A DNA stretch of 46,491 bases, taken from a virus (taxonomy: Duplodnaviria > Caudoviricetes). The notes under the pieces are model-generated. The model worked only from the letters and a program-made list of their open reading frames with translations. It did not search any database and had not been told where the DNA came from. The stretch's first letter is position 1, and every line of letters starts with the position of its first letter. The stretch lies in the IMG/VR virus record IMGVR_UViG_3300015370_000023, positions 1 through 46,491 of that record; one strand, written 5' to 3'. The translations under genes and the position numbers were made by a program. This document shows, in pieces, positions 1 through 46,491 of this stretch.

Positions 1-375
1 GAAATTAAAGAGACTGAAATTTTATTTTTTGATAATGATTTAAATTTTTCTGTTAGAATTCATAAAAATTATAATTTTTTCATTATCAGGAATTTTAAGA
101 ATCTTGTAAAGATAGATAATGAAAAATTGGTTTATAGTTTATTATGCAATTCTAAAAATTTTGGTTTTGAGTATACTCAAAATATTTTAAATTTATTGGT
201 TTACAATGGCAATTCAAGCTTTAAATTATCTTTAAAAAATCAAGTTGTAACATGGTTTAATAATTGGATTAATGGAATTGTAAATAAATATAATAAACCA
301 CTATCTGAAAAACAATATACAGGATTGACGAAATACAATCCTGAAAATAGAAAATACTTAAATTATGCTTATTAG
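1..375 (+). CDS. 3' part of a hypothetical protein (starts before the window)
   Basis: Frame of the 127..375 ORF is open from base 1 (EIKETEILFF...); followed by a terminator-like hairpin. Confidence 0.6.
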   Translation, partial: EIKETEILFFDNDLNFSVRIHKNYNFFIIRNFKNLVKIDNEKLVYSLLCNSKNFGFEYTQNILNLLVYNGNSSFKLSLKNQVVTWFNNWINGIVNKYNKPLSEKQYTGLTKYNPENRKYLNYAY

Positions 376-411
376 AAAAATTTTAGAATAAAAAAATAAA
401 AAATTAGAATT

Positions 412-451
412 AATAAAATCCTGGAGAAAATAATCAGGATTTTATTTTTTT
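412..451 (+). terminator. Rho-independent terminator
   Basis: AATAAAATCCTG (412-423) pairs with CAGGATTTTATT (435-446), followed by a T-run, downstream of the first CDS. Confidence 0.6.
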
Positions 452-490
452 ATTTGTTGGTTTATTGGTTTATTTGTTGGATTGTAGGAT

Positions 491-622
491 TGATTGATAG
501 TGATTGATAGTGATTGATAGTGATTGTATTTTGTTGGATGGTAGGAATTGATTAGATATCAAATAGTTAAGTTAAGTTAATGATTAAGTTAAGTTAATGA
601 TTAAGTTAAGTTAATGATTAAG
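491..622. repeat. Short tandem repeats
   Basis: TGATTGATAG x3 (491-520); TTAAGTTAAGTTAATGA x3 (567-617) plus partial copies. Confidence 0.9.
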
Positions 623-671
623 TGGGTTTAAGATTTATAATACTTCAGCATAAAATCCCATGTTATGCGAA

Positions 672-705
672 TATATCACGTTGTGATATATCACGTTGTG
701 ATATA
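672..705. repeat. Tandem palindromic 15-bp repeat
   Basis: TCACGTTGTGATATA x2 (676-690, 691-705); TATATCAC-GTT-GTGATATA is self-complementary. Confidence 0.85.
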
Positions 706-740
706 CTTTTAATGCTATAATCTCCAATAATCAATCATCA

Positions 741-990
741 TTTAAGCCATTCTAAGGCGATTCTATAACCAATAGGTCATTATATATCATATCACTATAT
801 AAATCGCTTATTATCCTTTAAAATATCGTTAGAATGGATTGTATAGTATATTACAATGATATATAGTCAACGTATAGCACAACAACAAGAGACAACAAGA
901 GACAAGAGACAAGCGATTCCAGGCAATCAATCAAGCTTATTTGATCCATTGATACCACTATGCCATAGAATCGCCTTAAAATGGCTTAAA
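741..990. repeat. 26-bp inverted repeat pair
   Basis: TTTAAGCCATTCTAAGGCGATTCTAT (741-766) is the reverse complement of ATAGAATCGCCTTAAAATGGCTTAAA (965-990) at 25/26 positions. Confidence 0.9.
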
Positions 991-1001
991 ATGGCTTTAA
1001 A

Positions 1002-1031
1002 TGTTGTCATAATGTATATATTATGACAAGT
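1002..1031. other. Candidate dif/cer-like tyrosine recombinase core site (11-8-11)
   Basis: TGTTGTCATAA-TGTATATA-TTATGACAAGT; inner 9 bp of the arms are a perfect inverted repeat; shares CATAA-TGTATA...TTATG with E. coli dif. Confidence 0.55.
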
Positions 1032-1120
1032 TATTGACGCCTATGGCATGGCATAACATAGAATAAGACCGCCATACTTTACATGAATTAATAGAAAGAA
1101 TGTTCGAAAACCAGGGTAGG

Positions 1121-1397
1121 CACATCACATCACACACCCTACAAAACCCCCATCCAAAACACTCAACAAAATTAATCCAAAACAATCAAAAACCCCCTCA
1201 ACTCCCTCACCAAACTTCACAATAAAAACAATCCAAAACTCACAACAACTCCACAAAAACCCAAATCAAACCTACACAAAACCACTAACAAAAATCATCA
1301 CATAAAACAATACAAACCAAAAAACTATAAAAAATCTATCAAAAAACCAATAACACACCTAAATTATCCAACTCAATTAAATTTTCAAAAACAACAA
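1121..1397. other. 277-nt G-free, C/A-rich non-coding tract
   Basis: No G on the + strand between 1120 and 1398; non-periodic. Confidence 0.9.
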
Positions 1398-1418
1398 GCT
1401 ATCTAAAACAACAAAACA

Positions 1419-1709
1419 TTAAAAACAACTATAAAACTTTCCATTAAAAAAAGGTACGCTAATCACATTAATCTTACTCCCCCTATATTTCAAATTCTTA
1501 CTATAAACAGTATAAACCTTACCACCAATAACCTTCTCTCCCTTAACCATATAATCTTTTCTTGAAATTATAAAATTAAAATCCCAAAAATATAAAGAAA
1601 ATATAAAATCTAATCTTCCAGAATTAAACAAAACAACAAAAAATATTTCTCTACCCTTTTTATCTGCTTTAGTAAATCTGAAATATGGTTTTGAAAATAG
1701 ATTTTTCAT
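1419..1709 (-). CDS. Hypothetical protein
   Basis: 96-aa ORF overlapping the upstream ORF stop by 4 nt (ATGA coupling). Confidence 0.55.
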   Translation of the reverse strand: MKNLFSKPYFRFTKADKKGREIFFVVLFNSGRLDFIFSLYFWDFNFIISRKDYMVKGEKVIGGKVYTVYSKNLKYRGSKINVISVPFFNGKFYSCF

Positions 1710-2011
1710 ATTTTACCCTGTTCCTCAATCCAATCCCAATTTCTATAATCCCAATCCATATCCAAAATCTTATTTTCACTCACAACACTATAAGATTTTA
1801 TTACAATCCAATCATCTTCCCAACCACTTTTCCATTCACCTGATTCATCTATTTTTCCTTCTTCTCTTTTCAATCTTAAAACTTTACCTACAACAGCATA
1901 CTCTACAGGAATCCAACTAACATCAAGAATACTTATATTTCCAGATCTCTTACGCAGTAAACATTGTTGATACATTTGCTCTTGTTTCTTGCTAATATTT
2001 TTATCTCCCAC
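1706..2011 (-). CDS. Hypothetical phage protein
   Basis: 101 aa, GTG start, GGAGGTG RBS on the minus strand. Confidence 0.75.
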   Translation of the reverse strand: MGDKNISKKQEQMYQQCLLRKRSGNISILDVSWIPVEYAVVGKVLRLKREEGKIDESGEWKSGWEDDWIVIKSYSVVSENKILDMDWDYRNWDWIEEQGKI

Positions 2012-2046
2012 ATTACACCTCCTATATACCTAAATTAACTCTATTT

Positions 2047-2322
2047 CTAAATTAACTCTTCTTCACTACAGCCAATAACTTCATATTCAGTAATATTGAA
2101 TCCTAATTCAGCATTGATCAATACTTTTACATCAATCCTTCCTCTGGCTCTTCTGGCATAGTATTTCCAGCATTCATAACAAAAGTCTAAATTATTACCA
2201 CTACTATCCTTTACCTTTACTTCAGAAAGAGTAGTAAATTTATTTTGATCTATATAAAACTTACCAGGAATGATTCCTCCACAACTATCACACTTAATTA
2301 TTTTTACATTTATTTCACTCAT
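2047..2322 (-). CDS. Small zinc-ribbon protein
   Basis: CDSC...CYEC pairs; AGGAG RBS. Confidence 0.75.
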   Translation of the reverse strand: MSEINVKIIKCDSCGGIIPGKFYIDQNKFTTLSEVKVKDSSGNNLDFCYECWKYYARRARGRIDVKVLINAELGFNITEYEVIGCSEEELI

Positions 2323-2356
2323 TTATCAATCTCCTATTCTTCTTATTCTATGATCA

Positions 2357-2992
2357 CTAAAATTTCACACATTCCATTTTACCATCTCTTAAATCAGGAC
2401 TATATCTTCCAAGAATATAATCTGGTCTTCTTTGATCAGATTGTACACAACAGGCAATAATTCTCCATCCATCATCAAGTAATCCTTGTAAGCTTTCAGT
2501 ACAATAATCAACTGCATATCCTGTTTGGTTGATATTCAATAATCCTAAATTACCAACATGAACATCACATTTTTGATTGAATTCCATAGATTGATTAAAT
2601 TGTTTTAAAGTATTCTCAAATTTATCATAAATATAAGTCATTTGTTGAATCACTGAAAAATAATTACTGCTAGGCTCAATTGATTTTGGCAATCCTCTAA
2701 CTAGAATTTTTATATTAGGATGTAATCCAAGAAATGTTTCTAAATCAGTTAGATATTCTTTTTTATTATCAAGACCAACGAACATTGATTCTCTTACAAG
2801 TTCTTTCTTACCAGAAATAACATCCTCATCATCTTTATCAAAACTATGATTCCAATTATAAAATTTTACATCTTTATTTTCTTTGTTTATACAATAAGTC
2901 TCATATTCAATTTTATCTGCCAATGTGCTTTCTAATTTTTCTAATTCTTGTTTAGATATTTTTTGATTTTCAAAACTAATTCTTGCAAACAT
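2357..2992 (-). CDS. Hypothetical phage protein
   Basis: 211-aa ORF with AAGGA RBS; C-terminal LDDGWRIIACCVQSDQRRPDYILGR looks like a conserved globular motif. Confidence 0.8.
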   Translation of the reverse strand: MFARISFENQKISKQELEKLESTLADKIEYETYCINKENKDVKFYNWNHSFDKDDEDVISGKKELVRESMFVGLDNKKEYLTDLETFLGLHPNIKILVRGLPKSIEPSSNYFSVIQQMTYIYDKFENTLKQFNQSMEFNQKCDVHVGNLGLLNINQTGYAVDYCTESLQGLLDDGWRIIACCVQSDQRRPDYILGRYSPDLRDGKMECVKF

Positions 2993-3163
2993 ATTTTATT
3001 ATTTTCCTTTCTTTATTTTAATTTTTATTTTTATCTTCTTATTTTTTTGTCGTAAACGCCGTAGGCAATTTAAAAAATTTTTTGTAAGCAATTTTACTGG
3101 TGTACACTATTTCTCTCTTTAAGAGTTCTTTACTTTCTTTTCTTTCTTTTATATATTCTTTAA

Positions 3164-3276
3164 TAGGTTCTTTTTAGCAACAGGTGTATTGTTCTTTTTA
3201 ACAACGATGTGTGTTGTTTTTAACAACGATACATCGTTCTTTTTAACAACGATGAATTGTTACTAAAAACAACAAT
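3164..3276. repeat. Iteron-like array (candidate replication origin)
   Basis: Five 21-bp imperfect palindromes starting at 3164, 3188, 3210, 3233 and 3256 (e.g. ATCGTTCTTTTTAACAACGAT), 22-24 bp period, near an AT-rich tract (about 2993-3050). Confidence 0.7.
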
Positions 3277-3298
3277 ACTTTTAATGATTTCAAAGATT

Positions 3299-3811
3299 TT
3301 ACCAGGAATATTCATCATTATTTTCATCATTTCTTTCTTCATTTTTTTTATTTTTTTCTTTTTCTTTTTGGATTATTTTTTCTTTTATTTTTTCACGACC
3401 TGTTTCTTGATATCTTTGTCTTTGATAATTTGTTTTGAGATAAGCCTTTTTTTCTTTATTCTTCAATTGATAAATATTTTTTGAAACAGGTCTGTACCAG
3501 TTAGCACTATTTAATTTCTCTTCTAAAGTCATTTGAGATTTATTGACTTTTTCAATTAGTTTGTCTTTTAATAAAAGTTGGATGGCTTTTCTTACACTTG
3601 ACCAACTCAATTGAAGTTCATTTCCTATGGCAACTTCTGATTTAGTACAACATCTTTTATCTCCAGACATTGCGTATTTTGAATAATTAGCAATAACTGA
3701 AAATACCATAGAGGGAATTACTCCATAATGATTCAACATATCTTTATAAACTTTAAAATATTCAAGACCAGATCCATCTTCAAAATAACCTTTATTTTCT
3801 TGATTAGTCAT
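3299..3811 (-). CDS. HTH DNA-binding protein, putative replication initiator
   Basis: Likely start MTNQ at 3811 (AAGGA RBS); winged-HTH-like KSEVAIGNELQLSWSSVRKAIQLLLKDKLIEK; adjacent to the iteron array. Confidence 0.6.
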   Translation of the reverse strand: MTNQENKGYFEDGSGLEYFKVYKDMLNHYGVIPSMVFSVIANYSKYAMSGDKRCCTKSEVAIGNELQLSWSSVRKAIQLLLKDKLIEKVNKSQMTLEEKLNSANWYRPVSKNIYQLKNKEKKAYLKTNYQRQRYQETGREKIKEKIIQKEKEKNKKNEERNDENNDEYSW

Positions 3812-3861
3812 ATTTTTTCCTTTTATATTTTTTAATAATGCTATTTTTGATAGCAAACAAA

Positions 3862-3890
3862 TTTATAACATGATATTTCATTGTTGTCAA
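3862..3890 (-). promoter_or_regulatory. Sigma70/sigmaA-type promoter for the HTH gene
   Basis: Minus strand TTGACA (3890-3885), 17-nt spacer ending TGn, then TATAAA (3867-3862). Confidence 0.65.
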
Positions 3891-3900
3891 GAACAACGAT
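3880..3900. promoter_or_regulatory. Single iteron-like operator overlapping the -35 box
   Basis: ATTGTTGTCAAGAACAACGAT matches the array consensus ATyGTT-N6-AACAACrAT. Confidence 0.6.
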
Positions 3901-3925
3901 ACTTTTTTCTAAAACTCATTTTCAC

Positions 3926-3954
3926 TTGACAAAAAATATGTTCTATGATAACAT
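3926..3954 (+). promoter_or_regulatory. Sigma70/sigmaA-type promoter for the RNA polymerase operon
   Basis: TTGACA (3926-3931), 17-nt spacer with extended TG (3946-3947), TAACAT (3949-3954). Confidence 0.65.
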
Positions 3955-4112
3955 TCATTTTAGTAAACCAGTGTAGATTTTATTTTTATTATTAGAATAT
4001 TATTTGCGCTACGCTGGTTTACCAGACAAAATAATTAATAAAAGAATTATCTATATTATACACAACATTATTGGTATGCACAAGGGAATAAGGAGTAAAA
4101 TAAAAAACAAAA

Positions 4113-4463
4113 ATGTCACACAATAAAAGTTTATTAGAAAGAATAAAAATATTTGAAGAAGAAGATTTAGAAGATGTTTACCTGGAAAATTTTTCTGAAG
4201 TGAGTTTTGAAAATATAGATATTGATGAAGATGATCCTTACAATGAATGTTACAATAAATTTTATGAGTTTTTATTAGATGAAGCCATAGAACAAGATGA
4301 ACAATATATATGTAGAAATGAATTTGATTGGGAAGAAATGTCTTATTATAGATTTGAAATAAATGGTGAAAACATATTGGATTATCATTATGATGAATAT
4401 TCGTGTGGAAATTGGGATGAAGATATAAATAAAACATTGGTTGAAATAAAAACATTAGAATAA
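4113..4463 (+). CDS. Highly acidic hypothetical protein
   Basis: 116 aa, very D/E-rich; AGGAG upstream though somewhat distant. Confidence 0.65.
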   Translation: MSHNKSLLERIKIFEEEDLEDVYLENFSEVSFENIDIDEDDPYNECYNKFYEFLLDEAIEQDEQYICRNEFDWEEMSYYRFEINGENILDYHYDEYSCGNWDEDINKTLVEIKTLE

Positions 4464-4481
4464 AAAAGAAAGGATAATATT

Positions 4482-4628
4482 ATGCATCTAATTGTAGGAC
4501 TACTTCTAGCAGCTATTTTTAATTCAGGGAATAAAGAAAAAGTAAAATCTGGAGAATATGTTGTTGTTGGAAAAGGGAACAATAGAAAATTAAAAGATAA
4601 AAAAACTGGAATGTATATAGTTACTTAG
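4482..4628 (+). CDS. Small hypothetical protein (48 aa, not in ORF track)
   Basis: AAGGA RBS then MHLIVGLLLAAIFNSGNKEKVKSGEYVVVGKGNNRKLKDKKTGMYIVT*. Confidence 0.5.
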   Translation: MHLIVGLLLAAIFNSGNKEKVKSGEYVVVGKGNNRKLKDKKTGMYIVT

Positions 4629-4672
4629 TTTTTTATCTTTTTTTTAATTTTAATAGAAAGGAAAATAATAAT

Positions 4673-6295
4673 TTGAAAAAACTTCAGCAATATTATATAT
4701 TCAAAATTTCAACAAACAGATTGAAAAGACAAAATTATAAAATGAAATTGGATATAAAAAATGCTAGAAAATCCGGTGAAATAGTTTCCATTGGAGATTC
4801 TCAGGCATTGCGAAGTCTTAGAGAAATAAAAGGAATAAACACAGATGAACAAAAAATAAATGATTTATTAATAGAAAGAAAAAGAATAAAAAGAAGAAAA
4901 TCATCAGATGAAAACTCAGAAAGATTAATTGAAATAGATAAAGACATAGATAATATGCTTTTTGTTCCAGAAATAGTTTCAGTTTTTGTTGAAAATAAAG
5001 CACATTATAAATATATTGGAAAGAATGGTTTTTATTTGAATGATAAAAAATTTGTTAGATTTTCTTGTGGAGCAGGTCAAGCAAGAAGAAATAATGCCTT
5101 ATTTATTAATGAAGAATATGAACAACAATTAAAAACAATTTTAAACAATGGTAGGGAAGACATTGAAATTACACCTGCTAAATTTAATGCTTATTTTGCA
5201 CTTTCTACATCGGCTGCTATTCCTGTTTCCGAACCTTATTTTTGTGTTGTTGCCGATAAAGAAGTAGAAAGAATAGAAAAAGTAGATTTTATTTATGAAA
5301 TTAATAATGAAGATGATGTTGTAAAAGAAGAAAATAAAAAAATAACATTCAACTTATGGGACGGACAAGGAATTATATCTCCTAAAATGGCTAAAAAATG
5401 GGCTAATGACCTTGAATTAGACTACATTCCCTCTTCTTTTATAGTTAGATCAAATTTCATAAAAGGTCTTGTTGTAGTAATTGATTTTCATAAATTTTCA
5501 GACGAAATAGGCAAACGTTTTATAACAGATATTTATGGTGATAAAATAAATATAAGAGATATGGACATTATTTTAACTCAATCTCAATTTAAGTTATGGA
5601 ATGCTTTTTCTTCTATTTCGGATTATAAAAAGAAGTTAAGGGAAAATAAATTAAAATGGTCTATATCTAGAGTTGCTCCAAAGAGTGAATCTAAACATAC
5701 ATTTTTAAATTATCAATTTGTTCAATCATTAAATTTAAATGATAAATCAATTAAAAATTTATGTGAACCAACATTAAATTATTTTAAAAATATAACTAAA
5801 GAAGATATAAGATATACGTTACTTTATCTTTTAGGAAAATTTTCTGATGAAGAATATGATGAAAATATTTTTAAAAAAATAAATGATAAAATAACAAGGG
5901 CAATTATTTTAAACAATAAAATTTTAGAAGATCCTTATATCAAGAAATATTTATTGCATAGTTTAAATAAAAAAATAAAAGAATCATATATTGGAAATTT
6001 AATAGTTGATGGATCTTATACAATGATGATAGCAGATCCTTATGCCTTTTTAGAATATTTATTTGATTTACCCATTGAGGGTCTTCTAAAAAGAGATGAA
6101 CACTATAATCAATATTGGTTGAATAAAGGAGAAAAAAAACTTGCTGCTTTACGTGCTCCATTAACATGGAGAAGTGAAGTAAATATTTTAAATTTGAAGA
6201 TTTCTGAAAAAATACAAGAGTGGTTTCAATATCTTAATTCTTGTGTTGTTTATAACGTTTTTGGAAATGATTGTTTGATACACGGTGGATCGGAT
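4673..6295 (+). CDS. yonO: YonO-like single-subunit DNA-dependent RNA polymerase, exon 1
   Basis: Double-psi-barrel polymerase motifs DGQGIIS, IVRSNFIKG, LRAP; ends at HGGSD, the first Asp of DFDGD; SPbeta-like position at the head of the late region. Spliced product 921 aa. Confidence 0.9.
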
Positions 6296-7394
6296 TAATA
6301 ATATAGTCCCCTTATATGGTGACATATAAGTGAAAACTTGGTGAACTACTAAATAGTAGGTGTAGAAAGAAATTTCTGCTAACGGTGAAAATCTAAGTTA
6401 TAAAATTATAAAATATAAAATCATAAAATTATAAAAGGTAATGAATTTTGAATAAGTTTTACGTTTATGAATGGTACAATGTAGATACAGGAGAAATTTT
6501 TTATATTGGAACAAGCGGAAGAAAATACCGATATAAAGAATATAATCCAAAGAAAAGAAATAAATTATTTACCGAATACTATAATACACATAAATGCTCT
6601 TCCAGAATAATAAAAAATAATTTAACTCAAGAAGAAGGTTGGAATTTAGAAATAGAATTTATTAAAAAATATAAATCTGAAAATCACCCTTTAACAAATT
6701 TAACTCCTGGTGGACATTTTCCTCCAATTATGTATGGTGAAGATAATCCTATGTTTGGAAAAGAACATACAGATGAAACAAAAGAAAAATTAAGTTTTAT
6801 TAATTCCGATGGCAGACACGCAGGAAAAAATAATTCTCAGTACGGTGTTTCTTTAAAAGATAGAATGGATTCTCAAACATACAAAAGATGGATTAAAAAA
6901 CACCAAGGAAAAATTGGTGATAAAAATCCTAATTTTGGAAATAAAAAATTATCTAACTATTATTCTGAGCATCCAGAAGAGGCATTAAGACTTCAATCAA
7001 GAAAAGGAATTAAAAATGGAAGAGCCACTCCTATAAAAATGCTTGATAATAAAGGAAATTTAATTAAAGAATTTGCATTTATCCGCTTATGTGCAGAATA
7101 TTTAATGTCTTCAAATATTTCAAAAAGTAAAAAGATACAAACAATTTATTCCAATATTTATAATGCAAACAAAAATAATTCTTTATATTTGGGTTATAAA
7201 TTTTCTTACTAATTTTTATAATTTTATAATATGATAATACCGTGTGAAGTCTTGAAAAAAGAAACATGTAACGACTATTCCGAAAGGAAGTAACTTGCAG
7301 GTGAAACTCCTGCTTGTGAAGCGCCAAGGCACTTTTATAGTGTAAGAGATAGTCTACTCCCCTAATAAATATCGGGAAACCGAGGGTATAAAGG
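6296..7394 (+). ncRNA. Group I self-splicing intron in the RNA polymerase gene
   Basis: P1 GGAU^UA/UAGUCC with U.G at the 5' splice site; P3 CUUGGUG (6337)/CGCCAAG (7322); P4 ACGGU/ACCGU; P7 GUAACGACUAU.../GAUAGUCUA; terminal G7394; removal restores the frame and DFDGD. Confidence 0.93.
6448..7212 (+). CDS. Intron-encoded GIY-YIG homing endonuclease with NUMOD3-like repeats
   Basis: FYVYEWYNVDTGEIFYIG...RY, later conserved E and LTNLTPGG; GEDNPMFGKEHTDETKEKLS, GDKNPNFG repeats; looped out by the TTATAAAATTATAAAA/TTTTATAATTTTATAA stem. Confidence 0.88.
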   Translation: MNKFYVYEWYNVDTGEIFYIGTSGRKYRYKEYNPKKRNKLFTEYYNTHKCSSRIIKNNLTQEEGWNLEIEFIKKYKSENHPLTNLTPGGHFPPIMYGEDNPMFGKEHTDETKEKLSFINSDGRHAGKNNSQYGVSLKDRMDSQTYKRWIKKHQGKIGDKNPNFGNKKLSNYYSEHPEEALRLQSRKGIKNGRATPIKMLDNKGNLIKEFAFIRLCAEYLMSSNISKSKKIQTIYSNIYNANKNNSLYLGYKFSY

Positions 7395-8537
7395 TTTGAT
7401 GGTGACATAGTATGTATAACAAACAATCAAGAAGTAATTAATGGTGCATATAGAGGTTTGCCAATTGATTATGAAAATAAAAAAGCACCAAAAGAAAAAA
7501 TATGTGAAAAAAACTTATATTTAGCGGACATCGATGGTTTTAACTCTAAGGTCGGATTTGTTACAAATGTTGCGACTACTGCATTTGCTATGCTTCCTTT
7601 ATTTAAAGAAAATACAGAAGAATATTCTGAATTGATAGACAGGCTGAAAAGACTAAGAAAAGAACAAGGAAGTACAATTGATGCAACTAAAGGCTTAGAA
7701 ATTAAACCATTTCCTATTCATTGGACTAAATGGAATAAAATAAACGAAGATGATTCTAATGAAATAAAAAATAAAAAAAGATTTTTGAACAATATTACAA
7801 TAAATAAAAGACCTTATTTTATGAGATATGTTTATTCTCATTATAATAAAGAATACCTAATCTATTTAAATAAGTGGAAAGACAATGTTAGATTCAATGT
7901 TAATAAAACTTTAGACGAACTATTAATTGAAGAAAATTTAAGTCAAAAAGAAAAAAGTCTTATAAATAATTATAATAAATATCATCCTTTTTTAGAAACA
8001 AGTTGTACAATGAATAAAATTTGTTGGAATATGGAGAAAAATATTTCACAATTAAAAATTAGTTTAAAGCAAGAAATAACCGATGATATTATTTTACTAT
8101 TGAAAAATAAAGATATTCAAACAGATCCCAAAAAATATAAACAACTATATGATTTGTATAAAAAATATAAAAGTGAAAAAAGAAATTTCTCAAAAATTAA
8201 AAATTTAGATGACAATATTAAATTTAGAAGCATTGATCAATTTAATAAATATATTCGACAGGAAGCTAATTACATTTCTTCTAATGGGTCTGAGTTGGCA
8301 AATATGGCTGTTGATATTTGTTACATTACTCATCCTAATGATAATAAAAATTTTTTATGGAGTGTTTTTGGGGATGATTTATTAGAAAATATTTACTTAA
8401 ATAGACAAGAAAACATACTTGTTCCTTTTTTGGATAAATTTGGAGATATAGAATATCTTGGGAATAAATATAAAATGAAAAAAATAAATATTGATGATAT
8501 ATATGATAACGAGGATTTTTATGAATATAGTCTTTGA
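7395..8537 (+). CDS. yonO: YonO-like RNA polymerase, exon 2
   Basis: Begins FDGDIVCITNN, in frame with the 7458..8537 ORF; contains VGFVTN, QGSTIDATKG, RPYFMRYVY. Confidence 0.9.
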   Translation, partial: FDGDIVCITNNQEVINGAYRGLPIDYENKKAPKEKICEKNLYLADIDGFNSKVGFVTNVATTAFAMLPLFKENTEEYSELIDRLKRLRKEQGSTIDATKGLEIKPFPIHWTKWNKINEDDSNEIKNKKRFLNNITINKRPYFMRYVYSHYNKEYLIYLNKWKDNVRFNVNKTLDELLIEENLSQKEKSLINNYNKYHPFLETSCTMNKICWNMEKNISQLKISLKQEITDDIILLLKNKDIQTDPKKYKQLYDLYKKYKSEKRNFSKIKNLDDNIKFRSIDQFNKYIRQEANYISSNGSELANMAVDICYITHPNDNKNFLWSVFGDDLLENIYLNRQENILVPFLDKFGDIEYLGNKYKMKKINIDDIYDNEDFYEYSL

Positions 8538-9273
8538 TGAGTTTAAATATGCAGAAACAATAATTAAAAAAGGATTGACTCGATTTATGTCAGGAAAAGA
8601 TATTAGAATATTAATAAAGTATTTTAGACATATTGGAATCGAAGAAGATTTATTATATAAGAAAATTGTTGAATTTTTAAATAAATTTGAACCAGATTTT
8701 GTAGAAGCAATTTATCAAGAATTTATTTATAAATTAATTAGAACTTCTAGAGGAAGCGAATTAAGGTTTTTTCAATCAGTTCCCTTTAGAAAAAATGAAT
8801 TTAATAAAATAAGGAAACTAAACAATTATAGATTAGAAAAACTTTTATTTACTATGCTTGTTTTAGCTAAATACTTTTTTATTACAAAACAAAATAAAGA
8901 AGAATATAATGAAAAATACAATAATTATAGTTTAACTATCAAAGAATCTTCCTTGCTTAGAATGGCTAAAATAAGTAAAAGAAAAAATGAAAATTTAATT
9001 TATTTATTAATAGAAAATAAATTTATTTTTAGGACTGATAATGGAAATTTTATTTTATTTTTTGAAAAAGATGATGATTCTGAAGTATTATTTTATATAG
9101 AAGATATAAATAAAATTTATGAATATTATAAGCCTCATTGTGAAATTTGTGGAATTGAAATTGAAAAAAGAAACAACAGACATAGTATGTGTAGCGATTG
9201 TTGGAAAGAAGTAAATAAGAATCAAATTAAAAAAAGAGTAGAAAGATATAGAAATAAAAATGTAACGGTTTAG
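8521..9273 (+). CDS. Hypothetical protein with C-terminal zinc finger, coupled to the RNA polymerase gene
   Basis: ATG at 8521 after GAGGA; overlaps the polymerase stop by 17 nt; CEIC...CSDC followed by a basic helix. Confidence 0.8.
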   Translation: MNIVFDEFKYAETIIKKGLTRFMSGKDIRILIKYFRHIGIEEDLLYKKIVEFLNKFEPDFVEAIYQEFIYKLIRTSRGSELRFFQSVPFRKNEFNKIRKLNNYRLEKLLFTMLVLAKYFFITKQNKEEYNEKYNNYSLTIKESSLLRMAKISKRKNENLIYLLIENKFIFRTDNGNFILFFEKDDDSEVLFYIEDINKIYEYYKPHCEICGIEIEKRNNRHSMCSDCWKEVNKNQIKKRVERYRNKNVTV

Positions 9274-9340
9274 GATAAGATTTCTATAATTTGAGTTAAG
9301 ATATACAAAAACTTAAAATAAAATAAACAGGAAAAACAAA

Positions 9341-9751
9341 ATGTTAAAAAAAAATAAATATAATCTTCAAAACCGTCCAGAAATAGAAGAAATAACAACA
9401 AGTCATTTTTTACACCTTGTATCAGAAGATGCAGGGTTCACACTATCAGATACCCGTATATTTTGGAGATCTGTAGTTAGAATTATGGCTCGTGCTATTG
9501 TTTCAGAAAAAATCTTAAGAATTCATGGTATTGGAAAAATTTATGTAAAGACAATTCCTGCAAGAAGAATGTGGATTGGATTAAAGAAAAAAGAGGCATG
9601 GGTTGATGAATCTAAAAGAATTGTGTTTCAGTTTTCAAGAAGTTTAAAAGAACTTTTGTATGATCATGTTTATTCTGACGGTAGAAATGCAGCGAAATAT
9701 TTTGATAATATTGAATTAGATAATTTTGAAGATGATGATGAGTTTGAATAG
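9341..9751 (+). CDS. HU/IHF-family DNA-binding protein
   Basis: LRIHGIGKIYVKTIPARR...KRIVFQFSRSLKE resembles the HU beta-arm; position equivalent to SPbeta yonN; acidic tail. Confidence 0.75.
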   Translation: MLKKNKYNLQNRPEIEEITTSHFLHLVSEDAGFTLSDTRIFWRSVVRIMARAIVSEKILRIHGIGKIYVKTIPARRMWIGLKKKEAWVDESKRIVFQFSRSLKELLYDHVYSDGRNAAKYFDNIELDNFEDDDEFE

Positions 9752-9770
9752 CGGGTAATAATTTAACCAA

Positions 9771-9788
9771 ATAAAAGAGGAATTTTAT
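9771..9788. promoter_or_regulatory. ATAAAA-N6-TTTTAT palindrome (first of six copies)
   Basis: Copies at 9771, 13278, 15064, 16030, 20943 and 30714 (one mismatch), all at gene junctions. Confidence 0.6.
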
Positions 9789-9859
9789 TGGATTAAATTA
9801 TAAAATAAATTTTATAATTTTATTTTCTCTTGAGGAAGAGGAAGAAAAGGAGATTAAAA

Positions 9860-10399
9860 ATGGGCTTAACAGTAATAAGTGAAAATAATAAAAAAAGTTA
9901 TCAGGCTTTATCAACTGATATAGTTGGTGGAAAAATTGATAACGCTTCTTGGATTGGTGCTGATGTTTATGTTGTAGACACACAAAAATGGTATAGGGTT
10001 GGAGAAGATCTAATTTTATATCCTCTGACTTCAATGTCTGAATCTGCACTAAGAAATGAAATTGTAACAATTATGGCTTCGGGTTCATTGGGTTTAGGAG
10101 TATCTGCCTCTGTAACAATTAGTGATACAGATATTGCTGCTTTAATTACTCCTTCAGATTGGACTACCAATAATATCTCTTTTCAGGTTTCTCACGGAGA
10201 TGGAATTTTTACTTCCTTAAAAGGATATGATACAGGAACAGAATATTATCTTACTTCTGCTTCTGCTGGAGGATGGTATCCTTTAACTTTACAAAATTTT
10301 TATGGAGTAACTGATTTGAAAGTTGTTTCGGGATTAAGTGCATCTCCTATTGTTCAATCTGGAAGTAGAATTATTACTCTTGTAACCAGACCTCTTTAA
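9860..10399 (+). CDS. Hypothetical, probably virion-associated beta-rich protein
   Basis: ATG at 9860 after AGGAG; S/G/T-rich. Confidence 0.75.
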   Translation: MGLTVISENNKKSYQALSTDIVGGKIDNASWIGADVYVVDTQKWYRVGEDLILYPLTSMSESALRNEIVTIMASGSLGLGVSASVTISDTDIAALITPSDWTTNNISFQVSHGDGIFTSLKGYDTGTEYYLTSASAGGWYPLTLQNFYGVTDLKVVSGLSASPIVQSGSRIITLVTRPL

Positions 10400-10419
10400 G
10401 GAGGAGACCGTGAGGAAAT

Positions 10420-11016
10420 ATGACAATTACTAGAACGGTAACTGGAACAGTGCTTAAACCTGATGGTACTGCATATACCGATTGGGCTTTAACATTTAGA
10501 TTGGTCAGTGATATTATATCAGATGGTGCAGTTATTCCAAGTTACTCAATTGAAATTATAACGGATAGTTCTGGAGATTTTATTACAGAATTAGTTGTTC
10601 CAACAAATGGAACTGCTCATTATATAGTTAAATTTAAAAATTTAATTGTATATGAATTTAATCTAGCCAGCGGTTCTTCAATCGGACTGAACGAGATTAT
10701 CTCAATCGCAACGGTCGCAGTCGACCCGAACTACATCACGGAATTGACATCACTCAAGATAACCTACACGGATGCAGACTTGCAGATTACAGCAGCACAT
10801 GAATATGTCTGGAGTGACGAAACGGTGACGATAACGCTACCAGCGAGTACGGGCAGCGGTGATGCATATATTCTGGAAGCCACAAGCACTGGTTCTGTTA
10901 CACCAGCCGTTACTGGTAGCGATACTATAAACGGGACTACACCGCTTGTAATTCCAGCTAACACGATTGCATATTACGTTGATGCTGAATCTGGCAACTG
11001 GCACTCGAATTGGTAA
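10420..11016 (+). CDS. Virion fibre/adaptor-like protein
   Basis: N-terminal VTGTVLKPDG and C-terminal VTITLPASTGSG...SDTING motifs typical of phage fibre modules. Confidence 0.7.
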   Translation: MTITRTVTGTVLKPDGTAYTDWALTFRLVSDIISDGAVIPSYSIEIITDSSGDFITELVVPTNGTAHYIVKFKNLIVYEFNLASGSSIGLNEIISIATVAVDPNYITELTSLKITYTDADLQITAAHEYVWSDETVTITLPASTGSGDAYILEATSTGSVTPAVTGSDTINGTTPLVIPANTIAYYVDAESGNWHSNW

Positions 11017-11026
11017 AGGAGATGAT

Positions 11027-13099
11027 ATGAATAAACGAAAATTATTGACGTTGATGGGGGGAAGTAAGCATCCACAATTAGACAATTATAGTTTTCATTC
11101 GTTAATTGCTGGTGGAATTAATTTAGATACAGAAGGTGTGGAATATTTATATGGTAAAAAATTAACAACTTCTGCAACTGTTGTTAGAAAACTTCTTACC
11201 GGACAAGTCATAGAAGAGCGTGGCGCTGTTACCGCTGTAAATGCTAACTATATTGTTCAGACCGTTTATACTACAACAACACCGGACTTAATTTTTGTTG
11301 TTGTTGCCTATACACTATTCGCAGGAAAGCATTACTTACTTCGTAGTACAGACGGCGGGGCAACATTCACGCAGGTTATGATCTTCGGAGAAGGAAACGG
11401 GGCGGCGGGAGTAGATTCGTCTTCGGTAAGCATCCTTACACAAGCCAGCTTCCTTGAAACTACCGTTGCTTATCCTGGTGGTGGGGGTGTTGGAGATTTA
11501 TATATTGTAGAATACAACTCTAATGCAATTGACGGAGTAAATAGAGTTGAGGGTGGACAAAACGATATGGTTAGAATAATGAAAAGTACAGATGACGGTG
11601 CTAACTGGACTGCCGCAATGACTTGGAACACAGACGGTCACCAAGTATCGCATGCTCATGGAATAAAACAAGACCCGTATACTGGATATATTTATGTATT
11701 ATTAGGCGACACGGATGCTGAAAATGGAATTATCCGATGGGATGGCGCAACGGCTTGGACTGACAATACTCTTGTTTCTGCTTATGCAACAATTGACGGC
11801 TTCAAATCTTATTCAGGTTCACAGCGTGGTCGTTGTGTTGATTTAATGTTTACTCAAAATTACGTTATATCAGGATCAGATTCCACAAAAAGTAACAATC
11901 CTGCTGGCGATGAAACAGGAATATGGCGTTGGACAAAAGATTTATCAAGTAGTGTGAGAGTTAATAATGATGTTTGGTCTTATGACGGTATGCATGTTAT
12001 GTGGGCTGCCGCTAAATTAGGAAATACTTTAATATGGCGAACCGCAAGAATGGCTGGGCCTGGTGCACCTGGAGCAGAGAACTGGTCAGAAGCACATACT
12101 CAAATTTATCTTAGTGATGATGAGGGCGGTTCATGGTATAAAGCTGGACTAGAAATGCACGAAGCAGATTTAACAAATGCTGTCAGCACATACGCAAATT
12201 ATACTTTTGTTTATGATAACAAACTATATATAGATAGTGTATACGGGCTGTATTTCAAAGGGACGGCATCAATCTATATTTTAGGGAGATCATTTAATAA
12301 AGGACAAACGCCAATAGTTGTTCATCCGGTTTATTATGTAGGATTTTGGAACAATGCTGGTGTTGATTCTTCTGATCGTGGTAAGAATCCAGACAGACCA
12401 CTTGCTACTAGAGCGTATCTTACAGGAACAATCGGAAGTACCGAAGGTAGAGTAAAAGAACACGAACAAGTAGATATAACAGGCGCATGGCTGTCTGGTG
12501 GAATATTACCAGCGACATTAATAGGCGCATATCAAAGTAGGGGTGCTGCTTCATACGCAGCAAGCCTTGTCAACCTGGCAAATCCTGGACTACATGATTT
12601 GGTGAGTGGTGCAACTGCACCAGGTTGGTCTACTGAAACAGGATGGGATGCTTCTAATTCAGGCTATCTTATAACAGACATTACCCCAACAGAAACAACG
12701 TTCGTATTATGTATTTATAGTGGAATAACGTCCGCAGGAGGAAAATATGCGTTTGGCGTTATAGCTAGTGGGTATTTTATGTTTGCTCCTCTCTATTCTA
12801 CCGGAAATATTAGACCGTGGTGGGGAGATTATGGAACAAGCATCCCTCTTGATAATACAGCCGCTAATGTGGCAGGACTTGGAACTAATATGTATTGGTT
12901 TAATCAGACAAAAGGAGTTCTGGCAGCTACGTGGACAAATATGACAAATACTTTGGTTCTTTTAGGTACTAGAAGCGGCGGAAATCCGACAGCATTTGTT
13001 GCACAGGGCTTATGGCCTGCGTTTTATATTTATAGTTCAATGCCAACCGATGCACAGATTTTAGCGGTTGACAACGCTTTGAGGGCATTATTCCCATGA
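11027..13099 (+). CDS. Asp-box (BNR) beta-propeller, sialidase-like protein; possible receptor-binding protein or depolymerase
   Basis: ATG at 11027 after AAGGAG; Asp-boxes RSTDGGATF, KSTDDGANW, LSDDEGGSW; lectin-like C-terminal region. Confidence 0.75.
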   Translation: MNKRKLLTLMGGSKHPQLDNYSFHSLIAGGINLDTEGVEYLYGKKLTTSATVVRKLLTGQVIEERGAVTAVNANYIVQTVYTTTTPDLIFVVVAYTLFAGKHYLLRSTDGGATFTQVMIFGEGNGAAGVDSSSVSILTQASFLETTVAYPGGGGVGDLYIVEYNSNAIDGVNRVEGGQNDMVRIMKSTDDGANWTAAMTWNTDGHQVSHAHGIKQDPYTGYIYVLLGDTDAENGIIRWDGATAWTDNTLVSAYATIDGFKSYSGSQRGRCVDLMFTQNYVISGSDSTKSNNPAGDETGIWRWTKDLSSSVRVNNDVWSYDGMHVMWAAAKLGNTLIWRTARMAGPGAPGAENWSEAHTQIYLSDDEGGSWYKAGLEMHEADLTNAVSTYANYTFVYDNKLYIDSVYGLYFKGTASIYILGRSFNKGQTPIVVHPVYYVGFWNNAGVDSSDRGKNPDRPLATRAYLTGTIGSTEGRVKEHEQVDITGAWLSGGILPATLIGAYQSRGAASYAASLVNLANPGLHDLVSGATAPGWSTETGWDASNSGYLITDITPTETTFVLCIYSGITSAGGKYAFGVIASGYFMFAPLYSTGNIRPWWGDYGTSIPLDNTAANVAGLGTNMYWFNQTKGVLAATWTNMTNTLVLLGTRSGGNPTAFVAQGLWPAFYIYSSMPTDAQILAVDNALRALFP

Positions 13100-13278
13100 C
13101 CCCCACCCTCGACTACGCCAACACCATGATCCAAATCTACCTCAACGCTGATGACTGGCAGCCCGAAGCTATCAAACATTATTTGGAGCTGCGATTGAGC
13201 GAGATGGTGAAGGCGGACAGGGAACGGGAACTTGAACGATTAGCGATTGATGCGATGGAGGAAGATGACGATTCATAA
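13096..13278 (+). CDS. Small hypothetical protein
   Basis: ATGA overlap with the upstream gene; 60 aa. Confidence 0.6.
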   Translation: MTPTLDYANTMIQIYLNADDWQPEAIKHYLELRLSEMVKADRERELERLAIDAMEEDDDS

Positions 13279-13351
13279 TAAAAGATACATTTTATTGTTT
13301 TAAAATGTTTTTTTGTTAAGTGATAGTTTTTATATAATATTCTGTTTAGAG

Positions 13352-13483
13352 AAAGTGAATCGTGAGATGGCAACTCAAATAATAAGATTCAGCCAAGCAT
13401 ATATGGTAAATCACCCCTTTTAGCCAAAAGGTTGTCCGTATTTTTATTATTATAATTATTTTTGAGACGTAAAATGTATATGC
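13352..13483 (+). ncRNA. Candidate structured RNA or leader
   Basis: Stems TGAATC/GATTCA, GCATATAT/GTATATGC, CCTTTT/AAAAGG; internal loop GGUAAA...GACGUAAA; TATAAT at 13333. Confidence 0.35.
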
Positions 13484-13569
13484 CAGAGTATTATTTTTTA
13501 TAAATAAAAATTAATATGTTTATAGGTAACGCTTATGAAAAGAAAGATCATTAAATAAGGAGAAATCTT

Positions 13570-14859
13570 TTGAAAGATTATATTTTTCAAGAATGTTATA
13601 GATACTATATTGGAGAAATACCTAGATATTGGGACATTTTAATGGAAAAATATCCCAATGAATATATTACCAAGGAAGCTATGCGTTCTGCATTCAAAAA
13701 AGAAAGATCAAAAAGAGGAATTCCATCAAAAATGAATTCTAGTAATATTATTGGTGATTTAGATAAAAGCATTGATGCAGATGAAGTTATATATAATGAG
13801 GCTTCAGAGTTAAAACAAGATGGGACTTATTATTCTGATAAACTTGTTGAAATGAGTGAGGAAGATAAACGAAGTCCTAAAAGAATGTTGGAACTCCATA
13901 ATCTTGATCCTGATTTATGGGAAGTATATTTGGTTAGAAATAATTTATGGCACTCTCAAAGAAAAAATGATCAAGGAAGATTGCTGCTTTATCAATCCCG
14001 TCTCACGGCAAAACCGAAACAAAACAAGTCAGTTACTTTTGAAGATGTTGATAGATTTTTTGAGAACTATGAGTATCAATCTAAAATAAATATAAAAAAA
14101 TATAAAGATAATAACGAAAAAGTTTTGGAAATTGCCATTGCAGACATGCATAATGGAAAACTTCCTTACTTAGATGACGATTCTGTTCAGGATAATTTTT
14201 ATTATACTATTTCTGAAGTCCTAAATAGAACAAAGGGAAAGAATATAAGCAAAATATATTTTACTCCTATGGGTGATACAAGTAATTTTGATAGTATAAA
14301 TGGATCTACTACGGCTGGTACTCCAGTTTCCAATAATAAAACTCTTCAAACTGTTTTTGATGAAACAACCGATATGTTTGTTGATGCAATTGAGCAATTG
14401 TCTAATATTGCTGAGGTTGAAGTTTTACACATTCCAGGAAATCATGATTTAGGATTTTCTTATTATTTGATTAAATCTCTAGAAATGTATTTTAGAAAAC
14501 ACAATGGAGTAAAAATAGATACTGATCATAAAGTTAGAAAATTTAGACAAATTGGAAATACACTGCTTGGAATTTCACACGGGGACATGCCAAAATCTAA
14601 CAATTTTTCATGGTTACAAGTTGAAGCCAGAGAAATATGGGGAAAAACAAAATATTCTGAAATACATCTCGCCCATTTTCATTCGCAAGACACTATTGAG
14701 AAGAACGGTACTGTGATTCGCTATCTTCCAAGTATGTCTCCAACTGATGATTGGCATTATAAAAAGGGATATGTTGGAGCAGTTAGAAGCACGTGTTGTT
14801 TTCTTTGGGATTTGGAAAAAGGTCTTGAAGAACAATGGTTCATAAACATTCCAAATTAA
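13570..14859 (+). CDS. Calcineurin-like metallophosphoesterase (YonJ-like)
   Basis: Motifs ADMH, GD, GNHD, SHGD, HFH. Confidence 0.88.
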   Translation: MKDYIFQECYRYYIGEIPRYWDILMEKYPNEYITKEAMRSAFKKERSKRGIPSKMNSSNIIGDLDKSIDADEVIYNEASELKQDGTYYSDKLVEMSEEDKRSPKRMLELHNLDPDLWEVYLVRNNLWHSQRKNDQGRLLLYQSRLTAKPKQNKSVTFEDVDRFFENYEYQSKINIKKYKDNNEKVLEIAIADMHNGKLPYLDDDSVQDNFYYTISEVLNRTKGKNISKIYFTPMGDTSNFDSINGSTTAGTPVSNNKTLQTVFDETTDMFVDAIEQLSNIAEVEVLHIPGNHDLGFSYYLIKSLEMYFRKHNGVKIDTDHKVRKFRQIGNTLLGISHGDMPKSNNFSWLQVEAREIWGKTKYSEIHLAHFHSQDTIEKNGTVIRYLPSMSPTDDWHYKKGYVGAVRSTCCFLWDLEKGLEEQWFINIPN

Positions 14860-14881
14860 AAACAAAAAGGTTAAAAAATAA

Positions 14882-15067
14882 ATGGATAAAAAACAATTTA
14901 TAATTCAAGAAGATTTAGCAAATGCAATTTTACAATATCTGGCATCTAAGCCTTATAGTGAGGTTTTTCAATTGATAGGTGGGCTACAACAGTTGAAAAT
15001 AATGGATGTTCCTGAACTTTCTAAACCAAAAAAAGAAAAAGATAAATTAGAACAAGCAATAGAATAA
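14882..15067 (+). CDS. Small phage hypothetical protein
   Basis: ILQYLASKPYSEVFQLI motif, common in small phage proteins. Confidence 0.7.
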   Translation: MDKKQFIIQEDLANAILQYLASKPYSEVFQLIGGLQQLKIMDVPELSKPKKEKDKLEQAIE

Positions 15068-15082
15068 AACGGAGATTTTATT

Positions 15083-15889
15083 ATGGAAAAAGGATATGTT
15101 TATAATCTTTATCCCAACAATGTTCCTTCATCTTGGGGGATTGTTTGGATTGATGCGGTAAAATCTAATGTAATTCATCCTCAGTTTTTTGATAATTGGA
15201 ACAAAATAAAAGATGCTAAAAAAGGGTTGATTCATAAATTAGGTCTAACACAAACTGCTGGAATTAATGAAAATGGAACTATGATGCATGTTGTTCTTGG
15301 TGAACTACAAGCTAATAACTGGAATAATGGAGTTCCTATTATTTTAGATATTTATGATTCAACCTCTGGAGAAAGTTTTGAATTGCATCATATTAGGGGC
15401 TATTTAGAATATATACACGCTAGAGTAAACCTAGAAACGAAACCAATCTTAAGAATTTTATCTGGAACGTGGAACTCGTGGTATGATAATGCTTATTCAG
15501 AATTAAAAAAGGTTCTTGAATTAGCAGATCCTTTAATTATAGGTTGGGGAGGAAATAAACCTACTTCAATTAAAACGGGATATGTTAATTGGTTTGAATA
15601 TGGACAACCCATAGATCCAAGCAAGGCTTCTATTGCTTATATTGCACATGATGAAACCGGAATGTGGGAAAAAAGTCCTCAGGAACCAGTTGTAATTCCC
15701 CCTCCCGAAGAACCTAATGATCCAATTGAAGATCCATTTGACGAGGACGAATATGAAGACGATGGTCTTTTATTAGGGTTTGATCCCATTAAAAAATGGA
15801 ATGTTAATTTAGAATTTAATTTATTAGGATTTTTAAAAGGTTCTATAAAAGGCTCTATTGATGCCGTTTTTGAGGATGAAGAAGAATAG
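15083..15889 (+). CDS. Hypothetical protein, possibly a degenerate GH25 muramidase-like domain
   Basis: HPQFFDNW, PIILDIY and KPILRI segments echo GH25 barrels; P/D/E-rich linker; GGAG RBS. Confidence 0.4.
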   Translation: MEKGYVYNLYPNNVPSSWGIVWIDAVKSNVIHPQFFDNWNKIKDAKKGLIHKLGLTQTAGINENGTMMHVVLGELQANNWNNGVPIILDIYDSTSGESFELHHIRGYLEYIHARVNLETKPILRILSGTWNSWYDNAYSELKKVLELADPLIIGWGGNKPTSIKTGYVNWFEYGQPIDPSKASIAYIAHDETGMWEKSPQEPVVIPPPEEPNDPIEDPFDEDEYEDDGLLLGFDPIKKWNVNLEFNLLGFLKGSIKGSIDAVFEDEEE

Positions 15890-15927
15890 TTAAAAAATTG
15901 AATGAAGGGGATTTTAAATTTTATTAG

Positions 15928-16000
15928 TGCGGATGGGAGGTTAGGTTATCTCACAAGTCTCATAAACTTGTAAAAACGGTTTCGATTGCCGTATCCGCTA
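15928..16000 (+). tRNA. tRNA-Met(CAU), initiator-like and atypical
   Basis: Acceptor GCGGAT/ATCCGC with U1:U72 mismatch; D stem GAGG/TCTC; anticodon arm CAAGT-CTCATAA-ACTTG; T arm ACGGT-TTCGATT-GCCGT; no encoded CCA. Confidence 0.85.
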
Positions 16001-16067
16001 TTAATGCATCTTAGGATGCAAATTATTAAATAAAAGGGATATTTTATTGGTACTGGAGTTTAAAAAT

Positions 16068-17069
16068 ATGGAAAATGAACAACCTAAAAAGGCAACTCGA
16101 AGTAGAAGAATAAAACAACAATCAAAGGTTTTATCTTCTGATGCTAGTGGATTATCTTCAAATTACTGTAGAAAATGTCAAAGAATGCTTTCTGGAGCAC
16201 AGTTTTATAAGGCAACAGATTTAATTTTAGATACGAATGGAAAAATGTCTGTTTGTAAATCTTGTTGTGATGGATTGTACAACACTTTTTATGGAGTTGA
16301 AGGAACACTTGATAAATCCGTATATAGAATGTGTAAAACCATAAATGTTGTTTACAGTGAAGTTGCTCTTGATAAATTAAAAACTCATTTAGATACTTCT
16401 ATGAAAAGGGGAAGGGTTGTTAATAGTCCATTTGGTATTTATATGAGCAAAATTCAAAGTTCAGTTAATAATGATGATTTAATCAATTTAACATTTATGG
16501 ACAATATTATGGAAAATAGAAGATTTGAAGAAGATATTATGGATACCGAATATGATATTGACGAAATAAATCTATTAAAGAAAAAATGGGGAAACAAGTA
16601 TTCGGTAGATGAATTAGCCTATTTAGAAGACAAACTTTCAAAATGGGATGGTTCTCACGGTATAAATACTTATGCTGATGAGGTTTCTTTAATCAATGTT
16701 TGTCGAAAACAGTTAGAGATAGATACATCAAACGAACAACCTGGTTTAGATACAAGTAATTTAGTAAAGCAACTTTCTGACTTGATGAAATTAGCAGGAG
16801 TTGATCCAAAAGAAACAAAAACAGCAATTGTTGGAAAAAGTAAAGAAACATTTTCTAATTTTATTAAAATTATTGAAGAAACAGAACCAGCAGAATATTA
16901 TAAAGACAAAAATTTATTTAAAGATTTTGATAAATTGAATTTTTATTTTAAAAAGTATGTTACCAGACCATTAGGGAATTTTCTTAGAGTTACAAGGGAT
17001 TTTGATGTATCGGAAATCGAAGATGATAATGATGATTTTGATGTTCTGGATCAAGCTATTGATGAATAG
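16068..17069 (+). CDS. Zinc-finger protein, putative terminase small subunit (YonG-like)
   Basis: ATG at 16068 after GGAG; CRKC...CKSC; immediately upstream of the terminase large subunit. Confidence 0.6.
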   Translation: MENEQPKKATRSRRIKQQSKVLSSDASGLSSNYCRKCQRMLSGAQFYKATDLILDTNGKMSVCKSCCDGLYNTFYGVEGTLDKSVYRMCKTINVVYSEVALDKLKTHLDTSMKRGRVVNSPFGIYMSKIQSSVNNDDLINLTFMDNIMENRRFEEDIMDTEYDIDEINLLKKKWGNKYSVDELAYLEDKLSKWDGSHGINTYADEVSLINVCRKQLEIDTSNEQPGLDTSNLVKQLSDLMKLAGVDPKETKTAIVGKSKETFSNFIKIIEETEPAEYYKDKNLFKDFDKLNFYFKKYVTRPLGNFLRVTRDFDVSEIEDDNDDFDVLDQAIDE

Positions 17070-17080
17070 GAGAATTGACT

Positions 17081-18913
17081 ATGCCAACTTCTCCTAGACC
17101 ATATAAAAACCAAAGTACAAAAGATAAAAATAGTCAAAGTATCTTTAAAAAACAAAAATCTTTTATTACCCAAGAGGTTTTGGAGGAAGAGCGAAAAGAG
17201 CGATTAAAAAAATGGATTACTTTTTTTAGAAGAAACCCCCATAGATTTATTATGGATTATTTTGGAATTCATTTACATATTTATCAAATATTGATGGTAT
17301 GGGTTCTTCAAAGAAGTAATTTGGCTTATATTGTTGCCAGTCGTGCTTCTGCTAAAACTTGGATTATAGCTGTTTGGTCTTGTGCTTTAGCTGTTTTGTA
17401 TCCAGGTATAAAAATAATTGTTTGTGCTAAAACGTTGAAACAAGGTGGAATTATAATTTCTGAAAAGATTATGCAACTCAGAAAAGAACACGCTAATCTT
17501 GAAAGAGAAATTGAAAGCATAACAGCTAATCCAAATAATTATAGTTGTGTTTTTCATAATGGATCAACAATAATAGTTGTTCCTAGTTCGGAATCAGCCA
17601 GAGGTAATCGTGCCAATTACATTATTGTAGAAGAAAGTCGTTTAGTTCCAAAAGATATTTTAGAGGGAGTTATTAAACCATTTTTAGAAACACGTAATCC
17701 TCCTTATAAAAATAATCCTAAATATGCTAATGATCAAAGACTTCAAGAAGAAGGAACTATATCATATATTACATCTTCTTGGTACACAATGGAATATTGG
17801 TACACTTATGTTCAAACATGTATAAAAAGAATGAATTCTGGTGATGAAACAGCGAACTTTTTAGCGTTTGACTATTTAATTTCATTACATCATGGTATTA
17901 AAACAAAAGCCATGCTTAAGAATGAAATGGAAGATGCTGATCCTTTAACGGTTCAAATGGAGTATCTAAATATTCCAAGTGGATCTAGTGGAAAAAGTTA
18001 TTTCAAATCAACTTTATTTAAAAGAAACATAAAACAGGCTTTTTATCCTCAAAAAGAAGATAATTTTAATACTAAAAAAAATCCCTATGGATTGCCAAAA
18101 ACAACAGGAGAAATAAGGTTTGTAAGTTGTGATATTGCTACAAGAGCAAATAAAGCAAATGACAATTCTATTATCGAGTGTGTTAGGGCTTTACCTTTAA
18201 TTGGGGTTGGATATCGAAGACAACTTGTTTATGCAGAATCACATAAAGGATCTCATGCCGGAGAACAGGCTAAAAGATTAAAAAGAGTATTTTATGATTT
18301 TGAAGCTGATTATTTAGTTTTAGATGTTCAATCAGCAGGTATTGGAATCTTCGATTTTCTTAGTGAAGAAACTATTGATGAAGAAAGAGGAGTTGTTTAT
18401 CCGGCAATGACAGTTGTTGATGAATATTTTGGTATTATAAAACAAGATGCCAGAGAAGATCTTAGGAAAAATCACACTAGAGGGTTAGAAGCAAAACCAA
18501 TTATATTTCCAATTACCGCTAGTCAGGCAATGAATAGTGATATTGCTGTTTCTTTTAGATCTTTACTTCAAAGAAGAATGTGGGAATTTTTAATTCCTGA
18601 ATCTGAAGGTGAAGAATATTTATTGAAAAAGAATAAAGAATTTCTTTCTGATCCAGACGATTCGTATCTTAGAGGATTTTTCTTAAATCCGTATGTTCAA
18701 ACAGGATTACTAATTGGTGAATGTATTAATTTAGATATGAAACCTGTTAATGGATTAATTAAATTGGTTGAAAAACCAGGTTCATATAAAGATAGATATT
18801 CTACAATATCTTATGTAAACTATGTCATAGCAAAAGAATTTGATATTGAATTAGTTAAACAAAAAGAAGATAAAGATGATTTAGAGGCTATGGTTGCACT
18901 TAGTTATTGGTAA
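17081..18913 (+). CDS. terL: Terminase large subunit
   Basis: Walker A ASRASAKT, ARGNRANYIIVEES (variant Walker B), YITSS coupling motif, nuclease acidic residues CDIA, DNS, LDVQ, KDRY. Confidence 0.92.
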   Translation: MPTSPRPYKNQSTKDKNSQSIFKKQKSFITQEVLEEERKERLKKWITFFRRNPHRFIMDYFGIHLHIYQILMVWVLQRSNLAYIVASRASAKTWIIAVWSCALAVLYPGIKIIVCAKTLKQGGIIISEKIMQLRKEHANLEREIESITANPNNYSCVFHNGSTIIVVPSSESARGNRANYIIVEESRLVPKDILEGVIKPFLETRNPPYKNNPKYANDQRLQEEGTISYITSSWYTMEYWYTYVQTCIKRMNSGDETANFLAFDYLISLHHGIKTKAMLKNEMEDADPLTVQMEYLNIPSGSSGKSYFKSTLFKRNIKQAFYPQKEDNFNTKKNPYGLPKTTGEIRFVSCDIATRANKANDNSIIECVRALPLIGVGYRRQLVYAESHKGSHAGEQAKRLKRVFYDFEADYLVLDVQSAGIGIFDFLSEETIDEERGVVYPAMTVVDEYFGIIKQDAREDLRKNHTRGLEAKPIIFPITASQAMNSDIAVSFRSLLQRRMWEFLIPESEGEEYLLKKNKEFLSDPDDSYLRGFFLNPYVQTGLLIGECINLDMKPVNGLIKLVEKPGSYKDRYSTISYVNYVIAKEFDIELVKQKEDKDDLEAMVALSYW

Positions 18914-18939
18914 AATAATACTAAAAGAAAGGAGAGTGC

Positions 18940-20529
18940 ATGACTGAAGAAAATAAAAATGATGAAATTCTTCTTTCTAAAGAAGAGGTTTTTGATGTAA
19001 TAAAATTTGCGCAAACAATGTATAATACAAGTTATAATTTATTGACTCCTGATTTATTGAATCAAAGAATAAAAGAAATTTCATTCAATCCTCTTTCTCC
19101 AACTGAGAGAAACATTACAGATGCATTAGGTAATGCAAAAAATTCAGAAGAACAATTAAGAGATTATATTGAATTTTTTGAAATATTATCTATGCCTTTG
19201 AAAAGAATATTTTCATATATGGCAAGTCATTTAGCTTTTGACTTACAATATACTGTAAAAAATTCAATGAAAGATAAAGAATATGAAAGTAGTAGTTATA
19301 CAAAAGATAAAGAAGTTCTATATGAATATTTTGATAAATTTGATTATAGATCATTTTTTAGAAATATTTCGAAGCAATTGTTAAGAAATGAAATGTGTGT
19401 CGTTACTCCAAGAGAAAATAAAGACACAATTGTTTTACAAGAACTTCCTTTACAATATTGTAAAATTACAGCTAAAGGAAGTAGAGCGCCTTTAATATCT
19501 TTTAATTTTTATTATTTTATTCAACCTGGAGTTGATATAAATTTATATCCAGATTTCTTTAAAAAGAAATATGCCGAATTATTTGGTGGTAAAACAAATG
19601 TTCAAATATATAATCCATCTCTTCCACCTGAGTTAAGAGGAAATTCAGAATATAATTTTTGGGTTGATTTACCTCCAACAGAAGGTTGGGTATTTAAATT
19701 AGACACATCTTTAATGACTGCTATTCCATATTTTTCTGCTATGTTGCCTTTGCTTATAAACGATCAAACTATGATTGCTTTACAAAAAAACATTAATATG
19801 GCTGCTGCTTCAAAAATATTGTTTGGTGAAGTTCCAATGAGAAAAGATGATAAAGGTGCTTCTGTTGCAGATATGGCAGCATTAAGTCCTGTTCAATTAG
19901 GACAATTTATGGCTTTGGCTAAATCTGCTGTTGGAGAGGCTATTAAAGTTTCTGCTGCTCCATTAGAAAATATGCAAGCATTTTCTTTTGAAGGTGATAC
20001 AGATGTTCTAAGTAAATGGATTCAGACTTCTATGTCTATGTCTGGAATGGATACGGCATTAATTTATTCAATGCAAACAAAAGCAAATTTAGTGGATTCT
20101 CAATTATCATTTGAATCTGATTCTAAGATAATGGAACAACAATTATATCCTCAATTTGCTGCATTTCTTAATTATTGGGTAAATTTAAGAACAAGTAAAT
20201 ATAAATATAGATTTAGACTAGAAGGTAATGATTATTATTTAAATAGAACTCAAAGATATGATAGAGCTATGGGAATGGCAGATAAAGGAATAGTTCTTCC
20301 ACAGTTGATTTCTAGTGCTATAGGATTATTACCGCAAGAGTTGGAAAGAATGCTTCAAGAGGCTAGAGGAAGTGGCTTTGTCGATAAACTTACTCCGATT
20401 ATTTCTGGTTTTCAAATGAGTGGAAAAGATGCTGAAGGTGGCAGACCAAAATCATCGGATAGTGAATTGGGAGAAGCTGGTGCTCAAACAAGAGAAACTG
20501 GCTCAAATGAGGCAAAAAAATTAAAATGA
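18940..20529 (+). CDS. Portal protein (YonE-like)
   Basis: 529 aa directly after the terminase; LQELPLQYCKI and C-terminal GGRPK motifs. Confidence 0.8.
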   Translation: MTEENKNDEILLSKEEVFDVIKFAQTMYNTSYNLLTPDLLNQRIKEISFNPLSPTERNITDALGNAKNSEEQLRDYIEFFEILSMPLKRIFSYMASHLAFDLQYTVKNSMKDKEYESSSYTKDKEVLYEYFDKFDYRSFFRNISKQLLRNEMCVVTPRENKDTIVLQELPLQYCKITAKGSRAPLISFNFYYFIQPGVDINLYPDFFKKKYAELFGGKTNVQIYNPSLPPELRGNSEYNFWVDLPPTEGWVFKLDTSLMTAIPYFSAMLPLLINDQTMIALQKNINMAAASKILFGEVPMRKDDKGASVADMAALSPVQLGQFMALAKSAVGEAIKVSAAPLENMQAFSFEGDTDVLSKWIQTSMSMSGMDTALIYSMQTKANLVDSQLSFESDSKIMEQQLYPQFAAFLNYWVNLRTSKYKYRFRLEGNDYYLNRTQRYDRAMGMADKGIVLPQLISSAIGLLPQELERMLQEARGSGFVDKLTPIISGFQMSGKDAEGGRPKSSDSELGEAGAQTRETGSNEAKKLK

Positions 20530-20613
20530 AAATATAACGAATGCCTTTTCGAACAAGGTATTTGGCTTCCGTATTTTCAATATACAGACAATAAATGGAG
20601 GAAATAAATTATT

Positions 20614-20946
20614 ATGATTACTGCAACACAAAAATCAAAATTAAATAAAATGAATCGTGCTTCTCAGGACGTAAGTTTAGGAACATTAGTTCAGGGATTT
20701 CAGGGTTCATCTGCAACAACTGTTTCTGCTGGTCAAGCAAGTGCTTCATCTGTAGCAATTGATACTGGATTAGATTCTGTTACCGGATATGTTTTTCAAC
20801 AATTTCGTTCATCGGGTTCTTTAGTTATTCCTACAAGTGGATCACAGTATTATGTTAAAAATGCTTCAGGAACAGTTACAATTTCAAGTCCTGCTGCTGG
20901 TGTAATTCAAACAGGAGATATTATCAATCTTGTCACTTTCCAATAA
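20614..20946 (+). CDS. Small S/G/T-rich head-associated protein
   Basis: GGAGG RBS; 110 aa, beta-rich, in the head operon. Confidence 0.7.
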   Translation: MITATQKSKLNKMNRASQDVSLGTLVQGFQGSSATTVSAGQASASSVAIDTGLDSVTGYVFQQFRSSGSLVIPTSGSQYYVKNASGTVTISSPAAGVIQTGDIINLVTFQ

Positions 20947-20989
20947 AATATGTCTTTTATTTAATTTTTTAGAAAGGAGGTAGACTAGA

Positions 20990-21481
20990 ATGGGGATAAA
21001 ATTAATTAGTGACAATTTGATTGATTCTTTATTGGCACAATGGGCGCATGAAAAATATAACTCACATTTGTATTTATATATATCTTCTTTCTTGAAAAAT
21101 AAGGGATTAAACCATTTGGGGAGTAAGTTTTATGATCAATATAAGGAAGAAAACGAACATTCTGAAATGATTATAAGTTTATTAACTGATCTAAACGCAA
21201 TGGTAATGCTTCCTGAAATTGATGAAGTAAACTTTCCAATTAGTTCCATTTTAGATATTGCTGAAAAATACTTGTTAAAAGAATATGAAACCACTACAAG
21301 TTTGGATGAAATTAAAAAATTATCAATAGATGAATCAAATCCAGTTGTAGAAGAGTTTATGAGAGAAATGATTGCACTTCAAAGACATGAGTATGAAGAA
21401 GCAAATGACTTTATGGACAAATCTGAATTAACGGGAAACAATTGGTTTAATGTATTCCTTTGGGATTTGGGAGAAAAATAA
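20990..21481 (+). CDS. ftn: Ferritin (non-heme type)
   Basis: QWAHEKYNSHLY, KEENEH, KEYETT, LQRHEYEE match the ferroxidase-centre pattern; 163 aa. Confidence 0.88.
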   Translation: MGIKLISDNLIDSLLAQWAHEKYNSHLYLYISSFLKNKGLNHLGSKFYDQYKEENEHSEMIISLLTDLNAMVMLPEIDEVNFPISSILDIAEKYLLKEYETTTSLDEIKKLSIDESNPVVEEFMREMIALQRHEYEEANDFMDKSELTGNNWFNVFLWDLGEK

Positions 21482-21681
21482 TGTATATTATTAATCCTAC
21501 TCAAGAACAATTAAATTCGTGGTTTTCCTGTAATAAAAAAATGGGCGAATATTTAATTTATAAATTAGGCGCAGTTTTAATTCATAAAAATAAAGATAAA
21601 TATTATTTTGTTAATAATTATTCATTAAAAGAAAAATTAAAACAAGTTCCCTTTTATTTAAAAATATTGAATTCTATATGA
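21481..21681 (+). CDS. Small hypothetical protein
   Basis: TAATG overlap with the ferritin stop; 66 aa. Confidence 0.65.
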   Translation: MYIINPTQEQLNSWFSCNKKMGEYLIYKLGAVLIHKNKDKYYFVNNYSLKEKLKQVPFYLKILNSI

Positions 21682-21727
21682 AGATTGAGAAGAGATTTTA
21701 TAAGTCCTTCTGGAAAGGAGGAAAAAT

Positions 21728-23557
21728 GTGAGTGTTAATAAGCATCTGTTGTTTGATATTGAAAATGCAGAAGTAGTAGAAGAAAATGAATCTTCTCAAT
21801 TTGCAACTATAAAAATTTTTGCTTTTAATACTGGTTGGAATAGACATGATTTATATTGTTCATTAGAAACATTAAAAAACACTGCTTCATCAATATATGA
21901 TAAGCCTGTAATCTATTCTTTTTCTAAATTATTTCGTGATTTTGATTCTCATACCGATCCTGATAAATCTTTTATTGCTGGCTTTGTAGTTAGAGATTCT
22001 ACGGAATTTGTTGAATTGGAAGATGGAAGAACTTCATTGTCTGTTTTAGCTAAGATATGGAAAATGTATGCTCCTCAATTTATGCAATTATTAAAAGAAT
22101 CAGAAAATCATGAAAAAAAAGTTTCCGTTGAAATGGAATTAAAAGATTATGCTGAGATGGAAAATGGAGAAGAAATGCTCGATTTTGAGTATTCTGCTGT
22201 TTGCGTATTAGGTGATCTCATTACTGAAGCTAGTCCTGGTGCTCATTTAGAGGTTCTTAGTTTTGCAAAAAAAGAATATGAAAAAGCATTGCATTTAGAG
22301 TTTTCAAGAATGTATGACGAAATTGACTTTTCCATTCCAGAAGAAGTAAAAAACAATGCTCAAAAAGGTCTTAGTCTTCGTAAGCAATATAATCGTGGTG
22401 GAACTTCTGTTGGGTTGGCAACTGCCAGATACTTGATAAAAAATAAAAGTGCAACTCCAGAAAAAATAAGACAAATAGCAAAATACTTTCCAAGACATTC
22501 TAAAGATAATCTTAATGATAAAACATCTAATGGATGGATTGCCTGGATGCTTTGGGGTGGAAATTCAGGAAGAACATGGTCTATTGACATTGTTGAAAAA
22601 ATGAATGAAATAGATGAAAGAGAAATGGCTTATTTTTCTGATATTGAAAATTTTGAGAAGGTTACTTTTCCCTATAAGAACAAGTCGGAAATGAATCCCG
22701 CCCTAAAAGGGATAAATCCCCCTATTTCCGTATCTCAAGCAAATGAAATAGCAAAACAGGCTGAAACAATTGGTTCAGATGATAAAAAAAATGGTTGGGC
22801 TATAGCTATTTCAAACTTTAAAAAAACTCATAGAGTTGAAGATGGGAAATGGGTAAGAAAGGAGAAATCAAAAAATATGGAAGAAGAAAAAAAAGACTTT
22901 GAAAAAGAACCCGAAGAAGAAGGCAAAGAAAAAATGGCTGAAAAACCAGAAGAAAAAAGCAAAGAAGAAGAAATGGCTGAGAAAAAAGAAAATGAAGAAT
23001 CTGAAAATGAAAAAGTAGAAGATGAAGAAACTTCTGAATCAGAAGACATGTCTTTGGATGCCAATTTAGATGTTAAAGCTATTTTAGCTTTTCTTCAAGA
23101 AGAAACAGAAGATTATAAATCTTTAGCTGCTGAATTTTCAGATGAAAAAGAAACCAAGAATTTTTCAAAAATGACTCATTATATGTTTGAAAAAATGAAA
23201 AAAATGGCAGAACAACTAAAGAATAAAGAATCTGAAGCAAGTTCTTATATGGCTGAAAATGAAGAGTTGAAGAAATATAAGAAAGAAAAAGAAGATGAAC
23301 AATTTAATTTTTCCGTTGATTCTATTTTAAAGAAGATTGAAGAAAAAACTGAAATTCCAAAAGATGAGTTGAGTTCTTTAAAAGAAAAATCTAAAGAATT
23401 TAGTTTAGAAAATATTTCCGTTTGGGAAAATTTAGCAAAAGCTAGAGCGTTAGATTTTGCAATTAAAAAGGATTCAAAGAAAGAGGAAGAAGAACCTCGT
23501 TATGCTTGGGATTCGGCAAATAACAATAAACCAGTTACCACAAGTTTCTGGAAATAA
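21728..23557 (+). CDS. Prohead protease/scaffold (YonD-like) with inserted domains including a ChaB-like domain
   Basis: NRHDLY, KKVSVEM, AVCVLG...EASPGA protease-like N-terminus; E/K-rich coiled-coil C-terminus; lies between portal and capsid genes. Confidence 0.78.
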   Translation: MSVNKHLLFDIENAEVVEENESSQFATIKIFAFNTGWNRHDLYCSLETLKNTASSIYDKPVIYSFSKLFRDFDSHTDPDKSFIAGFVVRDSTEFVELEDGRTSLSVLAKIWKMYAPQFMQLLKESENHEKKVSVEMELKDYAEMENGEEMLDFEYSAVCVLGDLITEASPGAHLEVLSFAKKEYEKALHLEFSRMYDEIDFSIPEEVKNNAQKGLSLRKQYNRGGTSVGLATARYLIKNKSATPEKIRQIAKYFPRHSKDNLNDKTSNGWIAWMLWGGNSGRTWSIDIVEKMNEIDEREMAYFSDIENFEKVTFPYKNKSEMNPALKGINPPISVSQANEIAKQAETIGSDDKKNGWAIAISNFKKTHRVEDGKWVRKEKSKNMEEEKKDFEKEPEEEGKEKMAEKPEEKSKEEEMAEKKENEESENEKVEDEETSESEDMSLDANLDVKAILAFLQEETEDYKSLAAEFSDEKETKNFSKMTHYMFEKMKKMAEQLKNKESEASSYMAENEELKKYKKEKEDEQFNFSVDSILKKIEEKTEIPKDELSSLKEKSKEFSLENISVWENLAKARALDFAIKKDSKKEEEEPRYAWDSANNNKPVTTSFWK

Positions 23558-23570
23558 TAGGAGGTAAAAT

Positions 23571-24113
23571 ATGGCATATGCAGTTATTGAATTAAATCAA
23601 GTTGCAGCTACTGATGTGGGAATTTATAATCGAACAGCAACGAGTGGTAGCAATTTGGAACAAGGTACTTTAATTCGTTTAGATACTCTTTCAAGTGGAT
23701 CTGGACAGAATGAGGTGTTTACCGCAACTCAAATTGCAACTGGCAGTTTGGTTGATGTGTGGATGGTCAATGGACAGATAATTCCTTTCTTGGCTTCCGC
23801 AGATGGAGAAATTTTTAATCAGGGTTCTGAAGATCCACGTAATTTTTACAATCCTGCAAATCGTGTATTCGATGCTTTTAAGCCCGTACCAGGCGATATT
23901 GTAACATTAAGTGAAGATTGTTTTACTGGTGCAAAATCCACTAACACTCATGCTAATGCTACGACTGGCACTTGGCAGTTGGTTTGGGGGGCGGTACATG
24001 CTCCTGATGCTTTATGCTTTAAATACTTAGCTACAAAATGGATCTCTATTGGTAATCCTGCTGTTGCAAGTGGCAGAGTTACAGCCTATCGAATGCAGTG
24101 TCTCGCTAACTAA
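23571..24113 (+). CDS. Capsid accessory/decoration protein (YonC-like)
   Basis: AGGAGG RBS; between scaffold and major capsid genes. Confidence 0.65.
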   Translation: MAYAVIELNQVAATDVGIYNRTATSGSNLEQGTLIRLDTLSSGSGQNEVFTATQIATGSLVDVWMVNGQIIPFLASADGEIFNQGSEDPRNFYNPANRVFDAFKPVPGDIVTLSEDCFTGAKSTNTHANATTGTWQLVWGAVHAPDALCFKYLATKWISIGNPAVASGRVTAYRMQCLAN

Positions 24114-24166
24114 TGTTGGGCTTTCCGCATTATATAGTAAATAAAAAAAAATAAGGAGGAAATGAT

Positions 24167-25282
24167 ATGCAAATTCCGAATAATATTGTTCATTTCGCTG
24201 TTGGGAATCCCACATTATATAATAAGATGATCCCTGACTGGTGGAATCACTACAAGTCTTTACAGGACAAAACTCGAAACTATGAGTTCGCCAAATCGAA
24301 CGACAAAGGTGAATTAATTACTTTTGAGGAAAAAGAAAAACAAATTACTGATGCAATTATTAAAGAAGCAATGAAACGAACCAACGTTCCTTATCTTGCA
24401 GAAGCTCCGGCTGATCAAATCTTTAATCATCAGGGTTTGCGTAATGAAATCTTTGCTGTTGTGGCAAGTATTGTTGATATGATTATTCCACAGACTCTAA
24501 TTGATTCTATTAGTTTATATTCCGATGTTCGTACTATTGGATTTGGTGATAATGCTCAATTTGATGTTGAATCTAATGATCTGTTTTCTGTTTCTCAAAT
24601 TGGTCGTGGTCAGAGAAATTCTTTTGCCTACAAACAATTTATGGGAACAAAAACTGTAACTCCAGTAAATCACGCATTAACTGTTTATGCTGATTTATAT
24701 CGTGTGTTAGCTGGAAAAGAATCACTTGCCAAATTGGTTACAAAAGTTATTCGTTCTATGGAAACCGCTATGCGGAATGATGTGTACGATGCTTTTGCTG
24801 CTATGGCTGCTGCTTTACCAACTACAGCTACAACTGGTTTACAGGTTGCTGGATACTCACAAGATTCATTGATGCGCTTATGTGAACAGGTTACTGCTTG
24901 GAATAACGGTAATAAAGCAATGATTGTTGGTACTGCACGTGCATTAGTAAATGTTTTACCAAATGACGCTAATTATCGTTACACTTTAGATGATCCTTAT
25001 ATGACTCTTGGTCATGTTCGAACCGCTTTTGGTTATGATGTAATGGAACTTCCACAAGTTGCCAATCATGATACCGAATGGGCTTTGAAAATTGATACAG
25101 ATCGTCTTTGGATTTTATCTCCTGCTTCTCAGAAATTTGTTAAATTAGTGTTAGAGGGTTCAACCCTTTCTATTACTGATTCTGTTTATGAGAACCGTAA
25201 TTTAATTCAACGTGCAACTATGCATAAGTCTTGGGGTTCAGCCGTCTGTAGCAACGCAATTGCAGGAGTATTAACACTATAA
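24167..25282 (+). CDS. Major capsid protein (YonB-like)
   Basis: 371 aa, strong RBS, DVRTIGFGDNAQF and IVGTARAL motifs, followed by a strong hairpin. Confidence 0.85.
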   Translation: MQIPNNIVHFAVGNPTLYNKMIPDWWNHYKSLQDKTRNYEFAKSNDKGELITFEEKEKQITDAIIKEAMKRTNVPYLAEAPADQIFNHQGLRNEIFAVVASIVDMIIPQTLIDSISLYSDVRTIGFGDNAQFDVESNDLFSVSQIGRGQRNSFAYKQFMGTKTVTPVNHALTVYADLYRVLAGKESLAKLVTKVIRSMETAMRNDVYDAFAAMAAALPTTATTGLQVAGYSQDSLMRLCEQVTAWNNGNKAMIVGTARALVNVLPNDANYRYTLDDPYMTLGHVRTAFGYDVMELPQVANHDTEWALKIDTDRLWILSPASQKFVKLVLEGSTLSITDSVYENRNLIQRATMHKSWGSAVCSNAIAGVLTL

Positions 25283-25320
25283 AGATAAACTTTGTCTGAA
25301 TTGTAATGGACAAATAGTAT

Positions 25321-25347
25321 GGAGAGGGATTATTACAATCCCTCTCC
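25321..25347 (+). terminator. Hairpin after the capsid gene (no U-tract)
   Basis: GGAGAGGGATT-ATTAC-AATCCCTCTCC. Confidence 0.55.
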
Positions 25348-25400
25348 TACAAAAAACTAAGAAAAAATTAATTATATAATATAAAAAAGGAGTTTTTGCA

Positions 25401-26153
25401 ATGGCAACAAGAGGAAGACCTCCAAAAGATAAATCGCAAAATGCGGAAAATAAAAGTTTAACTGAAAATTCTCAGGTAAAATCTACAGAAGAAGAAACTA
25501 TAGTTATTAAAAAAACAGAACTAGAAAATATTTATAAAATGATTGAAGATCTTCAAAATAATATAAAAAATAATTCTAATTTAGTAGCTAAAAAAAATTC
25601 TGAAGATGACATAGAGGAAAATTATGTTTACGAAGAAGAGGAAGAAGTTCCTTTGAATTCTTATATAAAAGTAATGTCTTTAATTCCATATGAATTAAAT
25701 ATAAGTACAGAAAGACACGGAAAAGGAAGGATATTTACTTTTAGAGGATATGGTAAAACAAAGAGAATCATTTATCAAGAGTTAGAAAAAATAATTGAAG
25801 AAAATAGACATTTTCTTGAAAGAGGATTTTTCGTTATTTTAGACAAGAGGGTTGTTAGAAAACATGGTCTGGACGATATTTATAAAAATATTATGAATAA
25901 AGAAAAGATGGATATGATACTTTTGGGGTTTCAAGGTGGTGATGTAAAAGAAAATGATATTTTAACTTTTGCAAAATCAGCACCAAAAGAACAGCAAAAA
26001 ATTCTAGCAACCATGATTATTGATAAAAGAATTAATGGTGAAGAAATAGATTTAAATTTATTTGATAAGTTAGGCAGAATAATGAATATGGATTTGAATC
26101 AAAAATATGAAGATTCTGTTGCATTTTTAGAAATTACAAAAAATAAAGTGTAG
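25401..26153 (+). CDS. Hypothetical protein (YonA-like position), N-terminal AT-hook-like motif
   Basis: MATRGRPPK; AAGGAG RBS. Confidence 0.75.
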   Translation: MATRGRPPKDKSQNAENKSLTENSQVKSTEEETIVIKKTELENIYKMIEDLQNNIKNNSNLVAKKNSEDDIEENYVYEEEEEVPLNSYIKVMSLIPYELNISTERHGKGRIFTFRGYGKTKRIIYQELEKIIEENRHFLERGFFVILDKRVVRKHGLDDIYKNIMNKEKMDMILLGFQGGDVKENDILTFAKSAPKEQQKILATMIIDKRINGEEIDLNLFDKLGRIMNMDLNQKYEDSVAFLEITKNKV

Positions 26154-26176
26154 TAATAAATATTAAATTTTTATAT

Positions 26177-26201
26177 ATAGCCTCTTTATTAGAGGCTATT
26201 T
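26177..26201 (+). terminator. Terminator-like hairpin
   Basis: ATAGCCTCT-TTATT-AGAGGCTAT followed by Ts. Confidence 0.55.
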
Positions 26202-26273
26202 ACTTAGAAAATATATTGAATTGACGAAATTGTCATTTTCAATTTAAAAATAAAATTTTTGAAAGGAGGTTTT

Positions 26274-26735
26274 ATGGGAACTTCTGCTGAAGATGTTTTT
26301 GATTTGTTTTTAAGTTTAAATGAAGATTATAGAATAGCAACAGTTTATAATTCTTCTGGAAGTTCAGCCTTAAATACTTATTTAGAGCCTTGGCTACTCT
26401 TTTCAATAGATATGTTTGATGTTTGCGATCAGTCTTTAGAATATTCTACAACTACTCAAAGTTTTACCGTAGATTTATCTCAAAAAAATAAAAATTTATT
26501 AGCTGAGATAATGATATTGTTTTGGCTACAAAAAACTGTTCAAGATGTTTTGCAGATGAATAATTTTATACAAGATAGAGATTTTAAGATTCATTCAAAC
26601 GCACAAAACTTGAGAGAAAAACAATTATTATATAATAATAAAAGATCTGAAATTAGTCAAAAATTAATGAATTATAAATTAAAAGATGCGGATATGTGGA
26701 ATGCCTGGTTTGACCAGGATTTTTCAGCATATTAG
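26274..26735 (+). CDS. Putative head-tail adaptor (YomZ-like)
   Basis: ATG at 26274 after AGGAGG; LAEIMILFWL and DRDFKIHSNAQNL motifs; position. Confidence 0.65.
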   Translation: MGTSAEDVFDLFLSLNEDYRIATVYNSSGSSALNTYLEPWLLFSIDMFDVCDQSLEYSTTTQSFTVDLSQKNKNLLAEIMILFWLQKTVQDVLQMNNFIQDRDFKIHSNAQNLREKQLLYNNKRSEISQKLMNYKLKDADMWNAWFDQDFSAY

Positions 26736-26745
26736 GAGAATGCCT

Positions 26746-28017
26746 ATGTCATATAAATATTTTTTATCTGGATATCCACTAATTACGCAGACTCCAAATG
26801 TATCATGGAAAGGTAATTTTGATTCTTTTTTAGATGCTGATTTTTATAATTCTCCAAATGTTTACACAATTCAAGAAGAAACCGTTTTTTCGTCTGGATC
26901 TTTAGTGGATGTGGATGCGAGAATTACAACCGCAATATCAAATGATACTGGAATGAAATTAAGTGATGATTTTAAACAGTTATTGTTTAAATCTGATCAT
27001 ACTGTTGGACTTGGTTATAAATATTATTTTGATAGTAATTATTGGATTGCTACAAATGTAAATGTAATAAAATCAATTACTGTGACAGCATTGGCACGAA
27101 GATGTAATAATGTTTTACGATGGACTGATCAAAATGGAATTATTTATGAAGAACCATGTATAATTGATTACAAAATTGCTTCTCCTAATAATAATACAAC
27201 CGATCCAATTACTGGCGAAGGTACAATTCATATATTTGCTCAACAAAATACTAAAACCAATAAGATAAAAGAGAATCAGAGATTTCTATTTGGAAATTCA
27301 AATAATTGGATGTGCTATCGTGTTTATGGAGGTGGAGTCAAAAATTATTTAAATAATTCATCAATTGACAATAATACGTCAACGGTTATGGAACTTGTTT
27401 TAGGGAAAAATTCTGTTAATGAAGATACAGATGATTTGGTAAATGGAATTGCAGATGCCAATAAAATTGTCTTTTCATTGGTTACTTCTCCATCTGCTAT
27501 TATTGGTGGAATTGGAGATAGTTTTGAATTGGAAAGTGTGGTTACATTAAATGAATTGATTATTAGTAAAAATGTTCTATATTCTACAAGTTCATCTAGT
27601 GTTGCAACTGTTTCAGGAAGTGGTGTTGTGAATATTTTGTCTACGGGTTCTTGTGTAATTCGATCTTATTTAGAAGATAACTCAAGTGTCTATGATACTA
27701 TATCGGTTGTTTCATCTAGTGCTATCATTGAAAGTGATATTAGAATAACTCCTAGTGATAGATATGTATTAGAAGGAGACACAGAAAATTATTCTGTTAC
27801 CTTATATCAAAATGGTGTTTTGCAAGCAGATACTTTCTCTATTTCTCTGTATGATAATAATGTTCCTGATTCAAAATATACTCTTACTCAAATAGATGGA
27901 AATAATTTCTCTATAAAAAATAATGAAATGTTTTTGGATTATCCACTAATATTGACTCTTACTTCTAGTGGATCTGTTACTAAAAATCTGAGTATAGAAT
28001 TAAAGGGAGCATGGTGA
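26746..28017 (+). CDS. Head-closure/neck protein with Ig-like C-terminal domains (YomX-like)
   Basis: RRCNNVLRW motif; Big_2-like YSTSSSSVATVSGSGVV. Confidence 0.7.
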   Translation: MSYKYFLSGYPLITQTPNVSWKGNFDSFLDADFYNSPNVYTIQEETVFSSGSLVDVDARITTAISNDTGMKLSDDFKQLLFKSDHTVGLGYKYYFDSNYWIATNVNVIKSITVTALARRCNNVLRWTDQNGIIYEEPCIIDYKIASPNNNTTDPITGEGTIHIFAQQNTKTNKIKENQRFLFGNSNNWMCYRVYGGGVKNYLNNSSIDNNTSTVMELVLGKNSVNEDTDDLVNGIADANKIVFSLVTSPSAIIGGIGDSFELESVVTLNELIISKNVLYSTSSSSVATVSGSGVVNILSTGSCVIRSYLEDNSSVYDTISVVSSSAIIESDIRITPSDRYVLEGDTENYSVTLYQNGVLQADTFSISLYDNNVPDSKYTLTQIDGNNFSIKNNEMFLDYPLILTLTSSGSVTKNLSIELKGAW

Positions 28018-28024
28018 TAATAAT

Positions 28025-30160
28025 ATGACAAATCCTTATCCTATTACTCCGAGACAATTAGATTTAGTTAATTTATCTGGAAGTCATTTAACAGAACAGG
28101 GGGTTTATCCAAATATAAAAATGGGTGTTGTTGCTAGTAATAATGTTTCTGGTGTAAGTACTGAAACAGTATTAAAAAGTACGGCTTCTGGAGGAATTAC
28201 TCTAGGTTCTTTAAATGTTCAAGGAAACAGTGTATTAAGAAATGTTTTACCAGAAAGTCCAGATACATATGATTTAGGATCTTCTATCAACTTATGGAGA
28301 AAAGGTTGGTTAAGTGAATTAGATACAATTCTTTTTGCTGAAAATACTGCTGCATTAGTTGGAGGATGGTTAATCATTGGAAAAAATCAAGGTTCGATTC
28401 CTTCTTTTGTAGATTCTACTGATACAACTATAGATTTTGGTAAAACTATGGTTGTAGGAGGATCTTCTGTTTTTAGATCTTCTTTACAAGTTGAATATAT
28501 TGGAACAGGTTCTTTAGCTTCTGGAAGTACAGTTTACAATGTGGTTCGAGATTTAGATGGAAGCGGTGCTAATGATTGGGTTGAAGGTAGTGTTTTTCTT
28601 GAGTTAGGGGAATCCGGAGATGGAAGAATTGAATTGAACGCCTATGATACTCCAAGAATTCAATTAATTCAACAGGGAGAAGCATATAATCAACAAAAGG
28701 AAATTATTAGAATTGGCGATTTAAATGGTAACTGGAATTATTCAGCAGAAGAATGGGGAGTTGCTATTGGATCATATGGAAGTGGAAGTGGCAATGTAAC
28801 AATTGATTCAGTTAATGGAGTAAGAATAAATATTTATGATACACCAGTTATGGAATTTAAAAGTACGGGTGCGTTTATTAGTAATATACTCAATATGAGT
28901 GGGTCGAATGCGGCTATAGCTATAGGAGATCCTGTTCCTGTTTCAAGTGGTTCTGGTACTGGATTGTGGTTAGATAACACAGGATTATATGCGTTAAATA
29001 CCGATGTGCAAAAAGCAGTATTAGATGATGTAGGATTACAATTTGGCAATGTATCTGGATCATTTTTATCTTGGCTTGATGATGAGGGTGTAAATTTATC
29101 TGCCACTGATTATACCGGAGGAAGTCAACCAGATGATGCTCCAGGAAGTCAACTTCTTTGGAATAATCCATTGTCCACATATTCAACCAACCTTCCATAT
29201 TCAGCCACTATGCAACAGTTTGTGTACGATTCAGGAAGTGGGAATATGAGTAGCCATTTACAGGCAAGAGTAAGTGGATATGGGGCAGGAAATCCTCAGT
29301 TTTCTGTTGTTACTTCTAATTATACCGGATTAACAGGTGGATATATTGGAACATTTATTGTAAACAACACAAACGGTTCACATTATATATCTTATAGTGG
29401 GGTACTTGCGTCATATTTTTCCGGTATGTTTATAAATAATGATTTTACTATGGATTTGTATGGAAATAGAGTTAATATACATGCTTTATCTCCTTGGCAT
29501 AAATTAAATGAGGGATCAAATTATGTATCAATAACATATGTTAGTGCCACTTCAATACTTATTACACAAGGAGATTATACAGACCTGTTTACTATTGGAA
29601 CAAAAATTAAATTAGATCAAACTACCACCAAATTTTTCTATGTTTTGTCTAGTAGTTATGATGCTGGAAATTATAGAACAACGGTAAATGTTACAGGAGT
29701 AGGAACATATACGGTAGCAAATGCAGCAATAAGTAATTTTTATTATAGTCATTCTGCTGAAGCTGATATGCCATTTGGTTCATCTACCTTCATCCCCCTT
29801 ACCACTCCCCTTACCTCTACATCATGGGACGGTGATGCAAGAAGCACAACCGCTAAGACACTGATTGATTTGTCAGCGGTGTTTGGCGCACCTGCTGGAA
29901 TAAAGGCAGTTCTTGTTCGTATTCAGGCATGGGACAGTGCTTCGGCTGCTGCTACAGTCAACTGGTTTGGACTGAGTCCAAATGGAACTGCCAATAGTTT
30001 AACAATTGTTAATAGATTACAGGGATTTCCAAATGATACAAGAACAGATATGACTGGAATATGTCCTTGTGATTCAAACGGAGATATATACTTCCAGTGT
30101 GCTGCAACGGGAGCATCTACCTTGGATGTAGTTATAGAAATTTATGGCTATTGGATATAA
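28025..30160 (+). CDS. Tail or neck fibre-like protein
   Basis: 711 aa, G/S/T-rich; LPESPDTYDLGSSINLW fibre motif; modular C-terminus. Confidence 0.7.
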   Translation: MTNPYPITPRQLDLVNLSGSHLTEQGVYPNIKMGVVASNNVSGVSTETVLKSTASGGITLGSLNVQGNSVLRNVLPESPDTYDLGSSINLWRKGWLSELDTILFAENTAALVGGWLIIGKNQGSIPSFVDSTDTTIDFGKTMVVGGSSVFRSSLQVEYIGTGSLASGSTVYNVVRDLDGSGANDWVEGSVFLELGESGDGRIELNAYDTPRIQLIQQGEAYNQQKEIIRIGDLNGNWNYSAEEWGVAIGSYGSGSGNVTIDSVNGVRINIYDTPVMEFKSTGAFISNILNMSGSNAAIAIGDPVPVSSGSGTGLWLDNTGLYALNTDVQKAVLDDVGLQFGNVSGSFLSWLDDEGVNLSATDYTGGSQPDDAPGSQLLWNNPLSTYSTNLPYSATMQQFVYDSGSGNMSSHLQARVSGYGAGNPQFSVVTSNYTGLTGGYIGTFIVNNTNGSHYISYSGVLASYFSGMFINNDFTMDLYGNRVNIHALSPWHKLNEGSNYVSITYVSATSILITQGDYTDLFTIGTKIKLDQTTTKFFYVLSSSYDAGNYRTTVNVTGVGTYTVANAAISNFYYSHSAEADMPFGSSTFIPLTTPLTSTSWDGDARSTTAKTLIDLSAVFGAPAGIKAVLVRIQAWDSASAAATVNWFGLSPNGTANSLTIVNRLQGFPNDTRTDMTGICPCDSNGDIYFQCAATGASTLDVVIEIYGYWI

Positions 30161-30168
30161 GGAGAAAT

Positions 30169-30717
30169 ATGACAGAATCTTATAATACTTATTCTTCTAT
30201 TCCATTAATTTCCTATAATATAATTTCCTATTTAATTGATAATAACGAAACTATATTTAAATTACTTTATTATAATGATTCAAATGCGTGGAGATCAGAT
30301 TCTAATCATTCAAACTTATCAAAGGTTCAAAAAGGATCTTTAATATTTGATGGAATAAAATCACAGACAGATTGTAGGATTTTTATGGATACAGGAAACG
30401 ATGATTCTTGGCAAATTGAATCAACTCAATTAAGAGTTTCGGTGGTTAAAGGAATTCCTACTAATCATGTTTTTGGCTATATAACGGTTGGATTTGAAGT
30501 TTATTCTCATTATAAAGTAAACACGTTGTCTAATTATACAACAAGAGATATGGTTATTTTACAACAATTAATAGAAACATTAAATGGTAAAGAAATTGAT
30601 GGTATTGGAACATTGTTTTTTGATTATCGACAAGGTGGAGAATCTAAATTTATTAATATTGGCATTCCTCCATATAAGGGTAAAGGATTAACAATGTGCA
30701 ATTATGTCTTGAAGTAA
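30169..30717 (+). CDS. Putative tail terminator/completion protein (YomW-like)
   Basis: ATG at 30169 after AAGGAG; IFKLLYY and LNGKEIDGIGTLFF motifs; position. Confidence 0.6.
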   Translation: MTESYNTYSSIPLISYNIISYLIDNNETIFKLLYYNDSNAWRSDSNHSNLSKVQKGSLIFDGIKSQTDCRIFMDTGNDDSWQIESTQLRVSVVKGIPTNHVFGYITVGFEVYSHYKVNTLSNYTTRDMVILQQLIETLNGKEIDGIGTLFFDYRQGGESKFINIGIPPYKGKGLTMCNYVLK

Positions 30718-30732
30718 AATCAGGATTTTATT

Positions 30733-31003
30733 GTAACCTACCACGGGATAAATCCCGTAGCTTTTGAAAAAAAGATACAAGGTTAACCAGATCATTAACA
30801 GGAGGTAAAAATTGTTAATAAACGATAGGAAAGAAAATAGGAACAAAAGTGTATCGCACCAGCACTTTTCTCTTCGGATACAGATTAAAAGTCCTGTGAT
30901 GGTAGGGACAGTGTTTGTATCGTTAAACCTTTCCATATCTGATCGAGGTGAAGTCGGATTCTAATGCAACTTCGATGCATTGGATACGCATAACCCTATT
31001 TAT
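30733..31003 (+). ncRNA. omegaRNA scaffold (guide is the flank immediately 5', about 30713-30732)
   Basis: About 280 nt of structured non-coding sequence upstream of iscB; 5' GTAACCT pairs with AGGTTAAC; CCAG and TCGAGG elements as in IscB-associated RNAs. Confidence 0.78.
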
Positions 31004-31018
31004 AGGAGGATTTAACTG

Positions 31019-32269
31019 ATGGAAGTTTATGTATTAAATAAAGAAGGAAAACCTTTAATGCCTTGTAAACCAGTAATTGCAAGGTTGCTATTGAAAAAAA
31101 ATAAAGCAAAATGCATTAAAAGAATTCCATTTACTATTAAACTTCTTGTAAATACCAGTGATTACAAGCAAGAAGTGATAGCTGGTATGGACACGGGAAG
31201 TAAGGTGATTGGTTGTGCTGCTATTTCTAACAACAAAGTAATTTATCAATCGGAAGTTCAAATTAGACAAGATATATCAAAAAAGATGAAACAAAGAAGA
31301 ATGTATCGTAGAAACAGACGAGGTAGGAAAACACGATATAGAAAAGCACGTTGGCAAAATAGGGCTTCCATGAGAAAAAAAGGAAGGCTTGCTCCAAGTA
31401 TTAGGTCTAAAATTGATTCGCATTTAAGGGAACGAAAATTTGTTGAATCAATATTACCCGTATCTTATTGGAAAGTAGAAACAGCGAGTTTTGATATTCA
31501 TAAAATCTCTAACCCAAGTATTAAAATAGAGGATTATCAAAATGGAAATCAAAAAGATTTTTATAATGTAAAGGCTTATGTTTTATACCGAGATAATTAT
31601 TTGTGTCAGAAGTGTAAGACCAAAAAAGGTAAACTATATGTTCATCATATTATATTTAGAAATAACGGAGGAACAGACATTCCAGACAATTTAGTTGTTC
31701 TTTGTTCAGATTGTCACAAAAAACTTCACAATAAAGAGTTTGAAATCAAAGGGGTAATAAATAAAACCAAACATGCTACTGAAATTGGGATTGTTGCATC
31801 TCAATTGAAAAAGCAGTTTGGCAACTTTAAAGAATGTTTTGGTTATGAAACTAAATTCAAAAGAGAGCAAATATTAAAACTCCCTAAAACGCATTATTAT
31901 GATGCAGTAGCGATATGTTGCGAAAAAAACGAAACTGTTAATTTGATTCCGACTGTTTATTTTAAAAAGCATGTTTCTAAAGGAGATTACCGACAAACAA
32001 ACGGAAAATTCTCAGAAAAAAGAATACCAACGGGTAAATTATTTGGATTGAGAAAGTTTGATTATATCCATACGGAAAAGGGTACAGGATGGATTAAAGG
32101 TAAAAGAAGTACGGGAATATTTGTCATATCTGACTTAGAAGGTAAAATAATCAATTCATCAGTGAATGTAAAGAAAGGTTTTGTAAGATTGAAAGCAAGA
32201 ACAACAACCTTAATAGAAGGGAGGGACACGTTCCTCCACGGGATAAGTCCTGTGGTTCCTCGTGCTTAA
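31019..32269 (+). CDS. iscB: RNA-guided endonuclease IscB
   Basis: PLMP motif, RuvC-I GMDTGSK, Arg-rich bridge helix, RuvC-II VETASFD, HNH VHHIIFRNNGGTDIPDNLVVLCSDCH, RuvC-III THYYDA; AGGAGG RBS. Confidence 0.96.
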   Translation: MEVYVLNKEGKPLMPCKPVIARLLLKKNKAKCIKRIPFTIKLLVNTSDYKQEVIAGMDTGSKVIGCAAISNNKVIYQSEVQIRQDISKKMKQRRMYRRNRRGRKTRYRKARWQNRASMRKKGRLAPSIRSKIDSHLRERKFVESILPVSYWKVETASFDIHKISNPSIKIEDYQNGNQKDFYNVKAYVLYRDNYLCQKCKTKKGKLYVHHIIFRNNGGTDIPDNLVVLCSDCHKKLHNKEFEIKGVINKTKHATEIGIVASQLKKQFGNFKECFGYETKFKREQILKLPKTHYYDAVAICCEKNETVNLIPTVYFKKHVSKGDYRQTNGKFSEKRIPTGKLFGLRKFDYIHTEKGTGWIKGKRSTGIFVISDLEGKIINSSVNVKKGFVRLKARTTTLIEGRDTFLHGISPVVPRA

Positions 32270-32274
32270 ATCTT

Positions 32275-33084
32275 ATGGAACACGTATATAATGAGGAAAA
32301 CGATGTTTGGGGGTTTCCTCAAACATACAAAGGAATTGAATTTCATCCAATAAAATTGAGTGATTTTTTAACAGAAAAACTTTTTTATAGAATTTTTGGT
32401 TATCCAAAAGAGTATATAAAAGAAAAAGAAATAATTAAATTAAGTTATTTAAAATATATCTTATATTATGTTCCATTAGCAACAAAAGAAGATTCTTCTA
32501 TTGTCCAAAAAAATTTAGAAAATTTTTTTAAAAAAATTTGTAAAACCGATAAAGTTTCTTTAGAGGTACAAAAATTAGATTTTATTAAAAATGAAATTGA
32601 TTCTATACTTTTGAGTATAAAAATAAATGGTGTTTCATTTAATGAAGAAGATTTTGATATTTTAAGAGAGATGATATTGAAACAAAATGGAAGTTCTGTA
32701 AGATATATAGAAGATTTTGATCCAACATTGGAAGAAAAATTAAATTGGTTTAATAGGAAAACAGAGGGTGTAACATTTGAAGATCAGTTGGTTACATATT
32801 GTGCATTATCTAAAATTCCTATTTGTGATGATTCGATTAAGAATATGACTATTTATCAATTTAAAAAAAGTTTTCAAAGATTGGCACTACTTCTCGATTA
32901 CGAGAATTTATTCCCATTAGAGATTTCGGGACAAATAAAGTCAAAGACAGGGAAAGAAATTGTCAAACATTATATGTCTCATATTGGACAAGAGGGAAGG
33001 TATGATTCAATCTTAATAAGTAAAGATGACTTTATGAATAATCATCAACTTATGAAAGAAAATAATTTAAAAAATGAAAAATAA
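32275..33084 (+). CDS. Tail-module protein (YomV-like)
   Basis: 269 aa upstream of the tail tube gene; FDILREMILKQN and IKNMTIYQF motifs. Confidence 0.7.
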   Translation: MEHVYNEENDVWGFPQTYKGIEFHPIKLSDFLTEKLFYRIFGYPKEYIKEKEIIKLSYLKYILYYVPLATKEDSSIVQKNLENFFKKICKTDKVSLEVQKLDFIKNEIDSILLSIKINGVSFNEEDFDILREMILKQNGSSVRYIEDFDPTLEEKLNWFNRKTEGVTFEDQLVTYCALSKIPICDDSIKNMTIYQFKKSFQRLALLLDYENLFPLEISGQIKSKTGKEIVKHYMSHIGQEGRYDSILISKDDFMNNHQLMKENNLKNEK

Positions 33085-33098
33085 AAGGAGATAATAAT

Positions 33099-34124
33099 AT
33101 GGCAAATAATTTCTTAGTTAGTGTTGCAGATGCAATATTGAGAAACCCAACTACTCTTGAAACCTTAGCTATAGGTAAAGCAAACATTAATTCCGCTTTC
33201 AATATTACTATGCAGAATACAGATGTTCGTGGTGGAATTGGAAATCCGTTACTTTATAGTTTTTATCATGATCGTATGGTTGAAGTTTCAATTGAGTCTG
33301 CTATTTTTGCAAAGTCTATTTTGGCTTTAAATGCGGGGGCAAGTGTAACAAATGGTGCGTTGACTTGTGTTAAACAAGAGGATCTTGTTTTAGTTGCTGA
33401 TGATGGTACTTTAAGTGAAACTCCGCTTGGGAATGTTAGTGTAATTCTTCCAAATGGAACAATTCAAACTGTAACTCCTGTTGGAACAACCATCACCGTT
33501 TCGGCTGGTGGAACTCAGAAAGTTACTGTAATTTATACTTATACCGATACTGTTGATTATGTTGTTGGTTCTACAACTGAGCCTCCAACCATTGTAGATT
33601 TAATTTTGATTGCTGAAGTAAAAGATAATACGGGTATTGTTGAAAGACTTCAGATTCATGTTCCTCGATTCCAAATTTCCGGTAATTATAGTTTGGCTAT
33701 GACAGCTAATGGTGTTTCTACTGAAACTCTTGATGGTAAAGCATTAGAAGTTACTTCTATTACAACTGATCCAAATTACTATTATCGTGTAGCATGGATT
33801 CCTGTTTCTACTTCTGCTATTGCTGTTTCTAGCATTGCTATTACTCCTACGGTTTTAACCTTTGATACAGCGGATTTACCAAAATCTAAACAGGCTAATC
33901 TTTTAGGTATTCGTGGTGGGACTTACGCAAACGCCAATATTACTACATCTGCATCTTGGATTAGAACAAGTGGATGTATTACATTTAATATTGGTGCTGC
34001 AACTGGTATAGTTTCTGCTTGTGCTACTGTTGGAGTTGGAGATGCTGCTTTATTTACGGCAACCTATTATGACCCCACAAGTGGATCATTGACGGATACA
34101 TTTAGTGCTGTTGGCACAGCATAG
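33099..34124 (+). CDS. Major tail tube protein (YomU-like) with C-terminal Ig-like extension
   Basis: DVRGGIGNPL and LQIHVPRFQISG motifs; strong RBS; followed by a hairpin. Confidence 0.8.
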   Translation: MANNFLVSVADAILRNPTTLETLAIGKANINSAFNITMQNTDVRGGIGNPLLYSFYHDRMVEVSIESAIFAKSILALNAGASVTNGALTCVKQEDLVLVADDGTLSETPLGNVSVILPNGTIQTVTPVGTTITVSAGGTQKVTVIYTYTDTVDYVVGSTTEPPTIVDLILIAEVKDNTGIVERLQIHVPRFQISGNYSLAMTANGVSTETLDGKALEVTSITTDPNYYYRVAWIPVSTSAIAVSSIAITPTVLTFDTADLPKSKQANLLGIRGGTYANANITTSASWIRTSGCITFNIGAATGIVSACATVGVGDAALFTATYYDPTSGSLTDTFSAVGTA

Positions 34125-34138
34125 TTGAAATAATTCAT

Positions 34139-34174
34139 ATATTCTGAGAGAGAAATAAATCTCTCTCAGAATAT
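34139..34174 (+). terminator. Perfect 15-bp hairpin after the tail tube gene
   Basis: ATATTCTGAGAGAGA-AATAAA-TCTCTCTCAGAATAT. Confidence 0.6.
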
Positions 34175-34343
34175 TAAGTGAAATTTTTACTAGCAGTTTT
34201 CATTAGCGCAAATTTCGAGTAAAAAAGAAAGAAAAGGAAGATAAAAATGGGAATTAAATTGATACTCGTTATTGAGGCTTTAGAATGTTTTATATTGAAG
34301 GCGTTTTCATTTCCGATTGGAAGAATAGAAATTTGAGGGTAAA

Positions 34344-34619
34344 ATGAATTACTTAGAATCAACAGCTTTTTTAAATTTTATTTTAGCATTGTTGGGGATG
34401 TCATTTTATCTTAGGAATGCTATTCGCTGCAAATCGGCATGGAGAACATTGAAATTTGCGTTTGCTCTAAATATAGGAATTGTAGCGATATTATATGGGC
34501 TGATTATTATGAATGTTATATTTGACCCTTTAATAGTGCGACTAAATACAACATTGTTACTAATATTATTGCTTATTAGTGCAGTATTAGGGAGGTCGAA
34601 ATATGGAACTAGATCTTGA
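34344..34619 (+). CDS. Small membrane protein (three hydrophobic segments)
   Basis: 91 aa, hydrophobic helices. Confidence 0.65.
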   Translation: MNYLESTAFLNFILALLGMSFYLRNAIRCKSAWRTLKFAFALNIGIVAILYGLIIMNVIFDPLIVRLNTTLLLILLLISAVLGRSKYGTRS

Positions 34620-35145
34620 GCGAATAATAAATCTCATTGTTGTCTTAGGGGGTTCAGCTACAGCTATTTTAACTGCCATTGTTACCGCTCGAAAAACCTT
34701 GCGTGATACAGATGCCAAAATTGATAAAGAAAAAAAAGCACAAAAACTAGCAGAGAAAGAGTTCGATTTGAAAGAAGATAAAGAACAGGCAGAACTCACT
34801 GATAGATTACAAGCCTTGTATTTACGAATGACTGAGGATTTCGAAAAGAAATTTATCTGTATGCAAAAAGAAATGGATGAGATAAAACAAAACGCTAAAG
34901 ATGAACGGGAAGAGATGAAGGCAGAATACAATATTCTTGTTCTGGAATTAGAGTCGAGTCGAAGACGTGAGCGAGCTAAAACAGAAGCGGGAATTCTTTT
35001 AATTAAAGCCATAGAATCATTTTTAGCAATGAGGTCTAAATATGACAACGATCCGCAATCACGAGAAGATTATGAAGTTACTGATGTCAAATTGTTAGCT
35101 ACACTAAAAGAGGTTAAGGACTTATTTCAGAGTGAACGTCAATAA
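34603..35145 (+). CDS. Membrane-anchored coiled-coil protein
   Basis: GGAGG RBS; N-terminal hydrophobic helix then a charged coiled coil. Confidence 0.7.
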   Translation: MELDLERIINLIVVLGGSATAILTAIVTARKTLRDTDAKIDKEKKAQKLAEKEFDLKEDKEQAELTDRLQALYLRMTEDFEKKFICMQKEMDEIKQNAKDEREEMKAEYNILVLELESSRRRERAKTEAGILLIKAIESFLAMRSKYDNDPQSREDYEVTDVKLLATLKEVKDLFQSERQ

Positions 35146-35255
35146 ATAACATAATATAACTATGTGTAAAACATGTAAATTTCAGTTTTAGGGCTATAAG
35201 CCCTGTAGATAACTCTACTTGCTTTTTTAAATAATATAAAATAAGGATTTATAAA

Positions 35256-35879
35256 ATGAATAAGGTAAAAATAAATTTTCCCGAATCAGAAACAAAAGAA
35301 TTTTCTTTTTTTAAACAAACAATAATCGTTGAAACTTTTATTGATTATGAGAAAGAAATAAAATATATTAAAGAATACATAGAAAATTTAAATAAATATT
35401 CTCATTTTGCTGATGGATTTATTGTAGCAGAAAAAGTTTTAATGTCTCATATTGTTGAAGATTTAACAAACATAGAAATAGGAGAGGATTTTGATTCTAA
35501 TCTTATTGAAAAATATATTTGGAAAGATATAAAAGATAGAATAGATAATTATTATGTTTTTAGAAATCACTTAGAAGATGTTCTTTCTTTTATTCAAAAA
35601 GATCAATTATCGTTATCTACCATTGAAGAAATTCTAAATGAAGCAATGAATGGCTTTACTGAATTATCAAAAAACATAAATGATAGTGTTGATATTATTA
35701 GAAATTCTTTTGTAAAATTAATTGATAATTTTAAAGATTTGGATGTTGAAGATTTAAAGAATGTAATAAAAGGTTTTAATAATTCTTTGGAAGATTTAAA
35801 TGATAAAGTTCCTGGATTATTAACTGAGGATCAAAAAGAACAAAAAAGAAAACCAGGCAGACCTAAAAAAATAGAGTAG
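35256..35879 (+). CDS. Hypothetical protein, possible tail assembly chaperone
   Basis: 207 aa; C-terminal KPGRPKK; between tail tube and tape measure genes. Confidence 0.65.
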   Translation: MNKVKINFPESETKEFSFFKQTIIVETFIDYEKEIKYIKEYIENLNKYSHFADGFIVAEKVLMSHIVEDLTNIEIGEDFDSNLIEKYIWKDIKDRIDNYYVFRNHLEDVLSFIQKDQLSLSTIEEILNEAMNGFTELSKNINDSVDIIRNSFVKLIDNFKDLDVEDLKNVIKGFNNSLEDLNDKVPGLLTEDQKEQKRKPGRPKKIE

Positions 35880-35882
35880 AAT

Positions 35883-36092
35883 ATGATTAAACACGGTAAA
35901 AACAAAACGTTGAAACGATTGGGGAAACCTTGTTCAGACTGTGAATCAAAAGAAACATATTTAATTTTAATAAATGAACATATAGATGGAATTATATATC
36001 CAAAAAAATATATTCATTGTCGATCCTGTGATTTTTCAGAAATATTCAGAGATAAAAAACATAAGGACAAATATCAAGAAGATTTTCAATAA
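35883..36092 (+). CDS. Small zinc-ribbon protein
   Basis: CSDC...CRSC. Confidence 0.65.
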   Translation: MIKHGKNKTLKRLGKPCSDCESKETYLILINEHIDGIIYPKKYIHCRSCDFSEIFRDKKHKDKYQEDFQ

Positions 36093-36117
36093 TTTAATAT
36101 GGTGAGGAGGGTGACGT

Positions 36118-36627
36118 ATGAAAATTAAAAATGAAACCCAATTAAAACTCATAATGTTAAATCAAATGAAGTCCGTAATGGATATGATTGTTGATGATAT
36201 ATTAGAGTTATTGAAAAAAAATATTGATAAAAAAGTATATAATGCTTTTTCTCCAGTTAAATATGAAAGACTGGGTAATAATGGTGGTCTTAGAGATTTA
36301 TGGCAGGAGGAAAAGTCAAAAACCGTAGGGGGAAGAGTTATTGGTGAAGTAAAAGAAAGTCCAGAAAGATTAATATTAAATCAAGATAACTTTCAACATG
36401 GTAGTAAATTTAAAAGACAAGAAGGTTGGTATGAAAGTGATATTAGAGAAGCATTGGCAGAAATTGTAATTGAAGGAAAAAGCGGTGATCTTTTTGGTGA
36501 TGGAAAATGGAGAAAGCCTAGGGACTTTTGGCATCCATTAATTGATAAATTGGATGCAGGTCAAATTAATCAAATAATTGAAAAGGCTTTTAAAAAACAC
36601 AAAATAAAATTTATTAGAATATATTAG
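36118..36627 (+). CDS. Putative tail completion protein
   Basis: VYNAFSPVKYERLG...KPRDFW resembles neck/tail-completion proteins; GAGGAGG RBS. Confidence 0.6.
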   Translation: MKIKNETQLKLIMLNQMKSVMDMIVDDILELLKKNIDKKVYNAFSPVKYERLGNNGGLRDLWQEEKSKTVGGRVIGEVKESPERLILNQDNFQHGSKFKRQEGWYESDIREALAEIVIEGKSGDLFGDGKWRKPRDFWHPLIDKLDAGQINQIIEKAFKKHKIKFIRIY

Positions 36628-36640
36628 GAGTAATATAAAA

Positions 36641-36949
36641 ATGGCTGAAGAAAAATTTAAAGATTTAGGTGAATTTTTAATTTGGTTAACTGGCGGTGGT
36701 GGAGCTTTATTGGTTTCATTTTTAGCTGAAAGATGGGATTGGTTTCAAGCACAAACATCTAAAGTAAAACAATTTTTAATGATTGTCATTCCTTCTTTGT
36801 TAGGCATTGGGGCTTTGGCAATTACTACTTTTGTTCCTCAAGAAATTATAGCACAAGCCTCTCCATATTTTATGGTTGTTGTAACTGTAATTACTTATAT
36901 TTTAGGGACTAAAGCATTTCATATTGTTGATAAAAACAATAGCGCATAA
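36641..36949 (+). CDS. Holin-like membrane protein
   Basis: 102 aa with three hydrophobic segments; AGGAG RBS. Confidence 0.55.
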   Translation: MAEEKFKDLGEFLIWLTGGGGALLVSFLAERWDWFQAQTSKVKQFLMIVIPSLLGIGALAITTFVPQEIIAQASPYFMVVVTVITYILGTKAFHIVDKNNSA

Positions 36950-36968
36950 TAATTGGAAATATTGGATG

Positions 36969-37008
36969 TAGAACACGTTTCGGGTCTCCGAGCGTGTTCT
37001 ATTTTTTT
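36969..37008 (+). terminator. Rho-independent terminator
   Basis: TAGAACACGTTTCGG-GTCT-CCGAGCGTGTTCTA then TTTTTTT. Confidence 0.8.
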
Positions 37009-37032
37009 AGAAATAATGAAAAAGGATAAAAA

Positions 37033-37464
37033 ATGAATAAAATAAATATTGTTATAAATAATAATGTTTTGGAAAAATATTTAAAATATTATTTTTTAAA
37101 ATATCCAAAAAGAAAGAAGAAACCAATCGAAAATCCAATTCCTCCAAGTTTAAATGCATGGATGGTTATGCGTAGATTCCAAATGAATCACCAGAAACAA
37201 TGTTGGAAAGAATTTGGAGAATGGCTAGTAAAATATTATAATTTAGAAAATAAAAATATTGATAAATGCAAGATAGAAATAGAATATTTTTTTAATAGTA
37301 AAAGAAGACACGATTCTGATAACTATACTCCTAAAAATTTATTCGATTCTTTTACCAGTTCTGGTCTTTTGATAGACGATGATTTTAATCATGTGGAATC
37401 TTTAACTATAAAAGGTAATTATTCCAAAGAAGATCCTAGAACAGAAATTAGGATTTTTTATTAA
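37033..37464 (+). CDS. rusA: RusA-like Holliday junction resolvase
   Basis: PPSLN, RRHDSDNYTPKNLFD, LIDDD and PRTEIRI motifs. Confidence 0.82.
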   Translation: MNKINIVINNNVLEKYLKYYFLKYPKRKKKPIENPIPPSLNAWMVMRRFQMNHQKQCWKEFGEWLVKYYNLENKNIDKCKIEIEYFFNSKRRHDSDNYTPKNLFDSFTSSGLLIDDDFNHVESLTIKGNYSKEDPRTEIRIFY

Positions 37465-37466
37465 TT

Positions 37467-38243
37467 ATGGAAAAAATATGTGGAATTTATTGTATTGAAA
37501 ATATTATTAATAATAAAAAATATGTTGGGTGGGCAATTAATATTTATAAAAGATGGAGTAAACATAAAAGTGAGTTGCGAGGAAATTATCATAAAAATAA
37601 ATACTTACAAAACGCATGGAATAAATATGGCGAAGAATATTTTAATTTTTGGATTATTCAAGAATGTGAGATTGATTTATTACAATTAATGGAAATTTAT
37701 TGGATAGTTTATTATGAATCTTTTTTTAAGGATAAGGGGGGTTATAACTTAACTAGAGGAGGAGATGGACGAACTGGTATGAGTGGAGAATTAGCTCCGA
37801 TGTATGGAAAACATCATACGGAAGAAACTAAAAAGAAAATGTCCAAGTCGTCAAAAGGACAAATAATGTCAATCGAAGCTAGAAAGAAAATGTCTATCTA
37901 TCGATCTCAAAGAAAATTAAGTAAAGAAACTAGAAATAAAATATCTCAATCTAACATGGGTAGGATAGTTGAAGATAAAACAAAAAAGAAAATTGGATAT
38001 AAAAATCTAGGCACAAAAAAAAATGTAAAGAATAGGAGTAGTGATTATTTTGGAGTGAGTTGGTATAAAAAGCGTAATAACTGGGTTGTTCACTTAACTA
38101 TTCAAGGGATTAATAAGACACTTGGATATTTTAAAGATGAAATAGATGCTGCCAAATATTATGATGTCATTAGTTGGGATACTTATAAAGATTTAACAAA
38201 ATTAAATTTTCCAGAAGATTATAAGAGGATAAAAAATGGTTAG
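37467..38243 (+). CDS. Free-standing GIY-YIG homing endonuclease with NUMOD3 repeats and an AP2 domain
   Basis: CGIYCIEN...YVG...RW, GYNLTRGG; GKHHTEETKKKMS repeats; SDYFGVSW...LGYFKDEIDAAKYYD. Confidence 0.92.
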   Translation: MEKICGIYCIENIINNKKYVGWAINIYKRWSKHKSELRGNYHKNKYLQNAWNKYGEEYFNFWIIQECEIDLLQLMEIYWIVYYESFFKDKGGYNLTRGGDGRTGMSGELAPMYGKHHTEETKKKMSKSSKGQIMSIEARKKMSIYRSQRKLSKETRNKISQSNMGRIVEDKTKKKIGYKNLGTKKNVKNRSSDYFGVSWYKKRNNWVVHLTIQGINKTLGYFKDEIDAAKYYDVISWDTYKDLTKLNFPEDYKRIKNG

Positions 38244-39231
38244 AATATATAATAAAATTTATTCAGAAAATGAATATAATGAAGTTAATTCATTTAATAA
38301 AAGTACCGTCTTAGATTTTTTAGAAGAATACCAACAACGGAAAATGAAAGCAAGCACCATAAAACAATATGAAAATGATCTCAGAATAATAAATATTTTT
38401 GTAAAAAGATTTTGCGGAAATAGAAATTTATTAGAATTAGGAAAAAGAGATTTTAGAAAACTTAGTATTTGGTTAAGTGATGATTTAAAAATGTCAAACG
38501 CTAGAGTAAATCGAGTAATGAGTTGTTGTAGAAGTATGCTTTCTTATATTGAAGATTCTGATGAATATGAATATGATATTAACCAGGCTCAGAAAATAAA
38601 GGGATTACCAAAAGAGCCTGTTAGAACAGATGAAGATTCTTTTTTTATGACTTTTGATCAAATCATAAGGGTAAAAGAAAAATTACTGGAAATGGGAGAA
38701 ATTCAACTTGCCTTACTTCATATGATGATGTTTGATAGTGGAGCAAGAAGAAATGAAATTGCTCAAATAAAAAAACACAATCTTTTGAACGGTAATAAAA
38801 CCAATATAGTTGTAGGAAAAAGAGGAAAAATATTTCCATTAGTTTATCTAGACGATACCAAAGAATTGATAAGACTTTGGTTAGATAAACGTGGAGAAGA
38901 TAATGTTGAATCTTTATGGATTGTCGGCAATGGTGATAAAAAAAGAGAAGCCTCTTATGAAATGATTTATGATTGGGTTTTAAAAATAAGAGAAATTTTG
39001 AGTGAAATTGAAGAAAAACAAATGAATATTTTTCCCCATAGTTATCGACATTCCAGATGTGAATGTTTATTACAAGGAGAAGATAAAAGAATTTTAGATA
39101 AAGATGGAATTCCTAAAAAATTTAGTTTGGAACAAGTTCAAGTTTATCTTCATCATTCTGATCCAAAAACTACTTTAGATTATTCAAAAGATCATACAGA
39201 CGAAATTATAGATGAAATGTTTGGTTTATGA
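38236..39231 (+). CDS. Tyrosine recombinase (XerC/D-like; YomM-like position)
   Basis: DSGARRNE, VGKRGK, PHSYRHS, LHHSDPKTTLDY catalytic residues; SAM-like N-terminus. Confidence 0.92.
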   Translation: MVRIYNKIYSENEYNEVNSFNKSTVLDFLEEYQQRKMKASTIKQYENDLRIINIFVKRFCGNRNLLELGKRDFRKLSIWLSDDLKMSNARVNRVMSCCRSMLSYIEDSDEYEYDINQAQKIKGLPKEPVRTDEDSFFMTFDQIIRVKEKLLEMGEIQLALLHMMMFDSGARRNEIAQIKKHNLLNGNKTNIVVGKRGKIFPLVYLDDTKELIRLWLDKRGEDNVESLWIVGNGDKKREASYEMIYDWVLKIREILSEIEEKQMNIFPHSYRHSRCECLLQGEDKRILDKDGIPKKFSLEQVQVYLHHSDPKTTLDYSKDHTDEIIDEMFGL

Positions 39232-39269
39232 AATTACCTCTTTTCTAGAGGTTGAAAGGAGGGTTATTA

Positions 39270-40094
39270 ATGGCTGATGGTGGTTATAATATTATAGTTG
39301 GAATTGAGCCTGATGTTACGGGTCTTCAACAAAAACTAGATAGAAAAACTAAGAATATTAAAATAACAACAAGCGTTAACATGGGGCAAAAAGATATTGA
39401 CTCCTATGTTAAACAGTGGAATAATCAGATTTCGAGAATGCAGTTTAAGTCTCCAGATATTTTTAATAATGCGGAAGTTCAAGCAAATTTAAAAGTTCTT
39501 CAAGATAATATTACCAGTTTTTCTCAAAGAGGTGGCGCTTCTGTTCAAGATGTAAGAGGAAGTTTTGATGATTTAAGAACTTCTGTTACTAAAGTCGGCG
39601 CTTCTATGAAGAATACGACTAAAGATGGTTATGGATTTACATCTATGCTTGAAGTTGCTATTAAAAAAGTTGCAATATGGTTTCTTGCAACACAAGCTAT
39701 TTATGGAAGCCTTAGAAAAATAGAAGAGGGAACACAATATATTAAAGATTTGAACAAGGAATTAACAAATGTTCAAATTGTTACAGGTATGACGGCTGAA
39801 GAAGTTGATAGATTGGCTGTTCAATATAATAAACTTGCAAAAGAAATGGGTGCAACGACTCTTCAGGTGGCAGAGGGATCTCTAGAATGGTTCAGGCAAG
39901 GAAAGACAATTGAAGAAACTTCTGAGTTGATGAGGTCAACTTTGATGCTAAGCAAGCTTGGTAATTTAGAGGCTGCTCAAGCTACTGAATATTTAACAGC
40001 AACATTAAATGGTTTTAAATTAGAGGCTCAAGATGCAAGTTTGGTTGTCGATAAATTAATCGATTTGGACAACCAATATGCTACGTCTGCTGGT
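39270..40094 (+). CDS. Tape measure protein, exon 1
   Basis: ATG at 39270 after AGGAGG; TP901-type core LNKELTNVQIVTG...EWFRQGK...LTATLNGFK...DKLIDLDNQYATSAG. Spliced product 1284 aa. Confidence 0.9.
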
Positions 40095-41571
40095 AGAGAA
40101 AATTGCCAGAACATATAGTAATATATGGATAATTATACCATAAAATATATGGTATAATTATTAGAAGATAACTATATCGGTTAAAGACTTATCGCAAAGT
40201 TAAGACCGAGGAAAGACTTATTTATAATGGGAAAAAGAAAATTTTGGACAAAAGAGGAAATAAAAAATTTCATAGAACTATATCCTGAAACTCCAATGAT
40301 TGAATTGATAAAAATTTTTAAAAGAAATAAGCAATCTTTAATTCAAAAAGCACATAAATTAAAAATACAAAAAATTATTAAAAATGGAAGTGTTGCTTTC
40401 ACCAAAGAAGAAATTGAAAAAATAATATTTGATTCTAAAACCATATCTGTTGTTAATCTATCTAAAAAATATAACAGAGATGAAAGCACAATATCGAGTG
40501 TATTAAAAAGAAATAAAATTTCTCCTGTAAAAAATGATTTTTGGTGGACAGAAGATGAAGAATTGTTTTTAATTAATAATTATAACAATTTTTCTACAAA
40601 AGAATTGGAAAATAAATTAAATAGGAATAGGAAAACAATTACTAAAAAGGCAAGATTGATTGGTTTAAAAAGAATGAACAATTCTGGTGAATTTCGTAAA
40701 AATCCATCTATAATAAATGAAAAAGAATCGCTATATATTTTAGAAAATCATGATAAACTAACAACAGTTGAAATAGCAAGAAATTTAGGAAGAAAATCCG
40801 TTGACATTATTCTTTTTTGTAAAAGAAATAACTTAAGTTTTATTAGAGGAAGAAAAGACTTAAATAATTTTTCTGATAAAAAATTATTAAATGAACTTAT
40901 AGAAATGTCAAAAGAGCTAGGGAGATGTCCTAATATTAGTGAAATTTCTAATAATATAAATCTTCCTGCTGTTGACATATATTTTGACAGATTTGGAAGT
41001 TTTACAAATGCTTGTGAAAAAGCAGGATTAATTCCTAACATCGGAAGATATGGAACACAATGTTATTCTAAAAATCATGATTTTTGTTACTCTATTCAGG
41101 AACAAATTATAACAGATTATTTTATAGATAATAATATTCAGTATATAAAAGAATATCCTTATTCAAAAATAATAAAAAATCAACCCGTTAGATATATTAT
41201 GGATTGGTTGATTAATGAAAATATTGTTGTTGAATATTTTGGAATGATAAACGATAAAGAATATAATAAAAAAACAAAAGAGAAAATAAAAATATGTAAA
41301 AATAATAATATTAAAATAATTTCAATTTTCCCAAAAGATTTAAAAATTTTGTCCAAAAAGTTTTTAACAATAAATAAGAATCCGTAACGACTACAGGGTG
41401 TTTATAGTAATATAAATACTGAAGTTATCCTCCTTGAAAAAGGATGAATATATAGTCTGAACTGCAAAAATAATGCGAAAAAATAAAATTGCAGAAATAA
41501 GAAGAAATTCTTGTTCGCTATTTATTTATTAAATAGTCATAAAGGTATGTGGATACCTTAGTAACAGATTG
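40095..41571 (+). ncRNA. Group I self-splicing intron in the tape measure gene
   Basis: P1 CUGGU^/GCCAG with U.G; P3 GAUAACU/AGUUAUC; P4 UCGGU/ACCGA; P6 GGA/UCC; P7 GUAACGACUAC (41384)/AUAUAGUCUG (41450); terminal G41571; splicing gives YATSAG^EIATAL in frame. Confidence 0.92.
40227..41387 (+). CDS. Intron-encoded putative homing endonuclease (Myb/HTH-like repeats, homing-endonuclease-associated repeat, PD-(D/E)xK/Vsr-like domain)
   Basis: WTKEE, FTKEE, WTEDEE repeats; ELGRCP...YFDRFGSFTNACEKAGL; SIQEQII...EYPY...MDWLI...VVEYFG. Confidence 0.75.
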   Translation: MGKRKFWTKEEIKNFIELYPETPMIELIKIFKRNKQSLIQKAHKLKIQKIIKNGSVAFTKEEIEKIIFDSKTISVVNLSKKYNRDESTISSVLKRNKISPVKNDFWWTEDEELFLINNYNNFSTKELENKLNRNRKTITKKARLIGLKRMNNSGEFRKNPSIINEKESLYILENHDKLTTVEIARNLGRKSVDIILFCKRNNLSFIRGRKDLNNFSDKKLLNELIEMSKELGRCPNISEISNNINLPAVDIYFDRFGSFTNACEKAGLIPNIGRYGTQCYSKNHDFCYSIQEQIITDYFIDNNIQYIKEYPYSKIIKNQPVRYIMDWLINENIVVEYFGMINDKEYNKKTKEKIKICKNNNIKIISIFPKDLKILSKKFLTINKNP

Positions 41572-44500
41572 GAAATAGCCACAGCCCTACAATATTCGTC
41601 AAACTCCGCTCAACAAGCAGGAATTAGTTTTGATGAATTAGCAAGTTATGTAACAGTTTTAAGTTCTGTAACCAGAAGAAGTGCTGAAAGCATAGGACAG
41701 AGCTTAAAAACGATGTTCGCCAGAATGGAGAACATAAAATTAGGAAAAATGTTCGAAGATGATGCAACAACTCTTAACGATGTAGAAAGAGCTTTGACAT
41801 TAGTAAACATAAAATTAAGAGACACAGAAACCTCATTTAGACCTATGGGGGATGTAATGGACGAGATTGCTGAAAAATGGTCTACGATGAACGAAATAGA
41901 ACAAAGTGCAGTTGCAAATGCTATTGCTGGTGTTCGGCAGCGTGAGAATTTTTTGGTGTTAATGTCAAATTACAACGAAGTTCTAAATGCTCAAGCCATT
42001 CAACTTCATTCTCTTGGATTAGCAACAGAACGATATGAAATTTACATGGATTCCATAGAGGGAAAAGCAAATACCTTAAAGGCATCAATGGAAAATTTGT
42101 GGCAAAAAGCCATTGATGATGATGTTATTAAATTCTTTTTAGACTTAGGAATTTCTTCTGCTGAAGCAATTGACAAAATGGGTGGATTAATTCCTATTTT
42201 GGAATCTATTATTGGTTTAGTTGCAGTTTTAAGCGCTCAAACAATGGCAAATTTTATTGTTAAAATTTTGGGTGCAGCTACAGCAGTACAAGGATTTTCT
42301 TTTTCATTAATTAGTTTACAGCTTTTATTAAAAACATCTATTTCTTGGGTTTCAATTTTTCAGGTTGCTATTGTTGCTTTAACTGCCGTAATTATAACAT
42401 ATCAACAAACAGTTAAGAAACAGCAAGATTTAGGATTAGAAAGTACAACTAATGCCTGGTCTAATGCTTTTAAAAACTTGGGAGAAGAAATTAAGACCAC
42501 CGAACAAATAATGGGTGAATATAAAAAAATGGTGGATTCTGTCAATGAGGCTCATAATAAGGCAGGATTGATAGCTGATCTTTTTGTAGATAAACAAAAG
42601 ATACTTGATCAAGGATTGAAAGAAGTAATTGTAACCTTAAAAGATACCACTTCTAATTATAATGATTATATTGAGGCGGTAGAAAAGGCAGCCGAATTAG
42701 CTGGATATACTGTAACAGAAAACGGAAAATTGGTAAGGACTGTAAGTTCAGCAGGAAAAGTTGTTGTAAAAACAGCGGATGATTTTGGTGTTCTTACTGA
42801 TGCTGAACTCGCTTTATTTAATGCTACGAAAGCAGAATTAGATACTTGGGTAACAGCCTGGAAACGTGCTCATGGTCAAATATTTGATAGTACAGAAGAA
42901 TTATCTCAAGCATTTGATGATCTGCAATACATACTTGATGATTCATTTGGGAAAGCATTTGATTCTTACCACGAAAAACAAGAAAAAGCAGCAATTCAAG
43001 CGGCAGAACTAAGAGAAGAAATACGATTGCTTTCAGAACAACCAACATCGACAGATGAACAATTAACTCAATTAGGTGATCTTCAATATGAATTGTATAA
43101 TGTTGAACAGGATATTTTAAAAACTGCCGATGCTTATGAAAAATCTCTTCAAGCGTCTATTATTAGCACATTTATTCAAAGAGTTTCTTTATCTGAACTT
43201 AGTTTAGATGCTAAAAATGCTGCTTATAATATGGCTGCTGATATGATGCAAGCTTGGGGATTGATGGGCGCTGAAACCGTAAGAGTTATGGGAGCAATGG
43301 ATCAAGCATTAGTTGATTTAGCAAATGGCGCATATGATTCTGCTCAATTAGCTTTAGAGGCAATTTACAATCTTGGAACTGCCGCATCTGCCATTAGTGG
43401 TAATTATTATATGACCTTTTGGGTCAATACTGTCACTGGAAATGTTGTATCTCCTGGAACTTTGGATGAAAATGATCCACTATGGGGACTACAGAATAAT
43501 CAAGCAACAACTTTAGCTTTTAATCCACCTCCTACAAATGTTCCAACTCGATCTTCTTTTCCTGGATTTTCAGGTAGTGGTAGTAGTGGTGGTAGTGGTG
43601 GTGGAGGATCTTCTGCTGCTCCAAAAGAAGAAATAAAAACACTCAAAGATCTTCATAACCTTGTAATCAGTTTAATTAAAGCAGAGAAAAACGCAATAAA
43701 AGATTCCTTAAAAGAACAGTTAGACGCTTATGAAGAAATTATTGATGCCAAAAAAGAAATCCTAAAAGCAGAGCAAGAGTCTATAGAATACCAAGAGGAA
43801 CTTGAAGATAAAACCAAGGGTATTGCTAAAATTCAATCTGAAATGGCAATTTTGGCACTTGATACCTCTGCGGAGTCGAAAGCAAGACAGTTAGAACTTG
43901 CTGAAGAATTATCAGATGCTCAAAAAGACTTAGAACAGACTCAAAGAGATCGATCTTATGATCTGCAAGAAGAGGCATTAGATAAAGAATATGATCTATA
44001 TAAAGAAAATATTGATTTACAAATTGCAGCTATTGATGAATATTTAGATAAAACTGGTCAGATTGCTCAAGATGCATTAAACATAATAGGTGAACAAGCT
44101 CCTAATTTATATCAATCATTGATAGATTGGAATGAAGAATATGGATCTGGAATTAAAACCGATGTAATAGAAGCATGGAACGAAGCCTATGATGCATTAT
44201 TAAAGTATGGAAATTTAGCAGATGCATTATATGGTGGAGTTTCTCCAACTGCATCTACTGAAACACTTCCTACTCATCATAGTGGCTTATCTTCTGGCGC
44301 AGTGGGTGGTGTTAGAACATTACCTGGTGAGGTTCTTTCTAAATTACTTGTTGGTGAAGAAGTAATGAACAATAACGACATACTAAAAACTTTAAAAATG
44401 ATTCCTAGCGTGGCTAACATTATCAACAGGTCTCAAGGTTCTGGAGGTTTGAATATTGAAAGCTTAATTACTGTTCAAGGTGATGTAATTGAAAGAACAA

Positions 44501-44601
44501 TTCCAAAAATAAAGGATATTGCTAGGGATGTTATAAAAGAAATTAATTCTACTCTTGTTCGACAAGGAAGTGTGAGAGATGTCGCATCAATTTATGGTTA
44601 A
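41572..44601 (+). CDS. Tape measure protein, exon 2
   Basis: EIATAL...TRRSAESIGQSLKTMFARM...IAGVRQRENF continues the TP901 core; hydrophobic segments; long coiled coil; C-terminal HHSG motif. Confidence 0.9.
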   Translation, partial: EIATALQYSSNSAQQAGISFDELASYVTVLSSVTRRSAESIGQSLKTMFARMENIKLGKMFEDDATTLNDVERALTLVNIKLRDTETSFRPMGDVMDEIAEKWSTMNEIEQSAVANAIAGVRQRENFLVLMSNYNEVLNAQAIQLHSLGLATERYEIYMDSIEGKANTLKASMENLWQKAIDDDVIKFFLDLGISSAEAIDKMGGLIPILESIIGLVAVLSAQTMANFIVKILGAATAVQGFSFSLISLQLLLKTSISWVSIFQVAIVALTAVIITYQQTVKKQQDLGLESTTNAWSNAFKNLGEEIKTTEQIMGEYKKMVDSVNEAHNKAGLIADLFVDKQKILDQGLKEVIVTLKDTTSNYNDYIEAVEKAAELAGYTVTENGKLVRTVSSAGKVVVKTADDFGVLTDAELALFNATKAELDTWVTAWKRAHGQIFDSTEELSQAFDDLQYILDDSFGKAFDSYHEKQEKAAIQAAELREEIRLLSEQPTSTDEQLTQLGDLQYELYNVEQDILKTADAYEKSLQASIISTFIQRVSLSELSLDAKNAAYNMAADMMQAWGLMGAETVRVMGAMDQALVDLANGAYDSAQLALEAIYNLGTAASAISGNYYMTFWVNTVTGNVVSPGTLDENDPLWGLQNNQATTLAFNPPPTNVPTRSSFPGFSGSGSSGGSGGGGSSAAPKEEIKTLKDLHNLVISLIKAEKNAIKDSLKEQLDAYEEIIDAKKEILKAEQESIEYQEELEDKTKGIAKIQSEMAILALDTSAESKARQLELAEELSDAQKDLEQTQRDRSYDLQEEALDKEYDLYKENIDLQIAAIDEYLDKTGQIAQDALNIIGEQAPNLYQSLIDWNEEYGSGIKTDVIEAWNEAYDALLKYGNLADALYGGVSPTASTETLPTHHSGLSSGAVGGVRTLPGEVLSKLLVGEEVMNNNDILKTLKMIPSVANIINRSQGSGGLNIESLITVQGDVIERTIPKIKDIARDVIKEINSTLVRQGSVRDVASIYG

Positions 44602-44613
44602 TAGTTTAAAAAA

Positions 44614-44636
44614 TAGGGGAGAGAAACTCTCCCCTA
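44614..44636 (+). terminator. Hairpin after the tape measure gene (no U-tract)
   Basis: TAGGGGAGAG-AAA-CTCTCCCCTA. Confidence 0.55.
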
Positions 44637-44662
44637 ATAATTAAGAAAGGAGGAAAACGAGT

Positions 44663-45454
44663 ATGGGTTTTTATGCAAAAAATTTTGTATATGGTGGAGA
44701 AGTAAGCGAATCTTATAATCTTCAGATTGGATCTAGTGATGTTGGAACAATAAGTTCAAACGGAAGTGGAACTATAGAAGTAATTCAAGATTTTATTTTT
44801 AGAAAACCTGTTCCATATTTTTATGGTGTAAAATATAGTTCCAATTTATCTTTTCCTGTAACTTTTTTTTCTCCAGATGAAATAACTGCTTTAGATGCAA
44901 GTTATATTCAAAAATGGTTGTTTGGTGGATTGAATTATAAAGATCTGGCAATAGCTCAACCAGATATGGAAGGAATTTATTTTAAGTCAATTTTTACCAA
45001 TCCTCAAATTATAAGATCTGGAAATTTGATAAGAGGATTTTCTGGTACTTGTATTTGTGATTCTCAATGGGTTAGAACATATCCTAGAACAACAACATAT
45101 AATTATGCGAGTGCTCCTTCAGGAAGTTCTATTGTTTTCTATAATAATTCACATTATGAAGGATATAATAGACCAAATATTTCTTTTACGATGAATGCTT
45201 CAGGTGGTGATATTTCTATTGTTAATTCGAGTGATTCAAATAGAGAATTTGAATTTACAGGTTTATCTCCATATGAAGTAATAACTGTAAATTCTGATTT
45301 AGGAATTATCGAATCTAATTTAGGATATAGAAGATTGGCAAATTTTAATAAAAATTTTATGAGGTTTAAAGATGGGTTGAACAATCTTGAACTTACGGGC
45401 GACATATCTCAATTGAATATTACGTATCAATTTATCAGACGTTTAGGAGGATAA
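44663..45454 (+). CDS. Distal tail (Dit-like, YomH-like) protein
   Basis: Follows the tape measure gene; FVYGGEVSESYNL, IQKWLFG, FMRFKDGLNNL motifs. Confidence 0.8.
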   Translation: MGFYAKNFVYGGEVSESYNLQIGSSDVGTISSNGSGTIEVIQDFIFRKPVPYFYGVKYSSNLSFPVTFFSPDEITALDASYIQKWLFGGLNYKDLAIAQPDMEGIYFKSIFTNPQIIRSGNLIRGFSGTCICDSQWVRTYPRTTTYNYASAPSGSSIVFYNNSHYEGYNRPNISFTMNASGGDISIVNSSDSNREFEFTGLSPYEVITVNSDLGIIESNLGYRRLANFNKNFMRFKDGLNNLELTGDISQLNITYQFIRRLGG

Positions 45455-45455
45455 C

Positions 45456-46491
45456 ATGCAAGTATCATTTGATATTTATAATCAGCCTGAACGTCCATCA
45501 ATAGTTTTATGTAATCCTGATGGGGAACAACTTTATTCTTTAGAATCTGCTTATAATGTTAAACCAATATTAAGATTTAATGCTCAAAGTGAAATTGAAT
45601 TTGATTTTCCTAAGTATATCGATGGAGTTGAACTTCCAGGTTTTGATTATCTTCAATCTAAAAGACTTGTTTTGTTAGATGGAATAGGTTATTTTATTAT
45701 TGTCGATCCTGAAAAAAGTGATGATGGGGGAACTCCCATTAAACATATTAAAGGATATAGTAGAGAATCTGAACTTGTTTTTAAAAAAATAAACATATTA
45801 TCAGGAACATATAAATTGTACAACGAAGATGATCCAACAGACACAGATACATTGGTTGGACTAATTCTTTTCTATGCTCCCAATTGGAGTGTTTCACAAA
45901 TAGATTCAACTTTGATTGATTTGTATAGAACATTTAATATTACAGATACTAATCTATATCAATTTCTTACATCAGATGCTTCAACTGCGTATAATTGTTT
46001 TTTTATTTTTGATTTTTTAAATAGGTCAATAAAAATATTAGATGTTGAAAGAGACATAACGGCAACAGATGTTTATTTATCTTTTGATAATTTGATAAAA
46101 GATCAGGACTATAATGAAATTAGTGAAGAAATAACAACTGCATTATATTGTTACGGTGGTGGTAATCTAACTATTAGAAATGTGAATCCGTTAGGAACAA
46201 ATTTAATTTATGATTTTTCTTATTATAAAAATACCAATTGGATGTCTCAAGATTTAGTAGATGCAATAACCGCATGGGAAAATAAAATTGAATTATATAA
46301 AGATGATTATTTTGCATATTCTATTTTGTTGACAGATTATCAAACCGAATTAGTAACAGAACAAACGACATTGGTGGAACTTCAATCTCAATTAGCTGTT
46401 TATCAACAAACCTACGATGTAAGAAGTGAACAAGGATTAGATACAACAGAAATAGAAGCATTGATTGATCAACAAGAAATTTTGATAAATA
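45456..46491 (+). CDS. Tail-associated/baseplate hub protein (Tal, YomG-like), truncated by the window end; not in ORF track
   Basis: AGGAGG RBS, ATG at 45456, MQVSFDIYNQPERPSIVLCNPD...ITTALYCYGGGNLTIRNVNPLGTNLIYDFSYY; appears open to the end. Confidence 0.8.
   Translation, partial: MQVSFDIYNQPERPSIVLCNPDGEQLYSLESAYNVKPILRFNAQSEIEFDFPKYIDGVELPGFDYLQSKRLVLLDGIGYFIIVDPEKSDDGGTPIKHIKGYSRESELVFKKINILSGTYKLYNEDDPTDTDTLVGLILFYAPNWSVSQIDSTLIDLYRTFNITDTNLYQFLTSDASTAYNCFFIFDFLNRSIKILDVERDITATDVYLSFDNLIKDQDYNEISEEITTALYCYGGGNLTIRNVNPLGTNLIYDFSYYKNTNWMSQDLVDAITAWENKIELYKDDYFAYSILLTDYQTELVTEQTTLVELQSQLAVYQQTYDVRSEQGLDTTEIEALIDQQEILIN

What the first reader, a model, noticed from the sequence alone, without database searches (positions are those of the whole stretch)
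30714..32280. IscB element inserted exactly between a virion gene's RBS and its ATG
Seen: deleting 30733-32274 yields TAAAATCAGGATTTTATT^ATGGAA, which restores an AGGA RBS 7 nt before the ATG of 32275..33084. This matches the palindrome-to-ATG spacing of the uninterrupted junction at 15064-15088. In the inserted state the gene has no obvious RBS and starts 5 nt after the iscB stop. Established: IscB guides derive from the flank 5' of the omegaRNA and the 3' TAM from the other flank. Inference: the TAM is about ATGG, i.e. the start codon. The element would behave as an RNA-guided homing endonuclease in an essential operon, cutting empty alleles, with the tail gene now translationally coupled to iscB so that the phage depends on iscB translation.
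Basis: partly seen in the sequence, partly recalled or inferred. Interest (0 to 1): 0.8.

Follow-up and report, generated by a model that had tools for sequence, protein, structure and literature searches.

The report
IscB transposon docked on phage start-codon
A 1.5-kb selfish element encoding an RNA-guided nuclease sits exactly between the ribosome-binding site and the start codon of a conserved phage tail-region gene, as about half of its relatives do at other genes, and it likely keeps that gene translated by ending its own reading frame five bases before the captured start codon.

Summary
Observation confirmed. The element is 30733-32274: a HEARO/omegaRNA plus an intact iscB. A related phage carries the predicted empty allele letter for letter (L001). 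Both ends fit the IS608 TnpA guide rule, which gives ATGG as the insertion target. It is an ordinary non-autonomous ISC2/IscB element of the known N|ATGA type. The family pattern is the interesting part. 23 of 45 relatives' sites are start codons, against 6% of all ATGR sites. iscB stops within -7..+4 of the ATG in 49 of 65 end types, against 9 and 14 in the other frames. That favours translational coupling. The ends also carry an SD motif 50 nt upstream that a covarying stem could bridge to the ATG, but TnpB ends with non-start flanks have it too, and this copy's stem is weakened. Cutting of empty alleles is untested: this IscB has the ATGA-type C-terminus, not that of the ATGG clade. Dependence on iscB translation and essentiality of the gene (YomV family) are unproven. 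The scan noted start-codon docking before on other DNA.

The parts
30169..30717 (+). upstream gene, 182 aa, PHROG 6123 'virion structural protein'; its stop lies in the palindrome
30715..30732 (+). left flank: phage-wide TAAAA-N6-TTTTATT palindrome holding the native AGGA RBS (30722-30725); predicted source of the omegaRNA guide
   Evidence: guide origin from Meers 2023
30733..30958 (+). HEARO/omegaRNA scaffold; element 5' end at 30733
   Evidence: (86.6 bits, full model)
30733..30764 (-). omega-side TnpA end: cleavage tetramer TTAC (30733-30736), hairpin 30741-30760, guide AAAG (30761-30764); the same guide/site pair as the IS608 left end
   Evidence: sequence; rule from PMC5934647
31019..32269 (+). 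iscB, 416 aa, own AGGAGG RBS at 31004-31009; PLMP, RuvC D58/E154/H292/D295 and HNH residues present; frame runs through the 3' end hairpin
   Evidence: NF040563 334.6 bits, cut-off 175
32220..32224 (+). element-borne SD-like GGAGG, 50 nt before the captured ATG (family consensus AAAGGAGG)
32225..32266 (+). outer stem arms (32225-32230 with 32261-32266, weakened in this copy) around the ATG-side TnpA hairpin (32236-32255) and guide (32256-32259, GGAA on the minus strand, predicting target CCAT = ATGG)
32267..32274 (+). iscB stop codon and 5-nt spacer; element 3' end at 32274
32275..33084 (+). captured gene, 269 aa, YomV family (PF27211, PHROG 4051), function unknown; its first bases ATGG are the insertion target
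33099..34124 (+). next gene, 341 aa, PHROG 2729 'virion structural protein' (tail-tube-like by position; label recalled), with its own SD
15063..15088 (+). near-target in the phage's own genome: 9-nt seed match plus ATGGAA, 4 mismatches in 16

Best explanation
This is a non-autonomous IscB (ISC2, IS200/IS605-family) transposon that inserted precisely 5' of ATGG at the start codon of a YomV-family gene of an SPbeta-like phage, and it likely keeps that gene translated mainly by translational coupling to its own iscB frame. Shown: the ends, the empty alleles, the intact omegaRNA and nuclease motifs, and a TnpA DNA guide that spells ATGG. Inferred steps: (1) a host Y1 TnpA, not found in this window, inserted it. 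(2) The phage's late operon transcript supplies the guide from the left flank and expresses iscB from its strong RBS. (3) Ribosomes finishing iscB unwind the end hairpins, stop 5 nt before the ATG and reinitiate; the element's GGAGG 50 nt upstream may help if the outer stem forms. (4) IscB would cut empty alleles like L001 during excision or co-infection and so retain or spread the element, if its TAM accepts ATGG. Start codons are a favoured resting place for the whole family: the ATGR target overlaps them, the site is transcribed in the right direction, and the element's 3' end leaves the gene translatable.
For: Empty alleles. HEARO at 30733. IscB. Guide rule; covariation 72 of 73 dereplicated flanks agree. 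Start-codon occupancy: 23 of 45 unique sites (56 unique, 11 dropped for short flanks) vs 5.8% of all ATGR and 22% of sites outside long ORFs. With a second crude gene caller: 19 of 41, and 19 of 32 vs 24% for co-oriented non-coding sites, p 2e-5. 9 of the 23 downstream ORFs hit Pfam, and 7 of these 9 match from within about 25 residues of the ATG (RecA, SSB, MoeA, PHO4, EPSP synthase, RlaP, GpP). iscB stops at -7..+4 in 49 of 65 end types and reads past in 1, against 9/39 and 14/37 in the other two frames. Separate lineages reach this by different means (-5 TAA, ATGA overlap, TRATG overlap). In this copy the SD is predicted paired and the ATG mostly paired, so an unwinding ribosome would help. 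Distant phages place this gene 2-7 nt from the upstream stop codon in 6 of 7 distant loci. No terminator-like site on the + strand inside the element.
Against: No expression, cleavage or ribosome data. Stop-near-ATG is as common at non-start sites (19 of 22) as at start sites (19 of 23), so it is an element trait and not a local adaptation. 4 of 23 start-docked copies have an iscB frame under 395 aa. The end types are related, so counts overstate independence; stop codons are also easier to find in the AT-rich spacer. The gene calling was crude (no Prodigal on the machine). This IscB lacks the C-terminal segment of the ATGG clade, so step 4 is doubtful. Two of three close empty alleles have changes that break the guide match.
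Confidence: 0.6

Rival explanations
1. Bridged (split) ribosome-binding site: the element's own SD is brought to 6-12 nt from the captured ATG by a stem that loops out the TnpA hairpin, as in T4 genes 25 and 38, so the gene is translated without iscB translation.
For: 51 of 65 end types have an SD match of 5 nt or more just 5' of an outer stem; the bridged spacing is mostly 7-8 nt; mean predicted stem probability is 0.70. The arms covary: 186 of 210 cells paired vs 110 with shuffled partners (max 141) and 52-83 when slid (35 arm pairs; Methanosarcinaceae and 4 mis-parsed rows left out). Arg codons there are AGG in 63 of 69 vs 189 of 1033 elsewhere in iscB. Ends lacking the stem carry an SD directly in the spacer (L016, Methanosarcina). 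L084, L089 and L110 lost the TnpA hairpin or guide but keep SD and a closing stem before a long ORF. Precedent: PMC3014915.
Against: TnpB ends and IscB ends flanked by ATAA/ATAG/GTAA have the same outer stem and an AAGGA(A/G)-like motif, so conservation does not show a translation role. The SD is only slightly stronger at ATG/GTG ends in Ktedonobacteria (-7.5 vs -6.5 kcal/mol, 12 vs 18 ends, p 0.04). In this copy the stem has P about 0 in 120-200 nt contexts and the SD pairs with TTCCTCC.
Confidence: 0.25
2. One reading: an active RNA-guided homing endonuclease with TAM ATGG that drives through co-infecting phages and makes the phage depend on iscB translation for an essential virion gene.
For: Catalytic motifs and omegaRNA intact; L001 is a perfect 16/16 target followed by ATGGAA; L002 has a 3-nt insertion at the site and the X11 allele a changed spacer, as escape alleles would; the filled allele is seen in five runs, two of them possibly the source; donor-joint cleavage is published for GstIscB.
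Against: The C-terminus is of the ATGA type: the ATGG-clade residues occur in 8 of 12 ATGG elements and 0-1 of 69 ATGA elements, and are absent here. The gene's function, essentiality and presence in the virion are unknown. Spacer variation in empty alleles may be neutral. Broken iscB frames occur at start sites.
Confidence: 0.25
3. Near-neutral passenger: the gene needs little protein and is translated weakly from the AU-rich spacer or by scanning, so neither coupling nor the internal SD is under selection, and start-codon enrichment only reflects survival at transcribed, non-disruptive sites.
For: The native RBS is weak (AGGA) and predicted paired inside the palindrome in the empty allele; several other genes in the window have weak or distant SDs; orientation bias is already explained by guide transcription (Meers 2023); the end features do not differ between start and non-start sites.
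Against: Start sites exceed even the co-oriented non-coding null (19 of 32 vs 24%). The real frame stops near the ATG far more often than the other frames. The ATG is predicted paired in this copy.
Confidence: 0.2

Closest known systems
ISC2 transposons with N|ATGA targets (ISC2-1_HM, ISC2-1_MS; also ISC1-1_MA), Kapitonov et al. 2016, PMC4810608 (passages read)
   Same: Non-autonomous, 5'-GT start, subterminal hairpins, no target duplication, insertion 5' of an ATG-containing tetramer, HNH-bearing IscB.
   Different: Target here is N|ATGG with a matching guide change; it sits in a phage morphogenesis operon; the paper's main text has no occurrence of 'start codon'.
GstIscB element of Geobacillus stearothermophilus, Meers et al. 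2023, bioRxiv 10.1101/2023.03.14.532601 (passages read)
   Same: omegaRNA upstream of iscB, flank-derived guide, TAM equal to the TnpA target (TTCAT, i.e. ATGAA), co-orientation with the upstream gene, retention by cutting the empty site.
   Different: Cleavage is untested here; the paper explains orientation by guide transcription and has no passage on ribosome binding, Shine-Dalgarno or downstream genes; its supplements were closed.
IS608 ends (PMC5934647, PMC3201880; passages read)
   Same: Guide tetramer at the hairpin foot pairs with the cleavage site; the omega-side end here has the very pair AAAG/TTAC.
   Different: IS608 encodes TnpA and TnpB; the passages describe a second 3' hairpin at its left end, not an enclosing outer stem or a role in translation.
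T4 gene 25 and gene 38 split ribosome-binding sites (review PMC3014915, passage read)
   Same: A stem between SD and AUG shortens a long spacing to a working one.
   Different: There 22-27 nt are bridged by one hairpin and function is proven; here about 50 nt, a nested hairpin, a mobile element, and no test.
IStrons (listing and abstract start only; review passages)
   Same: An IS200/IS605 element with an RNA-guided nuclease that spares the host gene it interrupts.
   Different: IStrons splice out as group I introns; this element has no room for one and would act at translation initiation.

Membership tests
ISC2 / IscB-omegaRNA (OMEGA) element | IscB protein with PLMP, split RuvC, bridge helix and HNH | tested here: met
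   NF040563 334.6 bits vs cut-off 175; RRXRR and HNH; D58, E154, H292, D295, H209/H210, H233 align with solved IscBs and are invariant in 34 relatives
ISC2 / IscB-omegaRNA (OMEGA) element | omegaRNA/HEARO upstream of iscB, abutting the element end | tested here: met
   RF02033 30733-30958, full length, above gathering
ISC2 / IscB-omegaRNA (OMEGA) element | Subterminal hairpins with guide tetramers that match the cleavage sites | tested here: met
   AAAG/TTAC and GGAA/CCAT by the IS608 rule; family covariation
ISC2 / IscB-omegaRNA (OMEGA) element | Precise insertion next to a 4-5 nt target without duplication | tested here: met
   empty allele L001
ISC2 / IscB-omegaRNA (OMEGA) element | Mobilisation by a Y1 TnpA in trans | tested here: inconclusive
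   no Y1_Tnp hit in 55 ORF translations scanned; the rest of the phage and the host were not available; no skipping joint in same-strain contigs, but contigs drop rare variants
ISC2 / IscB-omegaRNA (OMEGA) element | RNA-guided cleavage of the empty site next to a TAM equal to the transposon target | not testable with these tools
   needs a cleavage assay; raises doubt about ATGG
IStron | Group I intron core inside the element | tested here: not met
   non-coding parts are 286 nt (226 of them HEARO) and 5 nt; Rfam finds only HEARO and a tRNA at E<=0.01 (it also missed the window's probable introns, so the length argument carries the weight)
Split RBS of the T4 gene 25/38 type | SD and AUG brought to working distance by a conserved, covarying stem | tested here: inconclusive
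   met in the family, not predicted to form in this copy, and also present at non-start ends
Split RBS of the T4 gene 25/38 type | Stem disruption lowers translation | not testable with these tools
   needs reporters

The most novel reading that the evidence does not exclude
The TnpA-binding end of IscB transposons doubles as a portable translation-restart cassette: a stop codon set against the captured ATG plus an SD bridged over the transposase hairpin. This makes start codons a safe harbour without splicing. In phages it ties a morphogenesis gene to continued translation of an RNA-guided homing nuclease.
Probability: 0.35. Interest if true: 0.72.

Novelty: new variant of a known kind. Interest (0 to 1): 0.5.

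Why it matters
If true, it explains how IscB elements survive in gene-dense operons and why they are co-oriented with host genes: they take over the junction between RBS and start codon and re-supply initiation, a non-splicing counterpart of IStrons. It also gives a natural phage system (filled allele, perfect empty target, two mismatched empty alleles) to test RNA-guided homing between phages, and a case where the transposase target seems to have switched to ATGG ahead of the nuclease's C-terminal domain. The element itself, its target type and IscB homing are already known.

Tried and rejected
Exact-pattern and single-protein scans of viral contigs for this element found nothing. No RNA holder was listed, so expression could not be examined. 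No excision joint in same-strain contigs of X1, X2, X3, X4, X8, X9; contigs show presence only. The first two automatic end parsers mis-assigned bulged hairpins and were replaced, which itself missed about a third of the rows and mis-parsed four; 17 ends were then placed by hand. The promoter-like site at 32121-32148 is within chance (16 found, 16.6 expected). The idea that SD plus outer stem is specific to start-codon-targeting IscB elements was rejected by the TnpB control. An internal restart was set aside: no in-frame start with an SD lies near the ATG and the conserved N-terminal motif begins at residue 5. Foldseek against PDB gave no match for the 269-aa model; BFVD gave only uncharacterised phage proteins. 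A tail-chaperone role was considered from memory and is unsupported. The larger contig of the same phage could not be searched for tnpA. Literature searches for IscB with start codon, RBS, Shine-Dalgarno or translational coupling listed no paper on this; I saw listings only, most subscription papers are not held, and Weinberg 2009 and Altae-Tran 2021 are recalled, not read.

Full report
Setting. The window is a 46.5-kb piece of a large SPbeta-like siphophage: a split RNA-polymerase-like gene, terminase, portal, capsid-region genes, tail-region genes and a split tape measure gene (the SPbeta label rests on the YomV family name and on recalled gene order). Contigs holding it come from groundwater and other metagenomes.

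HEARO begins at 30733, iscB is 31019-32269, and the next gene starts at 32275. Removing 30733-32274 puts AGGA 7 nt before that ATG. Of 3 loci found with the downstream protein, the two close ones are empty: L001 has the predicted junction exactly, L002 has 3 extra bases. None of 9 loci found with the upstream protein has iscB; 2 of the 9 are the same contigs as L001 and L002. A low-depth contig in run X11 gives a third empty allele with a different spacer. The filled allele is bridged at one or both junctions in X1, X2, X3, X4 and X8; X1 and X2 may be the source.

Ends and target. In IS608 a 4-nt guide at the hairpin foot pairs with the cleavage site (AAAG with TTAC; PMC5934647, passages). Read on the minus strand, the omega-side end has AAAG and TTAC, and the ATG-side end has GGAA, which by the same rule selects CCAT, i.e. 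ATGG. Among 73 dereplicated flanks parsed, guides ending TC go with ATGA in 66, guides ending CC with ATGG in 6 (this element included), and 1 disagrees. A few unparsed ATGG copies have degenerate or non-matching guides. So ATGG is the transposition target. Insertion before ATGA is published (PMC4810608, passages), as are a TAM equal to that target and retention by cutting the empty site (bioRxiv 2023.03.14.532601, passages).

Is the nuclease TAM ATGG? Unknown. The catalytic motifs are intact and L001 matches the last 16 flank bases perfectly. But 8 of 12 ATGG-flanked IscBs form one clade with a distinct C-terminal segment, and this protein has the ATGA-type segment (81 proteins, 130 columns). 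The phage's own 15083 junction matches 9 seed bases plus ATGGAA and then has 4 mismatches, so it is probably spared.

Start-codon docking is a family trait. From 169 loci, 70 had both ends placed; these gave 56 unique sites, of which 11 were dropped for short flanks. 23 of 45 sit at the start of an ORF of 70 aa or more, against 5.8% of all ATGR sites and 22% of sites outside long ORFs. A second crude caller gave 19 of 41, and 19 of 32 against 24% when only co-oriented non-coding sites are allowed. 9 of the 23 ORFs hit Pfam, 7 of them from near the ATG. The sites are not fully independent and no real gene caller was available.

How the captured gene could be translated. (a) Coupling. iscB stops within -7..+4 of the ATG in 49 of 65 end types and reads past it in 1; the other two frames give 9 and 14 near, 39 and 37 past. 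Different lineages use different solutions, including ATGA and TRATG overlaps. It is an element trait, equally common at non-start sites (19 of 22 vs 19 of 23), and 4 of 23 start-docked copies have a short iscB frame. (b) Bridged SD. Most ends carry an SD-like motif just before an outer stem that encloses the TnpA hairpin, giving a bridged spacing of mostly 7-8 nt (51 of 65 with 5 nt or more). The arms covary and the codons there are biased to AGG. Copies that lost the TnpA hairpin keep SD and stem, or bring the SD or the stop next to a long ORF. The control cuts against specificity: TnpB ends and IscB ends with ATAA, ATAG or GTAA flanks in G001 and G005 have the same stem and an AAGGA(A/G) motif, with only a small difference in SD strength. 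Any RBS role would be a re-use of a general left-end feature. In the window's copy the stem is weakened, the SD pairs with TTCCTCC and the ATG is mostly paired, although stem-containing folds appear in a shorter fragment. For this copy coupling is the better bet.

The captured gene. It is 269 aa, conserved in sequence and position in related large phages, and falls in clusters labelled YomV_2nd in 16-40% of members. Its confident model (pLDDT 85.8) matches only uncharacterised phage proteins. 'Virion' and 'essential' are therefore inferences from synteny. In 6 of 7 distant loci the gene starts 2-7 nt from the upstream stop codon, so coupling would suit it.

Novelty. The element is an ordinary ISC2 member with an ATGG target. 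I found no paper on start-codon docking or translational rescue by IscB ends (limited library, preprint supplements closed, Kapitonov supplements not opened). Earlier notes of this scan report start-codon docking and replacement RBSs on other DNA; none matched a search for a bridged SD with a TnpB control. I tested the docking claim myself and it holds. What this case adds is natural empty alleles in a phage, the frame test for coupling, the TnpB control, and the guide/nuclease mismatch. Verdict: real, well defined, mechanism partly open; interest 0.5.

Noticed in passing
window 9770-9789, 13277-13296, 15063-15082, 16029-16048, 20942-20961, 30715-30732: A repeated palindrome (TAAAA-N6-TTTTATT; 11 strand matches vs 0.56 expected) lies between genes; it may be an operator. 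The IscB guide would be drawn from one copy.
   Followed up: partly
window 4673-8537: An RNA-polymerase-like gene is split into two ORFs matching successive parts of phrog_8308, with a NUMOD3 ORF (6448-7212) between: probable intron, not hit by Rfam.
   Followed up: no
window 39252-44601: The tape measure gene is split in two around an HNH-repeat ORF (40227-41387): probable intron, not hit by Rfam.
   Followed up: no
window 15928-16000, 9341-9751, 20990-21481, 37467-38243: tRNA-Met(CAT), an HU-like gene, a ferritin-like gene between portal and the next head gene, and a free-standing GIY-YIG endonuclease.
   Followed up: no
L002:3980-4006 and run X11 contig: Two empty alleles differ at the target (3-nt insertion; changed spacer) in ways that break the guide match; escape or neutral variation.
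   Followed up: partly
L061, L068, L074, L084, L109, L110, L143, L146: ATGG-flanked IscBs form a clade with a replaced C-terminal segment, a candidate TAM-specificity determinant.
   Followed up: partly
L020:4000-4900: The iscB frame runs through the element end in frame into the downstream ORF, giving a fusion.
   Followed up: no
L005, L092, L113, L121, L123, L133: Copies that lost the TnpA end have a long ORF starting at or soon after the iscB stop, as if iscB had become part of the operon.
   Followed up: partly
L110, L137, L007: The segment between the outer-stem arms is inverted (L110) or partly converted to a perfect palindrome (L137, L007).
   Followed up: no
L009-L015, L021, L024, L016: Methanosarcina and Singulisphaera elements have a short outer stem and an SD-like motif directly 3-4 nt before the ATG.
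   Followed up: partly
window 28770-29785 vs L001:2163-3049: The middle of the 711-aa gene has no blastn match to the otherwise 81-89% identical relative L001.
   Followed up: no
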